Virus record (IMG/VR): IMGVR_UViG_3300020578_004316
Location: 1 to 52,932 of that record
From: a virus
Lineage: Duplodnaviria; Caudoviricetes
DNA: 52,932 nucleotides
Strand: one strand, 5' to 3'
Of the stretch, positions 1 to 52,932 are shown piece after piece. The position numbers and the translations under genes were made by a program. Under the pieces are notes generated by a model. It was not told the DNA's origin, ran no database searches, and saw nothing but the letters and a program-made list of their open reading frames with translations. Position 1 is the first letter of the stretch. Each line of letters begins with the position of its first letter.

Positions 1-8
1 TAGGATAA

Positions 9-95
9 CATACAGACAGATTCATAGCCTGTCGATTAAAAAATTTTAGGAGCTGTGGCCCAATCTTTGGATTGGGTCACTTTTTTTTGTATATT
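9..95 (+). repeat. Direct repeat copy 1 (87 bp): small hairpin, intrinsic terminator and embedded promoter
   Basis: Near-identical to 641..728, with one C/T substitution and one A indel. Contains hairpins GACAG..CTGTC and GTGGCCCAATC-TTTG-GATTGGGTCAC followed by T8. Confidence 0.95.
55..88 (+). terminator. Rho-independent terminator
   Basis: 11-bp stem GTGGCCCAATC/GATTGGGTCAC, TTTG loop, T8 tail. Confidence 0.85.
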
Positions 96-99
96 TATA
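91..99 (+). promoter_or_regulatory. ATATTTATA putative late-promoter motif (first of 14 perfect gene-upstream copies)
   Basis: The same 9-mer lies just upstream of starts at 3045, 8217, 16201, 16710, 18671, 22462, 25260, 25564, 27373, 29141, 32203, 33654 and 36092. Confidence 0.75.
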
Positions 100-109
100 A
101 TAAAATAAA

Positions 110-613
110 ATGACACAAGAACAACTTCGTATGCAAATGTTGGCTGGTATCATTACTGAAGACCAATATAAAGCTAAATTAAATGAAAATTATAATTTAG
201 ACAAAATACTAGATAAAATAGATAAAAAAGGTATAAAATCATTAGATAATAAAGAAAAGTATTTTTTAGATTCTTTTGAAAGAGAAAAAAATACCCCAAA
301 AAATATAAATAAAATAGAAGCTCAAGATGAAGGATTAGGTATATACATTCCTGATTTTGAAGGGTTTGATTATGAGGGAGAAATTAAAGGAGATAATGTA
401 TTATTTCGTTTTAATGAAGAAGTAGAAGAAGAAGATAGATATAGACCTTTCATATATGGTTTAATAGAATTAGATATTCCTTTTAAACTTGAACAAGACG
501 CTGATGAAATATATGATAAAGTTGGTGACTTGGAACTAGGTAGTAGAATAGATATGATTACTGTAAATATAAAATATTTTGATATAATAGATGATGAAGA
601 TGAAGATTATTAA
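110..613 (+). CDS. Acidic hypothetical protein, putative capsid-internal cargo
   Basis: N-terminal LRMQMLAGII matches the scaffold C-terminus LRMQKLAGII; late motif upstream. Confidence 0.7.
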   Translation: MTQEQLRMQMLAGIITEDQYKAKLNENYNLDKILDKIDKKGIKSLDNKEKYFLDSFEREKNTPKNINKIEAQDEGLGIYIPDFEGFDYEGEIKGDNVLFRFNEEVEEEDRYRPFIYGLIELDIPFKLEQDADEIYDKVGDLELGSRIDMITVNIKYFDIIDDEDEDY

Positions 614-640
614 ATGAATAAAGAGCCTTCACAAAATAAG

Positions 641-728
641 CATACAGACAGATTCATAGCCTGTTGATTAAAAAAATTTTAGGAGCTGTGGCCCAATCTT
701 TGGATTGGGTCACTTTTTTTTGTATATT
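641..728 (+). repeat. Direct repeat copy 2 (88 bp), terminator plus promoter
   Basis: Matches 9..95. TTTG at 699-702 and TATATTAA at 723-730 are separated by 20 nt. Confidence 0.95.
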
Positions 729-743
729 AAAGCAATAAAAGTT

Positions 744-1217
744 ATGAATATATTTTATATTAATGAAGATCCGATTATTGCTGCTAGGGAGTTAGCAGAT
801 GATCATATTAGAAAGATGCAAATTGAATGTGCTCAAATGTGTTGTGTTGCTCATTGGGTAAACGGTTCAACAGCACCATACAAACAATCACATACAAACC
901 ATCCTTCTACAAAATGGACAAGAGAATCTATACAACATTATAGATGGCTTGTAGCACATGGTTTAGAAATTTGTAACGAATTTGAAAAACGATATGGTAA
1001 AAAACATAAAACTCAAGATGTACTCGAATGGCTTCGAGACAATGAACCAAATTTACCTGACAATGGATTTATGGATCCCCCTCAGTGTATGCCTGATGAA
1101 TTTAAATTAGAGAATGCTATAGAAGCATATAAAAATTTTTACATTAACGATAAAGTAAAGATAAAACAATTAGATTGGAAAAAATTAAACAATAAACCAG
1201 AATGGATAAGCAAATAG
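744..1217 (+). CDS. Pyrimidine-dimer DNA glycosylase / endonuclease V (DenV)-family protein
   Basis: MNIF...D.H..KM..E.AQM and H.NHP..KW motifs. Start moved from TTG 705, which lies inside the terminator, to ATG 744. Confidence 0.7.
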   Translation: MNIFYINEDPIIAARELADDHIRKMQIECAQMCCVAHWVNGSTAPYKQSHTNHPSTKWTRESIQHYRWLVAHGLEICNEFEKRYGKKHKTQDVLEWLRDNEPNLPDNGFMDPPQCMPDEFKLENAIEAYKNFYINDKVKIKQLDWKKLNNKPEWISK

Positions 1218-2518
1218 TAATTGTAGGAGCTGGAGTAGCAGGCGTAAATGCTGCAACAAAATTAGTGGATAATGGATATCCTGGAAAATTAATTACCATA
1301 ATTGATATGGGTAAAGATCCATACAATCGTAAACCTGAAGAAGTAATGACTGGGTTTTTAGGTGCTGGAGGATGGAGCGATGGTAAATTAACTTACCATA
1401 CAGCAATTGGAGGCCAACTATCAAAATATTGTGGTGAAGAAAAAGCAATGGAATTAATGGATCAAGTTATTACCAACTTTAAACGTTTCCACCCTAAACC
1501 AGAAGAAGTACAATGCTCAAACCCAGAGGAAGAACCTGATTTTATTAAACCATATTTTGGTTTGCGATTGTTTCCTGTATGGCACGTAGGTACAGATTAT
1601 CTATCTGAAATTGCTAAAAATTGGTACGATTATTTAGTATCTAAAGGAGTTAAGTTTGTATGGGAACGAAAAGTAGAATGGATTAATTTTAATAATAGTA
1701 CTTTATTTTATAAAACATTAGATTCAATAAGTGGTTTAACTGTAGAGTATGATGAACTTATCTTTGCAGTAGGTAAATCAGGTATTGATTTTGCCCAAGA
1801 AATAGCAAACGAATATCAACTTCCAGATGAACCTAAATCAGTACAAATTGGAGTTCGATTTGAAGCACCACAAGAACACTTTCAAAAATTAATTGATATT
1901 TCATATGACTTTAAGTTATATAAAAAATTTGAAGATAAAGGAGTTTCATTACGTTCATTCTGTACAAATAATAATGCTGCTTATGTTGCTGTAGAAGAAA
2001 CATATGGAGATCATAGTTACAATGGTCATGCTAAAAAAGATGAGCGTTATCGAAATGATATGACCAATTTTGGTATTTTAATGGAGATTAATGGTATTAA
2101 GGATCCATTTACTTGGTCACGTAATGTAGTAAGTAAATTACAATCAAATGGTACTGGTTTATATTATAGCCCATCTCGCCAACCATCAACTACATCAGAA
2201 GGTAATAATGTAACTTCAACTCAAATTAGTTTAGATACACTTACTCATGTTGTAGAGCCGGTAATGGAAGGTTATTTTAGATATGTTATGGATTTTATCC
2301 AAGACATGAAAAAAGTATTCCCAACATTACAAGATGATTGGGGAATTTATATGCCTGAAGTAAAATATTTGTCACCTGAACCGTTAGTAAACTATAAAGA
2401 TCTTAGTTTAACAAAATACTCTAACGTACATTTCGTAGGTGATGCTTTAAGTGCAAGAGGCATTACAGTATCAGGTGCACAAGCAATTTATGTAGCAGAA
2501 AATTTATTAAAGTTATGA
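1202..2518 (+). CDS. FAD-dependent oxidoreductase (COG2509-like)
   Basis: Rossmann IVGAGVAG, GAGGWSDGKLT, C-terminal FVGD...RGI. Confidence 0.85.
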   Translation: MDKQIVIVGAGVAGVNAATKLVDNGYPGKLITIIDMGKDPYNRKPEEVMTGFLGAGGWSDGKLTYHTAIGGQLSKYCGEEKAMELMDQVITNFKRFHPKPEEVQCSNPEEEPDFIKPYFGLRLFPVWHVGTDYLSEIAKNWYDYLVSKGVKFVWERKVEWINFNNSTLFYKTLDSISGLTVEYDELIFAVGKSGIDFAQEIANEYQLPDEPKSVQIGVRFEAPQEHFQKLIDISYDFKLYKKFEDKGVSLRSFCTNNNAAYVAVEETYGDHSYNGHAKKDERYRNDMTNFGILMEINGIKDPFTWSRNVVSKLQSNGTGLYYSPSRQPSTTSEGNNVTSTQISLDTLTHVVEPVMEGYFRYVMDFIQDMKKVFPTLQDDWGIYMPEVKYLSPEPLVNYKDLSLTKYSNVHFVGDALSARGITVSGAQAIYVAENLLKL

Positions 2519-3045
2519 AAATAGGTCTTTGTGGAACAATTTCAGTTGGTAAAACAACATTAGTTAATGCATTAAAAGAATTACCTGAATTTGCTGGATA
2601 TGAATTTAAAACAGAACGTTCAAAGTATTTACGTGATTTAGGTATTCCGTTAAACACGGATTCAACATTAAAAGGTCAAATAGTGTTTATGGCTGAACGC
2701 GCAAGTGAACTTATGTTAAATAACATGATAACAGATAGAACTGTAATTGATGTTATGGCATTTACACGTTTAGCTAAATCAATAGCATACTTTGTAGCAG
2801 ATGATTTTAACGATGCTGTATCGCATTTACTTCGTGAATATGATTACATATTTTATGTTTCACCTGAAGGTGTAGAACTTGAAGACAATGGAGTACGTGT
2901 CGTAGATGCTGAATATAGAAAAAAAATAGATGAAGAAATACAACAACTTATTATAAGACATAAAAATAAATTTAAAAACTATGCTGAATTATCGGGTAGT
3001 ACTGAGGAAAGAATACAGAAATTGAAACAAGTAATAGGTTTCTAA
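2515..3045 (+). CDS. P-loop nucleotide kinase-like ATPase (AAA_28/NadR-type)
   Basis: Walker A GTISVGKTT, DR motif (ITDRTVID), ED.GVR lid. Confidence 0.75.
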   Translation: MKIGLCGTISVGKTTLVNALKELPEFAGYEFKTERSKYLRDLGIPLNTDSTLKGQIVFMAERASELMLNNMITDRTVIDVMAFTRLAKSIAYFVADDFNDAVSHLLREYDYIFYVSPEGVELEDNGVRVVDAEYRKKIDEEIQQLIIRHKNKFKNYAELSGSTEERIQKLKQVIGF

Positions 3046-3066
3046 TATTTATAAATAAAATTAAAT

Positions 3067-3981
3067 ATGAAAAAATCTCGTTTACTTGAAATTATACGTG
3101 AAGAAATTAACGAAGCCTTTTATAGATTAAAAAATCCTGCAGACGAAAAAAAAGGATTTGAACCCCAAATCAACGTTTCAGGAATGCCTGAACCTGAAAT
3201 TTTATCTAAATATAAAAAATTAGCTGAAGAGGAACTTGAAGAAGAACAATTAGATGAAATGGCATATAATATTGTTCTTTCTAACCCAGAAAAATTAGCA
3301 AAATTAAAAGATGAAATTAAAGATTCAACTAAAGAAGGAAAAAAATTACTTTATAAAATAATAGATATTATCCAAAGAGATAAAAAAGAAAATAAACCCA
3401 TTCGTCAAAGAGATATTGCTAATGAGTTAGGCATTATTCAACAAAAGGTTAACCCATTAATTAATTATTTAATTGATTATGGTATCCTAGATAAAGGTGA
3501 ATCTGTAACTGGAGTAACCAAGAAAAAAGTAACAGATAAACCCCAAGGAAGACCTTCCAATCCAGATAAACCAGAAAAAGCACCTTCAACAGGGCAACGA
3601 GGCAGAAAACCAGGAACCAAAACAGCTACTCGCACACCAGGAAATGATGGATTTGATGATGTATCATATTCAGACGAAGAAGTAGAAGACACCTACTATA
3701 AAGATGAAGATGAATTTACATCACCTAGTGAAGAAGGTCCTTCATCTGCAGAAATTAAAGGTGATAAAACCGCAAAAGAATTAGCTCAAGCATCCCCAGC
3801 AAGTAAAGATGAAAACTTTGATCGTATCCGTACAGGATTAATGAATAAAGTTAAAAAAGCTAAAGGTGAATTAAGTGCTGAAGATAAAAAATTAGCTATT
3901 CAAATTATTAACTCTGCTAAAGAAAAATATAAGTTTAATGCTGTTCAAGTAGATGCTTTAAGAGCAGTTGCAGGTTTATAA
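3067..3981 (+). CDS. Putative capsid-internal protein with winged-HTH-like segment
   Basis: MKKSRLLEIIREEINEA leader, IRQRDIANELGIIQQKVNPLINYL HTH-like helices, GRP/GRK basic motifs. Confidence 0.55.
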   Translation: MKKSRLLEIIREEINEAFYRLKNPADEKKGFEPQINVSGMPEPEILSKYKKLAEEELEEEQLDEMAYNIVLSNPEKLAKLKDEIKDSTKEGKKLLYKIIDIIQRDKKENKPIRQRDIANELGIIQQKVNPLINYLIDYGILDKGESVTGVTKKKVTDKPQGRPSNPDKPEKAPSTGQRGRKPGTKTATRTPGNDGFDDVSYSDEEVEDTYYKDEDEFTSPSEEGPSSAEIKGDKTAKELAQASPASKDENFDRIRTGLMNKVKKAKGELSAEDKKLAIQIINSAKEKYKFNAVQVDALRAVAGL

Positions 3982-3982
3982 G

Positions 3983-4345
3983 ATGATAAAAGATAAAACA
4001 TTCCAATTAAAGTTATCCCATCTAATTATAGGTGGGATACTTTTACTATTGTTGTTATTTTTAATTTATGTAAAAGTTAAACCTACCCAAATAAACACAT
4101 ATGACAAAGAAAAAAGGGAGATAGATAGCTTAAGAATTGAAATTAACAAATACAAAAAATTAAATGATACTTTAAACTATCAAATAATTAAACAAACTAA
4201 AGTTATAGATTCATTAAATAATGAAATTAAAATTACGGAAAAAGAATTAATTAAAACACGTTTGTATTATGATAAGAAAATTAAAGATCTTACTAGTTCT
4301 TCTCCTACTGAACTCAACGACTTTTTCTCAAAAAGATACAAGTAG
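3983..4345 (+). CDS. Membrane-anchored coiled-coil protein (i-spanin-like)
   Basis: N-terminal hydrophobic helix IIGGILLLLLLFLIYV followed by coiled coil; likely ATG at 3983. Confidence 0.5.
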   Translation: MIKDKTFQLKLSHLIIGGILLLLLLFLIYVKVKPTQINTYDKEKREIDSLRIEINKYKKLNDTLNYQIIKQTKVIDSLNNEIKITEKELIKTRLYYDKKIKDLTSSSPTELNDFFSKRYK

Positions 4346-4697
4346 AATTTGTTTTTCATACGATAAAGCAAGACGTATTGCTATTGACTTAGTTAGAGGT
4401 GATTCGGCTATGGCTGAACTTAAAATAGCAAATAAATTAGTTTATCAACTTAACGAAAAAATTGATTCTCAAGATAGTATCATCGTTTTATATACTGAAA
4501 AAGAAAAATCACATCAAAAACAGATAGCTGATTATGAAAAAACGATTGAAAAAAAAGATAAAATAATCACTGGACTTGAAAAAGACGTTAATGATTTAAC
4601 CCGTAAAAACACCAATCTTAAATCAGGACTTAAGTGGTTAGGCGGAGGATTCGTGGCTTCCTTACTTACTATTGTTACCTTTATAGTAGTTAAATAA
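4269..4697 (+). CDS. Exported coiled-coil protein with C-terminal TM (spanin-partner-like)
   Basis: Signal peptide-like N-terminus, coiled coil, C-terminal hydrophobic helix; overlaps the previous gene by 77 nt. Confidence 0.5.
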   Translation: MIRKLKILLVLLLLNSTTFSQKDTSRICFSYDKARRIAIDLVRGDSAMAELKIANKLVYQLNEKIDSQDSIIVLYTEKEKSHQKQIADYEKTIEKKDKIITGLEKDVNDLTRKNTNLKSGLKWLGGGFVASLLTIVTFIVVK

Positions 4698-6298
4698 TGG
4701 AAGAAAAAAGTTTAAAACAGGTAGTCCGAGAGGAATATATAAAATGCGCCCAATCACCAGCGTATTTTATGAAAAAATACTGTTACATCCAACATCCACA
4801 ACGTGGACGAATTCAATTTAACCTTTATCCATTCCAAGAAAAAGTACTTACTTTATTCCAAGAGAATCCATATTCAATAGTACTTAAATCCCGCCAGTTA
4901 GGTATTTCAACATTATCCGCAGGTTACTCATTGTGGTTAATGTTATTTCATGAAGATAAAAACGTATTATGTATTGCAACTAAACAGGAAACCGCTAAAA
5001 ACATGGTTACCAAAGTTAGATTTATGTACGAAAGTTTACCTTCGTGGCTTAAATTTGCAAACAAACCTGACGAAGCAAACAAATTAACACTTCGATTACC
5101 AAATGGATCTCAAATCAAAGCAATAGGTGCCTCAAGTGATGCAGGTCGATCAGAAGCCGTTTCTTTGTTGATTATAGATGAGGCTGCCTTCATTCACAAT
5201 ATTGGTGAGATATGGGCCTCAGCTCAACAAACCTTAGCTACTGGTGGAGGTTGTATTGCATTATCTACACCTTATGGTACAGGTAACTGGTTCCATAAAA
5301 CATGGGTTGCTGCAGAAATGGGTGATAATAGTTTTTTACCTATTAGATTACCTTGGCAAGTACATCCTGAACGAGATCAATCATGGAGAGATCAACAAGA
5401 TGCTGATTTAGGTATCCGAATGGCAGCACAAGAATGTGACTGTGACTTTACAACATCTGGTGACACTGTATTTACACCAGAAGATATTACTTTTTACGAA
5501 CAATTTCACGTGAAAGAACCTCTTGAAAAACGTGGAGTTGACCAAAACCTATGGATTTGGGAACCAGCCGACTATTCTAGGAACTATTTGATCGTAGCTG
5601 ATGTAGCACGTGGTGATGGTAAGGATTTTTCAGGGTTTCACATCTTTGATGTTGAAACATTCACTCAGGTAGGTGAATATAAGGGTCAAATCAATACAAA
5701 GGATTATGGACACTTGTTAACTAGCATTGCAACGGAATATAACAATGCTTTACTTGCAGTCGAAAATCAAAGTGTAGGATGGTCAACAGTACAAACGATT
5801 TTAGATAGAGGTTATCAAAACTTTTATTATTCACCAAAAGGTGGAACAAACAATGTAGATAATTTCTTTGATCCTTATATGGATCACAGTAAAATGACAC
5901 CTGGTTTTACCATGTCAAATACAACTCGTCCAATAGCAATTGGTAAATTTCAAGAAGCTATTATAGATAAAGCAGTTGTTTTCCATTCTGTGCGCCTATT
6001 AGAGGAAATGAAAGTATTTATATGGAGAAACGGTAGAGCAGAAGCTCAAGGAGGATACAATGACGACTTGATTATGGCATTTTCTATTGGGTGTTATTTA
6101 CGTGAAACCGCTTTTAAACTTAGAACAAATAGTATGGAAATGACTAAAAGTATGTTGAATAGTATAGGAAATTCTCGTACATCATATGCTGGAGGTTATT
6201 CCAATGGGCCAAATTATGCTGATAAGTATAACAATAACCCATTTAAAATAGACAACCCTTACTCAAATGGTCAAGAAGATATTTCTTGGCTTTTATAA
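4697..6298 (+). CDS. terL: Terminase large subunit (gp17-like)
   Basis: LYPFQ, SRQLGIST Walker A variant, LLIIDEAAF Walker B, STPYG, nuclease ADVARG and DDL.MA. Confidence 0.95.
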   Translation: MEEKSLKQVVREEYIKCAQSPAYFMKKYCYIQHPQRGRIQFNLYPFQEKVLTLFQENPYSIVLKSRQLGISTLSAGYSLWLMLFHEDKNVLCIATKQETAKNMVTKVRFMYESLPSWLKFANKPDEANKLTLRLPNGSQIKAIGASSDAGRSEAVSLLIIDEAAFIHNIGEIWASAQQTLATGGGCIALSTPYGTGNWFHKTWVAAEMGDNSFLPIRLPWQVHPERDQSWRDQQDADLGIRMAAQECDCDFTTSGDTVFTPEDITFYEQFHVKEPLEKRGVDQNLWIWEPADYSRNYLIVADVARGDGKDFSGFHIFDVETFTQVGEYKGQINTKDYGHLLTSIATEYNNALLAVENQSVGWSTVQTILDRGYQNFYYSPKGGTNNVDNFFDPYMDHSKMTPGFTMSNTTRPIAIGKFQEAIIDKAVVFHSVRLLEEMKVFIWRNGRAEAQGGYNDDLIMAFSIGCYLRETAFKLRTNSMEMTKSMLNSIGNSRTSYAGGYSNGPNYADKYNNNPFKIDNPYSNGQEDISWLL

Positions 6299-6306
6299 AA
6301 TAAAAC

Positions 6307-8205
6307 ATGGCAGATACAGGATTATTTAGTAGATTAAGACGATTATTTTCAACAGACGTTATCATCCAAAACGATGGAGATAACCAATTAAAAGTATTCG
6401 ATACCAATAAAATACAAGTTTCAGGTGAATATGAAACAAATGCACTTGTAGACCGATTTAACCGAATTTATACTAACTCACATACATCAATTTATGGATA
6501 CCAAAGTAGTTTCAACTATCAAACTTTACGCCCTACGCTTTATTCTGAATATGATTCAATGGATACAGATGCTATTATTGCCTCTGCTTTAGATATTATA
6601 TCCGATGAAAGTACTTTACGCAATGATATGGGTGAAGTATTACAAATTCGTAGTTCGGATGAAGACGTACAAAAAATTCTATACAATTTGTTTTACGATA
6701 TATTAAATATAGAATTTAATTTATGGCCTTGGATTCGTAATATGTTGAAATATGGTGATTTTTTCTTAAAACTAGAAATTGCTGAAAAATTCGGTGTATA
6801 TAACGTAATTCCTTATAATGCATTCCATATTGAAAGACAAGATGGATATGATAAAGAACACCCAAATTCAGTACGTTTTAGATTTGATCCTGACGGTATT
6901 TCATCTCCTTCAAATTATGGTTACTATAATGTACCAAATGCCGGGAATCAAGCAAATGCTATTTTCTTTGACAATTATGAAATGGCTCATTTCCGTTTAT
7001 TAACGGATACTAACTTTTTACCTTATGGTAGATCGTATTTAGAGCCTGCTCGTAAATTGTTTAAACAATACACTATGATGGAAGATGCGATGTTAATCCA
7101 TCGTATTGTTCGTGCGCCTGAAAAACGTATATTCTATATCAATGTTGGAAATATTGCACCTGCTGAAGTGGAAAACTTTATGCAGAAAACAATCTCTAAA
7201 ATGAAACGCACTCCATATATTGATCAACAAACAGGTGATTATAACTTAAAGTATAATATGCAAAACCTACTTGAAGATTTTTATATTCCGATAAGAGGTA
7301 ATGATGCTTCAACCAAAATTGATAATTTAGCAGGTTTACAATGGCAAGGTATTGAAGACGTTACTTACCTAAGAGATAAATTATTTGCTGCCCTTAAGGT
7401 TCCTAAAGCGTTTATGGGGTATGAAAAAGATTTAACAGGTAAAGCTACGTTAGCTGCTGAAGATATTCGTTTTGCACGTACAATTGAACGCATCCAGCGC
7501 ATTGTAGTATCTGAATTGACTAAAATTGCTTTAGTTCACTTATACACTCAAGAATACCGTGATGAAAGTATGACAAACTTTGAGCTATCATTAACTACTC
7601 CATCAATTATCTACGATCAAGAAAGAGTAGCTTTAATGAGAGAAAAAGTTGATTTAGCTAACCAAATGATGGAAAACAAAATTCTTCCTACTGATTGGAT
7701 TTATGAAAATTTATTCCACTTAAGTGAAGATCAATATGACGAATATAGAGACTTAATTATCCAAGATGCTAAACGTAAATTCCGTCTTGCTCAAATTGAA
7801 AATGAAGGAAATGACCCACTTGAAACTGGTAAATCATATGGTACGCCGCATGATTTAGCTTCTTTATATGGTAGAGGAAGATATGAAGATAACAGCGTAC
7901 CTGTTGGATATGATGAAGAAAAAGATTTAGGTCGTCCTTCTGAAAAAGTAACTGATAAAAATACTCAAGACAATGCATTTGGAAAAGATAGAATTGGTAC
8001 TGATGGTGTTAAAAAGGATGGAGATGAATCAGATTCAATCAAACCTCAATATAAAGGTGGAAGTCCATTAGCACTTGAAACTAAAAATAAAAGAAATCGT
8101 AATGCTAGAATGTTTAACGATATAAAAAACCAAAGCAAACAAATAATCTTCGAATCAGATATTAGAGGAAACTCGCTATTAGATGAATCACAAATACGAG
8201 AGTAA
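6307..8205 (+). CDS. Portal protein (gp20-like)
   Basis: MEDAMLIHRIVRAPEKRIFYINVGN, LEDFYIP, LFAALKVP, EDIRFARTIER motifs of T4-type portals. Confidence 0.95.
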   Translation: MADTGLFSRLRRLFSTDVIIQNDGDNQLKVFDTNKIQVSGEYETNALVDRFNRIYTNSHTSIYGYQSSFNYQTLRPTLYSEYDSMDTDAIIASALDIISDESTLRNDMGEVLQIRSSDEDVQKILYNLFYDILNIEFNLWPWIRNMLKYGDFFLKLEIAEKFGVYNVIPYNAFHIERQDGYDKEHPNSVRFRFDPDGISSPSNYGYYNVPNAGNQANAIFFDNYEMAHFRLLTDTNFLPYGRSYLEPARKLFKQYTMMEDAMLIHRIVRAPEKRIFYINVGNIAPAEVENFMQKTISKMKRTPYIDQQTGDYNLKYNMQNLLEDFYIPIRGNDASTKIDNLAGLQWQGIEDVTYLRDKLFAALKVPKAFMGYEKDLTGKATLAAEDIRFARTIERIQRIVVSELTKIALVHLYTQEYRDESMTNFELSLTTPSIIYDQERVALMREKVDLANQMMENKILPTDWIYENLFHLSEDQYDEYRDLIIQDAKRKFRLAQIENEGNDPLETGKSYGTPHDLASLYGRGRYEDNSVPVGYDEEKDLGRPSEKVTDKNTQDNAFGKDRIGTDGVKKDGDESDSIKPQYKGGSPLALETKNKRNRNARMFNDIKNQSKQIIFESDIRGNSLLDESQIRE

Positions 8206-8242
8206 AAAAATTCCACATATTTATAAATAAAATAATATTAGA

Positions 8243-9100
8243 ATGCAAATCAAACATTCAAAGTATAAAAATACTGGTATCCTTTTTGAACTTTTAGTTC
8301 GCCAAATCACTACTGATACATTAGATGGTAAGGATTCACTAGCAAAAGATATACTTAAAAAATATTTCGTTAAGTCGGAATTAGGTCGTGAGTATAAGTT
8401 GTATGAAACTTTATTAAAAAAGACGTCCTTAACTGAAGGGAGAGCTAATGTTGTAGTTAGCACATTAATTGACTCATCTAAAGCATTGAATAGAGGAGCT
8501 ATTAAACGTCAAAAATATAATTTGATCAGTGAAATTCAGAAACACTACAACATCAACGAGTTTTTTAACCACAAGCTCCCTAATTATAAAATATATGCTG
8601 CTTTCTATACATTGCTAGAAATTACTAACACCCCAGAAGCAGTAGATCCCGAACAAACTATCAACAATAAAGTAACTATTTTAGAGCATTTAACTGCAGC
8701 TAAAATTACTGAAGGTAAAGTTCGTGATGAAGTAATGTCTGAATTTGAAAAAGCTGATAAAGATGTACGTTTGTTAGCTTACAAAATGGTATTAGAAAAC
8801 TTTAACGAAAAATACGATACATTACACCCAAAACAAAAATCGATATTAAAAGAGTATATTACCTCTATTGACAATACACCTCGTTTAAGGGAATTTTATA
8901 CCAATAAGGTAACAGAAATTAAGAGTGAATTGGCTACGTTAAATAAGAAAACAAAAAACCCAACCACTAAAATTAAAATTGACGAAATCATCACAGTTAT
9001 TAACCCCCCAGCTAAAAACGCTAAAATAACTGACAACGATTTAGTTGACTTGTTACAGTACTATGACTTAATCAACGAATTAGAAACTGTAAATGGATAA
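8243..9100 (+). CDS. Head-module hypothetical protein
   Basis: Long ORF between portal and protease with late motif upstream. Confidence 0.6.
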   Translation: MQIKHSKYKNTGILFELLVRQITTDTLDGKDSLAKDILKKYFVKSELGREYKLYETLLKKTSLTEGRANVVVSTLIDSSKALNRGAIKRQKYNLISEIQKHYNINEFFNHKLPNYKIYAAFYTLLEITNTPEAVDPEQTINNKVTILEHLTAAKITEGKVRDEVMSEFEKADKDVRLLAYKMVLENFNEKYDTLHPKQKSILKEYITSIDNTPRLREFYTNKVTEIKSELATLNKKTKNPTTKIKIDEIITVINPPAKNAKITDNDLVDLLQYYDLINELETVNG

Positions 9101-9542
9101 TATTAAAGAAATAATTCGTAAAAAACTCAAAGAAATGAGTGCTACTAATGTTGGTGGCGCTACAGTTACTCCTGGGGAAGGTACAGGAGTAGCTACTAAA
9201 CCAGCATTTAATAAAGATAAAAATGCTAAAGGAGCTAAAAATATTTCTTACTATAAACTAGGATTCAAACTAGCTCCAGATATTAAGCCAAAGTCATACG
9301 ACAAGAAAAAACTTTTTGAAGATGATGTGTTAAACGAAATGAACGATGTTCAAAAAATGCGTATAGCTTCATTAGATGAAATAGAAAAATTGATGAACGA
9401 GATTCAACCACTAGTTTCAAACGCTAAAAATGAAACAATTGAACTATATGGTGGAAATGCTGGTTCATATGATATAAATAAACCAATCGAAATAGTTAAA
9501 AGCTATTTAAAAGACATAAAACAACTTTTATCAGAAAAATAA
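9093..9542 (+). CDS. Putative prohead core / internal protein
   Basis: IKEIIRKKLKEM leader, (L/I)xE sites, position in head module. Confidence 0.5.
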   Translation: MDNIKEIIRKKLKEMSATNVGGATVTPGEGTGVATKPAFNKDKNAKGAKNISYYKLGFKLAPDIKPKSYDKKKLFEDDVLNEMNDVQKMRIASLDEIEKLMNEIQPLVSNAKNETIELYGGNAGSYDINKPIEIVKSYLKDIKQLLSEK

Positions 9543-11833
9543 TGAAAAAGACCCTACAAGATCAGTATTTATCAATCAAAGAAGGTAAAGGACATAAAGG
9601 TGTTTTCCTTACAGAGGCAAAACGTCAATTTCCAAACATTGTACGCAACGCTGCTACATTTGATGAAGCAGTAGCATCACTTAAAACTAAAAACATCATT
9701 TCAGAAAATATAATTTCGGTGATGCCTGCAATTATGGATCGTCCTAAAAAAGAATCTTATGAAACTGCATTTGAAGCATTTTTAGCTGAAGCTAGAAAAG
9801 CAAAAGAAAACGAAGACGAGAAAGTTAAAGCAGAAGAGAAAAAAGTTTCTAAACCTGTAGAAAAAGATCTTGAAAAAAACTTTGACTATTCAGACGAAAA
9901 AAATCCTGATAACATGATCTTTGATCAAATTATGATGGGTTACTATGCTGAAATGAAAGATCCTAAAAATGCTGATAAAACGATGCAAGAATTAAAAGAC
10001 ATCGTATTTAAAAACTTATCAAAAGATCCAATCCATTATACAAAAGATGGTCAATTTGGAATTAAAGATTTAGGATATGTAACTGAACACCCTGGTTTAG
10101 GTGAGCCAAAAGAAGCTAAAGGAAAATACAAGTCAAGTGGATATGGTGATTTAAAAGAGTCTATCCAACCAAAACTTACATCAGATGAAGCATCTAAGTT
10201 ATTTGACTACCATGAAAGGACAGGAATGCTCCCTAAAGATATGACTTCAGAAGAATATGATGAAATAATGTCATATTATAATATTAAAAGAAATTATGAT
10301 GATGATACTGACCCTGCAGGTGGAAGTGGTTTACATAGCCATTTAGAAGAAGCTAAATTACGCAAAGTAATTCGTGAAATGATTGATGAAGAAATTGACG
10401 AAGCTGTTTATTTTGATCCTCAACCAAACCCACTAAAAGATTTAACAAAAATGTTAGTTAGTGCTGGAATAAATGCTGAACTAAGAGGACTTAATTATGA
10501 TTTTATTAGAGTTGATGACGACAAATATGAAATAAGCTTACAAAATGGAATGTATCGCGTTAGAGATTTAAGTAAAGTTGGATCACCTATTGTAGGAAAA
10601 TATAATACTCCACAAGAAGTTGTTGCCTATTTTACAAAACTATCTAAGTCAAGTTTTCCAAAAGAATATAGACCTTTTCATATTGATAGAAGTTTAGAAG
10701 AAACTAAATTACGCAAAATAATTCGTGAAATGGTTGATGCTGAATTAGAAGAAGCAGGTAGAGGTTTCGCTACTATGGGAACTATTAATCTTAAAGGTGA
10801 CGGTGATGGAAAATTATTTATCCCTAAATACTACATTTTACCTCCTGTAGCTAGGAAAAAACTTAACTTGTTAAATCCTGGAGAAAACGCCCCAGCATAT
10901 AATGAGTCTATGATGATTCCTCATATAAAAGTTTTACCTGATAATACAATTTTATTTTCAAATTATCTTGTACTTGCTCTAGATAACCCTTCAGATAATA
11001 GAAATCCTCTTAACAATATTTTAAAAAGTCTTGATTCAAATTTTTATTGGAGTCAGTTTAAAACATATATTAAAAAGTTTATTGGTACTAATACATTAAA
11101 GTATCCTATTAAAGGAAAAGATGTTATATATCAAGCTCTTGAATTTCCTAGTGATTTTGAAGTATTAAAATTAAAAGATTGGGTTGAAAATGAACTTTCA
11201 AAACAATATGCTAAACTTCAAAAAGCTGAATCTGGTGTAATAGGAAGAGGACGCCCAGTTAACATTGAAAGTTTAAAGAAATTTATAGCTAATTTAGAAG
11301 TTCTTAATCAAGATCCTGAAGGTGGAATGGTAGTTGTTTTACCTCAAATGTTTGAAGAATCATATGATGCAGAATCTTTACGTGAAAGTGTAGAAAAAGA
11401 TTTAGCTGATATAAACAAAGAAGCAGAACACGAAGTTCTACAAGCTAAATTAGACAAAATTGACGCACTAATTGACCATAGACGTTCAAAACTTACTAAA
11501 CTTGATGAAGATGAGGATATGAAAGCTTTAACTGACAAGAAAAAGGTTAAAGAACTTGAAAAAGACATCAAAAAACTAGAGCAAGCAAAAGCAAAAGTTG
11601 AAAAAATGATGTCCAAATTTAAAGGCAAGAAAAAAGAAGATAAAGAAGTTATTGATGAAATGGAAGATGAACCTTCATCTGAATACATGGAATATAAAAA
11701 AGATGCTGAACGTCGTTATGATGAAGGACAAGATATTGATTCTATTATAGACACTTACACCAACATTCCTTTAGATATGAAAAATCAATTACGTGATGAT
11801 TTAGAAGGAAAAATGAATGGAATGGATTTTTAA
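9542..11833 (+). CDS. Large prohead core / internal protein with repeated linkers
   Basis: Two LEExKLRKxIREMxDxEIxEA linkers; lies immediately upstream of the protease. Confidence 0.55.
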   Translation: MKKTLQDQYLSIKEGKGHKGVFLTEAKRQFPNIVRNAATFDEAVASLKTKNIISENIISVMPAIMDRPKKESYETAFEAFLAEARKAKENEDEKVKAEEKKVSKPVEKDLEKNFDYSDEKNPDNMIFDQIMMGYYAEMKDPKNADKTMQELKDIVFKNLSKDPIHYTKDGQFGIKDLGYVTEHPGLGEPKEAKGKYKSSGYGDLKESIQPKLTSDEASKLFDYHERTGMLPKDMTSEEYDEIMSYYNIKRNYDDDTDPAGGSGLHSHLEEAKLRKVIREMIDEEIDEAVYFDPQPNPLKDLTKMLVSAGINAELRGLNYDFIRVDDDKYEISLQNGMYRVRDLSKVGSPIVGKYNTPQEVVAYFTKLSKSSFPKEYRPFHIDRSLEETKLRKIIREMVDAELEEAGRGFATMGTINLKGDGDGKLFIPKYYILPPVARKKLNLLNPGENAPAYNESMMIPHIKVLPDNTILFSNYLVLALDNPSDNRNPLNNILKSLDSNFYWSQFKTYIKKFIGTNTLKYPIKGKDVIYQALEFPSDFEVLKLKDWVENELSKQYAKLQKAESGVIGRGRPVNIESLKKFIANLEVLNQDPEGGMVVVLPQMFEESYDAESLRESVEKDLADINKEAEHEVLQAKLDKIDALIDHRRSKLTKLDEDEDMKALTDKKKVKELEKDIKKLEQAKAKVEKMMSKFKGKKKEDKEVIDEMEDEPSSEYMEYKKDAERRYDEGQDIDSIIDTYTNIPLDMKNQLRDDLEGKMNGMDF
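10343..10755 (+). repeat. Intragenic ~62-bp direct repeat (10343..10404 and 10694..10755)
   Basis: ttagaagaa(g/a)ctaaattacgcaaa(g/a)taattcgtgaaatg(a/g)ttgatg occurs twice, in frame, 351 nt apart. Confidence 0.9.
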
Positions 11834-11835
11834 TT

Positions 11836-12468
11836 ATGGACAAGCAACTTTTAATAGAAACTAGACACTTTGTTCCCAAACCAGTAAAACTGATTGAGGG
11901 AATGAACAAAGGCGGAAATATTTTCGTTGAAGGTATATTAGCTACTGTTGAAGTTAAAAATGGAAACGGCCGTTACTATAAAAAAGAACTATGGGAACGC
12001 GAAATCGACAATTTTATACGCAAAATCAAACAACATTCTACTGAAACAGTAGGTGAGTTGGACCACCCCGATTCTCAAGTAATTAACCTACGTAATGCAT
12101 CACATGCAATTCGTGAAGTATGGTGGAGAGGAGATGAAATCCATGGAAAAGTAGAAATATTTTCTGACCCAGGTGACTTAGGAACTACCTCAGGACGTAT
12201 TGCTGGAGCATTAGTTAGAAATGGTTTAATTATTGGTGTTTCTTCTCGTGGGATGGGATCATTAAAACAAATGGGTGAGGTAATGGAAGTACAAGACGAT
12301 TTTGAACTATTAACATGGGATCTTGTTTCTAATCCATCTAACCCAGATTCATGGATGAAAAATGGAGCATTAAATGAATCTAGATCTACTTATCTTAACC
12401 AGTATGCTCGTACTAATTCAATTATTACTGAAATTTTATGTGCAAAAGGTACGTGTCCGTTATTTTAA
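11836..12468 (+). CDS. Prohead core protease (gp21-like)
   Basis: NGNGRYY, GELDHP, GVSSRGMGS, DLVSNPS motifs. Confidence 0.95.
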   Translation: MDKQLLIETRHFVPKPVKLIEGMNKGGNIFVEGILATVEVKNGNGRYYKKELWEREIDNFIRKIKQHSTETVGELDHPDSQVINLRNASHAIREVWWRGDEIHGKVEIFSDPGDLGTTSGRIAGALVRNGLIIGVSSRGMGSLKQMGEVMEVQDDFELLTWDLVSNPSNPDSWMKNGALNESRSTYLNQYARTNSIITEILCAKGTCPLF

Positions 12469-12490
12469 AATATGCAAACCGGTAAAAATT

Positions 12491-12516
12491 GCCCTTTTTT
12501 TAAGGGCTTTTTTTTT
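12491..12516 (+). terminator. Rho-independent terminator after protease
   Basis: GCCCTT/AAGGGC stem followed by T9. Confidence 0.7.
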
Positions 12517-12652
12517 GCTTTTGCGACTTTAACATTTTTCTTACATATATATAACACGAATATGCTACCCCTCACATTATGTAGCATTATATTAAAAAAA
12601 TTCTATTACGTTTTTTAATAAACGTACTTTCCCAACAAATAATTTAGGAAAA

Positions 12653-13684
12653 ATGGCAACAAACAGAGACTTGCTTAAAGAAGCAATCGCAGATGCTAAA
12701 GCTGTTAAAGAAACTGCTATCGCAAATGCAAAAGCTGCTCTAGAAGAAGCCTTCACACCTCAATTGAAATCAATGTTTGCCGCAAAACTTCAAGAAATAG
12801 AACTCGACGAAGATCTTGAAGAAAACTACGGTATGTCTGAAGATGAAAAAATGAAAGAAGCTAAAGACATAAATAAAATGGATGAAGCTGAATACATAGA
12901 TGAAACTGAAGATACAATGAATGAAATTGATTTGGAAGAGCTTTTACGTGAGCTAGAATTAGAAGAAGATGATATGGGAGAAAATCTTTACGAAGCTGAA
13001 GGAGATGACGAAGACGATACAGATGTATCTGATGAAGAATCTGAAGAAGGTGAAGAAGAAGGTGAACCACTAGACCTCGAAGACATGACAGATGAAGATC
13101 TTAAAGATATCATCGAAGATGTTATTAAAGACATGATCGCATCAGGTGAACTTGAAGCTGGTCATGAAGGTATGGGTGATGAAGAAGGAATGGAAGTGAA
13201 AGATGAAGAAGTAGATTTAGCTGAATTGCTACGCGAAATCGAAGAAATGGAAGATGTTGATTCATTAGAAGAAGCTAAAAAGAAAAAAGAAGAGAAAAAA
13301 GAAGAAAAAGAAGACGAAGACAAGAAAAAAATGAAAAAAGAACTTGACGAAGCTTATTCTGCAATTAAATCTCTTAAAGCTGAATTAAATGAAATTAACT
13401 TGTTAAATGCTAAACTTCTTTATACTAACAAAATCTTCAAAGCTAAAAATTTGAACGAAAGTCAAAAAGTAAAAGTGTTAAGTTCGTTTGACAAAGCTAC
13501 TACTGTAGGTGAAGTAAAATTAGTATTTGAAACTTTAAACGAGGGAATTAAAGTTGCTAAAAATACAATTAAAGAAAACTTAGGTAGTGCTTCTAAATCG
13601 ACAATTACACCAAACGTTAAAAAACCAATCGTAGAGTCAAACGATGCATTCTTACGTATGCAAAAATTGGCTGGAATAATTTAA
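12653..13684 (+). CDS. Prohead scaffold protein (gp22-equivalent)
   Basis: Very acidic coiled-coil protein between protease and capsid, with many (L/I)xE sites. Confidence 0.85.
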   Translation: MATNRDLLKEAIADAKAVKETAIANAKAALEEAFTPQLKSMFAAKLQEIELDEDLEENYGMSEDEKMKEAKDINKMDEAEYIDETEDTMNEIDLEELLRELELEEDDMGENLYEAEGDDEDDTDVSDEESEEGEEEGEPLDLEDMTDEDLKDIIEDVIKDMIASGELEAGHEGMGDEEGMEVKDEEVDLAELLREIEEMEDVDSLEEAKKKKEEKKEEKEDEDKKKMKKELDEAYSAIKSLKAELNEINLLNAKLLYTNKIFKAKNLNESQKVKVLSSFDKATTVGEVKLVFETLNEGIKVAKNTIKENLGSASKSTITPNVKKPIVESNDAFLRMQKLAGII

Positions 13685-13712
13685 TTAACAATTTAAAACA
13701 AAAACAAACAAA

Positions 13713-15410
13713 ATGTCAAGTATTAATTCTTTATTAGAAAGCTCGGCTTCTGGATGGAAAAACATGCAGAACGATGCTGCTCGTATGGCCGCTAAATGGG
13801 GCAAAACGGGATTATTAGAAGGATTGAATAGTGAAGTTGAGAAAAACAACATGGCTTTAATCCTCGAAAACCAAGCAAAACAACTTGTTGTTGAGCAATC
13901 TTCTACAAACGTAGGTGGTGCTAACTTCGTTGTAGGACAAGGTGAGCAATGGGCTGGAGTAGCTCTTCCATTGGTACGTAAAGTATTCGGTTCTTTATCA
14001 TCTAAAGAATTCGTTTCTGTACAACCAATGAATTTGCCTTCTGGTCTTGTATTCTTCCTAGATTTCCAATATGGCGATGCTAATGGAAAAGTTGCTCCTA
14101 TCGGAAATTTTGGCCCTGGTGGTAACACTTATGGCGCTACTTCATCTATGTATGGTAATACCAACCCTGGAGCGGCTAACGATGCTAGCCAAGGTTTATA
14201 TGGTGCTGGTAGATTTGCTTATTCAATCAACCAATTCTCTGCATCAATCACTAACGTAACTGTTGCTACAGCTTCTTGGAGTAACCTACAGTATGGTGCT
14301 GAATTTTTAACAACTTCACAATCATACACTCGTGTTGATGTTCCGTTAACAACTGTTTCCAATTATGACTCTAAAGGAGTTCGTGCATTTGTTATAGCTT
14401 CAGGCTCAACATTAACTGCTGCTACTAATGCTTTATTATTGCCACAGTTTACTACTGTAACTAATAATACAGCATCATTTATCTTTGATGGTGCGGTAGG
14501 TGCTTTAAATATTCCACAAGCAGGTACTAACCAATTATTCTACAATATCCAACCAGTTGATAACAACCGTGGTGATTTTGAAGATAAATCAAACACAGCA
14601 ACTCCACTAGCTGGTGGTTATCCTAATGCTGATTCTACAGCTGCTGATCAATTAGCTATTCCTCAAATCAATATCCAAATGAAATCTGAGGCTATTGTTG
14701 CTAAAACTCGTAAGTTAAAAGCACAATGGACACCAGAATTTGCTCAAGATTTGAATGCATACCAATCTTTGGATGCTGAAGCTGAATTAACTTCAATCAT
14801 GAGCGAATATATTGCATTGGAAATTGACCTTGAAGTAATCGATATGTTGATCCAAGATGCTTCTGCATGGGATGAATACTGGAACGTAGAGAACAACCAA
14901 GCATTAAATTTTAATAAAACAGGATATATTGATCTTGGATTCTTTAATACCCAAGGTCAGTGGTTCCAAACACTAGGAACTAAAATGCAAAAAGTTTCTA
15001 ATAAAATTCACCAAAAGACTTTACGTGGTGGTGCAAACTTTATCGTAACTTCTCCAAGTGTAGCAACTATCCTTGAATCAATCCCAGGATTTGCTTCATC
15101 TTCTGATGGTGATGTAACAAAAGCAAGCTATGCATTTGGTATCCAAAAAGCAGGTCAAATGAATAACCGTTATACAGTTTACAAAAACCCTTACATGACC
15201 GAAGGTCTAATGTTGATGGGTTATAGAGGATCTCAATTCCTTGAAACTGGTGCGGTATTTGCTCCATATGTACCTCTAATTATGACTCCATTAGTGTACG
15301 ATCCAGACACATTTACTCCACGTAAAGGTCTATTGACTCGTTACGCTAAGAAAATGATTCGTCCTGAATTTTTTGGTCGTATCTTTATTTCTAACTTAAA
15401 CCTTGTTTAA
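13713..15410 (+). CDS. Major capsid protein (gp23-like)
   Basis: LENQ, VSVQPMNLPSGLVF, AKTRKLKAQWTPEFAQDL, APYVPL, FTPRKGLLTRY. Confidence 0.97.
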   Translation: MSSINSLLESSASGWKNMQNDAARMAAKWGKTGLLEGLNSEVEKNNMALILENQAKQLVVEQSSTNVGGANFVVGQGEQWAGVALPLVRKVFGSLSSKEFVSVQPMNLPSGLVFFLDFQYGDANGKVAPIGNFGPGGNTYGATSSMYGNTNPGAANDASQGLYGAGRFAYSINQFSASITNVTVATASWSNLQYGAEFLTTSQSYTRVDVPLTTVSNYDSKGVRAFVIASGSTLTAATNALLLPQFTTVTNNTASFIFDGAVGALNIPQAGTNQLFYNIQPVDNNRGDFEDKSNTATPLAGGYPNADSTAADQLAIPQINIQMKSEAIVAKTRKLKAQWTPEFAQDLNAYQSLDAEAELTSIMSEYIALEIDLEVIDMLIQDASAWDEYWNVENNQALNFNKTGYIDLGFFNTQGQWFQTLGTKMQKVSNKIHQKTLRGGANFIVTSPSVATILESIPGFASSSDGDVTKASYAFGIQKAGQMNNRYTVYKNPYMTEGLMLMGYRGSQFLETGAVFAPYVPLIMTPLVYDPDTFTPRKGLLTRYAKKMIRPEFFGRIFISNLNLV

Positions 15411-15437
15411 GATTTAAGTAAATAAAAAGTCTAAGAA

Positions 15438-15463
15438 AGCCTGGCGAAAGCCGGGCTTTTTTT
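15438..15463 (+). terminator. Rho-independent terminator after capsid gene
   Basis: AGCCTGGC-GAAA-GCCGGGCT hairpin followed by T-run. Confidence 0.9.
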
Positions 15464-15499
15464 ATTTTCCCTACAATATTTATTAACAAATATAGTTAT

Positions 15500-16198
15500 A
15501 TGAGTGATTTTAATAGAACACAGCAAGCACAAGAGGTTTTTAAAGAAAAAAGAAAACCAAAAGGTCCAATCAAATTTAACATTCAATTAAACGAAGAACA
15601 AAAATTAGCTAAAGCTAAAATTTTAACAGATGTAGTAACTATTTTACGTGGCAAAGCAGGATCAGGTAAATCTTTATTAGCAGCAAACGTTGCTCTTAAC
15701 ATGCTATTTAATAAAGAAATTGAAAAAATTATTATCACTCGACCAACTGTAGTAGCAGGACAAGATATTGGATTTCTTCCAGGTGATGTCAATGAAAAAT
15801 TAGCCCCATTTACTGCTCCTGTATATGAAAATATGCACCGTTTATATAGCAAAGAAAAAATTGAAAAATGTATAGCGGAAGGTGAAATAGAAATTGTACC
15901 AGTTTCATTTATGCGAGGTAGAAACTTTACAAACTGTTTAGTTGTAGTAGATGAAGCACAAAACCTAACAGACAATCAAACAGAATTACTTTTAACTCGT
16001 ATTTGTTCAGGTAGTAAAATGATTTTTTGTGGTGATGGTGCACAAATTGACTTACGAGATAAAAAAACATCTGGGTTTGATGTTATATGCAAACATATGA
16101 AAGAAGTACCTGGATTTAATGTAATTACCTTAGAAAAAAACCATAGACATCCAATAGTAGACGATATTTTAGAAGTATACAAATCTTTCAGAGGCTAG
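15500..16198 (+). CDS. phoH: PhoH-family ATPase
   Basis: GKAGSGKS, IGFLPGD..EK, FMRGRNF, VVDEAQN, GD..QIDL, RHPIV. Confidence 0.95.
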   Translation: MSDFNRTQQAQEVFKEKRKPKGPIKFNIQLNEEQKLAKAKILTDVVTILRGKAGSGKSLLAANVALNMLFNKEIEKIIITRPTVVAGQDIGFLPGDVNEKLAPFTAPVYENMHRLYSKEKIEKCIAEGEIEIVPVSFMRGRNFTNCLVVVDEAQNLTDNQTELLLTRICSGSKMIFCGDGAQIDLRDKKTSGFDVICKHMKEVPGFNVITLEKNHRHPIVDDILEVYKSFRG

Positions 16199-16221
16199 CC
16201 ATATTTATAAATAAAATATAA

Positions 16222-16710
16222 ATGGCCAATTTGTATGTAACCATTACTGAGGAAATTACTCTTCCAAACAATACTACTGAAAAAACTTATGTGTTTAAAA
16301 ACATTTCAGGAATTAACCAAATAGTTCGCCGTGTAGATACTATTGCTACTACTTTTAGTGGTTCAGGTATTGAAATTATCCGCTTTTGTAATAGTGAAGA
16401 AGAACAAACAGGTGGAGCATTTGTAAAATCTCAAGTACAATATATTAGAATTACAAACATATCAACCCAATATAACACTTCAGTATATTTAGTTGCAAAC
16501 GATAATACCGAAAGTGCATTATTTGATTTAGCTCCTGGAAAATCTATAATGTTAGGGGATACTGAGATAAACACCCCATCAATTAATGATTATGTTGTAG
16601 ATGGGTATGTTGATGAAGCTTATTATAGCGATTTTGTATATTTAAGCTCTATAAAAGCAAAAGCAATCGGAGGAAATACACAATTAGAATATTTTGTAGC
16701 ATCCACTTAA
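16222..16710 (+). CDS. Hypothetical virion protein (beta-rich)
   Basis: Late motif upstream; position in structural module. Confidence 0.55.
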   Translation: MANLYVTITEEITLPNNTTEKTYVFKNISGINQIVRRVDTIATTFSGSGIEIIRFCNSEEEQTGGAFVKSQVQYIRITNISTQYNTSVYLVANDNTESALFDLAPGKSIMLGDTEINTPSINDYVVDGYVDEAYYSDFVYLSSIKAKAIGGNTQLEYFVAST

Positions 16711-16729
16711 TATTTATAAATAAAAGAAA

Positions 16730-17080
16730 ATGGCAAATTTAACTTTAAGACAAGTAAAAGGTTCTCCACTTACTATCGCTGAATTAGATGGTAACTTTGA
16801 ATACTTTACAGGTTCACATGCAATAACAGGTTCACTTATAGTAACCGGTGGAATTACAGGAAGTATTTCAGGAGATGTTACAGCATCTTATTTAAGTCCT
16901 TTACAACAAGATGTTCAACTTACTGGATCTTTAGTAGTTGATGAAGGATATATTGCTAATTTCCCAACAAATTCTATCTCCTTATTTATTCCTCCAGGAT
17001 ACAATGCATTATTAGTAGGACCTGTTTATAATTCAGGTTCAATTATTGTAAGCACTGGTTCTAGATTAGTAATACTATAA
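16730..17080 (+). CDS. Short fibre/adaptor-like virion protein
   Basis: LR..KGSPLT.AELDGNF N-terminus typical of fibre attachment; TGS repeats. Confidence 0.55.
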   Translation: MANLTLRQVKGSPLTIAELDGNFEYFTGSHAITGSLIVTGGITGSISGDVTASYLSPLQQDVQLTGSLVVDEGYIANFPTNSISLFIPPGYNALLVGPVYNSGSIIVSTGSRLVIL

Positions 17081-17089
17081 TATAAAAAA

Positions 17090-18613
17090 ATGAGTACATT
17101 AAGTGTAAATAACCTCGAACCTACCTCAGGAACTACAGTCATTATCAATGCTGACACTAAAATCATATCTGCTACCGGAAAAGAAATAGATCTTGGGGGT
17201 GCTACTAATGATTTTAGTGGATCGTTAAATGTAACTGGATCAATTGCTAATAAAGATGGTGACTTAATTATTAATAATGGTAACTTAATCCTTAAATCAG
17301 GATCTTTTGAATGCACTGGGTCATTTACAAACTCAGGTTCTGTGGATTTTGAAGGACCTACAACAGTAACTGGATCATTTGAAGTATTAGGTGATACTGA
17401 TTTTACTGGTAATATAACTATTAGTGGGTGTTTAGATATTAATTGTTATAATGATGAAGATAATCCTATTTTTTGGGCCGTAGATGGTAGAACAACTCCT
17501 GCTCCAAACGGATTTGAATATGTTTCTATTAACTTTAATACATATGGAAATTTAACAGTAGGAATTGCTGCAGCAGCTGTTGCTTCAAACAACGTATGTT
17601 ATATTTACGATTCTGCTACTGGAATATATGCCCCCTATGGATATGCAGGAACCAATTTTGATGGTGTAGTTACATATATTTCAGCTTCTGGTCCAGATAT
17701 TGCTACAGGAACAATAGTTCAAATTGGTTTTCCGTTCCCTATTTCAGGAGCTATACCAATTTACCCAATTGGGACAGGATCTATAACCCCAGTTGCTTCT
17801 TTTTGCTGTGATGAAATTACATTATACAGTGATGTAACAATTTCCGGTGGATTAGATGTATATGGTCCTACAAATTTACATGATGGATTAATTGTAACAG
17901 GATGTATTGAAATGTATTGTCCTGGAGACGAAGCAACAGCATGGTATGGATATGAAGGATCAGTTAGATTTTCAAAATCTTCTGCTAGTGCATACCTTAA
18001 TTATGCTTGGTTAGATCCTTCTTATGGAGATGTTAGAACCCCTATTTCAGCATCTGCAGCTGCAAATGGAGGAACACTTCAATTATTTAATACAGCAACA
18101 GGAACTACTCAAACTGTAACTCATATAGGTTCAACTTGGACTCAAACTCTTACTATTATCGAGTATTCAACTTCAACACTTACAGCATTTAATCCAATGC
18201 CCGTAATTCATATTGGAAACCAAACTCCAAATCTACAATCATTTGGAGCTGATGTTTTAATGGGCTCAGGTTCATTAACTCCAACCCAAACCGCAACTTT
18301 TTGTTGTGATGGAAACGTATTATACGGAGATACAACATTTACTGGATCAGTTACAATTACAGGTTCAACTTCTACATCTGGTTCAGTTACAGTAACAGGA
18401 CCTACAGAAGTTACAGGTTCAGTAGACATTAAAGGAGATGGAAAAATTTCAGGATCTCTTGAAGTATCTGGAGGACTCGCTTTGCCTAGAGTATTAGATG
18501 GTCCCCCAGAATATACTGGTAAAAAAGGTGAAATAGTATTTGTAGTAAATTCCGACAACTATTTCTTTTATGTATACTTAAATAATGCCTGGAGATCAGG
18601 TTCTTTAGCATAA
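17090..18613 (+). CDS. Fibre protein 1
   Basis: MSTLxVN N-terminus shared with the next two genes, xxxTGS hexad repeats, C-terminal NNAWRSGSL. Confidence 0.7.
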   Translation: MSTLSVNNLEPTSGTTVIINADTKIISATGKEIDLGGATNDFSGSLNVTGSIANKDGDLIINNGNLILKSGSFECTGSFTNSGSVDFEGPTTVTGSFEVLGDTDFTGNITISGCLDINCYNDEDNPIFWAVDGRTTPAPNGFEYVSINFNTYGNLTVGIAAAAVASNNVCYIYDSATGIYAPYGYAGTNFDGVVTYISASGPDIATGTIVQIGFPFPISGAIPIYPIGTGSITPVASFCCDEITLYSDVTISGGLDVYGPTNLHDGLIVTGCIEMYCPGDEATAWYGYEGSVRFSKSSASAYLNYAWLDPSYGDVRTPISASAAANGGTLQLFNTATGTTQTVTHIGSTWTQTLTIIEYSTSTLTAFNPMPVIHIGNQTPNLQSFGADVLMGSGSLTPTQTATFCCDGNVLYGDTTFTGSVTITGSTSTSGSVTVTGPTEVTGSVDIKGDGKISGSLEVSGGLALPRVLDGPPEYTGKKGEIVFVVNSDNYFFYVYLNNAWRSGSLA

Positions 18614-18693
18614 AACATAATACAATTTAAAATTTAAGGCACCGTTTAAATGTTTTTTATTTTTTTTTTCATATTTATAAACAAAATAAAAAA

Positions 18694-20400
18694 ATGAGTA
18701 CATTAAATGTAAACACAATATCCTCAACTACAGGAAATAACCTTGTTATATCTGGTAGTTTAACCGTAACAGGAAATATTAGTGGATCAATCACAAATGC
18801 TTTAACCGCTTCTTATGCTTTGAACGGTGGTGGAAGTGTTAACACTAGTTCTTTACTAGTTACAGCTTCATTTTCTGACCCTAATTTAACTTTTGAAAAG
18901 GGGGATGGAAGTACATTCAATGTTGATATTTCAACTTTAATACCTACAAACACTACATCTGCATCATACGTTGCTGGTGCAAATGTTGATGGGTATGTAA
19001 ACAATGCAACTGAAGCTGACTCAGTATATACTACTACCTCAGGGCTTCCACCTGGAAATTACCCAATTTTGCTTGGATGGCCAGGAGTATTTGATAATTT
19101 TTCAGGTGTTTATAGTAAAACTACTTTAACATTTAACCCATCAACAAATAACCTTACATTTTCAGGTTCACTTTTAATTAGTGGATCAATTATACCAGCT
19201 ACAAATGGTGCCTCTACTACTTCATCATTTAGTTTAGGTTCACCTACAAACGCATGGAAAGATATTTATGTATCAAATGGTACAATAAACTTTTTAGACG
19301 GAAGTGGAACTATTCAAGGAACTTTATCTTCAACTGCAAATGGTATTGCTACAGACGGAGATGCATATTTTAATTCAGTTAGAGTAGGACAAGGCCCTAA
19401 ATCAGGATCAAGTAATATAGTTGTAGGAGATTTATCTTTTTCAGCATCATCTAATGATGATAGATTGGGCAACACTGCTATAGGATCTAACACTTTAGTA
19501 TCTTATATTGGAGGTCCTTCAGGACTTAACAGTTACAATACTGCTCTAGGATCATATTCATTAGAAAATCTTACTTCAGGTGGACATAACACTGCAGTAG
19601 GACATTCTTCTTTAAAAAATGCATCTACAGGTATCCAAAACACAGCAGTAGGATATCATTCTTTAAGTTCTGTTACCTCAGGAACTAACAATATAGGGGT
19701 AGGAACAAATGCTATGAATGCTAATACTACAGGTTTTCAAAATGTAGCAATAGGTGATAATACTTTTGAACATTTAACTGCTGGGAATGATAACGTAGCT
19801 GTTGGATTTTTAGCTGGAAGAAATGCTTCTGCAAACTCTACTGGAAATGTTTATTTAGGAATTAAAGCAGGACCTTCTTCTCAAGTAAATCAAAGTAATA
19901 AACTTTACATTAATAATGATTATGGTGACCCATTAATTGGAGGTGATTTTTCCTCTAGAAAAGTTATTATATCTGGATCCTTTTCCTCAGGACAAGAAAA
20001 CAGTGTTTTAGGATCATATTCTCATGCAGAAGGTAGGATCACTCAAGCCGTAGGAGATTACTCTCATGCTGAAGGTTCAGGTACCCAAGCCGTAGGTGAT
20101 TATTCTCATGCAGAAGGATTAGGCACAATAGCCTCAGGCTCATACCAACATGTCCAAGGCCAATTTAATACCCAAGGAGATGATACTTCATTAATGATTG
20201 TTGGTAATGGTACAGGACAATTAGCTCGTTCAGATGCTTTCAAAGTTAGAATGTCCGGTTCAATTGTATTACCTACAACCCAATCAGCTGCTCCTTCTTG
20301 GACAGGAACTGATGGAGAAATTGTCCCTGCAACCGTAGGAGGCCAATATTTCCTTTATATGTGGATGAACGGAGCTTGGAGATCAGGTTCATTTGTATAA
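18694..20400 (+). CDS. Fibre protein 2 with YadA-head-like repeats
   Basis: NTAVG..SL repeats, SHAEG 14-aa repeats, C-terminal NGAWRSGSF. Confidence 0.75.
   Translation: MSTLNVNTISSTTGNNLVISGSLTVTGNISGSITNALTASYALNGGGSVNTSSLLVTASFSDPNLTFEKGDGSTFNVDISTLIPTNTTSASYVAGANVDGYVNNATEADSVYTTTSGLPPGNYPILLGWPGVFDNFSGVYSKTTLTFNPSTNNLTFSGSLLISGSIIPATNGASTTSSFSLGSPTNAWKDIYVSNGTINFLDGSGTIQGTLSSTANGIATDGDAYFNSVRVGQGPKSGSSNIVVGDLSFSASSNDDRLGNTAIGSNTLVSYIGGPSGLNSYNTALGSYSLENLTSGGHNTAVGHSSLKNASTGIQNTAVGYHSLSSVTSGTNNIGVGTNAMNANTTGFQNVAIGDNTFEHLTAGNDNVAVGFLAGRNASANSTGNVYLGIKAGPSSQVNQSNKLYINNDYGDPLIGGDFSSRKVIISGSFSSGQENSVLGSYSHAEGRITQAVGDYSHAEGSGTQAVGDYSHAEGLGTIASGSYQHVQGQFNTQGDDTSLMIVGNGTGQLARSDAFKVRMSGSIVLPTTQSAAPSWTGTDGEIVPATVGGQYFLYMWMNGAWRSGSFV
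20011..20136 (+). repeat. 3 x 42-bp tandem repeat encoding GxYSHAEG units
   Basis: tctcatgc(a/t)gaagg recurs at 42-nt spacing. Confidence 0.85.
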
Positions 20401-20425
20401 AATATAAAAAAACAAAAATAAAAAA

Positions 20426-22033
20426 ATGAGTACATTAAAGGTAAATAATATTGAACCTACTTCAGGCAATTCTGTAGTAGTAAATAGTGAATTATTAATT
20501 AAAGGACCTGGAGGTAATATTGTAGTAGGCGGAACTGGATCTTCTAACTTATCAGCATCATATGCTACTACAGCAGGATGTGCTAGTAACATTAATATTT
20601 CAACTATTGTTCCTGGAGACACTACAACCTCAGTTGTTTTAGTAAACGAACAAGCCGTAGGTTGCCAATCACCCTTTATTGATTCAGGTTTAACTTATAA
20701 TGCTGCTACAAATGTATTAAACACTACAGTAACAACAGCTCAAACTGCTTCATATGTTGCTGCTTCAAACGTTGTAGGAACAGTTGCAAATGCTACAAAT
20801 GCTGCAACTGCTTCATATGTTAATACATTAAATCAAAACGTAACAATAAACGGAAACGTAACAGCAAGTGGAGATATTAGACTTACTACCTCAGGAAGTG
20901 CTGTTGTTCGTCCTATAATTTCTTTAGTACCTACTGGAACTGCTTCATTTAATCCAAATTCAACAAATACTACTACATATTCAAATTACGGAATTAATGT
21001 AATTTCCACAGCATCCTCTCAATCATATTGTTTAAGATTACCTCAAACACCTACTCAAGGTAAAACAGTTACACTTGTTAACAAAAGTGGTATAAATGTT
21101 CTTGTTTTCCCAAGCGTAATAGGTGGAGACATTAATGGAGTAATTGATGGATACTTAGTTATTCCATCTGATGGAAAATCATATTCATTTGATTGCTACG
21201 AAAACCCACTCCCAGGTGGATGGTCTGTAACAAATGTTAACGCATCATCAACAACAATTACTTCTGGAGTTGTTAACTTTAATCATAGTACATCTTCTTA
21301 TCATATTGCCTTTGTAAATAATTCAATTAAAGTAAGTGGAAGTAATTTGAGTAGTGCCAATGCATACAATGGATTAAACACAACTCAATATGCTGTAGGT
21401 AATTTTACAAATGCTTTTGGAACTTATATTTTTGGACGTACTTATCCTGATACCATTATTGGACAAAACGTATGGAAATCTATTAATAGTATTCAAGTTT
21501 TAACAAATATTACTGCTAGTAATTCTACAGCATATTTAAGACTTTCATTAGGAACTACTATTGAATACTATGAAAATTCAAACCCAATAGGACCAGTTAC
21601 TCCATTTAATCCTATTTTAACATATAATAATTTTAATACAAATGTAGTAACTCCATGGATTAATAACCATCCTGGAACAACAAATTCATGGATGTACTCT
21701 ACAATTCAATTCCCACCTCAAACAACCTCTGTTGTTCCTGGAACATTTGTTTCTTCTTCTCAAAACCCATACACTTCAGATAATATTGGAGACCCAGGAA
21801 CCTTAATAATTAACATCCCATCTTTACCAACATATACTGCTGCTGGAGGTGGATTTAAAATGCTAGGAAGAAATTACATAGGATCATTTGTTCATCCTGT
21901 TCAAGGATTACTTGATGCATATTACAATGCTGAATTTTGTCCTATTTTTGAACTGAGCGTTTATGATAATCTATTCAACCCAGTTAACGTTCCTAATGCT
22001 AAACTTCAAGTATCTTACAACGTATCACTTTAA
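20426..22033 (+). CDS. Fibre protein 3
   Basis: MSTLKVNNIEPTSG N-terminus, TASY repeats, unique C-terminal domain. Confidence 0.7.
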   Translation: MSTLKVNNIEPTSGNSVVVNSELLIKGPGGNIVVGGTGSSNLSASYATTAGCASNINISTIVPGDTTTSVVLVNEQAVGCQSPFIDSGLTYNAATNVLNTTVTTAQTASYVAASNVVGTVANATNAATASYVNTLNQNVTINGNVTASGDIRLTTSGSAVVRPIISLVPTGTASFNPNSTNTTTYSNYGINVISTASSQSYCLRLPQTPTQGKTVTLVNKSGINVLVFPSVIGGDINGVIDGYLVIPSDGKSYSFDCYENPLPGGWSVTNVNASSTTITSGVVNFNHSTSSYHIAFVNNSIKVSGSNLSSANAYNGLNTTQYAVGNFTNAFGTYIFGRTYPDTIIGQNVWKSINSIQVLTNITASNSTAYLRLSLGTTIEYYENSNPIGPVTPFNPILTYNNFNTNVVTPWINNHPGTTNSWMYSTIQFPPQTTSVVPGTFVSSSQNPYTSDNIGDPGTLIINIPSLPTYTAAGGGFKMLGRNYIGSFVHPVQGLLDAYYNAEFCPIFELSVYDNLFNPVNVPNAKLQVSYNVSL

Positions 22034-22049
22034 TTAAAAATAAAACATC

Positions 22050-22412
22050 ATGCCATTTATATCTTTATACAGTGCAATTTTAGAACAAGTTCCAACTGCT
22101 ATTATCCCTAATATTGGATCTGATTCTACTAATACTATAGACGGAACATGGGAAAAAGTAGATACTGGATCCTTTTATTTTTTATCATCTGGCTCATTTA
22201 CAGGACTTTCTGGAAGTTATACAGGAAGTATAGGAGCTTATTTAACGTATACTCCTTCTTCTTCAAATGATACAGGAAGTATAATATTCTCTATAGCTAA
22301 TGATAGTACAGCAAGTTTAAAAACTACATTTGATCCATCAACATTTACCCTATCAGATTTAGTTATACAAGGAACATGTTCTCTTAGTATAGGAATCAAT
22401 TATATAGACTAA
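22050..22412 (+). CDS. Hypothetical Ser/Thr/Gly-rich protein
   Basis: Follows the fibre genes, TGS/SGS-rich. Confidence 0.5.
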   Translation: MPFISLYSAILEQVPTAIIPNIGSDSTNTIDGTWEKVDTGSFYFLSSGSFTGLSGSYTGSIGAYLTYTPSSSNDTGSIIFSIANDSTASLKTTFDPSTFTLSDLVIQGTCSLSIGINYID

Positions 22413-22433
22413 TTAAAAACATACTTTTAAAAT

Positions 22434-22460
22434 GGGCCTCTAAATGAGGCCCTTTTTTTT
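22434..22460 (+). terminator. Rho-independent terminator
   Basis: GGGCCTC-TAAAT-GAGGCCC followed by T8. Confidence 0.85.
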
Positions 22461-22483
22461 CATATTTATAACAAAATATCAAC

Positions 22484-23629
22484 ATGAACATCCCTATTTG
22501 GCCCGGCTCAAGTTCATTCCAACCAGGAGACACACCGTTTGGATTTTATGATAATGATCCTCAATTTCAAATTGATGCAGATAAATTTGCAAAATTTGCT
22601 GCTCAACGTTTAGGATATCCTTTAGTAGAAGTTGAATTACAAGATATTAATTTTTATACTACACTTGAAGATGCAGTAACAACTTATGGAAATGAATTAT
22701 ATGCTTATCAAGTAGCAGAAAATTTATTAACTTTTCAAGGAAACCCTCAAGTAATAGGCTCAGCAAATAATAGAGTTATTCAAGATAATATGGCATCTGT
22801 TATTCGTTTATCTCAACAATATGGAGAAGAAGCAGGTGTTGGAGGAACAATAAGTTATAAAACAGGTTCTCTTGATTTAGTAGCAGGACAACAAGATTAT
22901 GATATGAATCAATGGGCTATTGATAATGGGATTCAAGGTCGTATTGAAATAAAACGTATATTTTATGAAGCACCACCTGCAATTACTCGTTACTTTGATC
23001 CATATGCTGGAACCGGTACTGGCATGATGCAAATGCTTGATAGCTTTGGGTGGGGATCATATTCTCCAGCTATTAACTTTATGTTAATGCCTATTAACTA
23101 TGACTTACAAAAAATTCAAGCTATAGAACTTAACGACCAAATTAGAAAATCTCAATTTACATTTGAACTTGTAAATAATAATTTACGTATTTTTCCTATT
23201 CCAAGAGGTAAACAAAAATTGTGTTTTAAATATATTTTAGAATCTGATAGAAACATGCCATATGTTCCTAGTACAGGGCAAGATATGATCACTAACGCTT
23301 CAAATGTACCGTATGAAAACCCAATTTATCGACAAATAAATTCAATTGGTCGTTCTTGGATATTTGAGTATGCTTTAGCTTTATCAAAAGAAATATTAGG
23401 ATATGTTAGAGGGAAATATTCTACAGTCCCTATCCCAGGAGCTGAGGTAACATTAAACCAAGGAGATTTAATTTCAGCTGCAACTAGTGAAAAAACAGCA
23501 TTAATAGAACGTTTAAGAGCATATTTTGATACTACTTCACGTAAAACTTTATTAGAAAATAAAGCATTAGAAACAGTTAGTCAAAAAAATATATTAGCAG
23601 AGGTTCCAATGACAATTTTTATAGGATAA
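22484..23629 (+). CDS. Neck protein (gp13-like)
   Basis: RLGYPLVEVEL, W..EYALAL.KEILG..RGKY...PG..VTLN motifs. Confidence 0.85.
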   Translation: MNIPIWPGSSSFQPGDTPFGFYDNDPQFQIDADKFAKFAAQRLGYPLVEVELQDINFYTTLEDAVTTYGNELYAYQVAENLLTFQGNPQVIGSANNRVIQDNMASVIRLSQQYGEEAGVGGTISYKTGSLDLVAGQQDYDMNQWAIDNGIQGRIEIKRIFYEAPPAITRYFDPYAGTGTGMMQMLDSFGWGSYSPAINFMLMPINYDLQKIQAIELNDQIRKSQFTFELVNNNLRIFPIPRGKQKLCFKYILESDRNMPYVPSTGQDMITNASNVPYENPIYRQINSIGRSWIFEYALALSKEILGYVRGKYSTVPIPGAEVTLNQGDLISAATSEKTALIERLRAYFDTTSRKTLLENKALETVSQKNILAEVPMTIFIG

Positions 23630-23630
23630 T

Positions 23631-24203
23631 ATGGCATTATTTGGCACACAACGTGATGTTTCTTTACTTAGGCATCTTAATCGTGAGTTGTTATGGGATA
23701 TTATTACCCAACAATGTGTATTTTACCAATTAAAAACTGCTGAAACTAAAGTAAACATATATGGTGAAGCAGCAGGTGCTAGGTACTATGAAGAACCTGT
23801 GCTTTTAAACGTGTTAATTGATAGAGGTGACTTCTCTAACCCGGTTGATGACTTTGGTGTAACTACTGATAGACCAATGACATTTAAATTTTTACGTGAC
23901 GATTTACGTGGCAAAAATCCTGTTAATTCTGGTGGAGGCCCTGATATAGGTAATTACCCTGGAACATCTTATGGAGCTGATGTACTCCCTAAAGTAGGAG
24001 ATATTATAATGTGGGATAATTCATATTGGGAAATTGATAATGTAAATACTAATCAACTATTTGTTGGAAAAGATCCAGCATACCCATATAACCAAAACCC
24101 ATTGAACCCAGGATTAGAAAATTTTGGATCAAATTTATCCATTATTTGTACTGCACACTATGCACCTGCGGATAGAGTACAAATAACTAGAGAAAGAATA
24201 TAA
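23631..24203 (+). CDS. Head closure / neck protein (gp14-like)
   Basis: NIYGE, FGV, P.VGDII..D..YWEI motifs; follows gp13-like gene. Confidence 0.7.
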   Translation: MALFGTQRDVSLLRHLNRELLWDIITQQCVFYQLKTAETKVNIYGEAAGARYYEEPVLLNVLIDRGDFSNPVDDFGVTTDRPMTFKFLRDDLRGKNPVNSGGGPDIGNYPGTSYGADVLPKVGDIIMWDNSYWEIDNVNTNQLFVGKDPAYPYNQNPLNPGLENFGSNLSIICTAHYAPADRVQITRERI

Positions 24204-24204
24204 C

Positions 24205-25110
24205 ATGCCCTCAATTAAAAAACCTAATCCAAAATCTCAATTAGAGATACAAAATAGCCAGATAGAACCATATGTGTTTCCTGAAACGAGTGAGTCTTAT
24301 GGTAACCCTAACATTCCTTCTAATTTTAACCAATTTACAGATAAAAAACAAAGCGGAATAGATTTTAATCGTTCTGAACAAATGTCATTTAAAGATGATA
24401 CTACTAAACCATTTACTGTAGGTTTACAAGATATAGATGAATCTATAATGTATTATTTTCAAAATGTTATTCGCCCAACAGTAATACAAAACGGAAATAG
24501 ATTAGCAGTACCTGTAATATATGGTTCACCTGAAAAGTGGAAATCAGTACAAAAAGATGGATATTACAAAGATAAAAATGGAGCTATTATGGCCCCGTTA
24601 ATTATGTTTAAAAGAGATACAATTGATAAAAACCGTTCTTTAACAAATAAATTAGACGCTAATACACCTCATTTGTATGCATCTTGTATGAAAACATATA
24701 ATTCAAAAAATGCATATTCAAATTTTAGCATATTAACAAATAGAATTCCTGTAAAACAGTATGTAGTTAATGTAGTACCTGATTATGTTACATTAACATA
24801 TTCATGTGCTATTCAAACATATTATGTTGAACAAATGAATAAAATTATTGAAGCAATCAACTACGCTTCAGACTCATATTGGGGAGACCCAGAACGCTTT
24901 AAATTTAAAGCATCTATTGATTCATATACTACAGCAATAGAAGTATCGGATTCAACAAACCGTATTATTAAAGGAACATTTTCAATTAAATTATTTGGAT
25001 ATATTATTCCGGATACTATTCAAAAAGAGATTACAGCTATTAAAAAATATAATAGCAAAGCTCAGGTTATCATTACAGCAGAAGTAGTTAATAATTTAAA
25101 TAGTAAATAA
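24205..25110 (+). CDS. Tail terminator / sheath stabiliser (gp15-like)
   Basis: VPVIYGSPEKW, EQMN.IIE motifs; lies before the sheath genes. Confidence 0.7.
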   Translation: MPSIKKPNPKSQLEIQNSQIEPYVFPETSESYGNPNIPSNFNQFTDKKQSGIDFNRSEQMSFKDDTTKPFTVGLQDIDESIMYYFQNVIRPTVIQNGNRLAVPVIYGSPEKWKSVQKDGYYKDKNGAIMAPLIMFKRDTIDKNRSLTNKLDANTPHLYASCMKTYNSKNAYSNFSILTNRIPVKQYVVNVVPDYVTLTYSCAIQTYYVEQMNKIIEAINYASDSYWGDPERFKFKASIDSYTTAIEVSDSTNRIIKGTFSIKLFGYIIPDTIQKEITAIKKYNSKAQVIITAEVVNNLNSK

Positions 25111-25111
25111 A

Positions 25112-25258
25112 ATGGCAGCAAAAGCAAAATCTCAATCAGTAATTTCGTTTGTCCGTAAACCTAAAAAAAGAAGACCAGGAGTTCATGCAAAATCAAAAAC
25201 TAGTAAAAACAAAAACAGCAAAAACTATGTAAAAATGTATGTTTCTCAAGGGAAATAA
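25112..25258 (+). CDS. Small highly basic protein (48 aa), not in ORF track
   Basis: Hand translation MAAKAKSQSVISFVRKPKKRRPGVHAKSKTSKNKNSKNYVKMYVSQGK; fills the gap exactly, with ATG 1 nt after the upstream stop. Confidence 0.75.
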   Translation: MAAKAKSQSVISFVRKPKKRRPGVHAKSKTSKNKNSKNYVKMYVSQGK

Positions 25259-25281
25259 TATATTTATAATAAAATAAATTT

Positions 25282-25545
25282 ATGGGAATAGTTTCGGATA
25301 AAAAGTTTTTAACAGACGAAGAAAAAAATACATTAAAAGAAATTCAACAAAAAACTCAAGTTTTAATACTAGAACTAGGTGAAATTGAAATGATTAAAAT
25401 TCAAATTGATAACAGACATCAAGCTGCTAAAGCATTTTTAGATGAATTATCACTCAAAGAAGAAAATTTTAATCAATTAATTGTTGAAAAATATGGTAAA
25501 TCTAGTATCAACCCAGAAACTGGTGAAATTACTGTATTAGGATAA
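25282..25545 (+). CDS. Small coiled-coil hypothetical protein
   Basis: Late motif upstream; ends KYG...IN.ETGE. Confidence 0.6.
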   Translation: MGIVSDKKFLTDEEKNTLKEIQQKTQVLILELGEIEMIKIQIDNRHQAAKAFLDELSLKEENFNQLIVEKYGKSSINPETGEITVLG

Positions 25546-25590
25546 TTTAATCTGAAATACACCATATTTATAATAAAATAATATATTACA

Positions 25591-27348
25591 ATGGCAGAAA
25601 CAATTGTATCACCTGGTGTATTAGCAATAGAAAATGACCAATCTTTTATTACACAAGCTCCTGTACAAGCAGGTGCAGCTATTATAGGACCAACGGTTAA
25701 AGGTAAAGTAGGTATTCCTACATTAGTTACAACATTTAGTGAATACCAAAATAAATTTGGCACTACTTTTTTAAGTGGAAGCCAAACCTATACCTACCTT
25801 ACCTCTATTTCAGCCTTTAATTATTTTAATAGTGGTGGTACTTCATTATTAGTAACTCGTGTAGTTAATGGTAGTACAACTACTAATTGGACTCCTGCAA
25901 CATCATCATTTATTTCTGCATCTGCTCATGCTGTTGGTGCTCCTTATAATACAGATGTATTTGTTTTAGAAACAATTTCTGAAGGAGAAATAATGAATAA
26001 TACAGGTCCTACAGGATCTAATGGAACTTTATTAAGCGGTTCAGCAAACAATTTTAGATGGCAAATAGTATCCCCAGATATTAATACCGGTACTTTTACA
26101 GTATTAATTAGACAAGGAAATGATACTACAAATTTTATGTCTATATTAGAAACTTGGGGCCCTGTATCTTTAGACCCATTTTCTGCAAATTATATTGAAA
26201 AGATAATAGGTAATCAAGTTGAAACTATTTTAAATGACCCAACAACAGGTGAATATTATGTTCAACTTTTAGGAAATTATCCAAATCAATCATCATATGT
26301 TAGAGTTAAACGAGTAAACCAAACTACACCAGATTATTTTGATAACAATGGCATTCCAAAAAATCAATTTACTGGTTCTTTACCTATTGTTAGCAGTGGA
26401 TCATTTGGAGATGGGAAAGGAAGCAATATCCCCACAGGGGTTGCAGGAGCATATTATGAAACTATCTCAGCAACTAATATCCAAGGCTTAACAGCTAATG
26501 ATTACACAGAATCTATTGCTTTATTAGCAAATAAAGACGCATACAATTATAATTTTATAACAGCTCCTGGGTTAATAGGAAATTCTTCATATCATTTTAA
26601 CACAGTTCAACAACTAATTACAATGGTTCAAGATAGAAGAGATGCTATGGCTATAGTAGATGTTGTTGGATATAATTCAAATTTAACCCCTGTAACTACC
26701 GCAGCTAGTGCTTTTGATACATCATACGCAGCAACTTATTGGCCTTGGTTAAAAACTATTGACCCCAATTATGGTAATCAAGTTTGGGTTCCCGCATCAA
26801 CAATGATCCCAGGTGTATATGCATTTAATGATAATGTAGCATTTCCTTGGTTTGCACCTGCAGGCATTAATAGAGGTCTTATGACAACAGTAGTTCAAAC
26901 TGAAAGAGTATTAACTCAAACAAATAGAGATTCACTTTATCAAGGAAATGTAAATCCAATTGCAACATTTCCTGGATCCGGGGTAACAGTATTTGGGCAA
27001 AAAACATTACAAAAGAAAAAAAGTGCTTTAGATCGTGTAAATGTACGACGTTTATTAATTGAACTTAAAAACTACATATCTCAAATAGGAGACACATTTG
27101 TATTTGAACAAAATGATGCTGTTACTAGGAATAATTTTGTAGCAGCTATTAACCCATATTTAGCTTCTGTTCAACAACAACAAGGTTTAACAGCTTTTAG
27201 AGTTATCATGGATGAATCAAATAACCCACCTTTAGTAGTAGATAATAATAAATTAGTAGGACAAATTTATTTACAACCTACTAGAACGGCTGAATTTATT
27301 ATATTAGACTTTAATATATTACCTACAGGTGCAACATTTCCTGCTTAG
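25591..27348 (+). CDS. Tail sheath protein 1 (gp18-like)
   Basis: SPGV...E.D, PWFAPAGINRG, GQKTLQ, DRVNVRRL, VFEQN, PTRTAEFI. Confidence 0.95.
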   Translation: MAETIVSPGVLAIENDQSFITQAPVQAGAAIIGPTVKGKVGIPTLVTTFSEYQNKFGTTFLSGSQTYTYLTSISAFNYFNSGGTSLLVTRVVNGSTTTNWTPATSSFISASAHAVGAPYNTDVFVLETISEGEIMNNTGPTGSNGTLLSGSANNFRWQIVSPDINTGTFTVLIRQGNDTTNFMSILETWGPVSLDPFSANYIEKIIGNQVETILNDPTTGEYYVQLLGNYPNQSSYVRVKRVNQTTPDYFDNNGIPKNQFTGSLPIVSSGSFGDGKGSNIPTGVAGAYYETISATNIQGLTANDYTESIALLANKDAYNYNFITAPGLIGNSSYHFNTVQQLITMVQDRRDAMAIVDVVGYNSNLTPVTTAASAFDTSYAATYWPWLKTIDPNYGNQVWVPASTMIPGVYAFNDNVAFPWFAPAGINRGLMTTVVQTERVLTQTNRDSLYQGNVNPIATFPGSGVTVFGQKTLQKKKSALDRVNVRRLLIELKNYISQIGDTFVFEQNDAVTRNNFVAAINPYLASVQQQQGLTAFRVIMDESNNPPLVVDNNKLVGQIYLQPTRTAEFIILDFNILPTGATFPA

Positions 27349-27394
27349 TAATATATTTTAAAAAAAAAATTGATATTTATAATAAAAAAATAAA

Positions 27395-29125
27395 ATGGCA
27401 AAATTCACAGTTTCTCCTGGAGTAGCAGTTAGCGAAATAGATAATACATTTTTAACAGGACAACCAGTTCAAGCAGGTGCGGCTATTATAGGACCAACAG
27501 TTAAAGGTCCAGTTGAAAAACCAACTTTAGTAACATCTTATTCAGATTTTCAAATGTTATTTGGAGATACTTTTATTAGTGGTGGTAATGCTTATTCATA
27601 TTTAACTTCAATTGCTGCTTACAATTATTTTAATTACGGTGGTACTTCATTGTTAGTGGCCCGTGTTGTTTCAGGATCATATTCTTCTGCTACTAGTAGC
27701 TACATGCCTACAGGATCTAGTGGCCCAACTTCAGGTTTCTCTCCATTTGTTTTAGAAACAATTTCTGAAGGTACCATTATGAACAACTCAGGTTCAGGAG
27801 CTTTAGGTTCATTGCTTCCAGGAAGTAAAGAAAATGTAAGGTGGGAAGTCACTAATGTAAATACTGGGTCAGGTACATTTAATGTATTGATTAGAAGAGG
27901 AGACGACACTCAAACTAATAAAATTGTTTTAGAGTCTTGGAACAATGTAAATTTAGATCCTAATTCATCTCGTTTTATTGCTCAAGTAATTGGAGATCAA
28001 AAATTAAACTATGATTCTGGCAATGTTCAAATGGTATTATCTGGAAGTTATCCAAATAATTCAAAATTTGTTCGTGTAAAAGAAGTAAATTATACTACTC
28101 CAAACTATTTAAATTCAAATGGAGTTGTAGCTAATCCATTATACACAGGGTCTCTTCCAGCAAATGGAAGTGGTTCTTTAGGTGGTGCTTTTGGAGGAGC
28201 CACAGGAACTGTTTTAATTTCATCAGCTATTAATTTTTATGAAAATATAAATTCATCTAATACTCAAGGATTAGTAGGAAGTGATTATAATACTATGATT
28301 GCTTTATTTGGTAATCAAGAAGCATATCAATTTAACCTTTTATTTGCCCCTGGATTATTAAACGATACTCATACTGGTCAAATTACAAATATTATTACTA
28401 ATACAATTGCTAGAGGTGATAGTATGTTTGTAGCAGATTTAGTAGCATATGGAAGTACAGTTTCTCAAGCTATTACACAAGCTCAAACTCGTGATACTTC
28501 ATATGCTGCTTCATATTGGCCTTGGGTTCGCATTATTGACCCATCAACAGGAAAACATATTTGGGCCCCAGCTTCAACTGTAATACCAGGTGTATACGCC
28601 TTTAACGATAAAGTATCTGCTCCTTGGTTTGCACCTGCAGGTATTAATCGTGGTGGTTTAGGTACAGTATTACAAGCAGAATTAAAATTAACTCAAAATA
28701 ATAGAGATTCTTTATATTCAAATAATATTAATCCAATTGCTACGTTACCTAAACAAGGTGTTGTAGTATTTGGACAAAAAACTTTACAAAAAGCAGATTC
28801 AGCTCTTGATCGTGTAAATGTAAGACGTTTATTAATTGAACTTAAAAATTATATCCGCCAAATTGCTGATACAATTGTATTTGAACAAAATACAATTCAA
28901 ACTAGAACTTCATTTTTAGCTAGAGTTAATCCATATTTAGAAGCTATCCAACAAAAACAAGGATTATATGCTTATAAAGTAATAATGGATGATTCAAATA
29001 ATGGACCAGCTGTAATTGATCAAAACCAATTAATTGGACAAATTTATATTCAACCAACACGTACCGCTGAATTTATTTCTTTGGATTTTATTTTACTCCC
29101 AACAGGAGCAGAATTTCCAGGGTAA
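27395..29125 (+). CDS. Tail sheath protein 2 (gp18-like paralogue)
   Basis: Same sheath motifs, complete ORF, own ATATTTATA motif. Confidence 0.95.
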   Translation: MAKFTVSPGVAVSEIDNTFLTGQPVQAGAAIIGPTVKGPVEKPTLVTSYSDFQMLFGDTFISGGNAYSYLTSIAAYNYFNYGGTSLLVARVVSGSYSSATSSYMPTGSSGPTSGFSPFVLETISEGTIMNNSGSGALGSLLPGSKENVRWEVTNVNTGSGTFNVLIRRGDDTQTNKIVLESWNNVNLDPNSSRFIAQVIGDQKLNYDSGNVQMVLSGSYPNNSKFVRVKEVNYTTPNYLNSNGVVANPLYTGSLPANGSGSLGGAFGGATGTVLISSAINFYENINSSNTQGLVGSDYNTMIALFGNQEAYQFNLLFAPGLLNDTHTGQITNIITNTIARGDSMFVADLVAYGSTVSQAITQAQTRDTSYAASYWPWVRIIDPSTGKHIWAPASTVIPGVYAFNDKVSAPWFAPAGINRGGLGTVLQAELKLTQNNRDSLYSNNINPIATLPKQGVVVFGQKTLQKADSALDRVNVRRLLIELKNYIRQIADTIVFEQNTIQTRTSFLARVNPYLEAIQQKQGLYAYKVIMDDSNNGPAVIDQNQLIGQIYIQPTRTAEFISLDFILLPTGAEFPG

Positions 29126-29171
29126 AAGTTTGAAATTTAGATATTTATAATAAAATTAAAATAGAAAACAA

Positions 29172-29660
29172 ATGGCAATTTTAAACCCAAACGAAATATT
29201 TTACACAGCGTTTGAACCAAAACAAACAAACCGTTTTATCCTTTATTTAGATGGGATTCCTTCATATCTTGTTAAACAAATAGGAGCTGTTTCTTTAACC
29301 CAATCTACAGTTACTCTTAATCACATTAATATTCAACGTTATGTGAAAGGAAAAACAAAATGGAATACTATCCAATTTACAATGTATGAATCAATTACTC
29401 CTTCTGGAGCCCAAGCAGTAATGGAATGGGTACGTTTAGGACATGAATCAGTAACAGGTAGAGATGGGTATTCTGATTTCTATAAAAAAGATCTTACATT
29501 TAACGTTTTAGGTCCTGTAGGTGATATTGTTTCTGAATGGATTATTAAAGGAGCTTTTATTACTGAAGTTAACTTTGGAGACTATAACTGGGATGATGAT
29601 GGAACCCCAGTAAATATCCAAGTAACAGTTCAACCTGATTACTGTATTTTAAACTACTAA
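29172..29660 (+). CDS. Tail tube protein (gp19-like)
   Basis: 162 aa after the sheaths; YKKD, W..KGAF..EVNFG..W motifs. Confidence 0.9.
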   Translation: MAILNPNEIFYTAFEPKQTNRFILYLDGIPSYLVKQIGAVSLTQSTVTLNHINIQRYVKGKTKWNTIQFTMYESITPSGAQAVMEWVRLGHESVTGRDGYSDFYKKDLTFNVLGPVGDIVSEWIIKGAFITEVNFGDYNWDDDGTPVNIQVTVQPDYCILNY

Positions 29661-29684
29661 TATTAGGTTAATAATTTATCAGGT

Positions 29685-29716
29685 AAAGCTCCAAAGAAAT
29701 TTGGGGCTTTTATTTT
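29685..29716 (+). terminator. Rho-independent terminator after tail tube
   Basis: AAAGCTCCAAA-GAAA-TTTGGGGCTTT hairpin with T-rich tail. Confidence 0.8.
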
Positions 29717-29731
29717 CTTTTAATATATTAA
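29700..29731 (+). promoter_or_regulatory. Bacteroidota sigmaA-like promoter (TTTG-N20-TATATTAA)
   Basis: Same spacing as the sites at 66, 699, 42987 and 45259; ATG lies 4 nt downstream. Confidence 0.65.
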
Positions 29732-29735
29732 GGCT

Positions 29736-32198
29736 ATGAAAAAAATTAATTTACTTTTATTTATACTACTAACAGGTTTTATTTATAGTCAATATTGCCC
29801 TTATTTAGGTCCTAATCAAATATTACCTTGTGGTGTAACTTCAACTACTTTAACCGCAGATTTAAGCCAATGTGGAGCAGGTAATAACCCTAATCAAACT
29901 ACAAATTATACAGTTTCTCAAATACTATATGTGCCCCAAGTTAATACAGGTACTTTAGTAGCCTTAAGTGATGACTCCCAATCAGGCACGTTTAACATTG
30001 GATTTACTTTTTGTTTTTATGGACAAACCTATACTCAGTTTCGAATAGGCTCAAATGGTTGGATCTCGTTGGGTGCAGGTGTACAGCCAACTACATTTAC
30101 AACACAAGCAATACCATCAGTAAACGCAGCAGTACCAAAAAATTGCATAATGGGCCCGTGGCAAGATTGGAATCCTAGTCTAGGCGGACAAATACGCTAC
30201 CAAACCTCAGGCACGGCTCCTTGCCGCAAATTAACAGTAAGTTGGATCGGAGTGCCTATGTTTTCGTGCACTAACTTACAAGGCACATTTCATATAGTAA
30301 TTTATGAATCAACTAATTATATTGAAAGTTATCTTGCTAATAAACCTGGTTGTAATCAATGGGCTAATGGTACTGCAGTGCATGGCGTACATAATGTTGT
30401 AGGAACGCAGGCAGTAACAGTACCTGGTAGAAATTCAACTCAATGGACTGCAGTAAATAATGCTTGGAGATGGACACCTAGTGGTGCACCTGTTTTGCCA
30501 ACTTTAGTTTGGTATCAAGTAGGAAATCCTGTTCCTATTGCTCAAAACGTAAATCAAATTACAGTTACACCTTCTCAAGGTGGAGCTTACTATACTTGTC
30601 ATTTGGAGTATCCGGCTTGTAATGCAGGTTGGGCAACTTGTAGTGCATTAGGTGGTGGACTAGGGCCTGATACTATTCAAGTTGTTCCGGGTCCACCAAA
30701 TTTAAATCAACCGAATTTTGTAGTAACAAATCCATTATGTAACGGAGATTGTAACGGATCTATTACAGTAAACCCAACAAACGGTACTCCTCCTATAGGA
30801 TATGTTTGGAGTAGCGGCCAAAATACCCAAACAATTAACAATCTATGTGCAGGAACTTATACAGTAACTGTAACAGATGCAAACAACTGCACTATTACAG
30901 CAAATACTACATTAATAGATCCACCTATTTTACAAGTGCCATTGATGGCAGCAACAAACCCTATTTGTTTTGGAGATTGTAATGGAACTGCAACAGCAAA
31001 CTCAATTGATGGTATTGCTCCATACACTTATTTATGGGGAGATGGACAAACAACACAAACCGCAACTAATTTATGTGCAGGAGCTTATAATGTTATAGTA
31101 ACAGATGCAAATGGGTGTCCTGCTTTAAATACTATTGCTTTAGTAAACCCTCCAATGGTTGTAGTAGGAAATATTACTTCACTAGATACAATCTGTTATT
31201 TATCTTCTAATGAAACATATTCAGTACCAAGTTTAGGTGCAGGATATTCTTACACTTGGTCAAGTGTTGGAAACATCACTTCAGGTCAAGGAACAAATAG
31301 TATTACAGTAGATTGGTCTCTATTTCCTGCAGGATTTATGCCTGGAGCTGTTAATGTTGTAGCGATAAATCAATTTGGTTGTACAAGCTTACCACAAGAT
31401 GTTAATGTTTATATTTTAAATGTTTTACCTACGATAGACTCGATTACTTCATTATGTGATTATAGTAATTGTGTAACATTAACTGGAGCTCCTGTTGGGG
31501 GAACATTTACAGGAAATGGAGTAAACGGGAATACATTTTGTCCTTCACCTTTATTAGCAGGAACCAATACAATAACATATACTTATGTGCAATCAAATTG
31601 TACTTTTGATACTACTCGCCAAATAACTGTTTATTCTAGACCTGTTATTTCATCTATACAAAATGATTTAGGAAACCTAACATCTGAATTTATAGAATTG
31701 TGTGAAGGCGATAGTATAGGAAGAATTTATAGTGCAACTGTTTTAGGAGGTGGAGATGTAGTGTGGATTTTAAACCAAGATAGTATTACAAACCCAATTT
31801 TACCTATTTCTTGGGATAGTTTTGGATCCTTTACATTTTCAGCTGTAGGATACCAAAACGGATGTGTATCATACCCAACATCTTATTTGACAACTATTCA
31901 AAGATGCCCTGAAGAATTAATTTATATCCCAAATACATTTACCCCTGATGGGAATGAAATCAACCATGCTTGGCACCCAGTCTTTACTTCAGGTTTTGAC
32001 CCACAAGATTTTTATTTAACTATCTATAACAGATGGGGAGAATTAATGTTTAAAAGTTATAATAGTACAGTTCCTTGGGATGGAACATACAACAATACAA
32101 AATGTCAAGATGGAGTTTATACTTGGGTTATAGTTTATGGAGACAAAAACACAGATAAAGAAACATTAATTAAAGGAAGTGTTACCCTTATTAGATAG
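29736..32198 (+). CDS. SprB-repeat surface protein with T9SS type-B (gliding-motility-associated) C-terminal domain
   Basis: Signal peptide, two SprB-type repeats (C.GDCNG...G..PY.Y.W...NLCAG.Y.V.VTDAN.C), PKD-like ITSGQGTNSITVDW, and CTD IPNTFTPDG..IN...IYNRWG...WDG...DGVY. Confidence 0.9.
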   Translation: MKKINLLLFILLTGFIYSQYCPYLGPNQILPCGVTSTTLTADLSQCGAGNNPNQTTNYTVSQILYVPQVNTGTLVALSDDSQSGTFNIGFTFCFYGQTYTQFRIGSNGWISLGAGVQPTTFTTQAIPSVNAAVPKNCIMGPWQDWNPSLGGQIRYQTSGTAPCRKLTVSWIGVPMFSCTNLQGTFHIVIYESTNYIESYLANKPGCNQWANGTAVHGVHNVVGTQAVTVPGRNSTQWTAVNNAWRWTPSGAPVLPTLVWYQVGNPVPIAQNVNQITVTPSQGGAYYTCHLEYPACNAGWATCSALGGGLGPDTIQVVPGPPNLNQPNFVVTNPLCNGDCNGSITVNPTNGTPPIGYVWSSGQNTQTINNLCAGTYTVTVTDANNCTITANTTLIDPPILQVPLMAATNPICFGDCNGTATANSIDGIAPYTYLWGDGQTTQTATNLCAGAYNVIVTDANGCPALNTIALVNPPMVVVGNITSLDTICYLSSNETYSVPSLGAGYSYTWSSVGNITSGQGTNSITVDWSLFPAGFMPGAVNVVAINQFGCTSLPQDVNVYILNVLPTIDSITSLCDYSNCVTLTGAPVGGTFTGNGVNGNTFCPSPLLAGTNTITYTYVQSNCTFDTTRQITVYSRPVISSIQNDLGNLTSEFIELCEGDSIGRIYSATVLGGGDVVWILNQDSITNPILPISWDSFGSFTFSAVGYQNGCVSYPTSYLTTIQRCPEELIYIPNTFTPDGNEINHAWHPVFTSGFDPQDFYLTIYNRWGELMFKSYNSTVPWDGTYNNTKCQDGVYTWVIVYGDKNTDKETLIKGSVTLIR

Positions 32199-32216
32199 TA
32201 CAATATTTATAATAGT

Positions 32217-32588
32217 ATGAAACTGAACCACTTACGTACTTTAGTTAAAGAAGAGCTTAATAAGCAATTAAATGAAAAATACCAAGATAAATTTAAAATG
32301 GTTGGTATGCTTATTTCTAACATTAAACAACGCCCCCAAAAAGAAATATTTTCCGACATCCGCTCTATCCCCGGAGTTACAGTAGCATCTTCAAAAGAAC
32401 CTATGCCATATAATGAACAAAATACAGAAAAATTTCAAACTATTTTAACTATTAAAGTAGATGGTCATCCTTGGATTACAAAAGGTGGTTTTGATCGTTC
32501 AAAAATGGAAGACATACGTAAAGAAATATTAAAAGTAGAAGGAGTTTTATCATATAATGTAAATCCTGATAATATCTCTTCTCTTTAA
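32217..32588 (+). CDS. Hypothetical protein, putative capsid-internal
   Basis: MKLNHLRTLVKEELNKQLNE leader; late motif upstream. Confidence 0.55.
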   Translation: MKLNHLRTLVKEELNKQLNEKYQDKFKMVGMLISNIKQRPQKEIFSDIRSIPGVTVASSKEPMPYNEQNTEKFQTILTIKVDGHPWITKGGFDRSKMEDIRKEILKVEGVLSYNVNPDNISSL

Positions 32589-32629
32589 TATATGTATATA
32601 GGACAATTAAGTTATATTAAATAAAAATT

Positions 32630-33358
32630 ATGGAAGAATTTAAATTACTAACTGAAACAGTTGAGTTACCCTCTAAAGGCTTACTATACCCTGAAGATTC
32701 TGAATTAGCAAAAGGTACTGTTGAAATTAAATACATGACTGCTAAAGAAGAAGATATTCTTACTAACCAATCATATATTAAAAACGGTACTGTACTAGAT
32801 AAATTAATGAAATCATTGATTGTATCGAAAATTAACTATGATGATCTATTAATAGGTGATAAAAATGCAATTATGGTTGCTGCCCGTATTTTAGGATATG
32901 GAGCTGAATACACTTTTAATTATTTAGGTGATTCACACACAGTAGATTTATCTCAAGTTGAAAACAAACCACTTAAAGAAGAATTATTTACAAGTCATGT
33001 AAATGAATTTACTTTTACTCTTCCTAAATCAGGTAATGTAGTTACATTTAAACTTTTAAGTCATAAAGACGAACAAGATATTACACGTGAACTAGAAGGT
33101 TTAAAAAAAATCAATAAAGATGCTTCCCCTGAACTTTCAACCCGTTTAAAATACCTAATTACCTCAGTAGAAGGAAAACGAGATAAAAAAGATATTCGAG
33201 AGTTTGTTGACAATTATCTTCTCGCCCAAGACTCCAGGGCATTAAGAGAATATGTTAGAGAAATTCAACCCGATGTTGATTTAACTTTTTTTCCCGACGG
33301 GAGTAACGATAGAATCAATATCCCAATTGGGATTAGCTTTTTTTGGCCTGACCTATGA
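32630..33358 (+). CDS. Baseplate hub / tail assembly chaperone (gp26-like)
   Basis: VELPSKG..Y, T.KEEDIL, FF near C-terminus; lies before tape measure. Confidence 0.8.
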   Translation: MEEFKLLTETVELPSKGLLYPEDSELAKGTVEIKYMTAKEEDILTNQSYIKNGTVLDKLMKSLIVSKINYDDLLIGDKNAIMVAARILGYGAEYTFNYLGDSHTVDLSQVENKPLKEELFTSHVNEFTFTLPKSGNVVTFKLLSHKDEQDITRELEGLKKINKDASPELSTRLKYLITSVEGKRDKKDIREFVDNYLLAQDSRALREYVREIQPDVDLTFFPDGSNDRINIPIGISFFWPDL

Positions 33359-33359
33359 A

Positions 33360-33638
33360 ATGGCTCCCCAAGCTAGGGCTGCTGTATTTACACAAATCCA
33401 CGAAATAGTTTTTCACGGTAAAGGAGGATATGATTGGGATACAATTTATAACATGCCTATATGGCTTCGCCGTTTTACATTTTCAAAAATTCAAGACTTC
33501 TACACTGAAGAAAAAAATGCCCTTGAAAACAAAGGAGGTGATGGAAAGAAAACCGTCATTAATTCAGATGGTACAATAAAAGCTCCTGAATTACTTCAAA
33601 AAGCATTACAAAATAAAAAATCTCCTAAATATAGCTAA
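33360..33638 (+). CDS. gp51-like hub assembly protein (possibly frameshift extension of upstream gene)
   Basis: H....Y.W..IYNMPIWLR resembles the gp51-like MxPWER family; reading frame is open from upstream of 33327. Confidence 0.6.
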   Translation: MAPQARAAVFTQIHEIVFHGKGGYDWDTIYNMPIWLRRFTFSKIQDFYTEEKNALENKGGDGKKTVINSDGTIKAPELLQKALQNKKSPKYS

Positions 33639-33676
33639 AAATATTAATTTTCAATATTTATAACAAAATCATTTAA

Positions 33677-36085
33677 ATGGCTGATGATATAAAACAAATA
33701 GAAGAAAAACTTAATAAACTTAAGGCTTCATTAGATAAAGTTGGCCAAAAAGCCCTAGAAAGAATTATAGCAGCACTAAAATCAGGAGGTGCTGGATTAG
33801 ATGAATGGAATGATCAATTAGCTACATTTCAAGATAAAGTAGATAAAGTTAATAGTTCTTTAAGTTATGTAGCCCAATCATTTAAGGATTCTGTTAATGA
33901 ATTATCTAGACAAAACAAGTACCTTACTTCTTCTCGAAGCATTATTAGCAAAATTTCCACTACAGCCCGTGAAGTCCTTTCAGCAAGAAGAGGAGAAACT
34001 TCTTTAGATGAAAAAAGTGTAAAACTAGCTCAAGAAAAAATAAAGTCACAAAGAGAAGAACTTAAACAAGCCAAAGAATCAGGTAATTTAACCCAAGCAC
34101 AACAAAAAGAAATCCAATCAGTTATAGATTCTTTAGATGATTATGAAAAAGGTCTTAAGGGAGCTTTAAAAACCCATAAAGAAATAAATAAACAATTGGG
34201 TATTATTCCTCAAGTATTTGGTGGATTAGATAAAGGCTTAAGTAAATTAGGGATGTCTGGGTTAGGCATTTCTGAAGCATTATCAAAAACTCAAAAATTA
34301 GGACAAGAAGCAGCAAGTTTAGGAGATAAAGAATTTAAAAAGTTTAGTGCTTCTAAAACATTTTTTAAAGAATTAGGTAGTAATTTTTCTGAAATTGCTT
34401 CAAAAGCTAATATCATCCAATTTGTTATTGTAGGATTAATTGATGGGTTTATGTCTGCGGACAAACAATCCGGTGAATTAGCTAAAACATTAGGAATAAC
34501 TTATGATACAGCTAGTAATCTTAGAAAAGAATTTGCAGCAGTAGCTAATACCTCATTAGATTCTAATGTAACTGTAAAAGGTTTACAAGAATCCTTAGCT
34601 GCTGTTAATACCGAGTTAGGAACGTCTGCTAGAATATCTACAGAAGAATTAACTCTTATGACTAAGCTTAATAAACAAGCTGGTATATCTTTAGAAACTC
34701 AAGCCAAATTACGTACTACTGCTGTTGCTACTGGTGAAACATATAAAAATTTTGTAAAATCTTTTCAAGATTCTGCAAAAAGTGCTAAATTTCAAGCGGG
34801 TATTGCTCTTGATACTAAAAAGTTAATGACTGATATGGTCAATGTTTCAAATAGAACTAAATTATCTATTGAAGGAGGAGCAGCAGGATTAGCTAAAGCA
34901 GCAGTAGCTGCAAAAGTTATGGGAAGTGACTTAGAAAAAGTAGCAGCAATTTCAGATAAACTTCTTAATTTTGAACAATCTATTGAAGCCGAATTAAGTG
35001 CTGAATTATTAACTGGTAAAGATATAAATTTAGAAAAAGCAAGACAAGCCGCCTTAAACAATGATTTAGCAACAGTAGCAGAAGAAATCACTAAACAAGC
35101 TGGATCAGCAGCAGAATTTAGTAAGATGAATAGGCTTCAACAAGAAGCTATGGCTGATGCTGTTGGTATGACCGCAGATCAATTAGCTGATACTTTAGTT
35201 GAACAAGAAGCTTTAAAATCGATAGGGAGAGATTTAAACGAAGAAGAACAAGCAGCATTTGAAGCAGCTAAGGCTAAACATGGAGTAGAAAAAGCTTCAG
35301 CAATGTTAAAAAAAGATGGAATAGGGGATCTTCTTAAAGAACAATCTAACCAAGAAAAGTTTACAGCAACTATAGAAAAATTAAAAGAAATTTTTACTCA
35401 AGTTGGAGATGCTTTAATGCCTATATTTACTATGCTAGCAGATATTGCTACTACTATTATGCCTGTTATAAATTTTTTATTAGCCCCTTTAATAGAAGGA
35501 TTTAGACTTATAGGTAATCTTGTGAAAGGATTTGTTAAAGGTTTAAAAGAAGGTCAACCTCTTATGGTTGCTTTAGCAGCTGGATTAACAGCTATGTTAG
35601 CTCCAACACTAATGACTGCTATATTTAGTATATTTAGAGCATTTTCCATGATTCCTTTTGGATTAGGCATCCCACTAGCAATTACTGCAGTAGCTGGAAT
35701 GATAAGTTTAGCTACTCAAGCAAAAACAGCTAATGACTTAATGTCAGCCCCCCCAGGATACGGTAAACGCACTCTATTAGGACCAGAAGGAGCAATCCAA
35801 TTAAACGATAAAGATACAGTTATTGCCGGTACAAATTTATTTGGAAACGACGTTAAATCTGAACCAGGTAAAGCTACTCAAATGGGTAAAAAAGGAGAAA
35901 TTAAATTAGGTGGTGATTCTTCAGCAGTAGTAAACGCTATTATGGAGTTAAGGAAAGACGTAAATGCTTTAGCTAATCGTCCAATAAATGTACAAATTGA
36001 TGGAAAAAATGTAACTAAAGCTATTTACTCTAATCCTAATACTGTAGGAGATGAAAGTAGAACAAAAGCTTACAAAATATTTTAA
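33677..36085 (+). CDS. Tape measure protein
   Basis: 802-aa Ala/Lys/Gln-rich helical protein with C-terminal hydrophobic segments, following the chaperone genes. Confidence 0.85.
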   Translation: MADDIKQIEEKLNKLKASLDKVGQKALERIIAALKSGGAGLDEWNDQLATFQDKVDKVNSSLSYVAQSFKDSVNELSRQNKYLTSSRSIISKISTTAREVLSARRGETSLDEKSVKLAQEKIKSQREELKQAKESGNLTQAQQKEIQSVIDSLDDYEKGLKGALKTHKEINKQLGIIPQVFGGLDKGLSKLGMSGLGISEALSKTQKLGQEAASLGDKEFKKFSASKTFFKELGSNFSEIASKANIIQFVIVGLIDGFMSADKQSGELAKTLGITYDTASNLRKEFAAVANTSLDSNVTVKGLQESLAAVNTELGTSARISTEELTLMTKLNKQAGISLETQAKLRTTAVATGETYKNFVKSFQDSAKSAKFQAGIALDTKKLMTDMVNVSNRTKLSIEGGAAGLAKAAVAAKVMGSDLEKVAAISDKLLNFEQSIEAELSAELLTGKDINLEKARQAALNNDLATVAEEITKQAGSAAEFSKMNRLQQEAMADAVGMTADQLADTLVEQEALKSIGRDLNEEEQAAFEAAKAKHGVEKASAMLKKDGIGDLLKEQSNQEKFTATIEKLKEIFTQVGDALMPIFTMLADIATTIMPVINFLLAPLIEGFRLIGNLVKGFVKGLKEGQPLMVALAAGLTAMLAPTLMTAIFSIFRAFSMIPFGLGIPLAITAVAGMISLATQAKTANDLMSAPPGYGKRTLLGPEGAIQLNDKDTVIAGTNLFGNDVKSEPGKATQMGKKGEIKLGGDSSAVVNAIMELRKDVNALANRPINVQIDGKNVTKAIYSNPNTVGDESRTKAYKIF

Positions 36086-36115
36086 TATACAATATTTATA
36101 ATAAAATAAATAACC

Positions 36116-36412
36116 ATGGGAATCTTAACTAAATTAACAACTCAAGGATCTGCTTTTACAGCATATGATGGAACTACTCCAACAGTAAACCCACTTGCAA
36201 CCCAACAATCTAAGTTGCATGCTGATGGAAACCAACCAGGATATTCATTAAATGGTGCTAATGCTGGTCAAGTAACGGCAGATTATAATGCTTATCAAGA
36301 TGGTACTCCAAATCAAATTCCATTACCTTCATTATTAGATATAAATGGAGTTATCCCACCTGTATCACCTGGGGGGCAAGGTTTACCATATTTGAATAAC
36401 TTACCACAGTAA
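36116..36412 (+). CDS. Hypothetical virion protein
   Basis: Late motif upstream; ends PYLNNLP. Confidence 0.55.
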   Translation: MGILTKLTTQGSAFTAYDGTTPTVNPLATQQSKLHADGNQPGYSLNGANAGQVTADYNAYQDGTPNQIPLPSLLDINGVIPPVSPGGQGLPYLNNLPQ

Positions 36413-36422
36413 AATTAATTAA

Positions 36423-38531
36423 ATGGGTCTTTTACTGAAATTAAATAATGGGGATACCCAATTAAAATCACTTAAATTTGGTAAGGACAGACCAGGAGGG
36501 GGAGATAGTGGACAACCTTATATTCCTCAAAACATACAAACAGGTATTCAAAATCCTGCTTTTTATAACGATTTTGTTATACGTGGAGGAATTGAAGCCC
36601 CTTTAAGTGCAGCTGAAGACGTTGCTCGTTTAACAAAATACTTTATAAACATAAAAAACCCAAGTGGTCTTTTATTTATAGCAAAACAAAACCTACTTTC
36701 TCGAGTAGGAACAAAAACAGAAGCATCTAAAGGTTTAGGTTATGCTGGAGGTTTTTTAAATGAAGGAGCATACACACCATTATCTACATTAGCTGAAGCT
36801 GGGATAGTATGGGCTGGAGGCCATGTGAACAAACAAGGTTTAGATCCTACTGGTTTATTTTCATTTGCTTCTATTAACAAATATCAAGATGTTATTTCCC
36901 AAAATCAACTTACTGGGAGAATTGATTTAGAAAATAATAGATTAGTTAGGCTTTCCACTTTAATCCCAGTAAATAGAGGAATAAATAATTTTGCAAATGT
37001 TGTAGAATATAAATTAAACCCCCAATTAGAAAATGATGTTCTAATTTCCTATGGAGGTGGATCTGATTCTGTTTTAGGAATAGGAAAAACTAAAATTAAG
37101 TTTGCAACTGGAAATGATGGTGTCCCTTTAAAAACATTGATACCTAAACCAAAAGATTATTTAGTAGATAAACCATATGACCCAACCAATGAAGATAAAT
37201 TCCAGTTACCTATCAATGCATCTTCAGATTATAACGAATACATAAAAAATTTTTCAAGTAATTTTGCTGAAAATGATTTAACCAAAAACGGAAAAAATTC
37301 GTTTACACAAAATTTTATAGTAGACGTTTACGAATCTGAGTCTCTTAAAAGTAATAGTAATATAGGAAAAGGTTCATGGACACAACAAAATTTTGTCAAT
37401 CAACCTCCTAATCCAAATGCAACTACATTAGAGGATTTTAGACAAATACTAAAACCAACAGAAAGCCCTCAATATACCTTTTTAAGCCTTTCCCCAAGCT
37501 ATAAAAGATATATGATAGAATCTGATGATACTTCAATTTCAGCAAATGCTACTGGATATGGAAGGATAGGTTTACGTAGCCCTGGACAAAAAGGAGATAT
37601 ATCAAATTATGTCCAAGGTAAAAAAGATCCTGCGGGAAATATATTAGGTCCTGTTGATTTTATTAATGCTTTGCCTATATATAAATCAAGTAACGTAACA
37701 TCTAAAAATGAATATAAAAATGATTTAATTAAATTTAGAATAGATATTTTAGATAATGATGAGAATACTAGATTTTTTATGCATTTTAGAGCATTTTTAG
37801 ATTCTTTTTCAGATTCATACGGGGGTGATTGGAAATCTTTAAATTACATGGGAAGAGGAGAAAATTTTTATAAATACGATAAATTTTCTAGAAGTATTAG
37901 TGTAATATTTATTGTAGCTGCTTTATCAAAACAAGAACTTATACCAATGTATAAGAAATTAAATTATTTAGCTTCTTCATTAGCCCCATCATATTCGAGT
38001 AAAGGATATTTAAGAGGAAATATTGCATACCTTACAGTAGGAGCATGGTGTTATGAACTCCCAGGAATAATTAATAGTGTAGAATATTCAGTTCCTGAAG
38101 AAGCTCCTTGGGAAATAGCCATTCCTATTAAAGATGAAAATGGTAAAGGAGTTGGAACTCAATTTGATGACGATACTGTAAGAGAAATGCCTCATATGAT
38201 AAAAGTAACTATGAAGTTTACTCCTATTCATACATTTAGACCTGAAATTATGGATATTGAAACTAAGAAAGATATTAACCAAACTGATAACCCATTAAAT
38301 GATTCTAATGACTATGGAAATCAAAGATATATTAGCTTAGAAACATCATATAATGTAATTAAACAAAAACCTGAAGATAAAAAAGCAGAAAAAATATCTT
38401 TAGATATCCCATTAAAACCACTTACACAAACTAACTTACTTTTACAACAACCTGTTACTAAACCTACAGGCCCCGTTACTACAGTTTTAAATGAGGGGGA
38501 AATTAATAATGATTTTTCTTTATTTGTATAA
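36423..38531 (+). CDS. Baseplate / tube-initiator-like protein
   Basis: FRAFL...SDSY...W....Y.GR.E..Y.Y....RSIS tube-fold motif; position. Confidence 0.6.
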   Translation: MGLLLKLNNGDTQLKSLKFGKDRPGGGDSGQPYIPQNIQTGIQNPAFYNDFVIRGGIEAPLSAAEDVARLTKYFINIKNPSGLLFIAKQNLLSRVGTKTEASKGLGYAGGFLNEGAYTPLSTLAEAGIVWAGGHVNKQGLDPTGLFSFASINKYQDVISQNQLTGRIDLENNRLVRLSTLIPVNRGINNFANVVEYKLNPQLENDVLISYGGGSDSVLGIGKTKIKFATGNDGVPLKTLIPKPKDYLVDKPYDPTNEDKFQLPINASSDYNEYIKNFSSNFAENDLTKNGKNSFTQNFIVDVYESESLKSNSNIGKGSWTQQNFVNQPPNPNATTLEDFRQILKPTESPQYTFLSLSPSYKRYMIESDDTSISANATGYGRIGLRSPGQKGDISNYVQGKKDPAGNILGPVDFINALPIYKSSNVTSKNEYKNDLIKFRIDILDNDENTRFFMHFRAFLDSFSDSYGGDWKSLNYMGRGENFYKYDKFSRSISVIFIVAALSKQELIPMYKKLNYLASSLAPSYSSKGYLRGNIAYLTVGAWCYELPGIINSVEYSVPEEAPWEIAIPIKDENGKGVGTQFDDDTVREMPHMIKVTMKFTPIHTFRPEIMDIETKKDINQTDNPLNDSNDYGNQRYISLETSYNVIKQKPEDKKAEKISLDIPLKPLTQTNLLLQQPVTKPTGPVTTVLNEGEINNDFSLFV

Positions 38532-38540
38532 AATAATGTT

Positions 38541-38855
38541 ATGAACCGATATCAACCTATACCAATCATAAGCACTGTTGAAAATCCTAAATTAAGATAT
38601 ATTAATTCAAAATATCCTTCAATTTCCCTTGATTCTACAGACATTTATGTGTATACTACTCAAGGAGATAGATATGATGTTTTAGCTCAAACATATTATG
38701 GTGATTCTTCATACTGGTGGGTAATAAACAGAGCAAACCCATCTCAAGATGCTGGATCTTTATTCCCTTCAATAGGAGCACAAATAAGAATCCCAGCCTT
38801 TGAAAGATTGTTTAACATAATATCCCAGTACGAAGCATTAAATTTAAATATATAA
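38541..38855 (+). CDS. LysM-like baseplate wedge protein (gp53/gpX-like)
   Basis: GDRYDVLAQTYYGDSSYWWVI..AN....G.QIRIP. Confidence 0.85.
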   Translation: MNRYQPIPIISTVENPKLRYINSKYPSISLDSTDIYVYTTQGDRYDVLAQTYYGDSSYWWVINRANPSQDAGSLFPSIGAQIRIPAFERLFNIISQYEALNLNI

Positions 38856-38858
38856 GTT

Positions 38859-41800
38859 ATGTCAATAATAGGACAGGAAATAGAAAGTTATACTATAAGC
38901 CAAATTAATGCAAGACAAAAGTTACATGGAAGTGGAACTTCTACTAGTAGAACACCACAACAAATTAGTGTATTAAATTCAAATTCTTCTTGGGTAAAAT
39001 TAGCATCTGGAATTTCAGTAAATGCTAGTAGATTAAGAGATATACAAGTAAGTACATCTTATAGTGGGATGGAGTTAGCAAAAAATAATGTTTTATTTGG
39101 AGGAACTTCTAAATTAGTAGGAGGACAAAGACTTCAACAAAAAGAAGGATTTTTACCCTACCAATCCAATAGTTCATATTTACATGGAGATTTTGGATAT
39201 TCTCCTATGCCCGGAATTATAAGTGCTGATATAAAAGCATTAAATAGGGGTTCGCTTAAAAAAGCAACAGTTAAACTTACTGCTAATAATAAACAACAAT
39301 TTGATGTTATTGATCTTCTTTATCTAAGATTAGGATATACTGTTTTACTTGAATGGGGAAATAGTATGTACACTTCTAACGGTACCGATAGACAATTAGT
39401 TCAACAAACCATTGTAGAAGATGAAAAAAGATTTTTTAACCCAGAATATGGAAAAGGAAAGTCTCATAGAGACATACTTTTCGTAATAGAGTATTATCGA
39501 GATAAATATAAGGGAAATTATGATGGGCTTTTAGGTAAAGTATCAAATTTTAATTGGACTTTTCAATCTGATGGGTCATATGATATAGAAATTACTATAA
39601 TAAGTTTAGGTGATGTAGTTGAATCTTTAAAAACTAATATTTCATCAAACCGACAATTAAGCCTATTTATTGAAAATACTCTTGCTGCTAACCCCTCAGG
39701 AAGTGAAGGAGGAAATAATCTTATTGAAGAAAATGCTGATTCTAATGATATAGCAGCAATGTTATATTGTTGGAAATATGTTAATAAAGATTTATTAACT
39801 TATCAATCCTATGAAGATAGCATTTATATAAGACGTCCAGATGAAGGAGATAGATTTGTAGGAGCATTTTTAGAAACCTCAACTACTCTTACTTCTACAT
39901 TTGTTACATATAGATTTGCTTACCTAGCTTATGGATATGATATAGAAATATACCCAGACTTAAGTCCAGATACTTACTATAAATCTGTTGAAATACCTTA
40001 TGATCTTAATATTTATCCAAATCACGAAGAAGAAGCTCAAAAAGAACGTAAATCAAGAGATGATAAATTAATAACGGATGGAAAAAATCGATTAAGTTTT
40101 GTTAATCCTAGTGGTATTCAAGATTATAAAAGAGTTTTAGCAGGTTATGAAAGTTTAGGGAATAAAAAAACAACTATTGATAGTCCTTTAACTAATTTTA
40201 GTAAAAAAGATGCATGTTTTATAACTACTGAACCTGATAAACAATTTTATTTAAGATTTGGAGCTTTATTACAGTATTTAAGAACTACTATTATTCCTAA
40301 AGTAGATACATCTAATTCGAATTATAAGAATAAACCACCTGTATTTAGTATAAATACTGATGTATATGGAACTGGAGACTTAGGAAATTATATGTATTCG
40401 TTACCAAATCAAATTTCTTTAGATCCAAGAGTTTGTATAGTAAGAAATGATAAATTTCAAACTTCTAATGGAATAACAGAAGTATACAGACATTTATTGC
40501 CTTTTAGATCTGAAGATTATTCATCAAAACCTAACCCTAATAAGGCATATATTATGAATATATATCTAAATTTTGAATTTATAATAAATTGCATTAATAA
40601 TAATTTAGATGAAAAAGGAGATATTGGAATATTTGGATTTTTAAAAGCAATATGTGATGGTTTAAATAAATCTTTAGGAGGAATAAATAATTTAGAACCT
40701 ATCATAAATGAAGATACTAATACTCTTTATATTATTGATACTACTCCTATCCCTGGTATAGGTTCTGAAACAGCTTCTTATACATTACAATTATTTGGGT
40801 ATAATGCTTCTACTTCTAACTTTGTTAGAAACGTTGATTTAAAAACAGCTATCACCCCAGAATATGCAACTATGATTACAGTAGGAGCAACCGCAGGAGG
40901 ATATGTTAAAGGAATAGAAGCTACAGCATTTTCAAAATGGAATGATGGGTTAACCGATAGATTTAAAGAAAAACTTATCCCGGGAAATGAAAATTCTCAA
41001 GAAGAAAACGGTGAAGATGAAGCTGCATCAAACTATATTAATAAATTTTTATCGGCTAAAGCAGGCAATGCTTCTCGTTATGGGTTTAAAGGGAACATAG
41101 TAAGTACCAATGCTAAAAACCTTCAAATAGACCCAGGTGCTATTGAAAAAAATATCTCAGTTGTAACAGAATACTATAAATATTTAATTGCATCTCAAAA
41201 GAACCAACAAGGTGGAACTGTTGGGTTTATTCCGTTTAAATTGAATTTTTCTATGGATGGAATATCGGGTATAAAGATATACAACAAATTACACGTTGAT
41301 ACTCGTTTTTTACCTAAAGCATATGGAACTGAACTAGATTTAATTGTAACAGGAGTTAGCCATAAATTATCAAATGATGACTGGGAAACAAATATTGAAA
41401 CTACATTAATTCCTAAAACAAATGAATTAAAAGATTTAGTTATTACAGCTGAAGCTATAGTAGAAGATATAAACAATAACCCACCTAAATACGATAAACC
41501 AACTATGACTCCACCTCCTAGTTTAATTCAAGCTATGAAAGAATATGGTATAACTGATCCTTTAGAAAAAGCTCATTTTTTAGCTCAATGCAACACTGAA
41601 TCCGCTAGATTTTCTGCAACAACCGAATTTGCTTCTGGAGAAGCATATGAAGGTAGAAAAGATTTAGGCAATACATCTCCTGGAGACGGAAAAAAATATA
41701 AAGGAAGAGGTTATATTCAATTAACAGGAAAATCAAATTACATTAGTTATAATGACTATCTTAAAACTAAAGGTAAAACAGATGATGTAGTAAAAAATCC

Positions 41801-42038
41801 TACATTAGTAGCTACTAAATATGCCGCTGATGTATCTGTTTATTTTTGGAAAGTAGCAGGTCCTAAAGGAGTTAAAAAATTTTCCCAAAAAGCAAAAGAA
41901 GGATCATCTGTTGCAATAATTAACAAAATAGGATCTTGGATAAATGGAAAAAATCCCCCAAATGGATATCAAGATAGAATTAATAAATTTAAATACTATT
42001 GGGATATTTTACAAAAAGACCCTAACGCTTTTTCTTAA
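38859..42038 (+). CDS. Baseplate hub protein with C-terminal GH19 peptidoglycan hydrolase
   Basis: LLEWG and V.H...WET hub motifs; AHFLAQ..TES, YEGRKDLGN..PGDG.KYKGRGYIQLTG. Confidence 0.85.
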   Translation: MSIIGQEIESYTISQINARQKLHGSGTSTSRTPQQISVLNSNSSWVKLASGISVNASRLRDIQVSTSYSGMELAKNNVLFGGTSKLVGGQRLQQKEGFLPYQSNSSYLHGDFGYSPMPGIISADIKALNRGSLKKATVKLTANNKQQFDVIDLLYLRLGYTVLLEWGNSMYTSNGTDRQLVQQTIVEDEKRFFNPEYGKGKSHRDILFVIEYYRDKYKGNYDGLLGKVSNFNWTFQSDGSYDIEITIISLGDVVESLKTNISSNRQLSLFIENTLAANPSGSEGGNNLIEENADSNDIAAMLYCWKYVNKDLLTYQSYEDSIYIRRPDEGDRFVGAFLETSTTLTSTFVTYRFAYLAYGYDIEIYPDLSPDTYYKSVEIPYDLNIYPNHEEEAQKERKSRDDKLITDGKNRLSFVNPSGIQDYKRVLAGYESLGNKKTTIDSPLTNFSKKDACFITTEPDKQFYLRFGALLQYLRTTIIPKVDTSNSNYKNKPPVFSINTDVYGTGDLGNYMYSLPNQISLDPRVCIVRNDKFQTSNGITEVYRHLLPFRSEDYSSKPNPNKAYIMNIYLNFEFIINCINNNLDEKGDIGIFGFLKAICDGLNKSLGGINNLEPIINEDTNTLYIIDTTPIPGIGSETASYTLQLFGYNASTSNFVRNVDLKTAITPEYATMITVGATAGGYVKGIEATAFSKWNDGLTDRFKEKLIPGNENSQEENGEDEAASNYINKFLSAKAGNASRYGFKGNIVSTNAKNLQIDPGAIEKNISVVTEYYKYLIASQKNQQGGTVGFIPFKLNFSMDGISGIKIYNKLHVDTRFLPKAYGTELDLIVTGVSHKLSNDDWETNIETTLIPKTNELKDLVITAEAIVEDINNNPPKYDKPTMTPPPSLIQAMKEYGITDPLEKAHFLAQCNTESARFSATTEFASGEAYEGRKDLGNTSPGDGKKYKGRGYIQLTGKSNYISYNDYLKTKGKTDDVVKNPTLVATKYAADVSVYFWKVAGPKGVKKFSQKAKEGSSVAIINKIGSWINGKNPPNGYQDRINKFKYYWDILQKDPNAFS

Positions 42039-42041
42039 AAA

Positions 42042-42980
42042 ATGTATTACCCAAAATCTCAAATAAAAACAAATCTTTTTACTAACGGTAAAGAATATAT
42101 CCTTTCTACTACTAAAAAGGAATATAAAGGATATTACTATGAAATTTCAAATGGAAACAAATACACAGGTAAATCCCCCCAAGAAGGAAATAATATCCTT
42201 TTACTTTCTCCAGATACAATTTTTTTTGATATCAACACATCAATTTTAACCCCTGAAGCTGATTCTCTTACATCCCCAGTTAATAATTTAATAATTCCCC
42301 AAGATACAATCCCTAACCAATCTTTACCTCCTATTCGTTCTCTTCCTAAATTTAACCCAACCACTCCAACCACTCAAGACCAACAAAACGGACAATTTAA
42401 TAGATACTTCTGTAAGAAAAACAATGAAATAAGATATCTTGAAATAGATAAAAATACCTTTCTACAACTTCAAAAGAAAAACCCTAGAATAGCTTGGGAC
42501 CTATACACCCCAGTTTCTTTAACTTGGCAAATTACAGGTAATAAAGAGCAAGTTTATAGATCAAATAAAGCATCTGCTATTGCTATAGAACAAAATTTAA
42601 AATGGTATGGTTTTTCTCAATACTTTCAAGATAAATTCTTAAAATATTACACCCCATTAACCCTTAATAATTTATACACTGCAGGAGGTGAATTTACTAC
42701 TCAAAATGGGCAAAATTACATAGGATATTACCATATCCATGAAGGAAAAACTCCTATGATAGGAAAAATCCATACTAATACCCCCCATGAAACCTTAATC
42801 CCAACTAATTCACAAGTAATTAATAAAAATCAATCTAATTTACAAAATATTCCAACAACATCTTCTCAAAATAATACTTTAAAAAATACAAATATTTCTT
42901 ATCTCCAATCTCAAAACATGAGAAATGCAGGGAATATAAGTGGAGGAGGTGGAAGCTATGGAGGAGGTGGAGGATATTAA
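42042..42980 (+). CDS. Hypothetical baseplate-region protein
   Basis: MYYPKSQI start; internal repeat NL(F/Y)T.G.E(Y/F)......Y.GYY. Confidence 0.55.
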   Translation: MYYPKSQIKTNLFTNGKEYILSTTKKEYKGYYYEISNGNKYTGKSPQEGNNILLLSPDTIFFDINTSILTPEADSLTSPVNNLIIPQDTIPNQSLPPIRSLPKFNPTTPTTQDQQNGQFNRYFCKKNNEIRYLEIDKNTFLQLQKKNPRIAWDLYTPVSLTWQITGNKEQVYRSNKASAIAIEQNLKWYGFSQYFQDKFLKYYTPLTLNNLYTAGGEFTTQNGQNYIGYYHIHEGKTPMIGKIHTNTPHETLIPTNSQVINKNQSNLQNIPTTSSQNNTLKNTNISYLQSQNMRNAGNISGGGGSYGGGGGY

Positions 42981-42986
42981 TTTTAG

Positions 42987-43018
42987 TTTGGCTTTTTAAA
43001 ATTTAATTAGTATCTTTA
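42987..43018 (+). promoter_or_regulatory. Bacteroidota sigmaA-like promoter (TTTG-N20-TATCTTTA)
   Basis: One mismatch from the TTTG...TAnnTTTG consensus; marks the start of the replication module. Confidence 0.7.
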
Positions 43019-43022
43019 CAGC

Positions 43023-44270
43023 ATGTACTGGCTGATAGAAAATCCTCAACATGTAGATATTTTAGCAAAGATAGAATATGAAGTTGCTTATGTTGAAGTA
43101 ATTCCTACTTCACACAACTTACATCCTGTTGAAAATGAAGTATGTGCTTTATACATTCGTCCAAGAGATGATTCAAAAGGATATATTATCCCAATCAACC
43201 ATAGTGAAACAATAAATTCTACAATAGATGATTGTTTAAAGGTATTAAACAGTATAAAAAATATTTACGTAAGGGATAGAAAGGAATTTCTACATTATTT
43301 TTGCCTTAAGCATTGCTACCAATACTCACCCTCCCCCTATACGTATATACCTCAACAAACAACGGCTCACACGCACATTTACAACAAGTATCCAAACATA
43401 CAATACTTAAACACAATAGTACCGATTGTAAAACACTATGAGGTATGTGAACAAAACTATGCTAACTTTAAAGGTGAAATAAACCCATTTTACAACAAAG
43501 CAGCACTTGTGTTTAATCAACTAGAACGAACGGGTATTAAAGTAGACCCATTGTTATTCGAGGAATACTTTGATCAACAAGTAAACGAATTTGTTTACAC
43601 GCAATACAATTTAAACACGCTAACAACAAGACCATCAAATACATTTAATACTATTAACTTTTCAGCCCTAAACAAAGACAATGAAGAAAGAAAATGCTTT
43701 ATACCCCGTAATGAGAGTTTTATTGAGTTTGATATTTCTGCTTATCACCCTACCCTTTTGGCTAGTCTTTGCGGTTACGACTTTAGTAGTGACGATATCC
43801 ACTTATCTTTTGCTCAAATGTATGGAGTTGACTATGCCAAAGCAAAAGAGATCACGTTTAAACAGCTTTATGGAGGAATTTGGAAAGAATACGAGACCTT
43901 GGACTTTTTTCGACAAGTAAAAGCATATACAGACGATTTGTGGAAAACATTTAATACAAACGGATACATTAAATGCCCTATTTCAGATCATAAATTTATA
44001 AAAAAGGATCTGGAGAATATGAATCCACAAAAGCTTTTAAATTACGTACTACAAAACTTGGAGACCGCAAATAATGTTCTTATATTATATGAGATATTTA
44101 AGATTTTGCGAGGGAAAAATACTAAACTCGTGTTATATGTGTACGATTCATTTTTATTTGATGTAGATGAAAGTGAAATAGATACAATAGAGCAAATAAA
44201 ACAGGTATTTAAAGATAAAAAATTACAAATAAAAATTAAAAAAGGTAAAAACTACCACGAAATTAAATAA
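43023..44270 (+). CDS. polA: Short family-A DNA polymerase-like protein (thumb largely absent)
   Basis: Motif A FDISAY, motif B AKEITFKQLYG, NYVLQ, motif C VYDSFLFD. Confidence 0.8.
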   Translation: MYWLIENPQHVDILAKIEYEVAYVEVIPTSHNLHPVENEVCALYIRPRDDSKGYIIPINHSETINSTIDDCLKVLNSIKNIYVRDRKEFLHYFCLKHCYQYSPSPYTYIPQQTTAHTHIYNKYPNIQYLNTIVPIVKHYEVCEQNYANFKGEINPFYNKAALVFNQLERTGIKVDPLLFEEYFDQQVNEFVYTQYNLNTLTTRPSNTFNTINFSALNKDNEERKCFIPRNESFIEFDISAYHPTLLASLCGYDFSSDDIHLSFAQMYGVDYAKAKEITFKQLYGGIWKEYETLDFFRQVKAYTDDLWKTFNTNGYIKCPISDHKFIKKDLENMNPQKLLNYVLQNLETANNVLILYEIFKILRGKNTKLVLYVYDSFLFDVDESEIDTIEQIKQVFKDKKLQIKIKKGKNYHEIK

Positions 44271-44275
44271 AAGTT

Positions 44276-44737
44276 ATGTACAATACTTTAGAACGCCCCT
44301 ATCATATGTATGATCAATACGACTATGATTTTACATTTGATACGTTATTGATGAACAATAGATTGTTTTGTACTTTTACACCATTGAGTGAATTAGAGGC
44401 GTTGATTCTAGCATTAACAAATCGTTACAGTATAATGTACAATAAAATGTTTGTGTTGCATATTAAAAGCAATAACGAATATGTTATCACATATAATGTA
44501 GATCAAGGAAACGTAAATGACATTCCTGACAATACTATTTTAGTACATAGAAAAAAAGAATCAAATACACTTTATACAATAAACGCGTTAAACGAGTTAA
44601 TTAAAAAGTTAAACGGAGGTGTAGTTGATACTAACTTTTCAGTAAATTGGCAACATTATAGAAATTGTATATTGTTAACTCAACACAATGAGATTAAACA
44701 ATTAAATACAAAGATTTTTAAAATTGTTGAACTGTGA
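44276..44737 (+). CDS. Hypothetical protein coupled to polymerase gene
   Basis: Starts 5 nt after the polA-like stop; HRKKESNTLYTINALN; true start may be an internal Met. Confidence 0.6.
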   Translation: MYNTLERPYHMYDQYDYDFTFDTLLMNNRLFCTFTPLSELEALILALTNRYSIMYNKMFVLHIKSNNEYVITYNVDQGNVNDIPDNTILVHRKKESNTLYTINALNELIKKLNGGVVDTNFSVNWQHYRNCILLTQHNEIKQLNTKIFKIVEL

Positions 44738-45252
44738 AAAAATCTCAATTAAAGCAAATTATTAGAGAAGAAATACAAAAAGTATTATCTACTATCCCAA
44801 CTATTGAATTAAATACTTCTTTTCTTCAATCTCAAGATGATTTTGAAAGAGGAGGGGATACAGGATATACTGTATGGAAACCCGAATTCAAAAATGGTTT
44901 AAAAGCAACCCAACAAAATTTTAAATCATCTGGTAAACCTGCTATTCCTGCTCAAAAAATACCATTTGAGATGATAGATACTATGAGTGATGAAGGAGGA
45001 GATATACCTTATATTAATGTTAAATTTAAAAAACCACTAAATGAAATTTTTATAGATTTAGATGATTATGATCCTGAAGAGTTTGGTGTAGAAGATTTTG
45101 ATAAATTTGATGAAATAGTTGAATCTAAACCCAACCCAACATTACAGGATGTTTCTGAATTAATTGATTTAAAAAATAAAAATTTAAGTTTTTATGGATG
45201 TTATGTTTTGGATATTAAACCAAACGAAATAATTAAAATTTCAAAGAAATAA
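44734..45252 (+). CDS. Acidic hypothetical protein, putative capsid-internal
   Basis: MKKSQLKQIIREEI leader nearly identical to that of 3067; GTG start overlaps the upstream stop. Confidence 0.55.
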   Translation: MKKSQLKQIIREEIQKVLSTIPTIELNTSFLQSQDDFERGGDTGYTVWKPEFKNGLKATQQNFKSSGKPAIPAQKIPFEMIDTMSDEGGDIPYINVKFKKPLNEIFIDLDDYDPEEFGVEDFDKFDEIVESKPNPTLQDVSELIDLKNKNLSFYGCYVLDIKPNEIIKISKK

Positions 45253-45258
45253 AAATAG

Positions 45259-45290
45259 TTTGGCTATTTAAAAAAAGGTTATTATATTAA
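45259..45290 (+). promoter_or_regulatory. Bacteroidota sigmaA-like promoter (TTTG-N20-TATATTAA)
   Basis: Shares TAGTTTGGCT with the 42984 site; 20-nt spacer. Confidence 0.65.
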
Positions 45291-45318
45291 ACGTTGTAAA
45301 CAATAAAAATAGTTATAT

Positions 45319-46143
45319 ATGAATCTCGATGCAATCAAGAAAAAACTTGAATCAATGCAAAAAACCTCTAATGGAGGATCTAACAATTCAAGTAACGTCA
45401 AGCGTTTTAAACCAACGATTGGCAAACAAACAATCCGTATTGTACCTTTTAAATACAATAAGGAATTTCCATTTACGGAAATGAAATTTTATTACGGAAT
45501 TGGAAGCCGTAAAGTAATCGCTTCACCTTTAAACTGGGGTGAAAAGGATCCAATTGCAGAATTTGCAAAACAATTACGTGGAACAAACGACAAAGAAAAT
45601 TGGCGTTTAGCTAAAAAATTAGATCCGAAAACTCGTATCTACGCTCCTGTAATTGTACGTGGTGAAGAATCTGAAGGTGTTCAATTGTGGGAATTTGGTA
45701 AAGAAATTTACGAAGCATTTTTGCAAATGGCTGCTGATGAAGAAGTAGGTGATTTTACAGATATTATGTCTGGTAGAGACATTAAGTTGGTTACTGTAGG
45801 ACCTGAATCAACAGGAACAGCTTACAATAAAACAACTATTGCTCCGTCAATGAAAACATCTGCACTATCTGAAGATTCTAAACAAATTGAAAAATGGTTA
45901 GAAGAGCAAGAAAATCCAAAAGATATGTACAAGCCGCTTCCATTTGATACAATCAAACAAGCACTTCAAGAATGGTTAGATCCTGAAGCAGAGGAAGAAG
46001 AAGCAACAACTGAACCTGCAGACGAAATAAAAGAAGAACCTAAGTCAAATTACAGTTTATCTACTAAACCAGCAGTTAAAAAATCAAAAGCAGAAGCATT
46101 TGACGATTTGTTTGGTGAGGATGATGATGATGCTCCATTTTAA
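45319..46143 (+). CDS. Single-stranded DNA-binding protein (gp32-like)
   Basis: IRIVP, DPI, LWEFGK.IY, D...GRD, acidic tail DDDDAPF. Confidence 0.85.
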   Translation: MNLDAIKKKLESMQKTSNGGSNNSSNVKRFKPTIGKQTIRIVPFKYNKEFPFTEMKFYYGIGSRKVIASPLNWGEKDPIAEFAKQLRGTNDKENWRLAKKLDPKTRIYAPVIVRGEESEGVQLWEFGKEIYEAFLQMAADEEVGDFTDIMSGRDIKLVTVGPESTGTAYNKTTIAPSMKTSALSEDSKQIEKWLEEQENPKDMYKPLPFDTIKQALQEWLDPEAEEEEATTEPADEIKEEPKSNYSLSTKPAVKKSKAEAFDDLFGEDDDDAPF

Positions 46144-46158
46144 TTAAGTAAATAAGTT

Positions 46159-47244
46159 ATGGCTAAAGGAAGAAAATCGCTTACTGAAGCGGCGGGTAAT
46201 GAACTAAAATCCGCGTTCAATTTAGATAAATTTAAGGCGAATAAAGGTTTAGCATCAAATGTTAAATTTAAAGAGCAAAGATGGATTCCATTTTCACCTG
46301 CTCTTCAAGAAGCATTGTCTATCCCTGGTATTCCTATGGGACATAATTCAATGGTTCGAGGTAAAAGTAACACAGGTAAATCAACTATGACTATTGAAGT
46401 AGCAGTTAATGCTCAAAAGATGGGAATATTACCTGTGTTGATTATTACCGAAATGAAACACGATTGGAACCACTGGAAAACAATGGGTTTTGAAATCGAA
46501 GATGTAGTTGATATAGAAACTGGTGAGATTATTGATCAAACAGGTTTCTTTATTTACCGAGATAGAAGTTCATTAAATTCAATTGAAGATATTGCTGAGT
46601 TTATTATCGACTTACTAGCCGAACAGAAAAAAGGTAATCTACCATATGATTTACTATTCCTTTGGGATTCAGTTGGTTCAATTCCATGTCAAATGTCAAT
46701 TGAACAAGGTAAAAATAATCCAATGTGGAACGCAGGAGCTATTGCAACTCAATTCGGTAATTTTATTAATCAACAGATTGTAATGTCTCGCAAAGAAAGC
46801 TCAAAATACACAAATACTTTATTTGTTGTAAATAAAGTAGGCGTTGCTCCGGCTTTAACTCCTATGTCACAACCTAGGATGACAAATAAAGGTGGAGATA
46901 CATTTTACTATGACGTGTCATTGTGTTTAACCTTTGGAAATGTTACAAATGCTGGTACTTCTAAACTTAACGCTGTTAAAGACAAGAAAAAAGTTGAATT
47001 TGCATTACGTACAAAAATTGCTTGTGATAAAAACCATATTAATGGAATTACTACAATGGGTACTATTGTTTCAACAGTACATGGATTCATTAAAGATGAT
47101 CCAAACGCAATTAAAAAGTACAAAGATGCTCACGTTCACGAATGGGCAGATATTTTAGGAAAAGGTAATTATACAGTACAGGAAGACAATAGTGAGTGGG
47201 ACGAAAAAGCACCTACACCTGATTTATTTGAAAACGAAGATTAA
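46159..47244 (+). CDS. uvsX: RecA/UvsX-like recombinase
   Basis: GIPMG, Walker A GKSNTGKST, Walker B FLWDSVGS, KGG. Confidence 0.85.
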   Translation: MAKGRKSLTEAAGNELKSAFNLDKFKANKGLASNVKFKEQRWIPFSPALQEALSIPGIPMGHNSMVRGKSNTGKSTMTIEVAVNAQKMGILPVLIITEMKHDWNHWKTMGFEIEDVVDIETGEIIDQTGFFIYRDRSSLNSIEDIAEFIIDLLAEQKKGNLPYDLLFLWDSVGSIPCQMSIEQGKNNPMWNAGAIATQFGNFINQQIVMSRKESSKYTNTLFVVNKVGVAPALTPMSQPRMTNKGGDTFYYDVSLCLTFGNVTNAGTSKLNAVKDKKKVEFALRTKIACDKNHINGITTMGTIVSTVHGFIKDDPNAIKKYKDAHVHEWADILGKGNYTVQEDNSEWDEKAPTPDLFENED

Positions 47245-47245
47245 T

Positions 47246-48277
47246 ATGAAAAAAAACCTCTTAAACCTCTTAGATAACATACAAGAACACGGGGAAGAAA
47301 CCCCACAATCGGAGCGCTACCTGCTTATAGATGGACTCAATCTCTTCTTTCGAAATTTTAGTGCAATTAATGCAGTCAATTCAAACGGAGTCCATATAGG
47401 GGGTTTAGGAGGATTTTTTCGTTCTTTGGGGGCTTTAATTCGCACCATTCAACCAACCCAAGTTTATGTTGTGTTTGATGGTGCGGGTTCCTCCAATAAT
47501 AGAAAAAATATTATACCGGAATATAAATCTGCAAGAAATATAACTCGAGTAACAAAACATGAATTGTTTGATAGTTTGGAAGAAGAAGACGACTCTAAAG
47601 TAGATCAAATTGTTCGAATCATTCAATATTTAAAAACACTACCTGTTAAAACAATATCTTTACCTCGAGTAGAAGCAGATGATATTATTGCATATTTAAG
47701 TGATACATTGCCTACAAAACCTAAAGATAGAGTATTCATAGTATCCAGTGACAAAGACTATTTACAGTTGGTAACCGAAAAAGTAATCGTTTATCGCCCA
47801 ATTGAAAAAGAATATTACACTACAGATACTGTAAAAGAAAAATTTAATATTCCTCCCCACAATTTTTTATTATACAAATTGTTGATAGGTGATAATTCCG
47901 ATGGAATTATAGGTATTAAGGGATTAGGACCTAAAGGTTTATTTAAAAAATTCCCTGAATTAGCTGAACGTGATTTATCGTTTGATGATCTGCTAGATAT
48001 AGCGGAAGCTAAATTAAAAGAACATATTGTGTATGCAAGAGTGTTACATGATGTTCCCCTATTAGAAGACAAATACAAAGTCATGGATTTATCTAATCCT
48101 ATGATGAGCGATACAGATAAAATGTTTATAGATAAGTTTGTTGAAACAACCCACTTAAACTTTTTACCTCACACATTTGTTGAAATGTGCAACGAAGACC
48201 AAATTGGAAACTTAATTCGAAATACTGAATTCTGGGTTCAAGATGTTTTCAAAGATTTGTTGGTTACCCGACAATAA
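47246..48277 (+). CDS. rnh: 5'-3' exonuclease / RNase H (T4 rnh, Pol I N-terminal-like)
   Basis: LLIDG.N, VVFDG, YK..R, EADD, SSDKDYLQL, GDNSDGI.GIKGLG; start moved to ATG 47246. Confidence 0.9.
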   Translation: MKKNLLNLLDNIQEHGEETPQSERYLLIDGLNLFFRNFSAINAVNSNGVHIGGLGGFFRSLGALIRTIQPTQVYVVFDGAGSSNNRKNIIPEYKSARNITRVTKHELFDSLEEEDDSKVDQIVRIIQYLKTLPVKTISLPRVEADDIIAYLSDTLPTKPKDRVFIVSSDKDYLQLVTEKVIVYRPIEKEYYTTDTVKEKFNIPPHNFLLYKLLIGDNSDGIIGIKGLGPKGLFKKFPELAERDLSFDDLLDIAEAKLKEHIVYARVLHDVPLLEDKYKVMDLSNPMMSDTDKMFIDKFVETTHLNFLPHTFVEMCNEDQIGNLIRNTEFWVQDVFKDLLVTRQ

Positions 48278-48307
48278 GTTATTAAATTTAAATAAAAGTT
48301 ATAATAT

Positions 48308-49660
48308 ATGACACTTCATTCAATAGATGAATACGGACCCACGTTTCAAATGAAAGTAATATCTTCATTATTAACGCATAAAGAATTTTTACAAAACATC
48401 AATGATGTACTGAGCGATGAATATTTTTCAAACCCAGCACATAAATGGGTTATAAATGAAATCTTAAAGTACTACGAAAAGTACCACACAACCATTTCAA
48501 TGGATATTTTAAAAGTTGAAATGAAAAAGTTAGACAATGAAGTACTTAAAGTATCTGTTAAAGAACAGTTACGAGAAGCATATAGAGCAGACATTGAAGA
48601 TTTACAGTATGTACAAGAAGAATTTTCTACATTTTGTAAAAACCAACAGTTAAAAAAAGCTCTATTAAATAGTGTTGATTTGTTAAAAGCAGGCGATTAC
48701 GATTCTATCAAATACATGATTGAATCAGCAATGAAAGCAGGTGCTGATAAAAACATTGGACACGAATATAAAAAAGATACCGAATCACGTTACCGTGAAG
48801 ACCATAGAACAATAGTACCTACTCCTTGGCCTGAAATTAATGAACTAGTTCAAGGTGGTTTAGGTAATGGAGATTTAGGTTTAATTTTTGGTAATCCTGG
48901 AGGAGGTAAATCTTGGACATTAGTTGCTCTAGGTGGTTATGCTGTAAAAATAGGATACAATGTTATCCACTATACTTTAGAATTAAGTGAAGCATATACT
49001 GGAAGACGATATGACGCTTTCTTTACTGGTGTACCTGTTGACCAATTAGAAAAACATAAAGATGCTGTAGAAAATTCAACAGCTGATTTACCAGGTGAAT
49101 TAATTATTCGTGAATTTCCTATGGGAAAAACAACAATTTCTACAATAGAAGCGCACATAAACAAGGTAAAAGATTTAGGAATCACCCCAGACCTTATCAT
49201 AATAGATTACATTGACCTTCTTTCTTCAAAACGAAAAAGGAGTGATCGTAAAGAAGAAATTGATGATATTTATACAAGTACTAAAGGATTAGCTCGCGAA
49301 TTAAACATACCAATTTGGTCAGTTTCGCAAGTAAATCGCGCAGGAGCCAAGGATGATGTTATTGAGGGCGATAAAGCCGCGGGAAGTTATGACAAAATGA
49401 TGATAACTGACCTTTCAATATCGTTATCAAGAAAGAAAGAAGATAAAGTTAACGGAACAGGAAGACTTCATATTATGAAAAACAGATATGGGATGGATGG
49501 ACTTACCTTCCAAGTTGAAGTTGACACTTCAACCGGTAGAATTAAAGTAGGAAACCACTATGACGAAGAAACTGATGCTCCAAAGAAATTATCAAATGAA
49601 GAATATGAAGATCTTGACAGAAAAATGCTAGCAAGTAAATTTTTTGAACTAAATACATGA
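48308..49660 (+). CDS. Replicative helicase (gp41/DnaB family)
   Basis: GNPGGGKS, YTLELSE, IIIDYID, SQVNR, KNRYG. Confidence 0.92.
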   Translation: MTLHSIDEYGPTFQMKVISSLLTHKEFLQNINDVLSDEYFSNPAHKWVINEILKYYEKYHTTISMDILKVEMKKLDNEVLKVSVKEQLREAYRADIEDLQYVQEEFSTFCKNQQLKKALLNSVDLLKAGDYDSIKYMIESAMKAGADKNIGHEYKKDTESRYREDHRTIVPTPWPEINELVQGGLGNGDLGLIFGNPGGGKSWTLVALGGYAVKIGYNVIHYTLELSEAYTGRRYDAFFTGVPVDQLEKHKDAVENSTADLPGELIIREFPMGKTTISTIEAHINKVKDLGITPDLIIIDYIDLLSSKRKRSDRKEEIDDIYTSTKGLARELNIPIWSVSQVNRAGAKDDVIEGDKAAGSYDKMMITDLSISLSRKKEDKVNGTGRLHIMKNRYGMDGLTFQVEVDTSTGRIKVGNHYDEETDAPKKLSNEEYEDLDRKMLASKFFELNT

Positions 49661-50607
49661 TAACTGAACCACGCAATTTTTACAAACCTTTTGAGTATCA
49701 AACCGCATTTAATTTTTATAAAGACCAACATAGAGCACATTGGCTAGCAGATGAAGTACCACTAGCTTCAGATTTAAATGATTGGAAACTTAAATTAAAC
49801 GATTCTGAACGAAATTTAATTGGAAATATTTTAAAGTCATTTGCCCAAACAGAAGTACACGTAAACGACTATTGGTCAACAAAAGTATCTATATGGTTTC
49901 CAAAACCTGAAGTACAAGCAATGGCTCGTGTATTTGCTGACTTTGAAAGTATCCATGCTGAAGCATATGCTCGTTTAAATGAAGAACTTGGTTTAGATAA
50001 TTTTGCAGCGTTTTTAGAAGACGAAGAAGCTAAAGCAAAAATTGATCGTTTAGTTGAAACACCTGGAGAAACATTACATGAAAAAGCACTTTCATTAGCT
50101 ATATTCTCTGCATTTACTGAAGGTGTAAATTTATTTTCTTCATTTGCTGTTTTGATGTCATTTCAATTGCGTAACCTAATGAAAGGTACAGGCCAAATTG
50201 TAGAATGGAGCGTACGTGATGAATCATTACATTCAAAAGCAGGATGCTGGTTATTTAGAACACTAGTAAGCGAAAACCCAGATCTAGATGACCATAAATT
50301 AATGGGTGAAATTTACAAAGCATGTGAAGTTTCAGTTAACCTAGAATTTGACTTTATAGACAAAGCATTTGAAATGGGTGATATTGAAGGTTTATCAAAA
50401 GAGCAATTAAAAAACTTTATCAAAGCACGTGCAAACGAAAAATTAAACGAATTAGGTTATAGTTCACTTTACAACGATGTAGATCCTAATTTACTGAGAC
50501 AGATGGAATGGTTTAACCATTTAACAAGCGGAAAAACACATCAAGATTTCTTTGCAAACCGAGTAACAGATTATTCAAAATCAACCGCTGATTGGAGCGA
50601 TTTATAA
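49657..50607 (+). CDS. nrdB: Ribonucleotide reductase class Ia beta subunit
   Basis: ESIHAEAY, EG....SSF, RDESLH, DFF....TDY. Confidence 0.95.
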   Translation: MITEPRNFYKPFEYQTAFNFYKDQHRAHWLADEVPLASDLNDWKLKLNDSERNLIGNILKSFAQTEVHVNDYWSTKVSIWFPKPEVQAMARVFADFESIHAEAYARLNEELGLDNFAAFLEDEEAKAKIDRLVETPGETLHEKALSLAIFSAFTEGVNLFSSFAVLMSFQLRNLMKGTGQIVEWSVRDESLHSKAGCWLFRTLVSENPDLDDHKLMGEIYKACEVSVNLEFDFIDKAFEMGDIEGLSKEQLKNFIKARANEKLNELGYSSLYNDVDPNLLRQMEWFNHLTSGKTHQDFFANRVTDYSKSTADWSDL

Positions 50608-50613
50608 AAAATT

Positions 50614-51069
50614 ATGATAAAATTAACAAACTTATTAAAGGAAATAATTGATATATATTCTCCTGAAGAATTAAATTCTAAAGATATTGAATATGATATT
50701 GAAAAAGAAGCCCCAACTCGTTTTAGAGCCAATTTAAAATATAAAGATCAATATTATACTTTAACAATTCTCCCTTTATTTAATTCTAAAAGACCATCTA
50801 TAAATTTTGGAAGTACTGATGAAAATTATGAAAATTTAAATTTAAACCAATTATTAAATTCTCCATATTCATCTCGAATATTAGCTGCAATTTTTGGTCT
50901 AATAAGATATTGGGTAGATAAACATAATATTCAACAATTTGAATATGGGGCAGAAGGTAAAACAAGAAACCAACTCTATAACTACTACTTAACTAAACAC
51001 TTTCCAGATTTTCAAAATACTCAAGAAAAAATTGGAGATGCAACTTTACAAGTATGGAAGAAAATATAA
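50614..51069 (+). CDS. Hypothetical protein, putative capsid-internal
   Basis: MIKLTNLLKE leader; inserted between nrdB and nrdA. Confidence 0.55.
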   Translation: MIKLTNLLKEIIDIYSPEELNSKDIEYDIEKEAPTRFRANLKYKDQYYTLTILPLFNSKRPSINFGSTDENYENLNLNQLLNSPYSSRILAAIFGLIRYWVDKHNIQQFEYGAEGKTRNQLYNYYLTKHFPDFQNTQEKIGDATLQVWKKI

Positions 51070-51194
51070 TATATAAAATAGAAATCATCCAACTTATTGA
51101 ATCTAAATATAATATTGAAATAAAAGATGAAGAAGTTGAAAATATATTAACTTTAGAAAATCTAATTGAATTAATAAAAAGTAAAACAAAATAA
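51054..51194 (+). CDS. Small acidic protein (46 aa) resembling the C-terminal half of acyl carrier protein, not in ORF track
   Basis: Hand translation MEENIIYKIEIIQLIESKYNIEIKDEEVENILTLENLIELIKSKTK; stop abuts the nrdA ATG. Confidence 0.6.
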   Translation: MEENIIYKIEIIQLIESKYNIEIKDEEVENILTLENLIELIKSKTK

Positions 51195-52919
51195 ATGAGC
51201 ACACAAGTAGATACAACAGATTGGACAAAAGGTAAAAATTATCCTACATGGATGAATGAGATTTCATTATCAATGATTTCTAAAGGTTATTTATTGCCTG
51301 ATGAAGATGTTTTTGATGCATTTAAACGTGTTTCTAAAGCAGCAGCACGTCGTTTAAAACGTAAAGATTTATACCCATTCTTTTTAGAAGCAATAGTAAA
51401 AAATTGGTTATGTTTAGCTTCACCTGTACTTTCAAATTTAGGTACAGAACGTGGAATGCCTATTTCATGTTTTGGAATTGATACAGATGATTCTATTGAA
51501 GGAATTGCTCTAGCTAATTCAGAATTAATGCGTTTATCATCTCAAGGTGGAGGTGTAGGAATTGGTGTATCCCGTATTAGAGGGCGTGGTAAACAAATTA
51601 AAGACAATGGTGTATCTGAAGGTGTAGTTCCTTGGATTAAAATATATGATTCAACTATTTTAGCAACCAATCAAGGTTCAGTTAGACGTGGAGCAGCTTC
51701 AGCTAACTTACACATCAACCACCCAGATATTGAAGAATTTTTAATGATTCGTCGACCAAAAGGAGATGTAAACCGTCAATGTTTAAACATGCATCAATGT
51801 GTTGTAATTGATGATGAATTCATGAACAAAGTAGAGGAACGTGACCCAAAAGCATTAAAATTATGGGGTGAAATATTAAAAACACGTCTAGAAACAGGTG
51901 AACCTTACATTATGTTTGAGGACAATGTTAATAATGCAAATCCTGAAGCATATAAAAAGAATAATTTACATGTTTCTATGACAAACATCTGTTCTGAAAT
52001 TTCATTATACACAGATGAATTACATTCATTTATTTGTTGTTTATCTTCTCTTAATTTAGCAAGATGGGATGAATGGAATGAGTATAAATTTGAAAATGGA
52101 ATGACTTTACCTGAATTAACTTGTTGGTTTTTAGAAGGTGTATTACAAGAATTTATTGATCGTTCAAAAAACATCCGTTTCATGGAAAACACATACCGCT
52201 CAGCATCTAAAGGTAGAGCAATTGGTATTGGTGTTTTAGGATGGCATACATTTTTACAAGAAAAAGGAATACCGTTTGCGGGATTGCAAGCAAATTCTTA
52301 TACAAGAGTTATGTTTGAATTCATTGAAAAAGAAGCACTAAAGGCTTCCCGCGCCCAAGCTGAACTATATGGAGAACCTGAATGGTGTAAAGGTACCGGA
52401 CTGCGCCATACCCATCATTTAGCAATTGCCCCAACAGTTTCTAATGCCCATATTTCAGGTGGTGTTTCACCTTCAATTGAACCAATCCCAGCAAACGTAT
52501 TTAACTTAAAAACAGCAAAAGGTACCTTTATTAAAAAGAACCCAACATTAGAAAAATTACTTGAATCTAAAGGATACAATATTGACAGTGTTTGGGATCA
52601 AATTGCAAAAGATAAAGGTTCAGTAATGGGGTTACCTGATTACATTTTGACGGATGAAGAAAAAGAAGTTTTTTTGACATTCAAGGAAATTAACCCATAT
52701 GAAATTGTTCGTCAAAATGGTATTAGACAAAAATATGTTGACCAAGCTATTTCATTAAACTTAACATTTGATCCTTCTGATTCACCAAAATATATTAGTG
52801 ATGTACATAAATTAGCTTGGAAAGAAGGTATTAAAACACTTTATTATATGCGATCTGAATCGATTTTGCGCGGGGATGCAATTCAACGAGACGACAATTG
52901 CGTAGCTTGTGAAGGTTAA
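51195..52919 (+). CDS. nrdA: Ribonucleotide reductase class Ia alpha subunit (short, no ATP cone evident)
   Basis: SPVLSN, ISCF, GGGVG, NQG..RRG, TNICSEI, APT, DQAISLN, KTLYY, C-terminal CVACEG. Confidence 0.96.
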   Translation: MSTQVDTTDWTKGKNYPTWMNEISLSMISKGYLLPDEDVFDAFKRVSKAAARRLKRKDLYPFFLEAIVKNWLCLASPVLSNLGTERGMPISCFGIDTDDSIEGIALANSELMRLSSQGGGVGIGVSRIRGRGKQIKDNGVSEGVVPWIKIYDSTILATNQGSVRRGAASANLHINHPDIEEFLMIRRPKGDVNRQCLNMHQCVVIDDEFMNKVEERDPKALKLWGEILKTRLETGEPYIMFEDNVNNANPEAYKKNNLHVSMTNICSEISLYTDELHSFICCLSSLNLARWDEWNEYKFENGMTLPELTCWFLEGVLQEFIDRSKNIRFMENTYRSASKGRAIGIGVLGWHTFLQEKGIPFAGLQANSYTRVMFEFIEKEALKASRAQAELYGEPEWCKGTGLRHTHHLAIAPTVSNAHISGGVSPSIEPIPANVFNLKTAKGTFIKKNPTLEKLLESKGYNIDSVWDQIAKDKGSVMGLPDYILTDEEKEVFLTFKEINPYEIVRQNGIRQKYVDQAISLNLTFDPSDSPKYISDVHKLAWKEGIKTLYYMRSESILRGDAIQRDDNCVACEG

Positions 52920-52932
52920 CAATATGTATAAT

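Follow-up and report, generated by a model that had tools for sequence, protein, structure and literature searches.

A putative type B cargo gene of the type IX secretion system in the tail gene cluster of a large T4-like phage

The locus and its transcription signals

The window analysed here, a stretch of 52,932 nucleotides of viral DNA, contains on its plus strand an open reading frame (29736..32198, stop codon included) which, as stated in a preliminary description of this DNA, encodes a cysteine-rich protein of 820 amino acids; the Cys residues number 29. Pfam and NCBIfam matches identify it as a gene for predicted type B cargo of a type IX secretion system (T9SS). The gene occupies a slot in the tail gene cluster upstream of the tape measure gene, delimited by the terminator of the tail tube gene and the late-promoter motif of the next gene, p123. 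The tail tube gene (29172..29660, +) was assigned by its match to PHROG 4542 (tail tube, E 4.4e-24) and has at least 598 relatives in viral contigs. p123 (32217..32588, +) has no Pfam or PHROG match and is conserved in relatives. Both flanks of the cargo gene carry phage genes, including those for terminase, portal, capsid, sheath, tube, tape measure and replication proteins; tRNA genes were not found in the window.

An intrinsic terminator consisting of an 11-pair stem and a T run is located at 29685..29710 (+). The cargo gene had been described as insulated by this terminator; the structure is real, but it belongs to the tube gene and is kept in relatives with and without an insert. A promoter of its own had likewise been claimed for the cargo gene. 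Here, the exact match to the putative promoter-like motif TTTG-N20-TATATTAA at 29700..29731 (+) stood, whereas the claim as a whole reduces to a motif match, and no terminator was found between the stop codon of the cargo gene and p123, which are 18 nt apart. The TTTG of the motif sits in the 3′ arm of the tube terminator and the motif ends 4 nt upstream of the ATG, which implies an mRNA with no leader or hardly any. The window contains three exact matches to TTTG-N20-TATATTAA, and the other two (699–730 and 45259–45290) precede genes encoding a DNA-binding protein and SSB, both of which are non-structural. When up to one mismatch was allowed, eight sites were observed as compared to 3.26 ± 1.76 expected; eight were reached in 2 of 100 shuffles.

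The late motif ATATTTATAAYAAAAT matched ten times in the window with 2.06 matches expected (ten were reached in 0 of 100 shuffles), and nine of these ten matches are on the plus strand before genes. It precedes both sheath genes and the genes for tube, p123 and tape measure, among others. In agreement with the preliminary description, none of the ten matches lies upstream of the cargo gene. The late-promoter motif ATATTTATAAT... directly 5′ of p123 (32203..32218, +; two mismatches to the 16-mer) is also present in relatives without insert.

Domain architecture of the encoded protein

The protein starts with a Sec signal peptide (residues 1–18; 29736..29789, +), which was recognised by eye from MKK, a hydrophobic stretch and a predicted cleavage site between IYS and Q. 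Cleavage would leave Gln at position +1, as described by the Q-rule (PMC5837995), and the cleavage junction ...[SGTN]-Q-[YN]-C-P is kept in all complete phage homologues tabulated. The signal peptide is followed by an all-beta N-terminal domain with 11 Cys residues (residues 20–322; 29793..30701, +), which is the best-conserved part of the protein according to alignments and dN/dS values. Next to it lies a SprB-repeat region (residues 323–470; 30702..31145, +) with two stretches matching PF13573 (E 3.6e-14, 52.5 bits, Pfam cut-off 28); the copy number of these repeats differs between homologues, and the region is shorter or absent in several aligned ones. A PKD-like domain (residues 476–551; 31161..31388, +) matched PF19408 (PKD_6) with 42.9 bits (Pfam cut-off 25), and a stalk region (residues 552–729; 31389..31922, +) gave no Pfam or other family match, although it can be aligned among homologues.

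The extreme C-terminus is formed by a type B T9SS sorting domain (CTD; residues 730–820; 31923..32195, +) covering positions 2–85 of the 85 positions of the TIGR04131 model (41.6 bits, NCBIfam cut-off 35). CHU_C matched residues 730–816 with 50.8 bits (Pfam cut-off 27). The CTD contains invariant columns in the homologue alignment and has a dN/dS of 0.22. The type A model TIGR04183 reached just 19.5 bits, below its cut-off of 23, at the internal residues 361–384. The Sec signal peptide, SprB repeats, PKD domain and complete type B CTD of the preliminary description were thus recovered, the latter three with profile scores above their cut-offs. These results support the view that the protein has every sequence feature of a predicted cargo of the Sec and type B T9SS pathways.

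The designation as a SprB-like adhesin turned out to be overstated. SprB-type repeats and a type B CTD are common to both proteins, but SprB is about 6,500 amino acids long, whereas the protein described here has 820 amino acids with two SprB repeats, is not a SprB orthologue and has as its best-conserved part an unrelated N-terminal domain. Furthermore, no sprF gene is located nearby and nothing ties the protein to the gliding track. SprB of Flavobacterium johnsoniae, a gliding adhesin, is described as a very large protein (PMC12618676), with the PorP-like SprF as its binding partner on the surface of the cell (Gorasia et al. 2022, PMC9143113).

The AlphaFold model of the N-terminal domain reached a pLDDT of 91.6 and a pTM of 0.86, and the dN/dS of the domain was 0.155. 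Profile and structure searches yielded no confident family or fold match for this domain. Foldseek with all 303 residues gave no match at E ≤ 0.001, and with VIA-align the matches were confined to generic Ig-like ones spanning some 80 residues (Z ≤ 7.3); the Ig-like part of the model resembles Hoc and other Ig domains with Z 6–7. For the isolated 186-residue core, Foldseek matches had E ≥ 0.75, and the core alignment, used as a profile against the sequences of the PDB, returned nothing at E ≤ 1. The core weakly resembles the galactose-mutarotase-like beta-supersandwich domains of glycan phosphorylases and polysaccharide lyases (VIA-align, best Z 5.5, rmsd 4.0 over 138 aligned residues), a similarity under the level that the fold-search tool itself treats as meaningful. 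Novelty of the fold does not follow from these weak matches. NIDO (nidogen-like, PF06119) did not match the domain of the window; weak matches were obtained for 7 of 43 aligned homologues (best E 2.6e-4), and one Bacteroidota NIDO cluster of the ESM Atlas scored 0.87. Probably, this domain is the working end of the protein, presented on a SprB-repeat/PKD stalk, and binds a ligand.

The resemblance of the core to enzyme domains, together with the invariant Trp, Asp, Glu, His and Arg residues found in the alignment of the N-terminal domain, raises the question whether the protein might be exported by Sec and T9SS and then released into the medium as a soluble enzyme or binding protein acting on polysaccharides. 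Also in favour of such a release, a separate targeting signal in type B CTDs is reported to decide the final location (Paillat et al., PMC12618676). We consider this improbable, as the fold matches are too weak to be meaningful, according to PMC9143113 the type B cargo studied so far remains attached to PorP-like proteins on the cell surface, and a long SprB/PKD stalk would be typical of proteins anchored at the surface.

The search for PorP/SprF genes (PF11751), the candidate shuttle genes for type B cargo, was negative in all five phage records, four of which are 95–100% complete; the same search found 17–22 such genes per metagenome-assembled genome (MAG) of Crocinitomicaceae and other Flavobacteriales as a positive control. 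The statement of the preliminary description that no PorP/SprF gene is present in the window was hence confirmed by profile. With none in the phage, the shuttle would have to be provided by the host. A porP/sprF-like gene adjoining the cargo gene is common but not universal, being found for 9 of 12 in F. johnsoniae. Among the MAG loci scanned, a PorP_SprF gene lies within two genes of the homologue in L157 only, and the homologue L139 has no such neighbour among the scanned ORFs. The absence of an adjoining shuttle gene is consistent with type B cargo of the ‘orphan’ kind. Paillat et al. (2025, PMC12618676) describe orphan type B CTD substrates of F. johnsoniae, namely Fjoh_1123, Fjoh_1720 as well as Fjoh_4934, whose secretion depends on the shuttle Fjoh_1677 encoded elsewhere, and report that five conserved CTD motifs, A–E, are required for secretion. 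Going by this description, the protein studied here resembles these substrates in its Sec signal, its TIGR04131-type CTD and the lack of an adjoining sprF-like gene; it differs in being a predicted, phage-borne cargo.

Residence and distribution of the gene in phage genomes

The arrangement of tube gene, cargo gene and p123 is shared with 30 other viral contigs, including a complete 166-kb genome with direct terminal repeats (DTR), whereas the tube gene is joined directly to p123 in seven relatives which have the same tail genes. The cargo gene is thus an optional, accessory gene among close relatives. In 63 loci retrieved with the tube gene as seed and with a visible downstream gene, the slot was empty in 50 and carried an insert in 13; in one of them (L063) it is occupied by a different CHU_C cargo gene. 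The slot after the tube gene is a hotspot for unrelated inserts.

The GC content at third codon positions (GC3) of the cargo gene is 0.169, which compares well with 0.181 ± 0.064 in 32 other genes. dN/dS had a median of 0.21 among 31 distinct sequences and ranged from 0.13 to 0.30 against 30 homologues. Contigs of the Logan collection from two other, independent lake-metagenome runs (X5 record 23 and X7 record 31) cross the junction between the cargo gene and p123 with 0 differences. At the upstream junction X5 records 20 and 21 overlap, while no single contig extends from tube to cargo gene, the contigs being short and broken at the conserved terminator; short-sided joints at 90% likeness were counted as relatives or repeats. 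These data support that the cargo gene is a resident phage gene and not a contamination with host DNA.

The protein family comprises 1451 proteins at E ≤ 1e-5. Among cultured and deposited phages, a megablast search with positions 25000–37000 gave no match, and tblastn with the protein retrieved two records of uncultured huge phages only. The full architecture is kept in 58 viral loci at 47–87% identity, and 33 of these have none of ten tail-module proteins nearby. Neighbours in six non-tail loci include GroEL, ThyA, phosphoesterases and topoisomerase II; in L034, two ORFs at a distance of 3.5–5 kb upstream from the homologue have matches to tail or lysis PHROGs. In the complete genome G002, 70 kb or more separate the homologue from the tube gene. 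The capsid and tube proteins of G002 are 56% and 50% identical to those of the window, yet its copy (L008) has an N-terminal domain with 86% identity. Across phage lineages, this tip domain is 72–86% identical, while the CTD and the stalk diverge with the lineage. Read from this contrast in identities, the cargo gene appears to have been exchanged between distantly related large-phage lineages. Two records, G004 and G011, are flagged ‘provirus’ and have no capsid or tube matches, so that their copies may lie in host DNA.

Homologues were also found on chromosomes of Bacteroidota MAGs at 33–53% identity. In a quick tree, a branch with an SH-aLRT support of 99 separated 43 phage sequences and two MAG sequences from the other 37 of the 39 MAG sequences; L139, a copy on the chromosome of a Crocinitomicaceae MAG, falls within the phage copies. 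The existence of chromosomal homologues, the nested position of L139 and the hotspot character of the slot would all suit a mere passenger, i.e. a host surface-protein gene that was acquired by the phage and has no function for it. Such a passenger is hard to reconcile with the clustering of phage copies apart from nearly all MAG copies, the low dN/dS against all 30 homologues, the fully phage-like codon-position GC, the retention of the complete architecture in 58 viral loci and a conservation between lineages far better than that of capsid and tube. We regard it as quite improbable.

The position of the gene between those for tail tube and tape measure suggests, at first sight, a structural or decoration protein of the tail, with the beta-sandwiches of its Ig-like, PKD and C-terminal domains having a structural or adhesive role on the particle. 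Residues 422–516 match the Hoc-like Ig family PHROG 2973 (E 2.5e-8), Ig-like domains of a type known from decoration proteins, and the Hoc-like Ig part of the N-terminal model points in the same direction. However, particles of tailed phages assemble in the cytoplasm. All complete homologues have retained, under purifying selection, a Sec signal that can be cleaved and a T9SS sorting domain. A virion role is, as the preliminary description had proposed, unlikely, because the late motif of the neighbouring structural genes is missing, the gene is optional, being absent from relatives with the same tail genes, and other lineages carry it in non-tail loci, in G002 far from the tube gene. We judge a virion protein to be very improbable.

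An assembly chimera with host DNA inside the phage contig, suggested by the local GC content of 0.399 at 30001–31000 (about 0.31 otherwise) and by the contig breaks at the terminator, is refuted as far as the data allow, because the GC excess originates from rich second codon positions (GC2 0.485) with GC3 equal to that of the phage, the arrangement recurs in the 30 other contigs and the Logan contigs span the downstream junction and overlap across the upstream one.

Proposed export route and biological meaning

It appears likely to us that a T4-like myophage of ~165 kb, with freshwater Bacteroidota as hosts, carries this gene as a moron-like accessory cassette, which would encode an orphan type B T9SS cargo put on the infected cell by the host machinery. 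All steps of the pathway proposed below are deduced from the sequence and from the literature about type B cargo. Transcription would start from a non-late, host-type promoter or result from read-through of the tube terminator. Sec would then export the protein, signal peptidase I would cleave it in front of Gln19, and it may fold in the periplasm with formation of disulfides among its 29 Cys residues. Subsequently, the host T9SS translocon would recognise the C-terminal type B domain and hand the protein over to a PorP/SprF-like shuttle of the host, since the phage encodes none, so that it would be held on the surface of the infected cell. Probably, the phage re-dresses the surface of infected cells in this way. 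Two leading ideas may explain a benefit for the phage: T9SS-dependent phage receptors or shuttles could be blocked or masked, resulting in superinfection exclusion, or the adhesion of the infected cell could be altered.

Such a cassette resembles phage morons and the surface proteins of superinfection exclusion in several aspects. It is an optional gene between conserved late genes, located just 3′ of a terminator and preceded by a promoter-like motif of another class, and it encodes a predicted exported envelope protein. In contrast to morons, it lacks a terminator of its own, its base composition (GC3) is the same as that of the phage, it resides in a lytic-type T4-like genome and not in a prophage, and its predicted export route is the T9SS.

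Accessory genes for T9SS cargo were described before in a phage of Bacteroidota. For Cryophage, Bellas et al. (2020, Nat Commun, PMC7468147) report variable accessory genes with T9SS sorting domains and propose that the phage hijacks the system of its host, which might play a part in competition or superinfection. The Cryophage domains described there are of type A and belong to an endoglucanase, a GH39 protein and a PA14 protein, whereas the domain found here is of type B; the type A domain PF18962 is absent in G000, G001 and G002. Type B cargo uses PorP/SprF-like shuttles, while type A cargo uses PorV with attachment to A-LPS. Moreover, the cargo described here is adhesin-like with an uncharacterised N-terminal domain, and its family is common to several large-phage lineages. 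A literature search outside subscription journals for phage-encoded type B cargo found only this type A report. Phage-encoded T9SS cargo is thus already in print for type A sorting domains.

A more far-reaching interpretation, which we regard as speculative and rather unlikely, is a T9SS-dependent system of superinfection exclusion or surface takeover. The cargo would be made before the late genes, and its lineage-specific CTD would capture a PorP/SprF shuttle of the host and thereby the place on the surface or gliding track of adhesins which other phages use as receptors. The N-terminal domain, exchanged between unrelated large phages, would bind a common surface glycan or the incoming virion. 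If true, this would be the first phage function working by competition for type B shuttles.

In flavobacteria, T9SS-secreted surface proteins and the gliding machinery are described as the main phage-resistance loci, with SprB and RemA as presumed phage receptors (PMC9804748). A phage gene whose own product enters the T9SS would directly rewrite this host surface during infection. The divergence of CTD and stalk combined with a constant tip offers a natural test of shuttle choice by type B sorting domains. As the gene belongs to a large family under purifying selection, present in several large-phage lineages of lakes and other waters, its effect, whatever its nature, would be ecologically common.

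A probable type B T9SS cargo protein and its presumed shuttle

The preliminary description had proposed that a gene of the tail module encodes a cargo protein for type IX secretion (T9SS) with SprB-type repeats, a PKD-like domain and a complete type B C-terminal sorting domain (CTD), to be checked by profile search. The open reading frame is real (29736..32198, + strand, 820 aa), and all these profiles matched above their cut-offs. Residues 730-820 align with the full type B sorting domain model TIGR04131 of NCBIfam (41.6 bits, cut-off 35). In Pfam, the SprB repeat scored 52.5 bits in two stretches (cut-off 28), CHU_C 50.8 bits at residues 730-816 (cut-off 27) and PKD_6 42.9 bits at residues 476-551 (cut-off 25). 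The type A sorting-domain model reached only 19.5 bits, at an internal site. The protein contains 29 cysteines, and its N-terminus, read by eye, consists of MKK, a hydrophobic stretch and IYS|Q, a predicted signal-peptidase-I site with Gln at +1. Gln in this position after the signal peptide is described as the 'Q-rule' of Bacteroidetes (PMC5837995).

The absence of a PorP/SprF gene from the window was confirmed by a PF11751 search, which found none in five phage records (the window and the homologue-carrying records G001, G002, G003 and G004, the last four 95-100% complete). As the same search returned 17-22 copies in each of five MAGs used as positive control, this negative result is meaningful. 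Each phage record searched contains one CHU_C ORF, except for two in G004, and a type A sorting domain was not found in G000, G001 and G002. In F. johnsoniae, nine of the 12 type B cargo genes are reported to adjoin an sprF-like gene, the three 'orphans' use a common unlinked shuttle, Fjoh_1677, and secretion of type B cargo needs five CTD motifs (PMC12618676); PorP-like proteins are described as holding such cargo at the surface (PMC9143113). Lacking a shuttle gene in the phage records, the phage protein resembles the orphans and would therefore have to rely on a shuttle of the host. In the scan of MAG loci, L157 alone had PorP/SprF within two genes of the homologue. Judged from these sequence features, the gene probably encodes an orphan type B cargo that would be exported by Sec and then by the host T9SS, with a PorP/SprF-like shuttle of the host keeping it on the infected cell. 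That it is instead released in soluble form, without such retention, is unlikely. Phage-encoded T9SS cargo is already in print for type A: 'Cryophage' is reported to encode cargo with type A domains, with the same idea of a hijacked host system (PMC7468147), whereas the cargo described here carries a type B domain, for which no phage example was found in the literature searched. Phages of P. gingivalis are likewise reported to encode Q-rule signal peptides (PMC10367356).

The gene family in phages and Bacteroidota

Prevalence in related phages and phylogeny against host homologues, both proposed in the preliminary description, were followed up. Scanning of viral contigs yielded 58 loci with homologues (47-87% identity; one short piece at 37%), and every complete copy ends in a ...TLIR-type C-terminus and has a signal peptide with the ...[SGTN]-Q-[YN]-C-P junction. 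The median dN/dS among 31 distinct full-length sequences was 0.21; by region, the N-terminal domain (0.155) had the lowest value, followed by the CTD (0.22), the PKD/Ig part (0.23), the SprB region (0.31) and the signal peptide (0.43). That the gene is a functionless passenger is slightly less probable still than soluble release.

The tube gene lies directly 5' of the homologue in 24 of the 58 loci, and L012 starts inside the gene and runs on into p123, the gene that follows it in the window. When ten tail-module proteins of the window were compared with the loci, none matched within 33 of the 58. Around the homologue in six loci without such matches, 110 ORFs were scanned. Thymidylate synthase occurred both in L008, together with GroEL, and in L050, together with phosphoesterases; L033 had topoisomerase II and a sugar epimerase, and many small ORFs of these neighbourhoods had no match. 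For L034 a non-structural setting is less clear, because two ORFs 3.5-5 kb 5' of the homologue have matches among peptidase-type PHROGs that carry tail or lysis labels. In G002 the cargo gene is at least 70 kb away from the tube gene. A role as virion component appears very improbable.

The backbones of the carriers are far apart: against the window phage, major head protein and tail tube reach identities of 56-58% and 50-51% in G002 (158,320 bases, DTR, 100% complete) and G010 (169,328 bases) and only 42% and 40% in G003 (290,887 bases), and G004 and G011, both flagged 'provirus', gave no usable match to either protein, so that their copies may lie in host DNA. The copy of G002 (L008) is 86% identical to that of the window in the N-terminal domain, 63% in the SprB region, 50% in the PKD/Ig part and 61% in the CTD; over all lineages compared, the N-terminal domain keeps 71-86% identity and stalk plus CTD fall to 37-61%. 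This conservation at the tip suggests that the tip domain moved between phages or stayed constant across them, and stalk and sorting domain appear to track the phage lineage. The 436-kb record G004 contains a second CHU_C domain (62662-62925, L222); its open frame has just 198 aa and may encode little cargo besides the sorting domain. Two deposited 'uncultured phage' records also hold homologues, LR745206.1 (635 kb; 25822-27963, 48.6% identity over 98% of the protein) and LR756502.1 (642 kb; 517963-519387, 39.9% over 34%).

With residues 20-325 as query, a large protein collection yielded 1451 proteins at E <= 1e-5. The 120 best matches all come from metagenomes, have identities of 70% or more and are named, where a name is given, 'gliding motility-associated-like protein'. 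In a collection of species-representative genomes, 265 relatives were confirmed. All of the best 80 derive from MAGs. Their labels are nearly always of Bacteroidota (Crocinitomicaceae, Flavobacteriales, Sphingobacteriaceae, Chitinophagaceae), and two contigs are labelled Akkermansia; identity on the best segment is 33-62%, and the proteins often have 1040-1430 aa. The MAG contexts scanned were chromosomal, and other CHU_C proteins often adjoin the homologues. After removal of duplicates, 82 distinct rows of the N-terminal domain went into a quick, unrooted IQ-TREE, which split all 43 viral rows, together with L139 and L165, from the 37 other MAG rows (SH-aLRT 99%). L139 (8001-10448), located in a Crocinitomicaceae MAG between enolase, carA, rplQ, rpoA and rpsD, nests among the phage copies and may represent either a donor lineage or a phage-to-host transfer. 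L165 (8001-9326), which has a very long branch, is short and strongly divergent; its MAG surroundings, with a resolvase, two NUMOD1 proteins and a collagen-repeat protein, look like a mobile region.

The slot between tail tube and p123

The window is an entire linear IMG/VR virus record of 52,932 bases (CheckV completeness ~32%) with all large ORFs on the + strand. PHROG matches comprise large terminase, portal, prohead protease, major head protein, PhoH, a head-tail adaptor, two tandem genes for the tail sheath, tail tube, tape measure, baseplate parts, SSB, a UvsX-like recombinase, exonuclease, a DnaB-like helicase and ribonucleotide reductase. By its major head protein the closest cultured phage is Flavobacterium phage vB_FspM_immuto (160 kb, 56% identity). 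A 1059-aa protein (38859-42038) with an endolysin/lysozyme-type PHROG match in its last ~170 residues is probably a tail-associated lysin. The sheath paralogues (25591-27348 and 27395-29125) are each preceded by the late motif; relatives found through the tube protein have two sheath genes in some cases and one in many. Immediately 5' of the tape-measure gene, the usual place of the tail-assembly-chaperone frameshift pair, ORFs 32630-33358 (weak baseplate-hub matches) and 33327-33638 overlap by 32 nt.

The late-type motif ATATTTATAAYAAAAT has 10 matches in the window (<= 2 mismatches) against 2.06 expected, a number reached in 0 of 100 shuffles. Nine lie on the + strand just 5' of genes, including both sheath genes, tube (29172..29660), p123 (32217..32588) and tape measure; in the same scan none precedes the T9SS gene. 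Relatives without the gene (e.g. L060, L089) show the order tube stop, terminator, late motif, p123, and gene-bearing relatives the order tube stop, same terminator, ATATATTAA, 4 nt, gene, stop, late motif, p123. Since terminator and late motif are common to both, the insert sits between the tube terminator (29685-29710) and the promoter motif of p123. Tube is joined straight to p123 in seven loci; among 63 tube-seeded loci with a visible downstream gene, the slot is empty in 50 and carries an insert in 13. The inserts of L061 and L105 are shorter members of the cargo family, and that of L063 (3865-5627), three small ORFs with a signal peptide each, the second with PKD_6 and the third with CHU_C (53.8 bits), looks like an adhesin split into pieces. 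Unrelated ORFs fill the slot in the other ten, and in five cases these are small with a hydrophobic N-terminus. The slot acts as an accessory-gene hotspot, and the cargo gene is an optional cassette at a defined point.

The proposed insulation from the tube gene and host-type promoter held in part. The terminator exists, but gene-less relatives share it, and no terminator was found after the cargo gene. Exact TTTG-N20-TATATTAA occurs three times in the window, always on the + strand and before genes: at 699-730 (DNA-binding protein, ATG at 745), 29700-29731 (cargo) and 45259-45290 (SSB). The gene at 43023 is preceded by TTTG-N20-TATCTTTA, 4 nt and ATG, the geometry seen before the cargo gene. 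Promoters of Bacteroidetes have the -33/-7 form TTTG ... TAnnTTTG, which this motif resembles. The proposed contrast between a host-type and a late-type signal thus gains some support, but the statistics of the candidate promoter are modest (8 matches at <= 1 mismatch against 3.26 +/- 1.76 expected; 2 of 100 shuffles reach 8), and the cargo ATG follows the motif after only 4 nt. A repeat of ~90 nt at 1-109 and 614-730 comprises a hairpin with a T run, then TTTG-N20-TATATT(T/A)A; the first copy passes into a late motif, and the gene for the DNA-binding protein follows the second. The element AGTTTGGCT-N-TTTAAAA, common to 42981-43022 and 45253-45318 5' of two replication-region genes, overlaps the TTTG of the host-type motif.

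An assembly chimera with host DNA, to which the local GC rise at the gene might point, can be practically dismissed, as the rise stems from GC-rich second codon positions (GC2 0.485 against 0.351 +/- 0.071) at a GC3 equal to that of 32 other genes (0.169 against 0.181 +/- 0.064), the gene directly follows the tube gene in 30 other viral contigs, among them G001 (166,116 bases, direct terminal repeats, CheckV completeness 100%), and independent contigs bridge it to p123. Each of 17 lake-water metagenome runs, possibly all of one campaign, contained half or more of the words sampled from 27000-34500, and junction contigs (Logan sets X5 and X7) were drawn from four runs not flagged as possible source of the window. 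X5 record 23 (30308-32320) and X7 record 31 (31647-32758) span gene and p123 with 0 differences; the upstream junction is covered by overlapping X5 records 20 (29414-29714) and 21 (29685-30008), the only break being the conserved terminator. The cargo gene is neither chimera nor fresh host DNA.

The N-terminal domain and a possible benefit to the phage

The AlphaFold model of the N-terminal domain (43-sequence alignment) is all-beta and confident (pLDDT 91.6, pTM 0.86); its core, residues 69-254, gave pLDDT 90.9 when folded in isolation. In fold searches, a discontinuous subdomain had only generic Ig-like matches, with Z <= 7.3 over ~80 residues. The core weakly resembled supersandwich domains of the galactose-mutarotase-like kind, as in glycan phosphorylases, polysaccharide lyases and YidC (best Z 5.5 at rmsd 4.0 with 138 aligned residues), and Foldseek gave E >= 0.75 for it; all these matches are under the level the tool counts as meaningful. 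Pfam NIDO matched seven of 43 homologues weakly and the window's own copy not at all, and the clusters returned by the ESM Atlas are mainly viral, besides one NIDO cluster of Bacteroidota at 0.87. From these weak resemblances and from the many Trp and acidic residues that are invariant in the homologue alignment, a ligand-binding, possibly glycan-binding, role is inferred.

In flavobacteria, mutations in T9SS and gliding genes are reported to cause broad phage resistance, and SprB and RemA are thought to be phage receptors (PMC9804748). For a cargo that the host T9SS would display, competition for receptor or shuttle is for this reason an attractive benefit to the phage, which would also fit the non-late promoter class; changed adhesion of the infected cell is equally possible.
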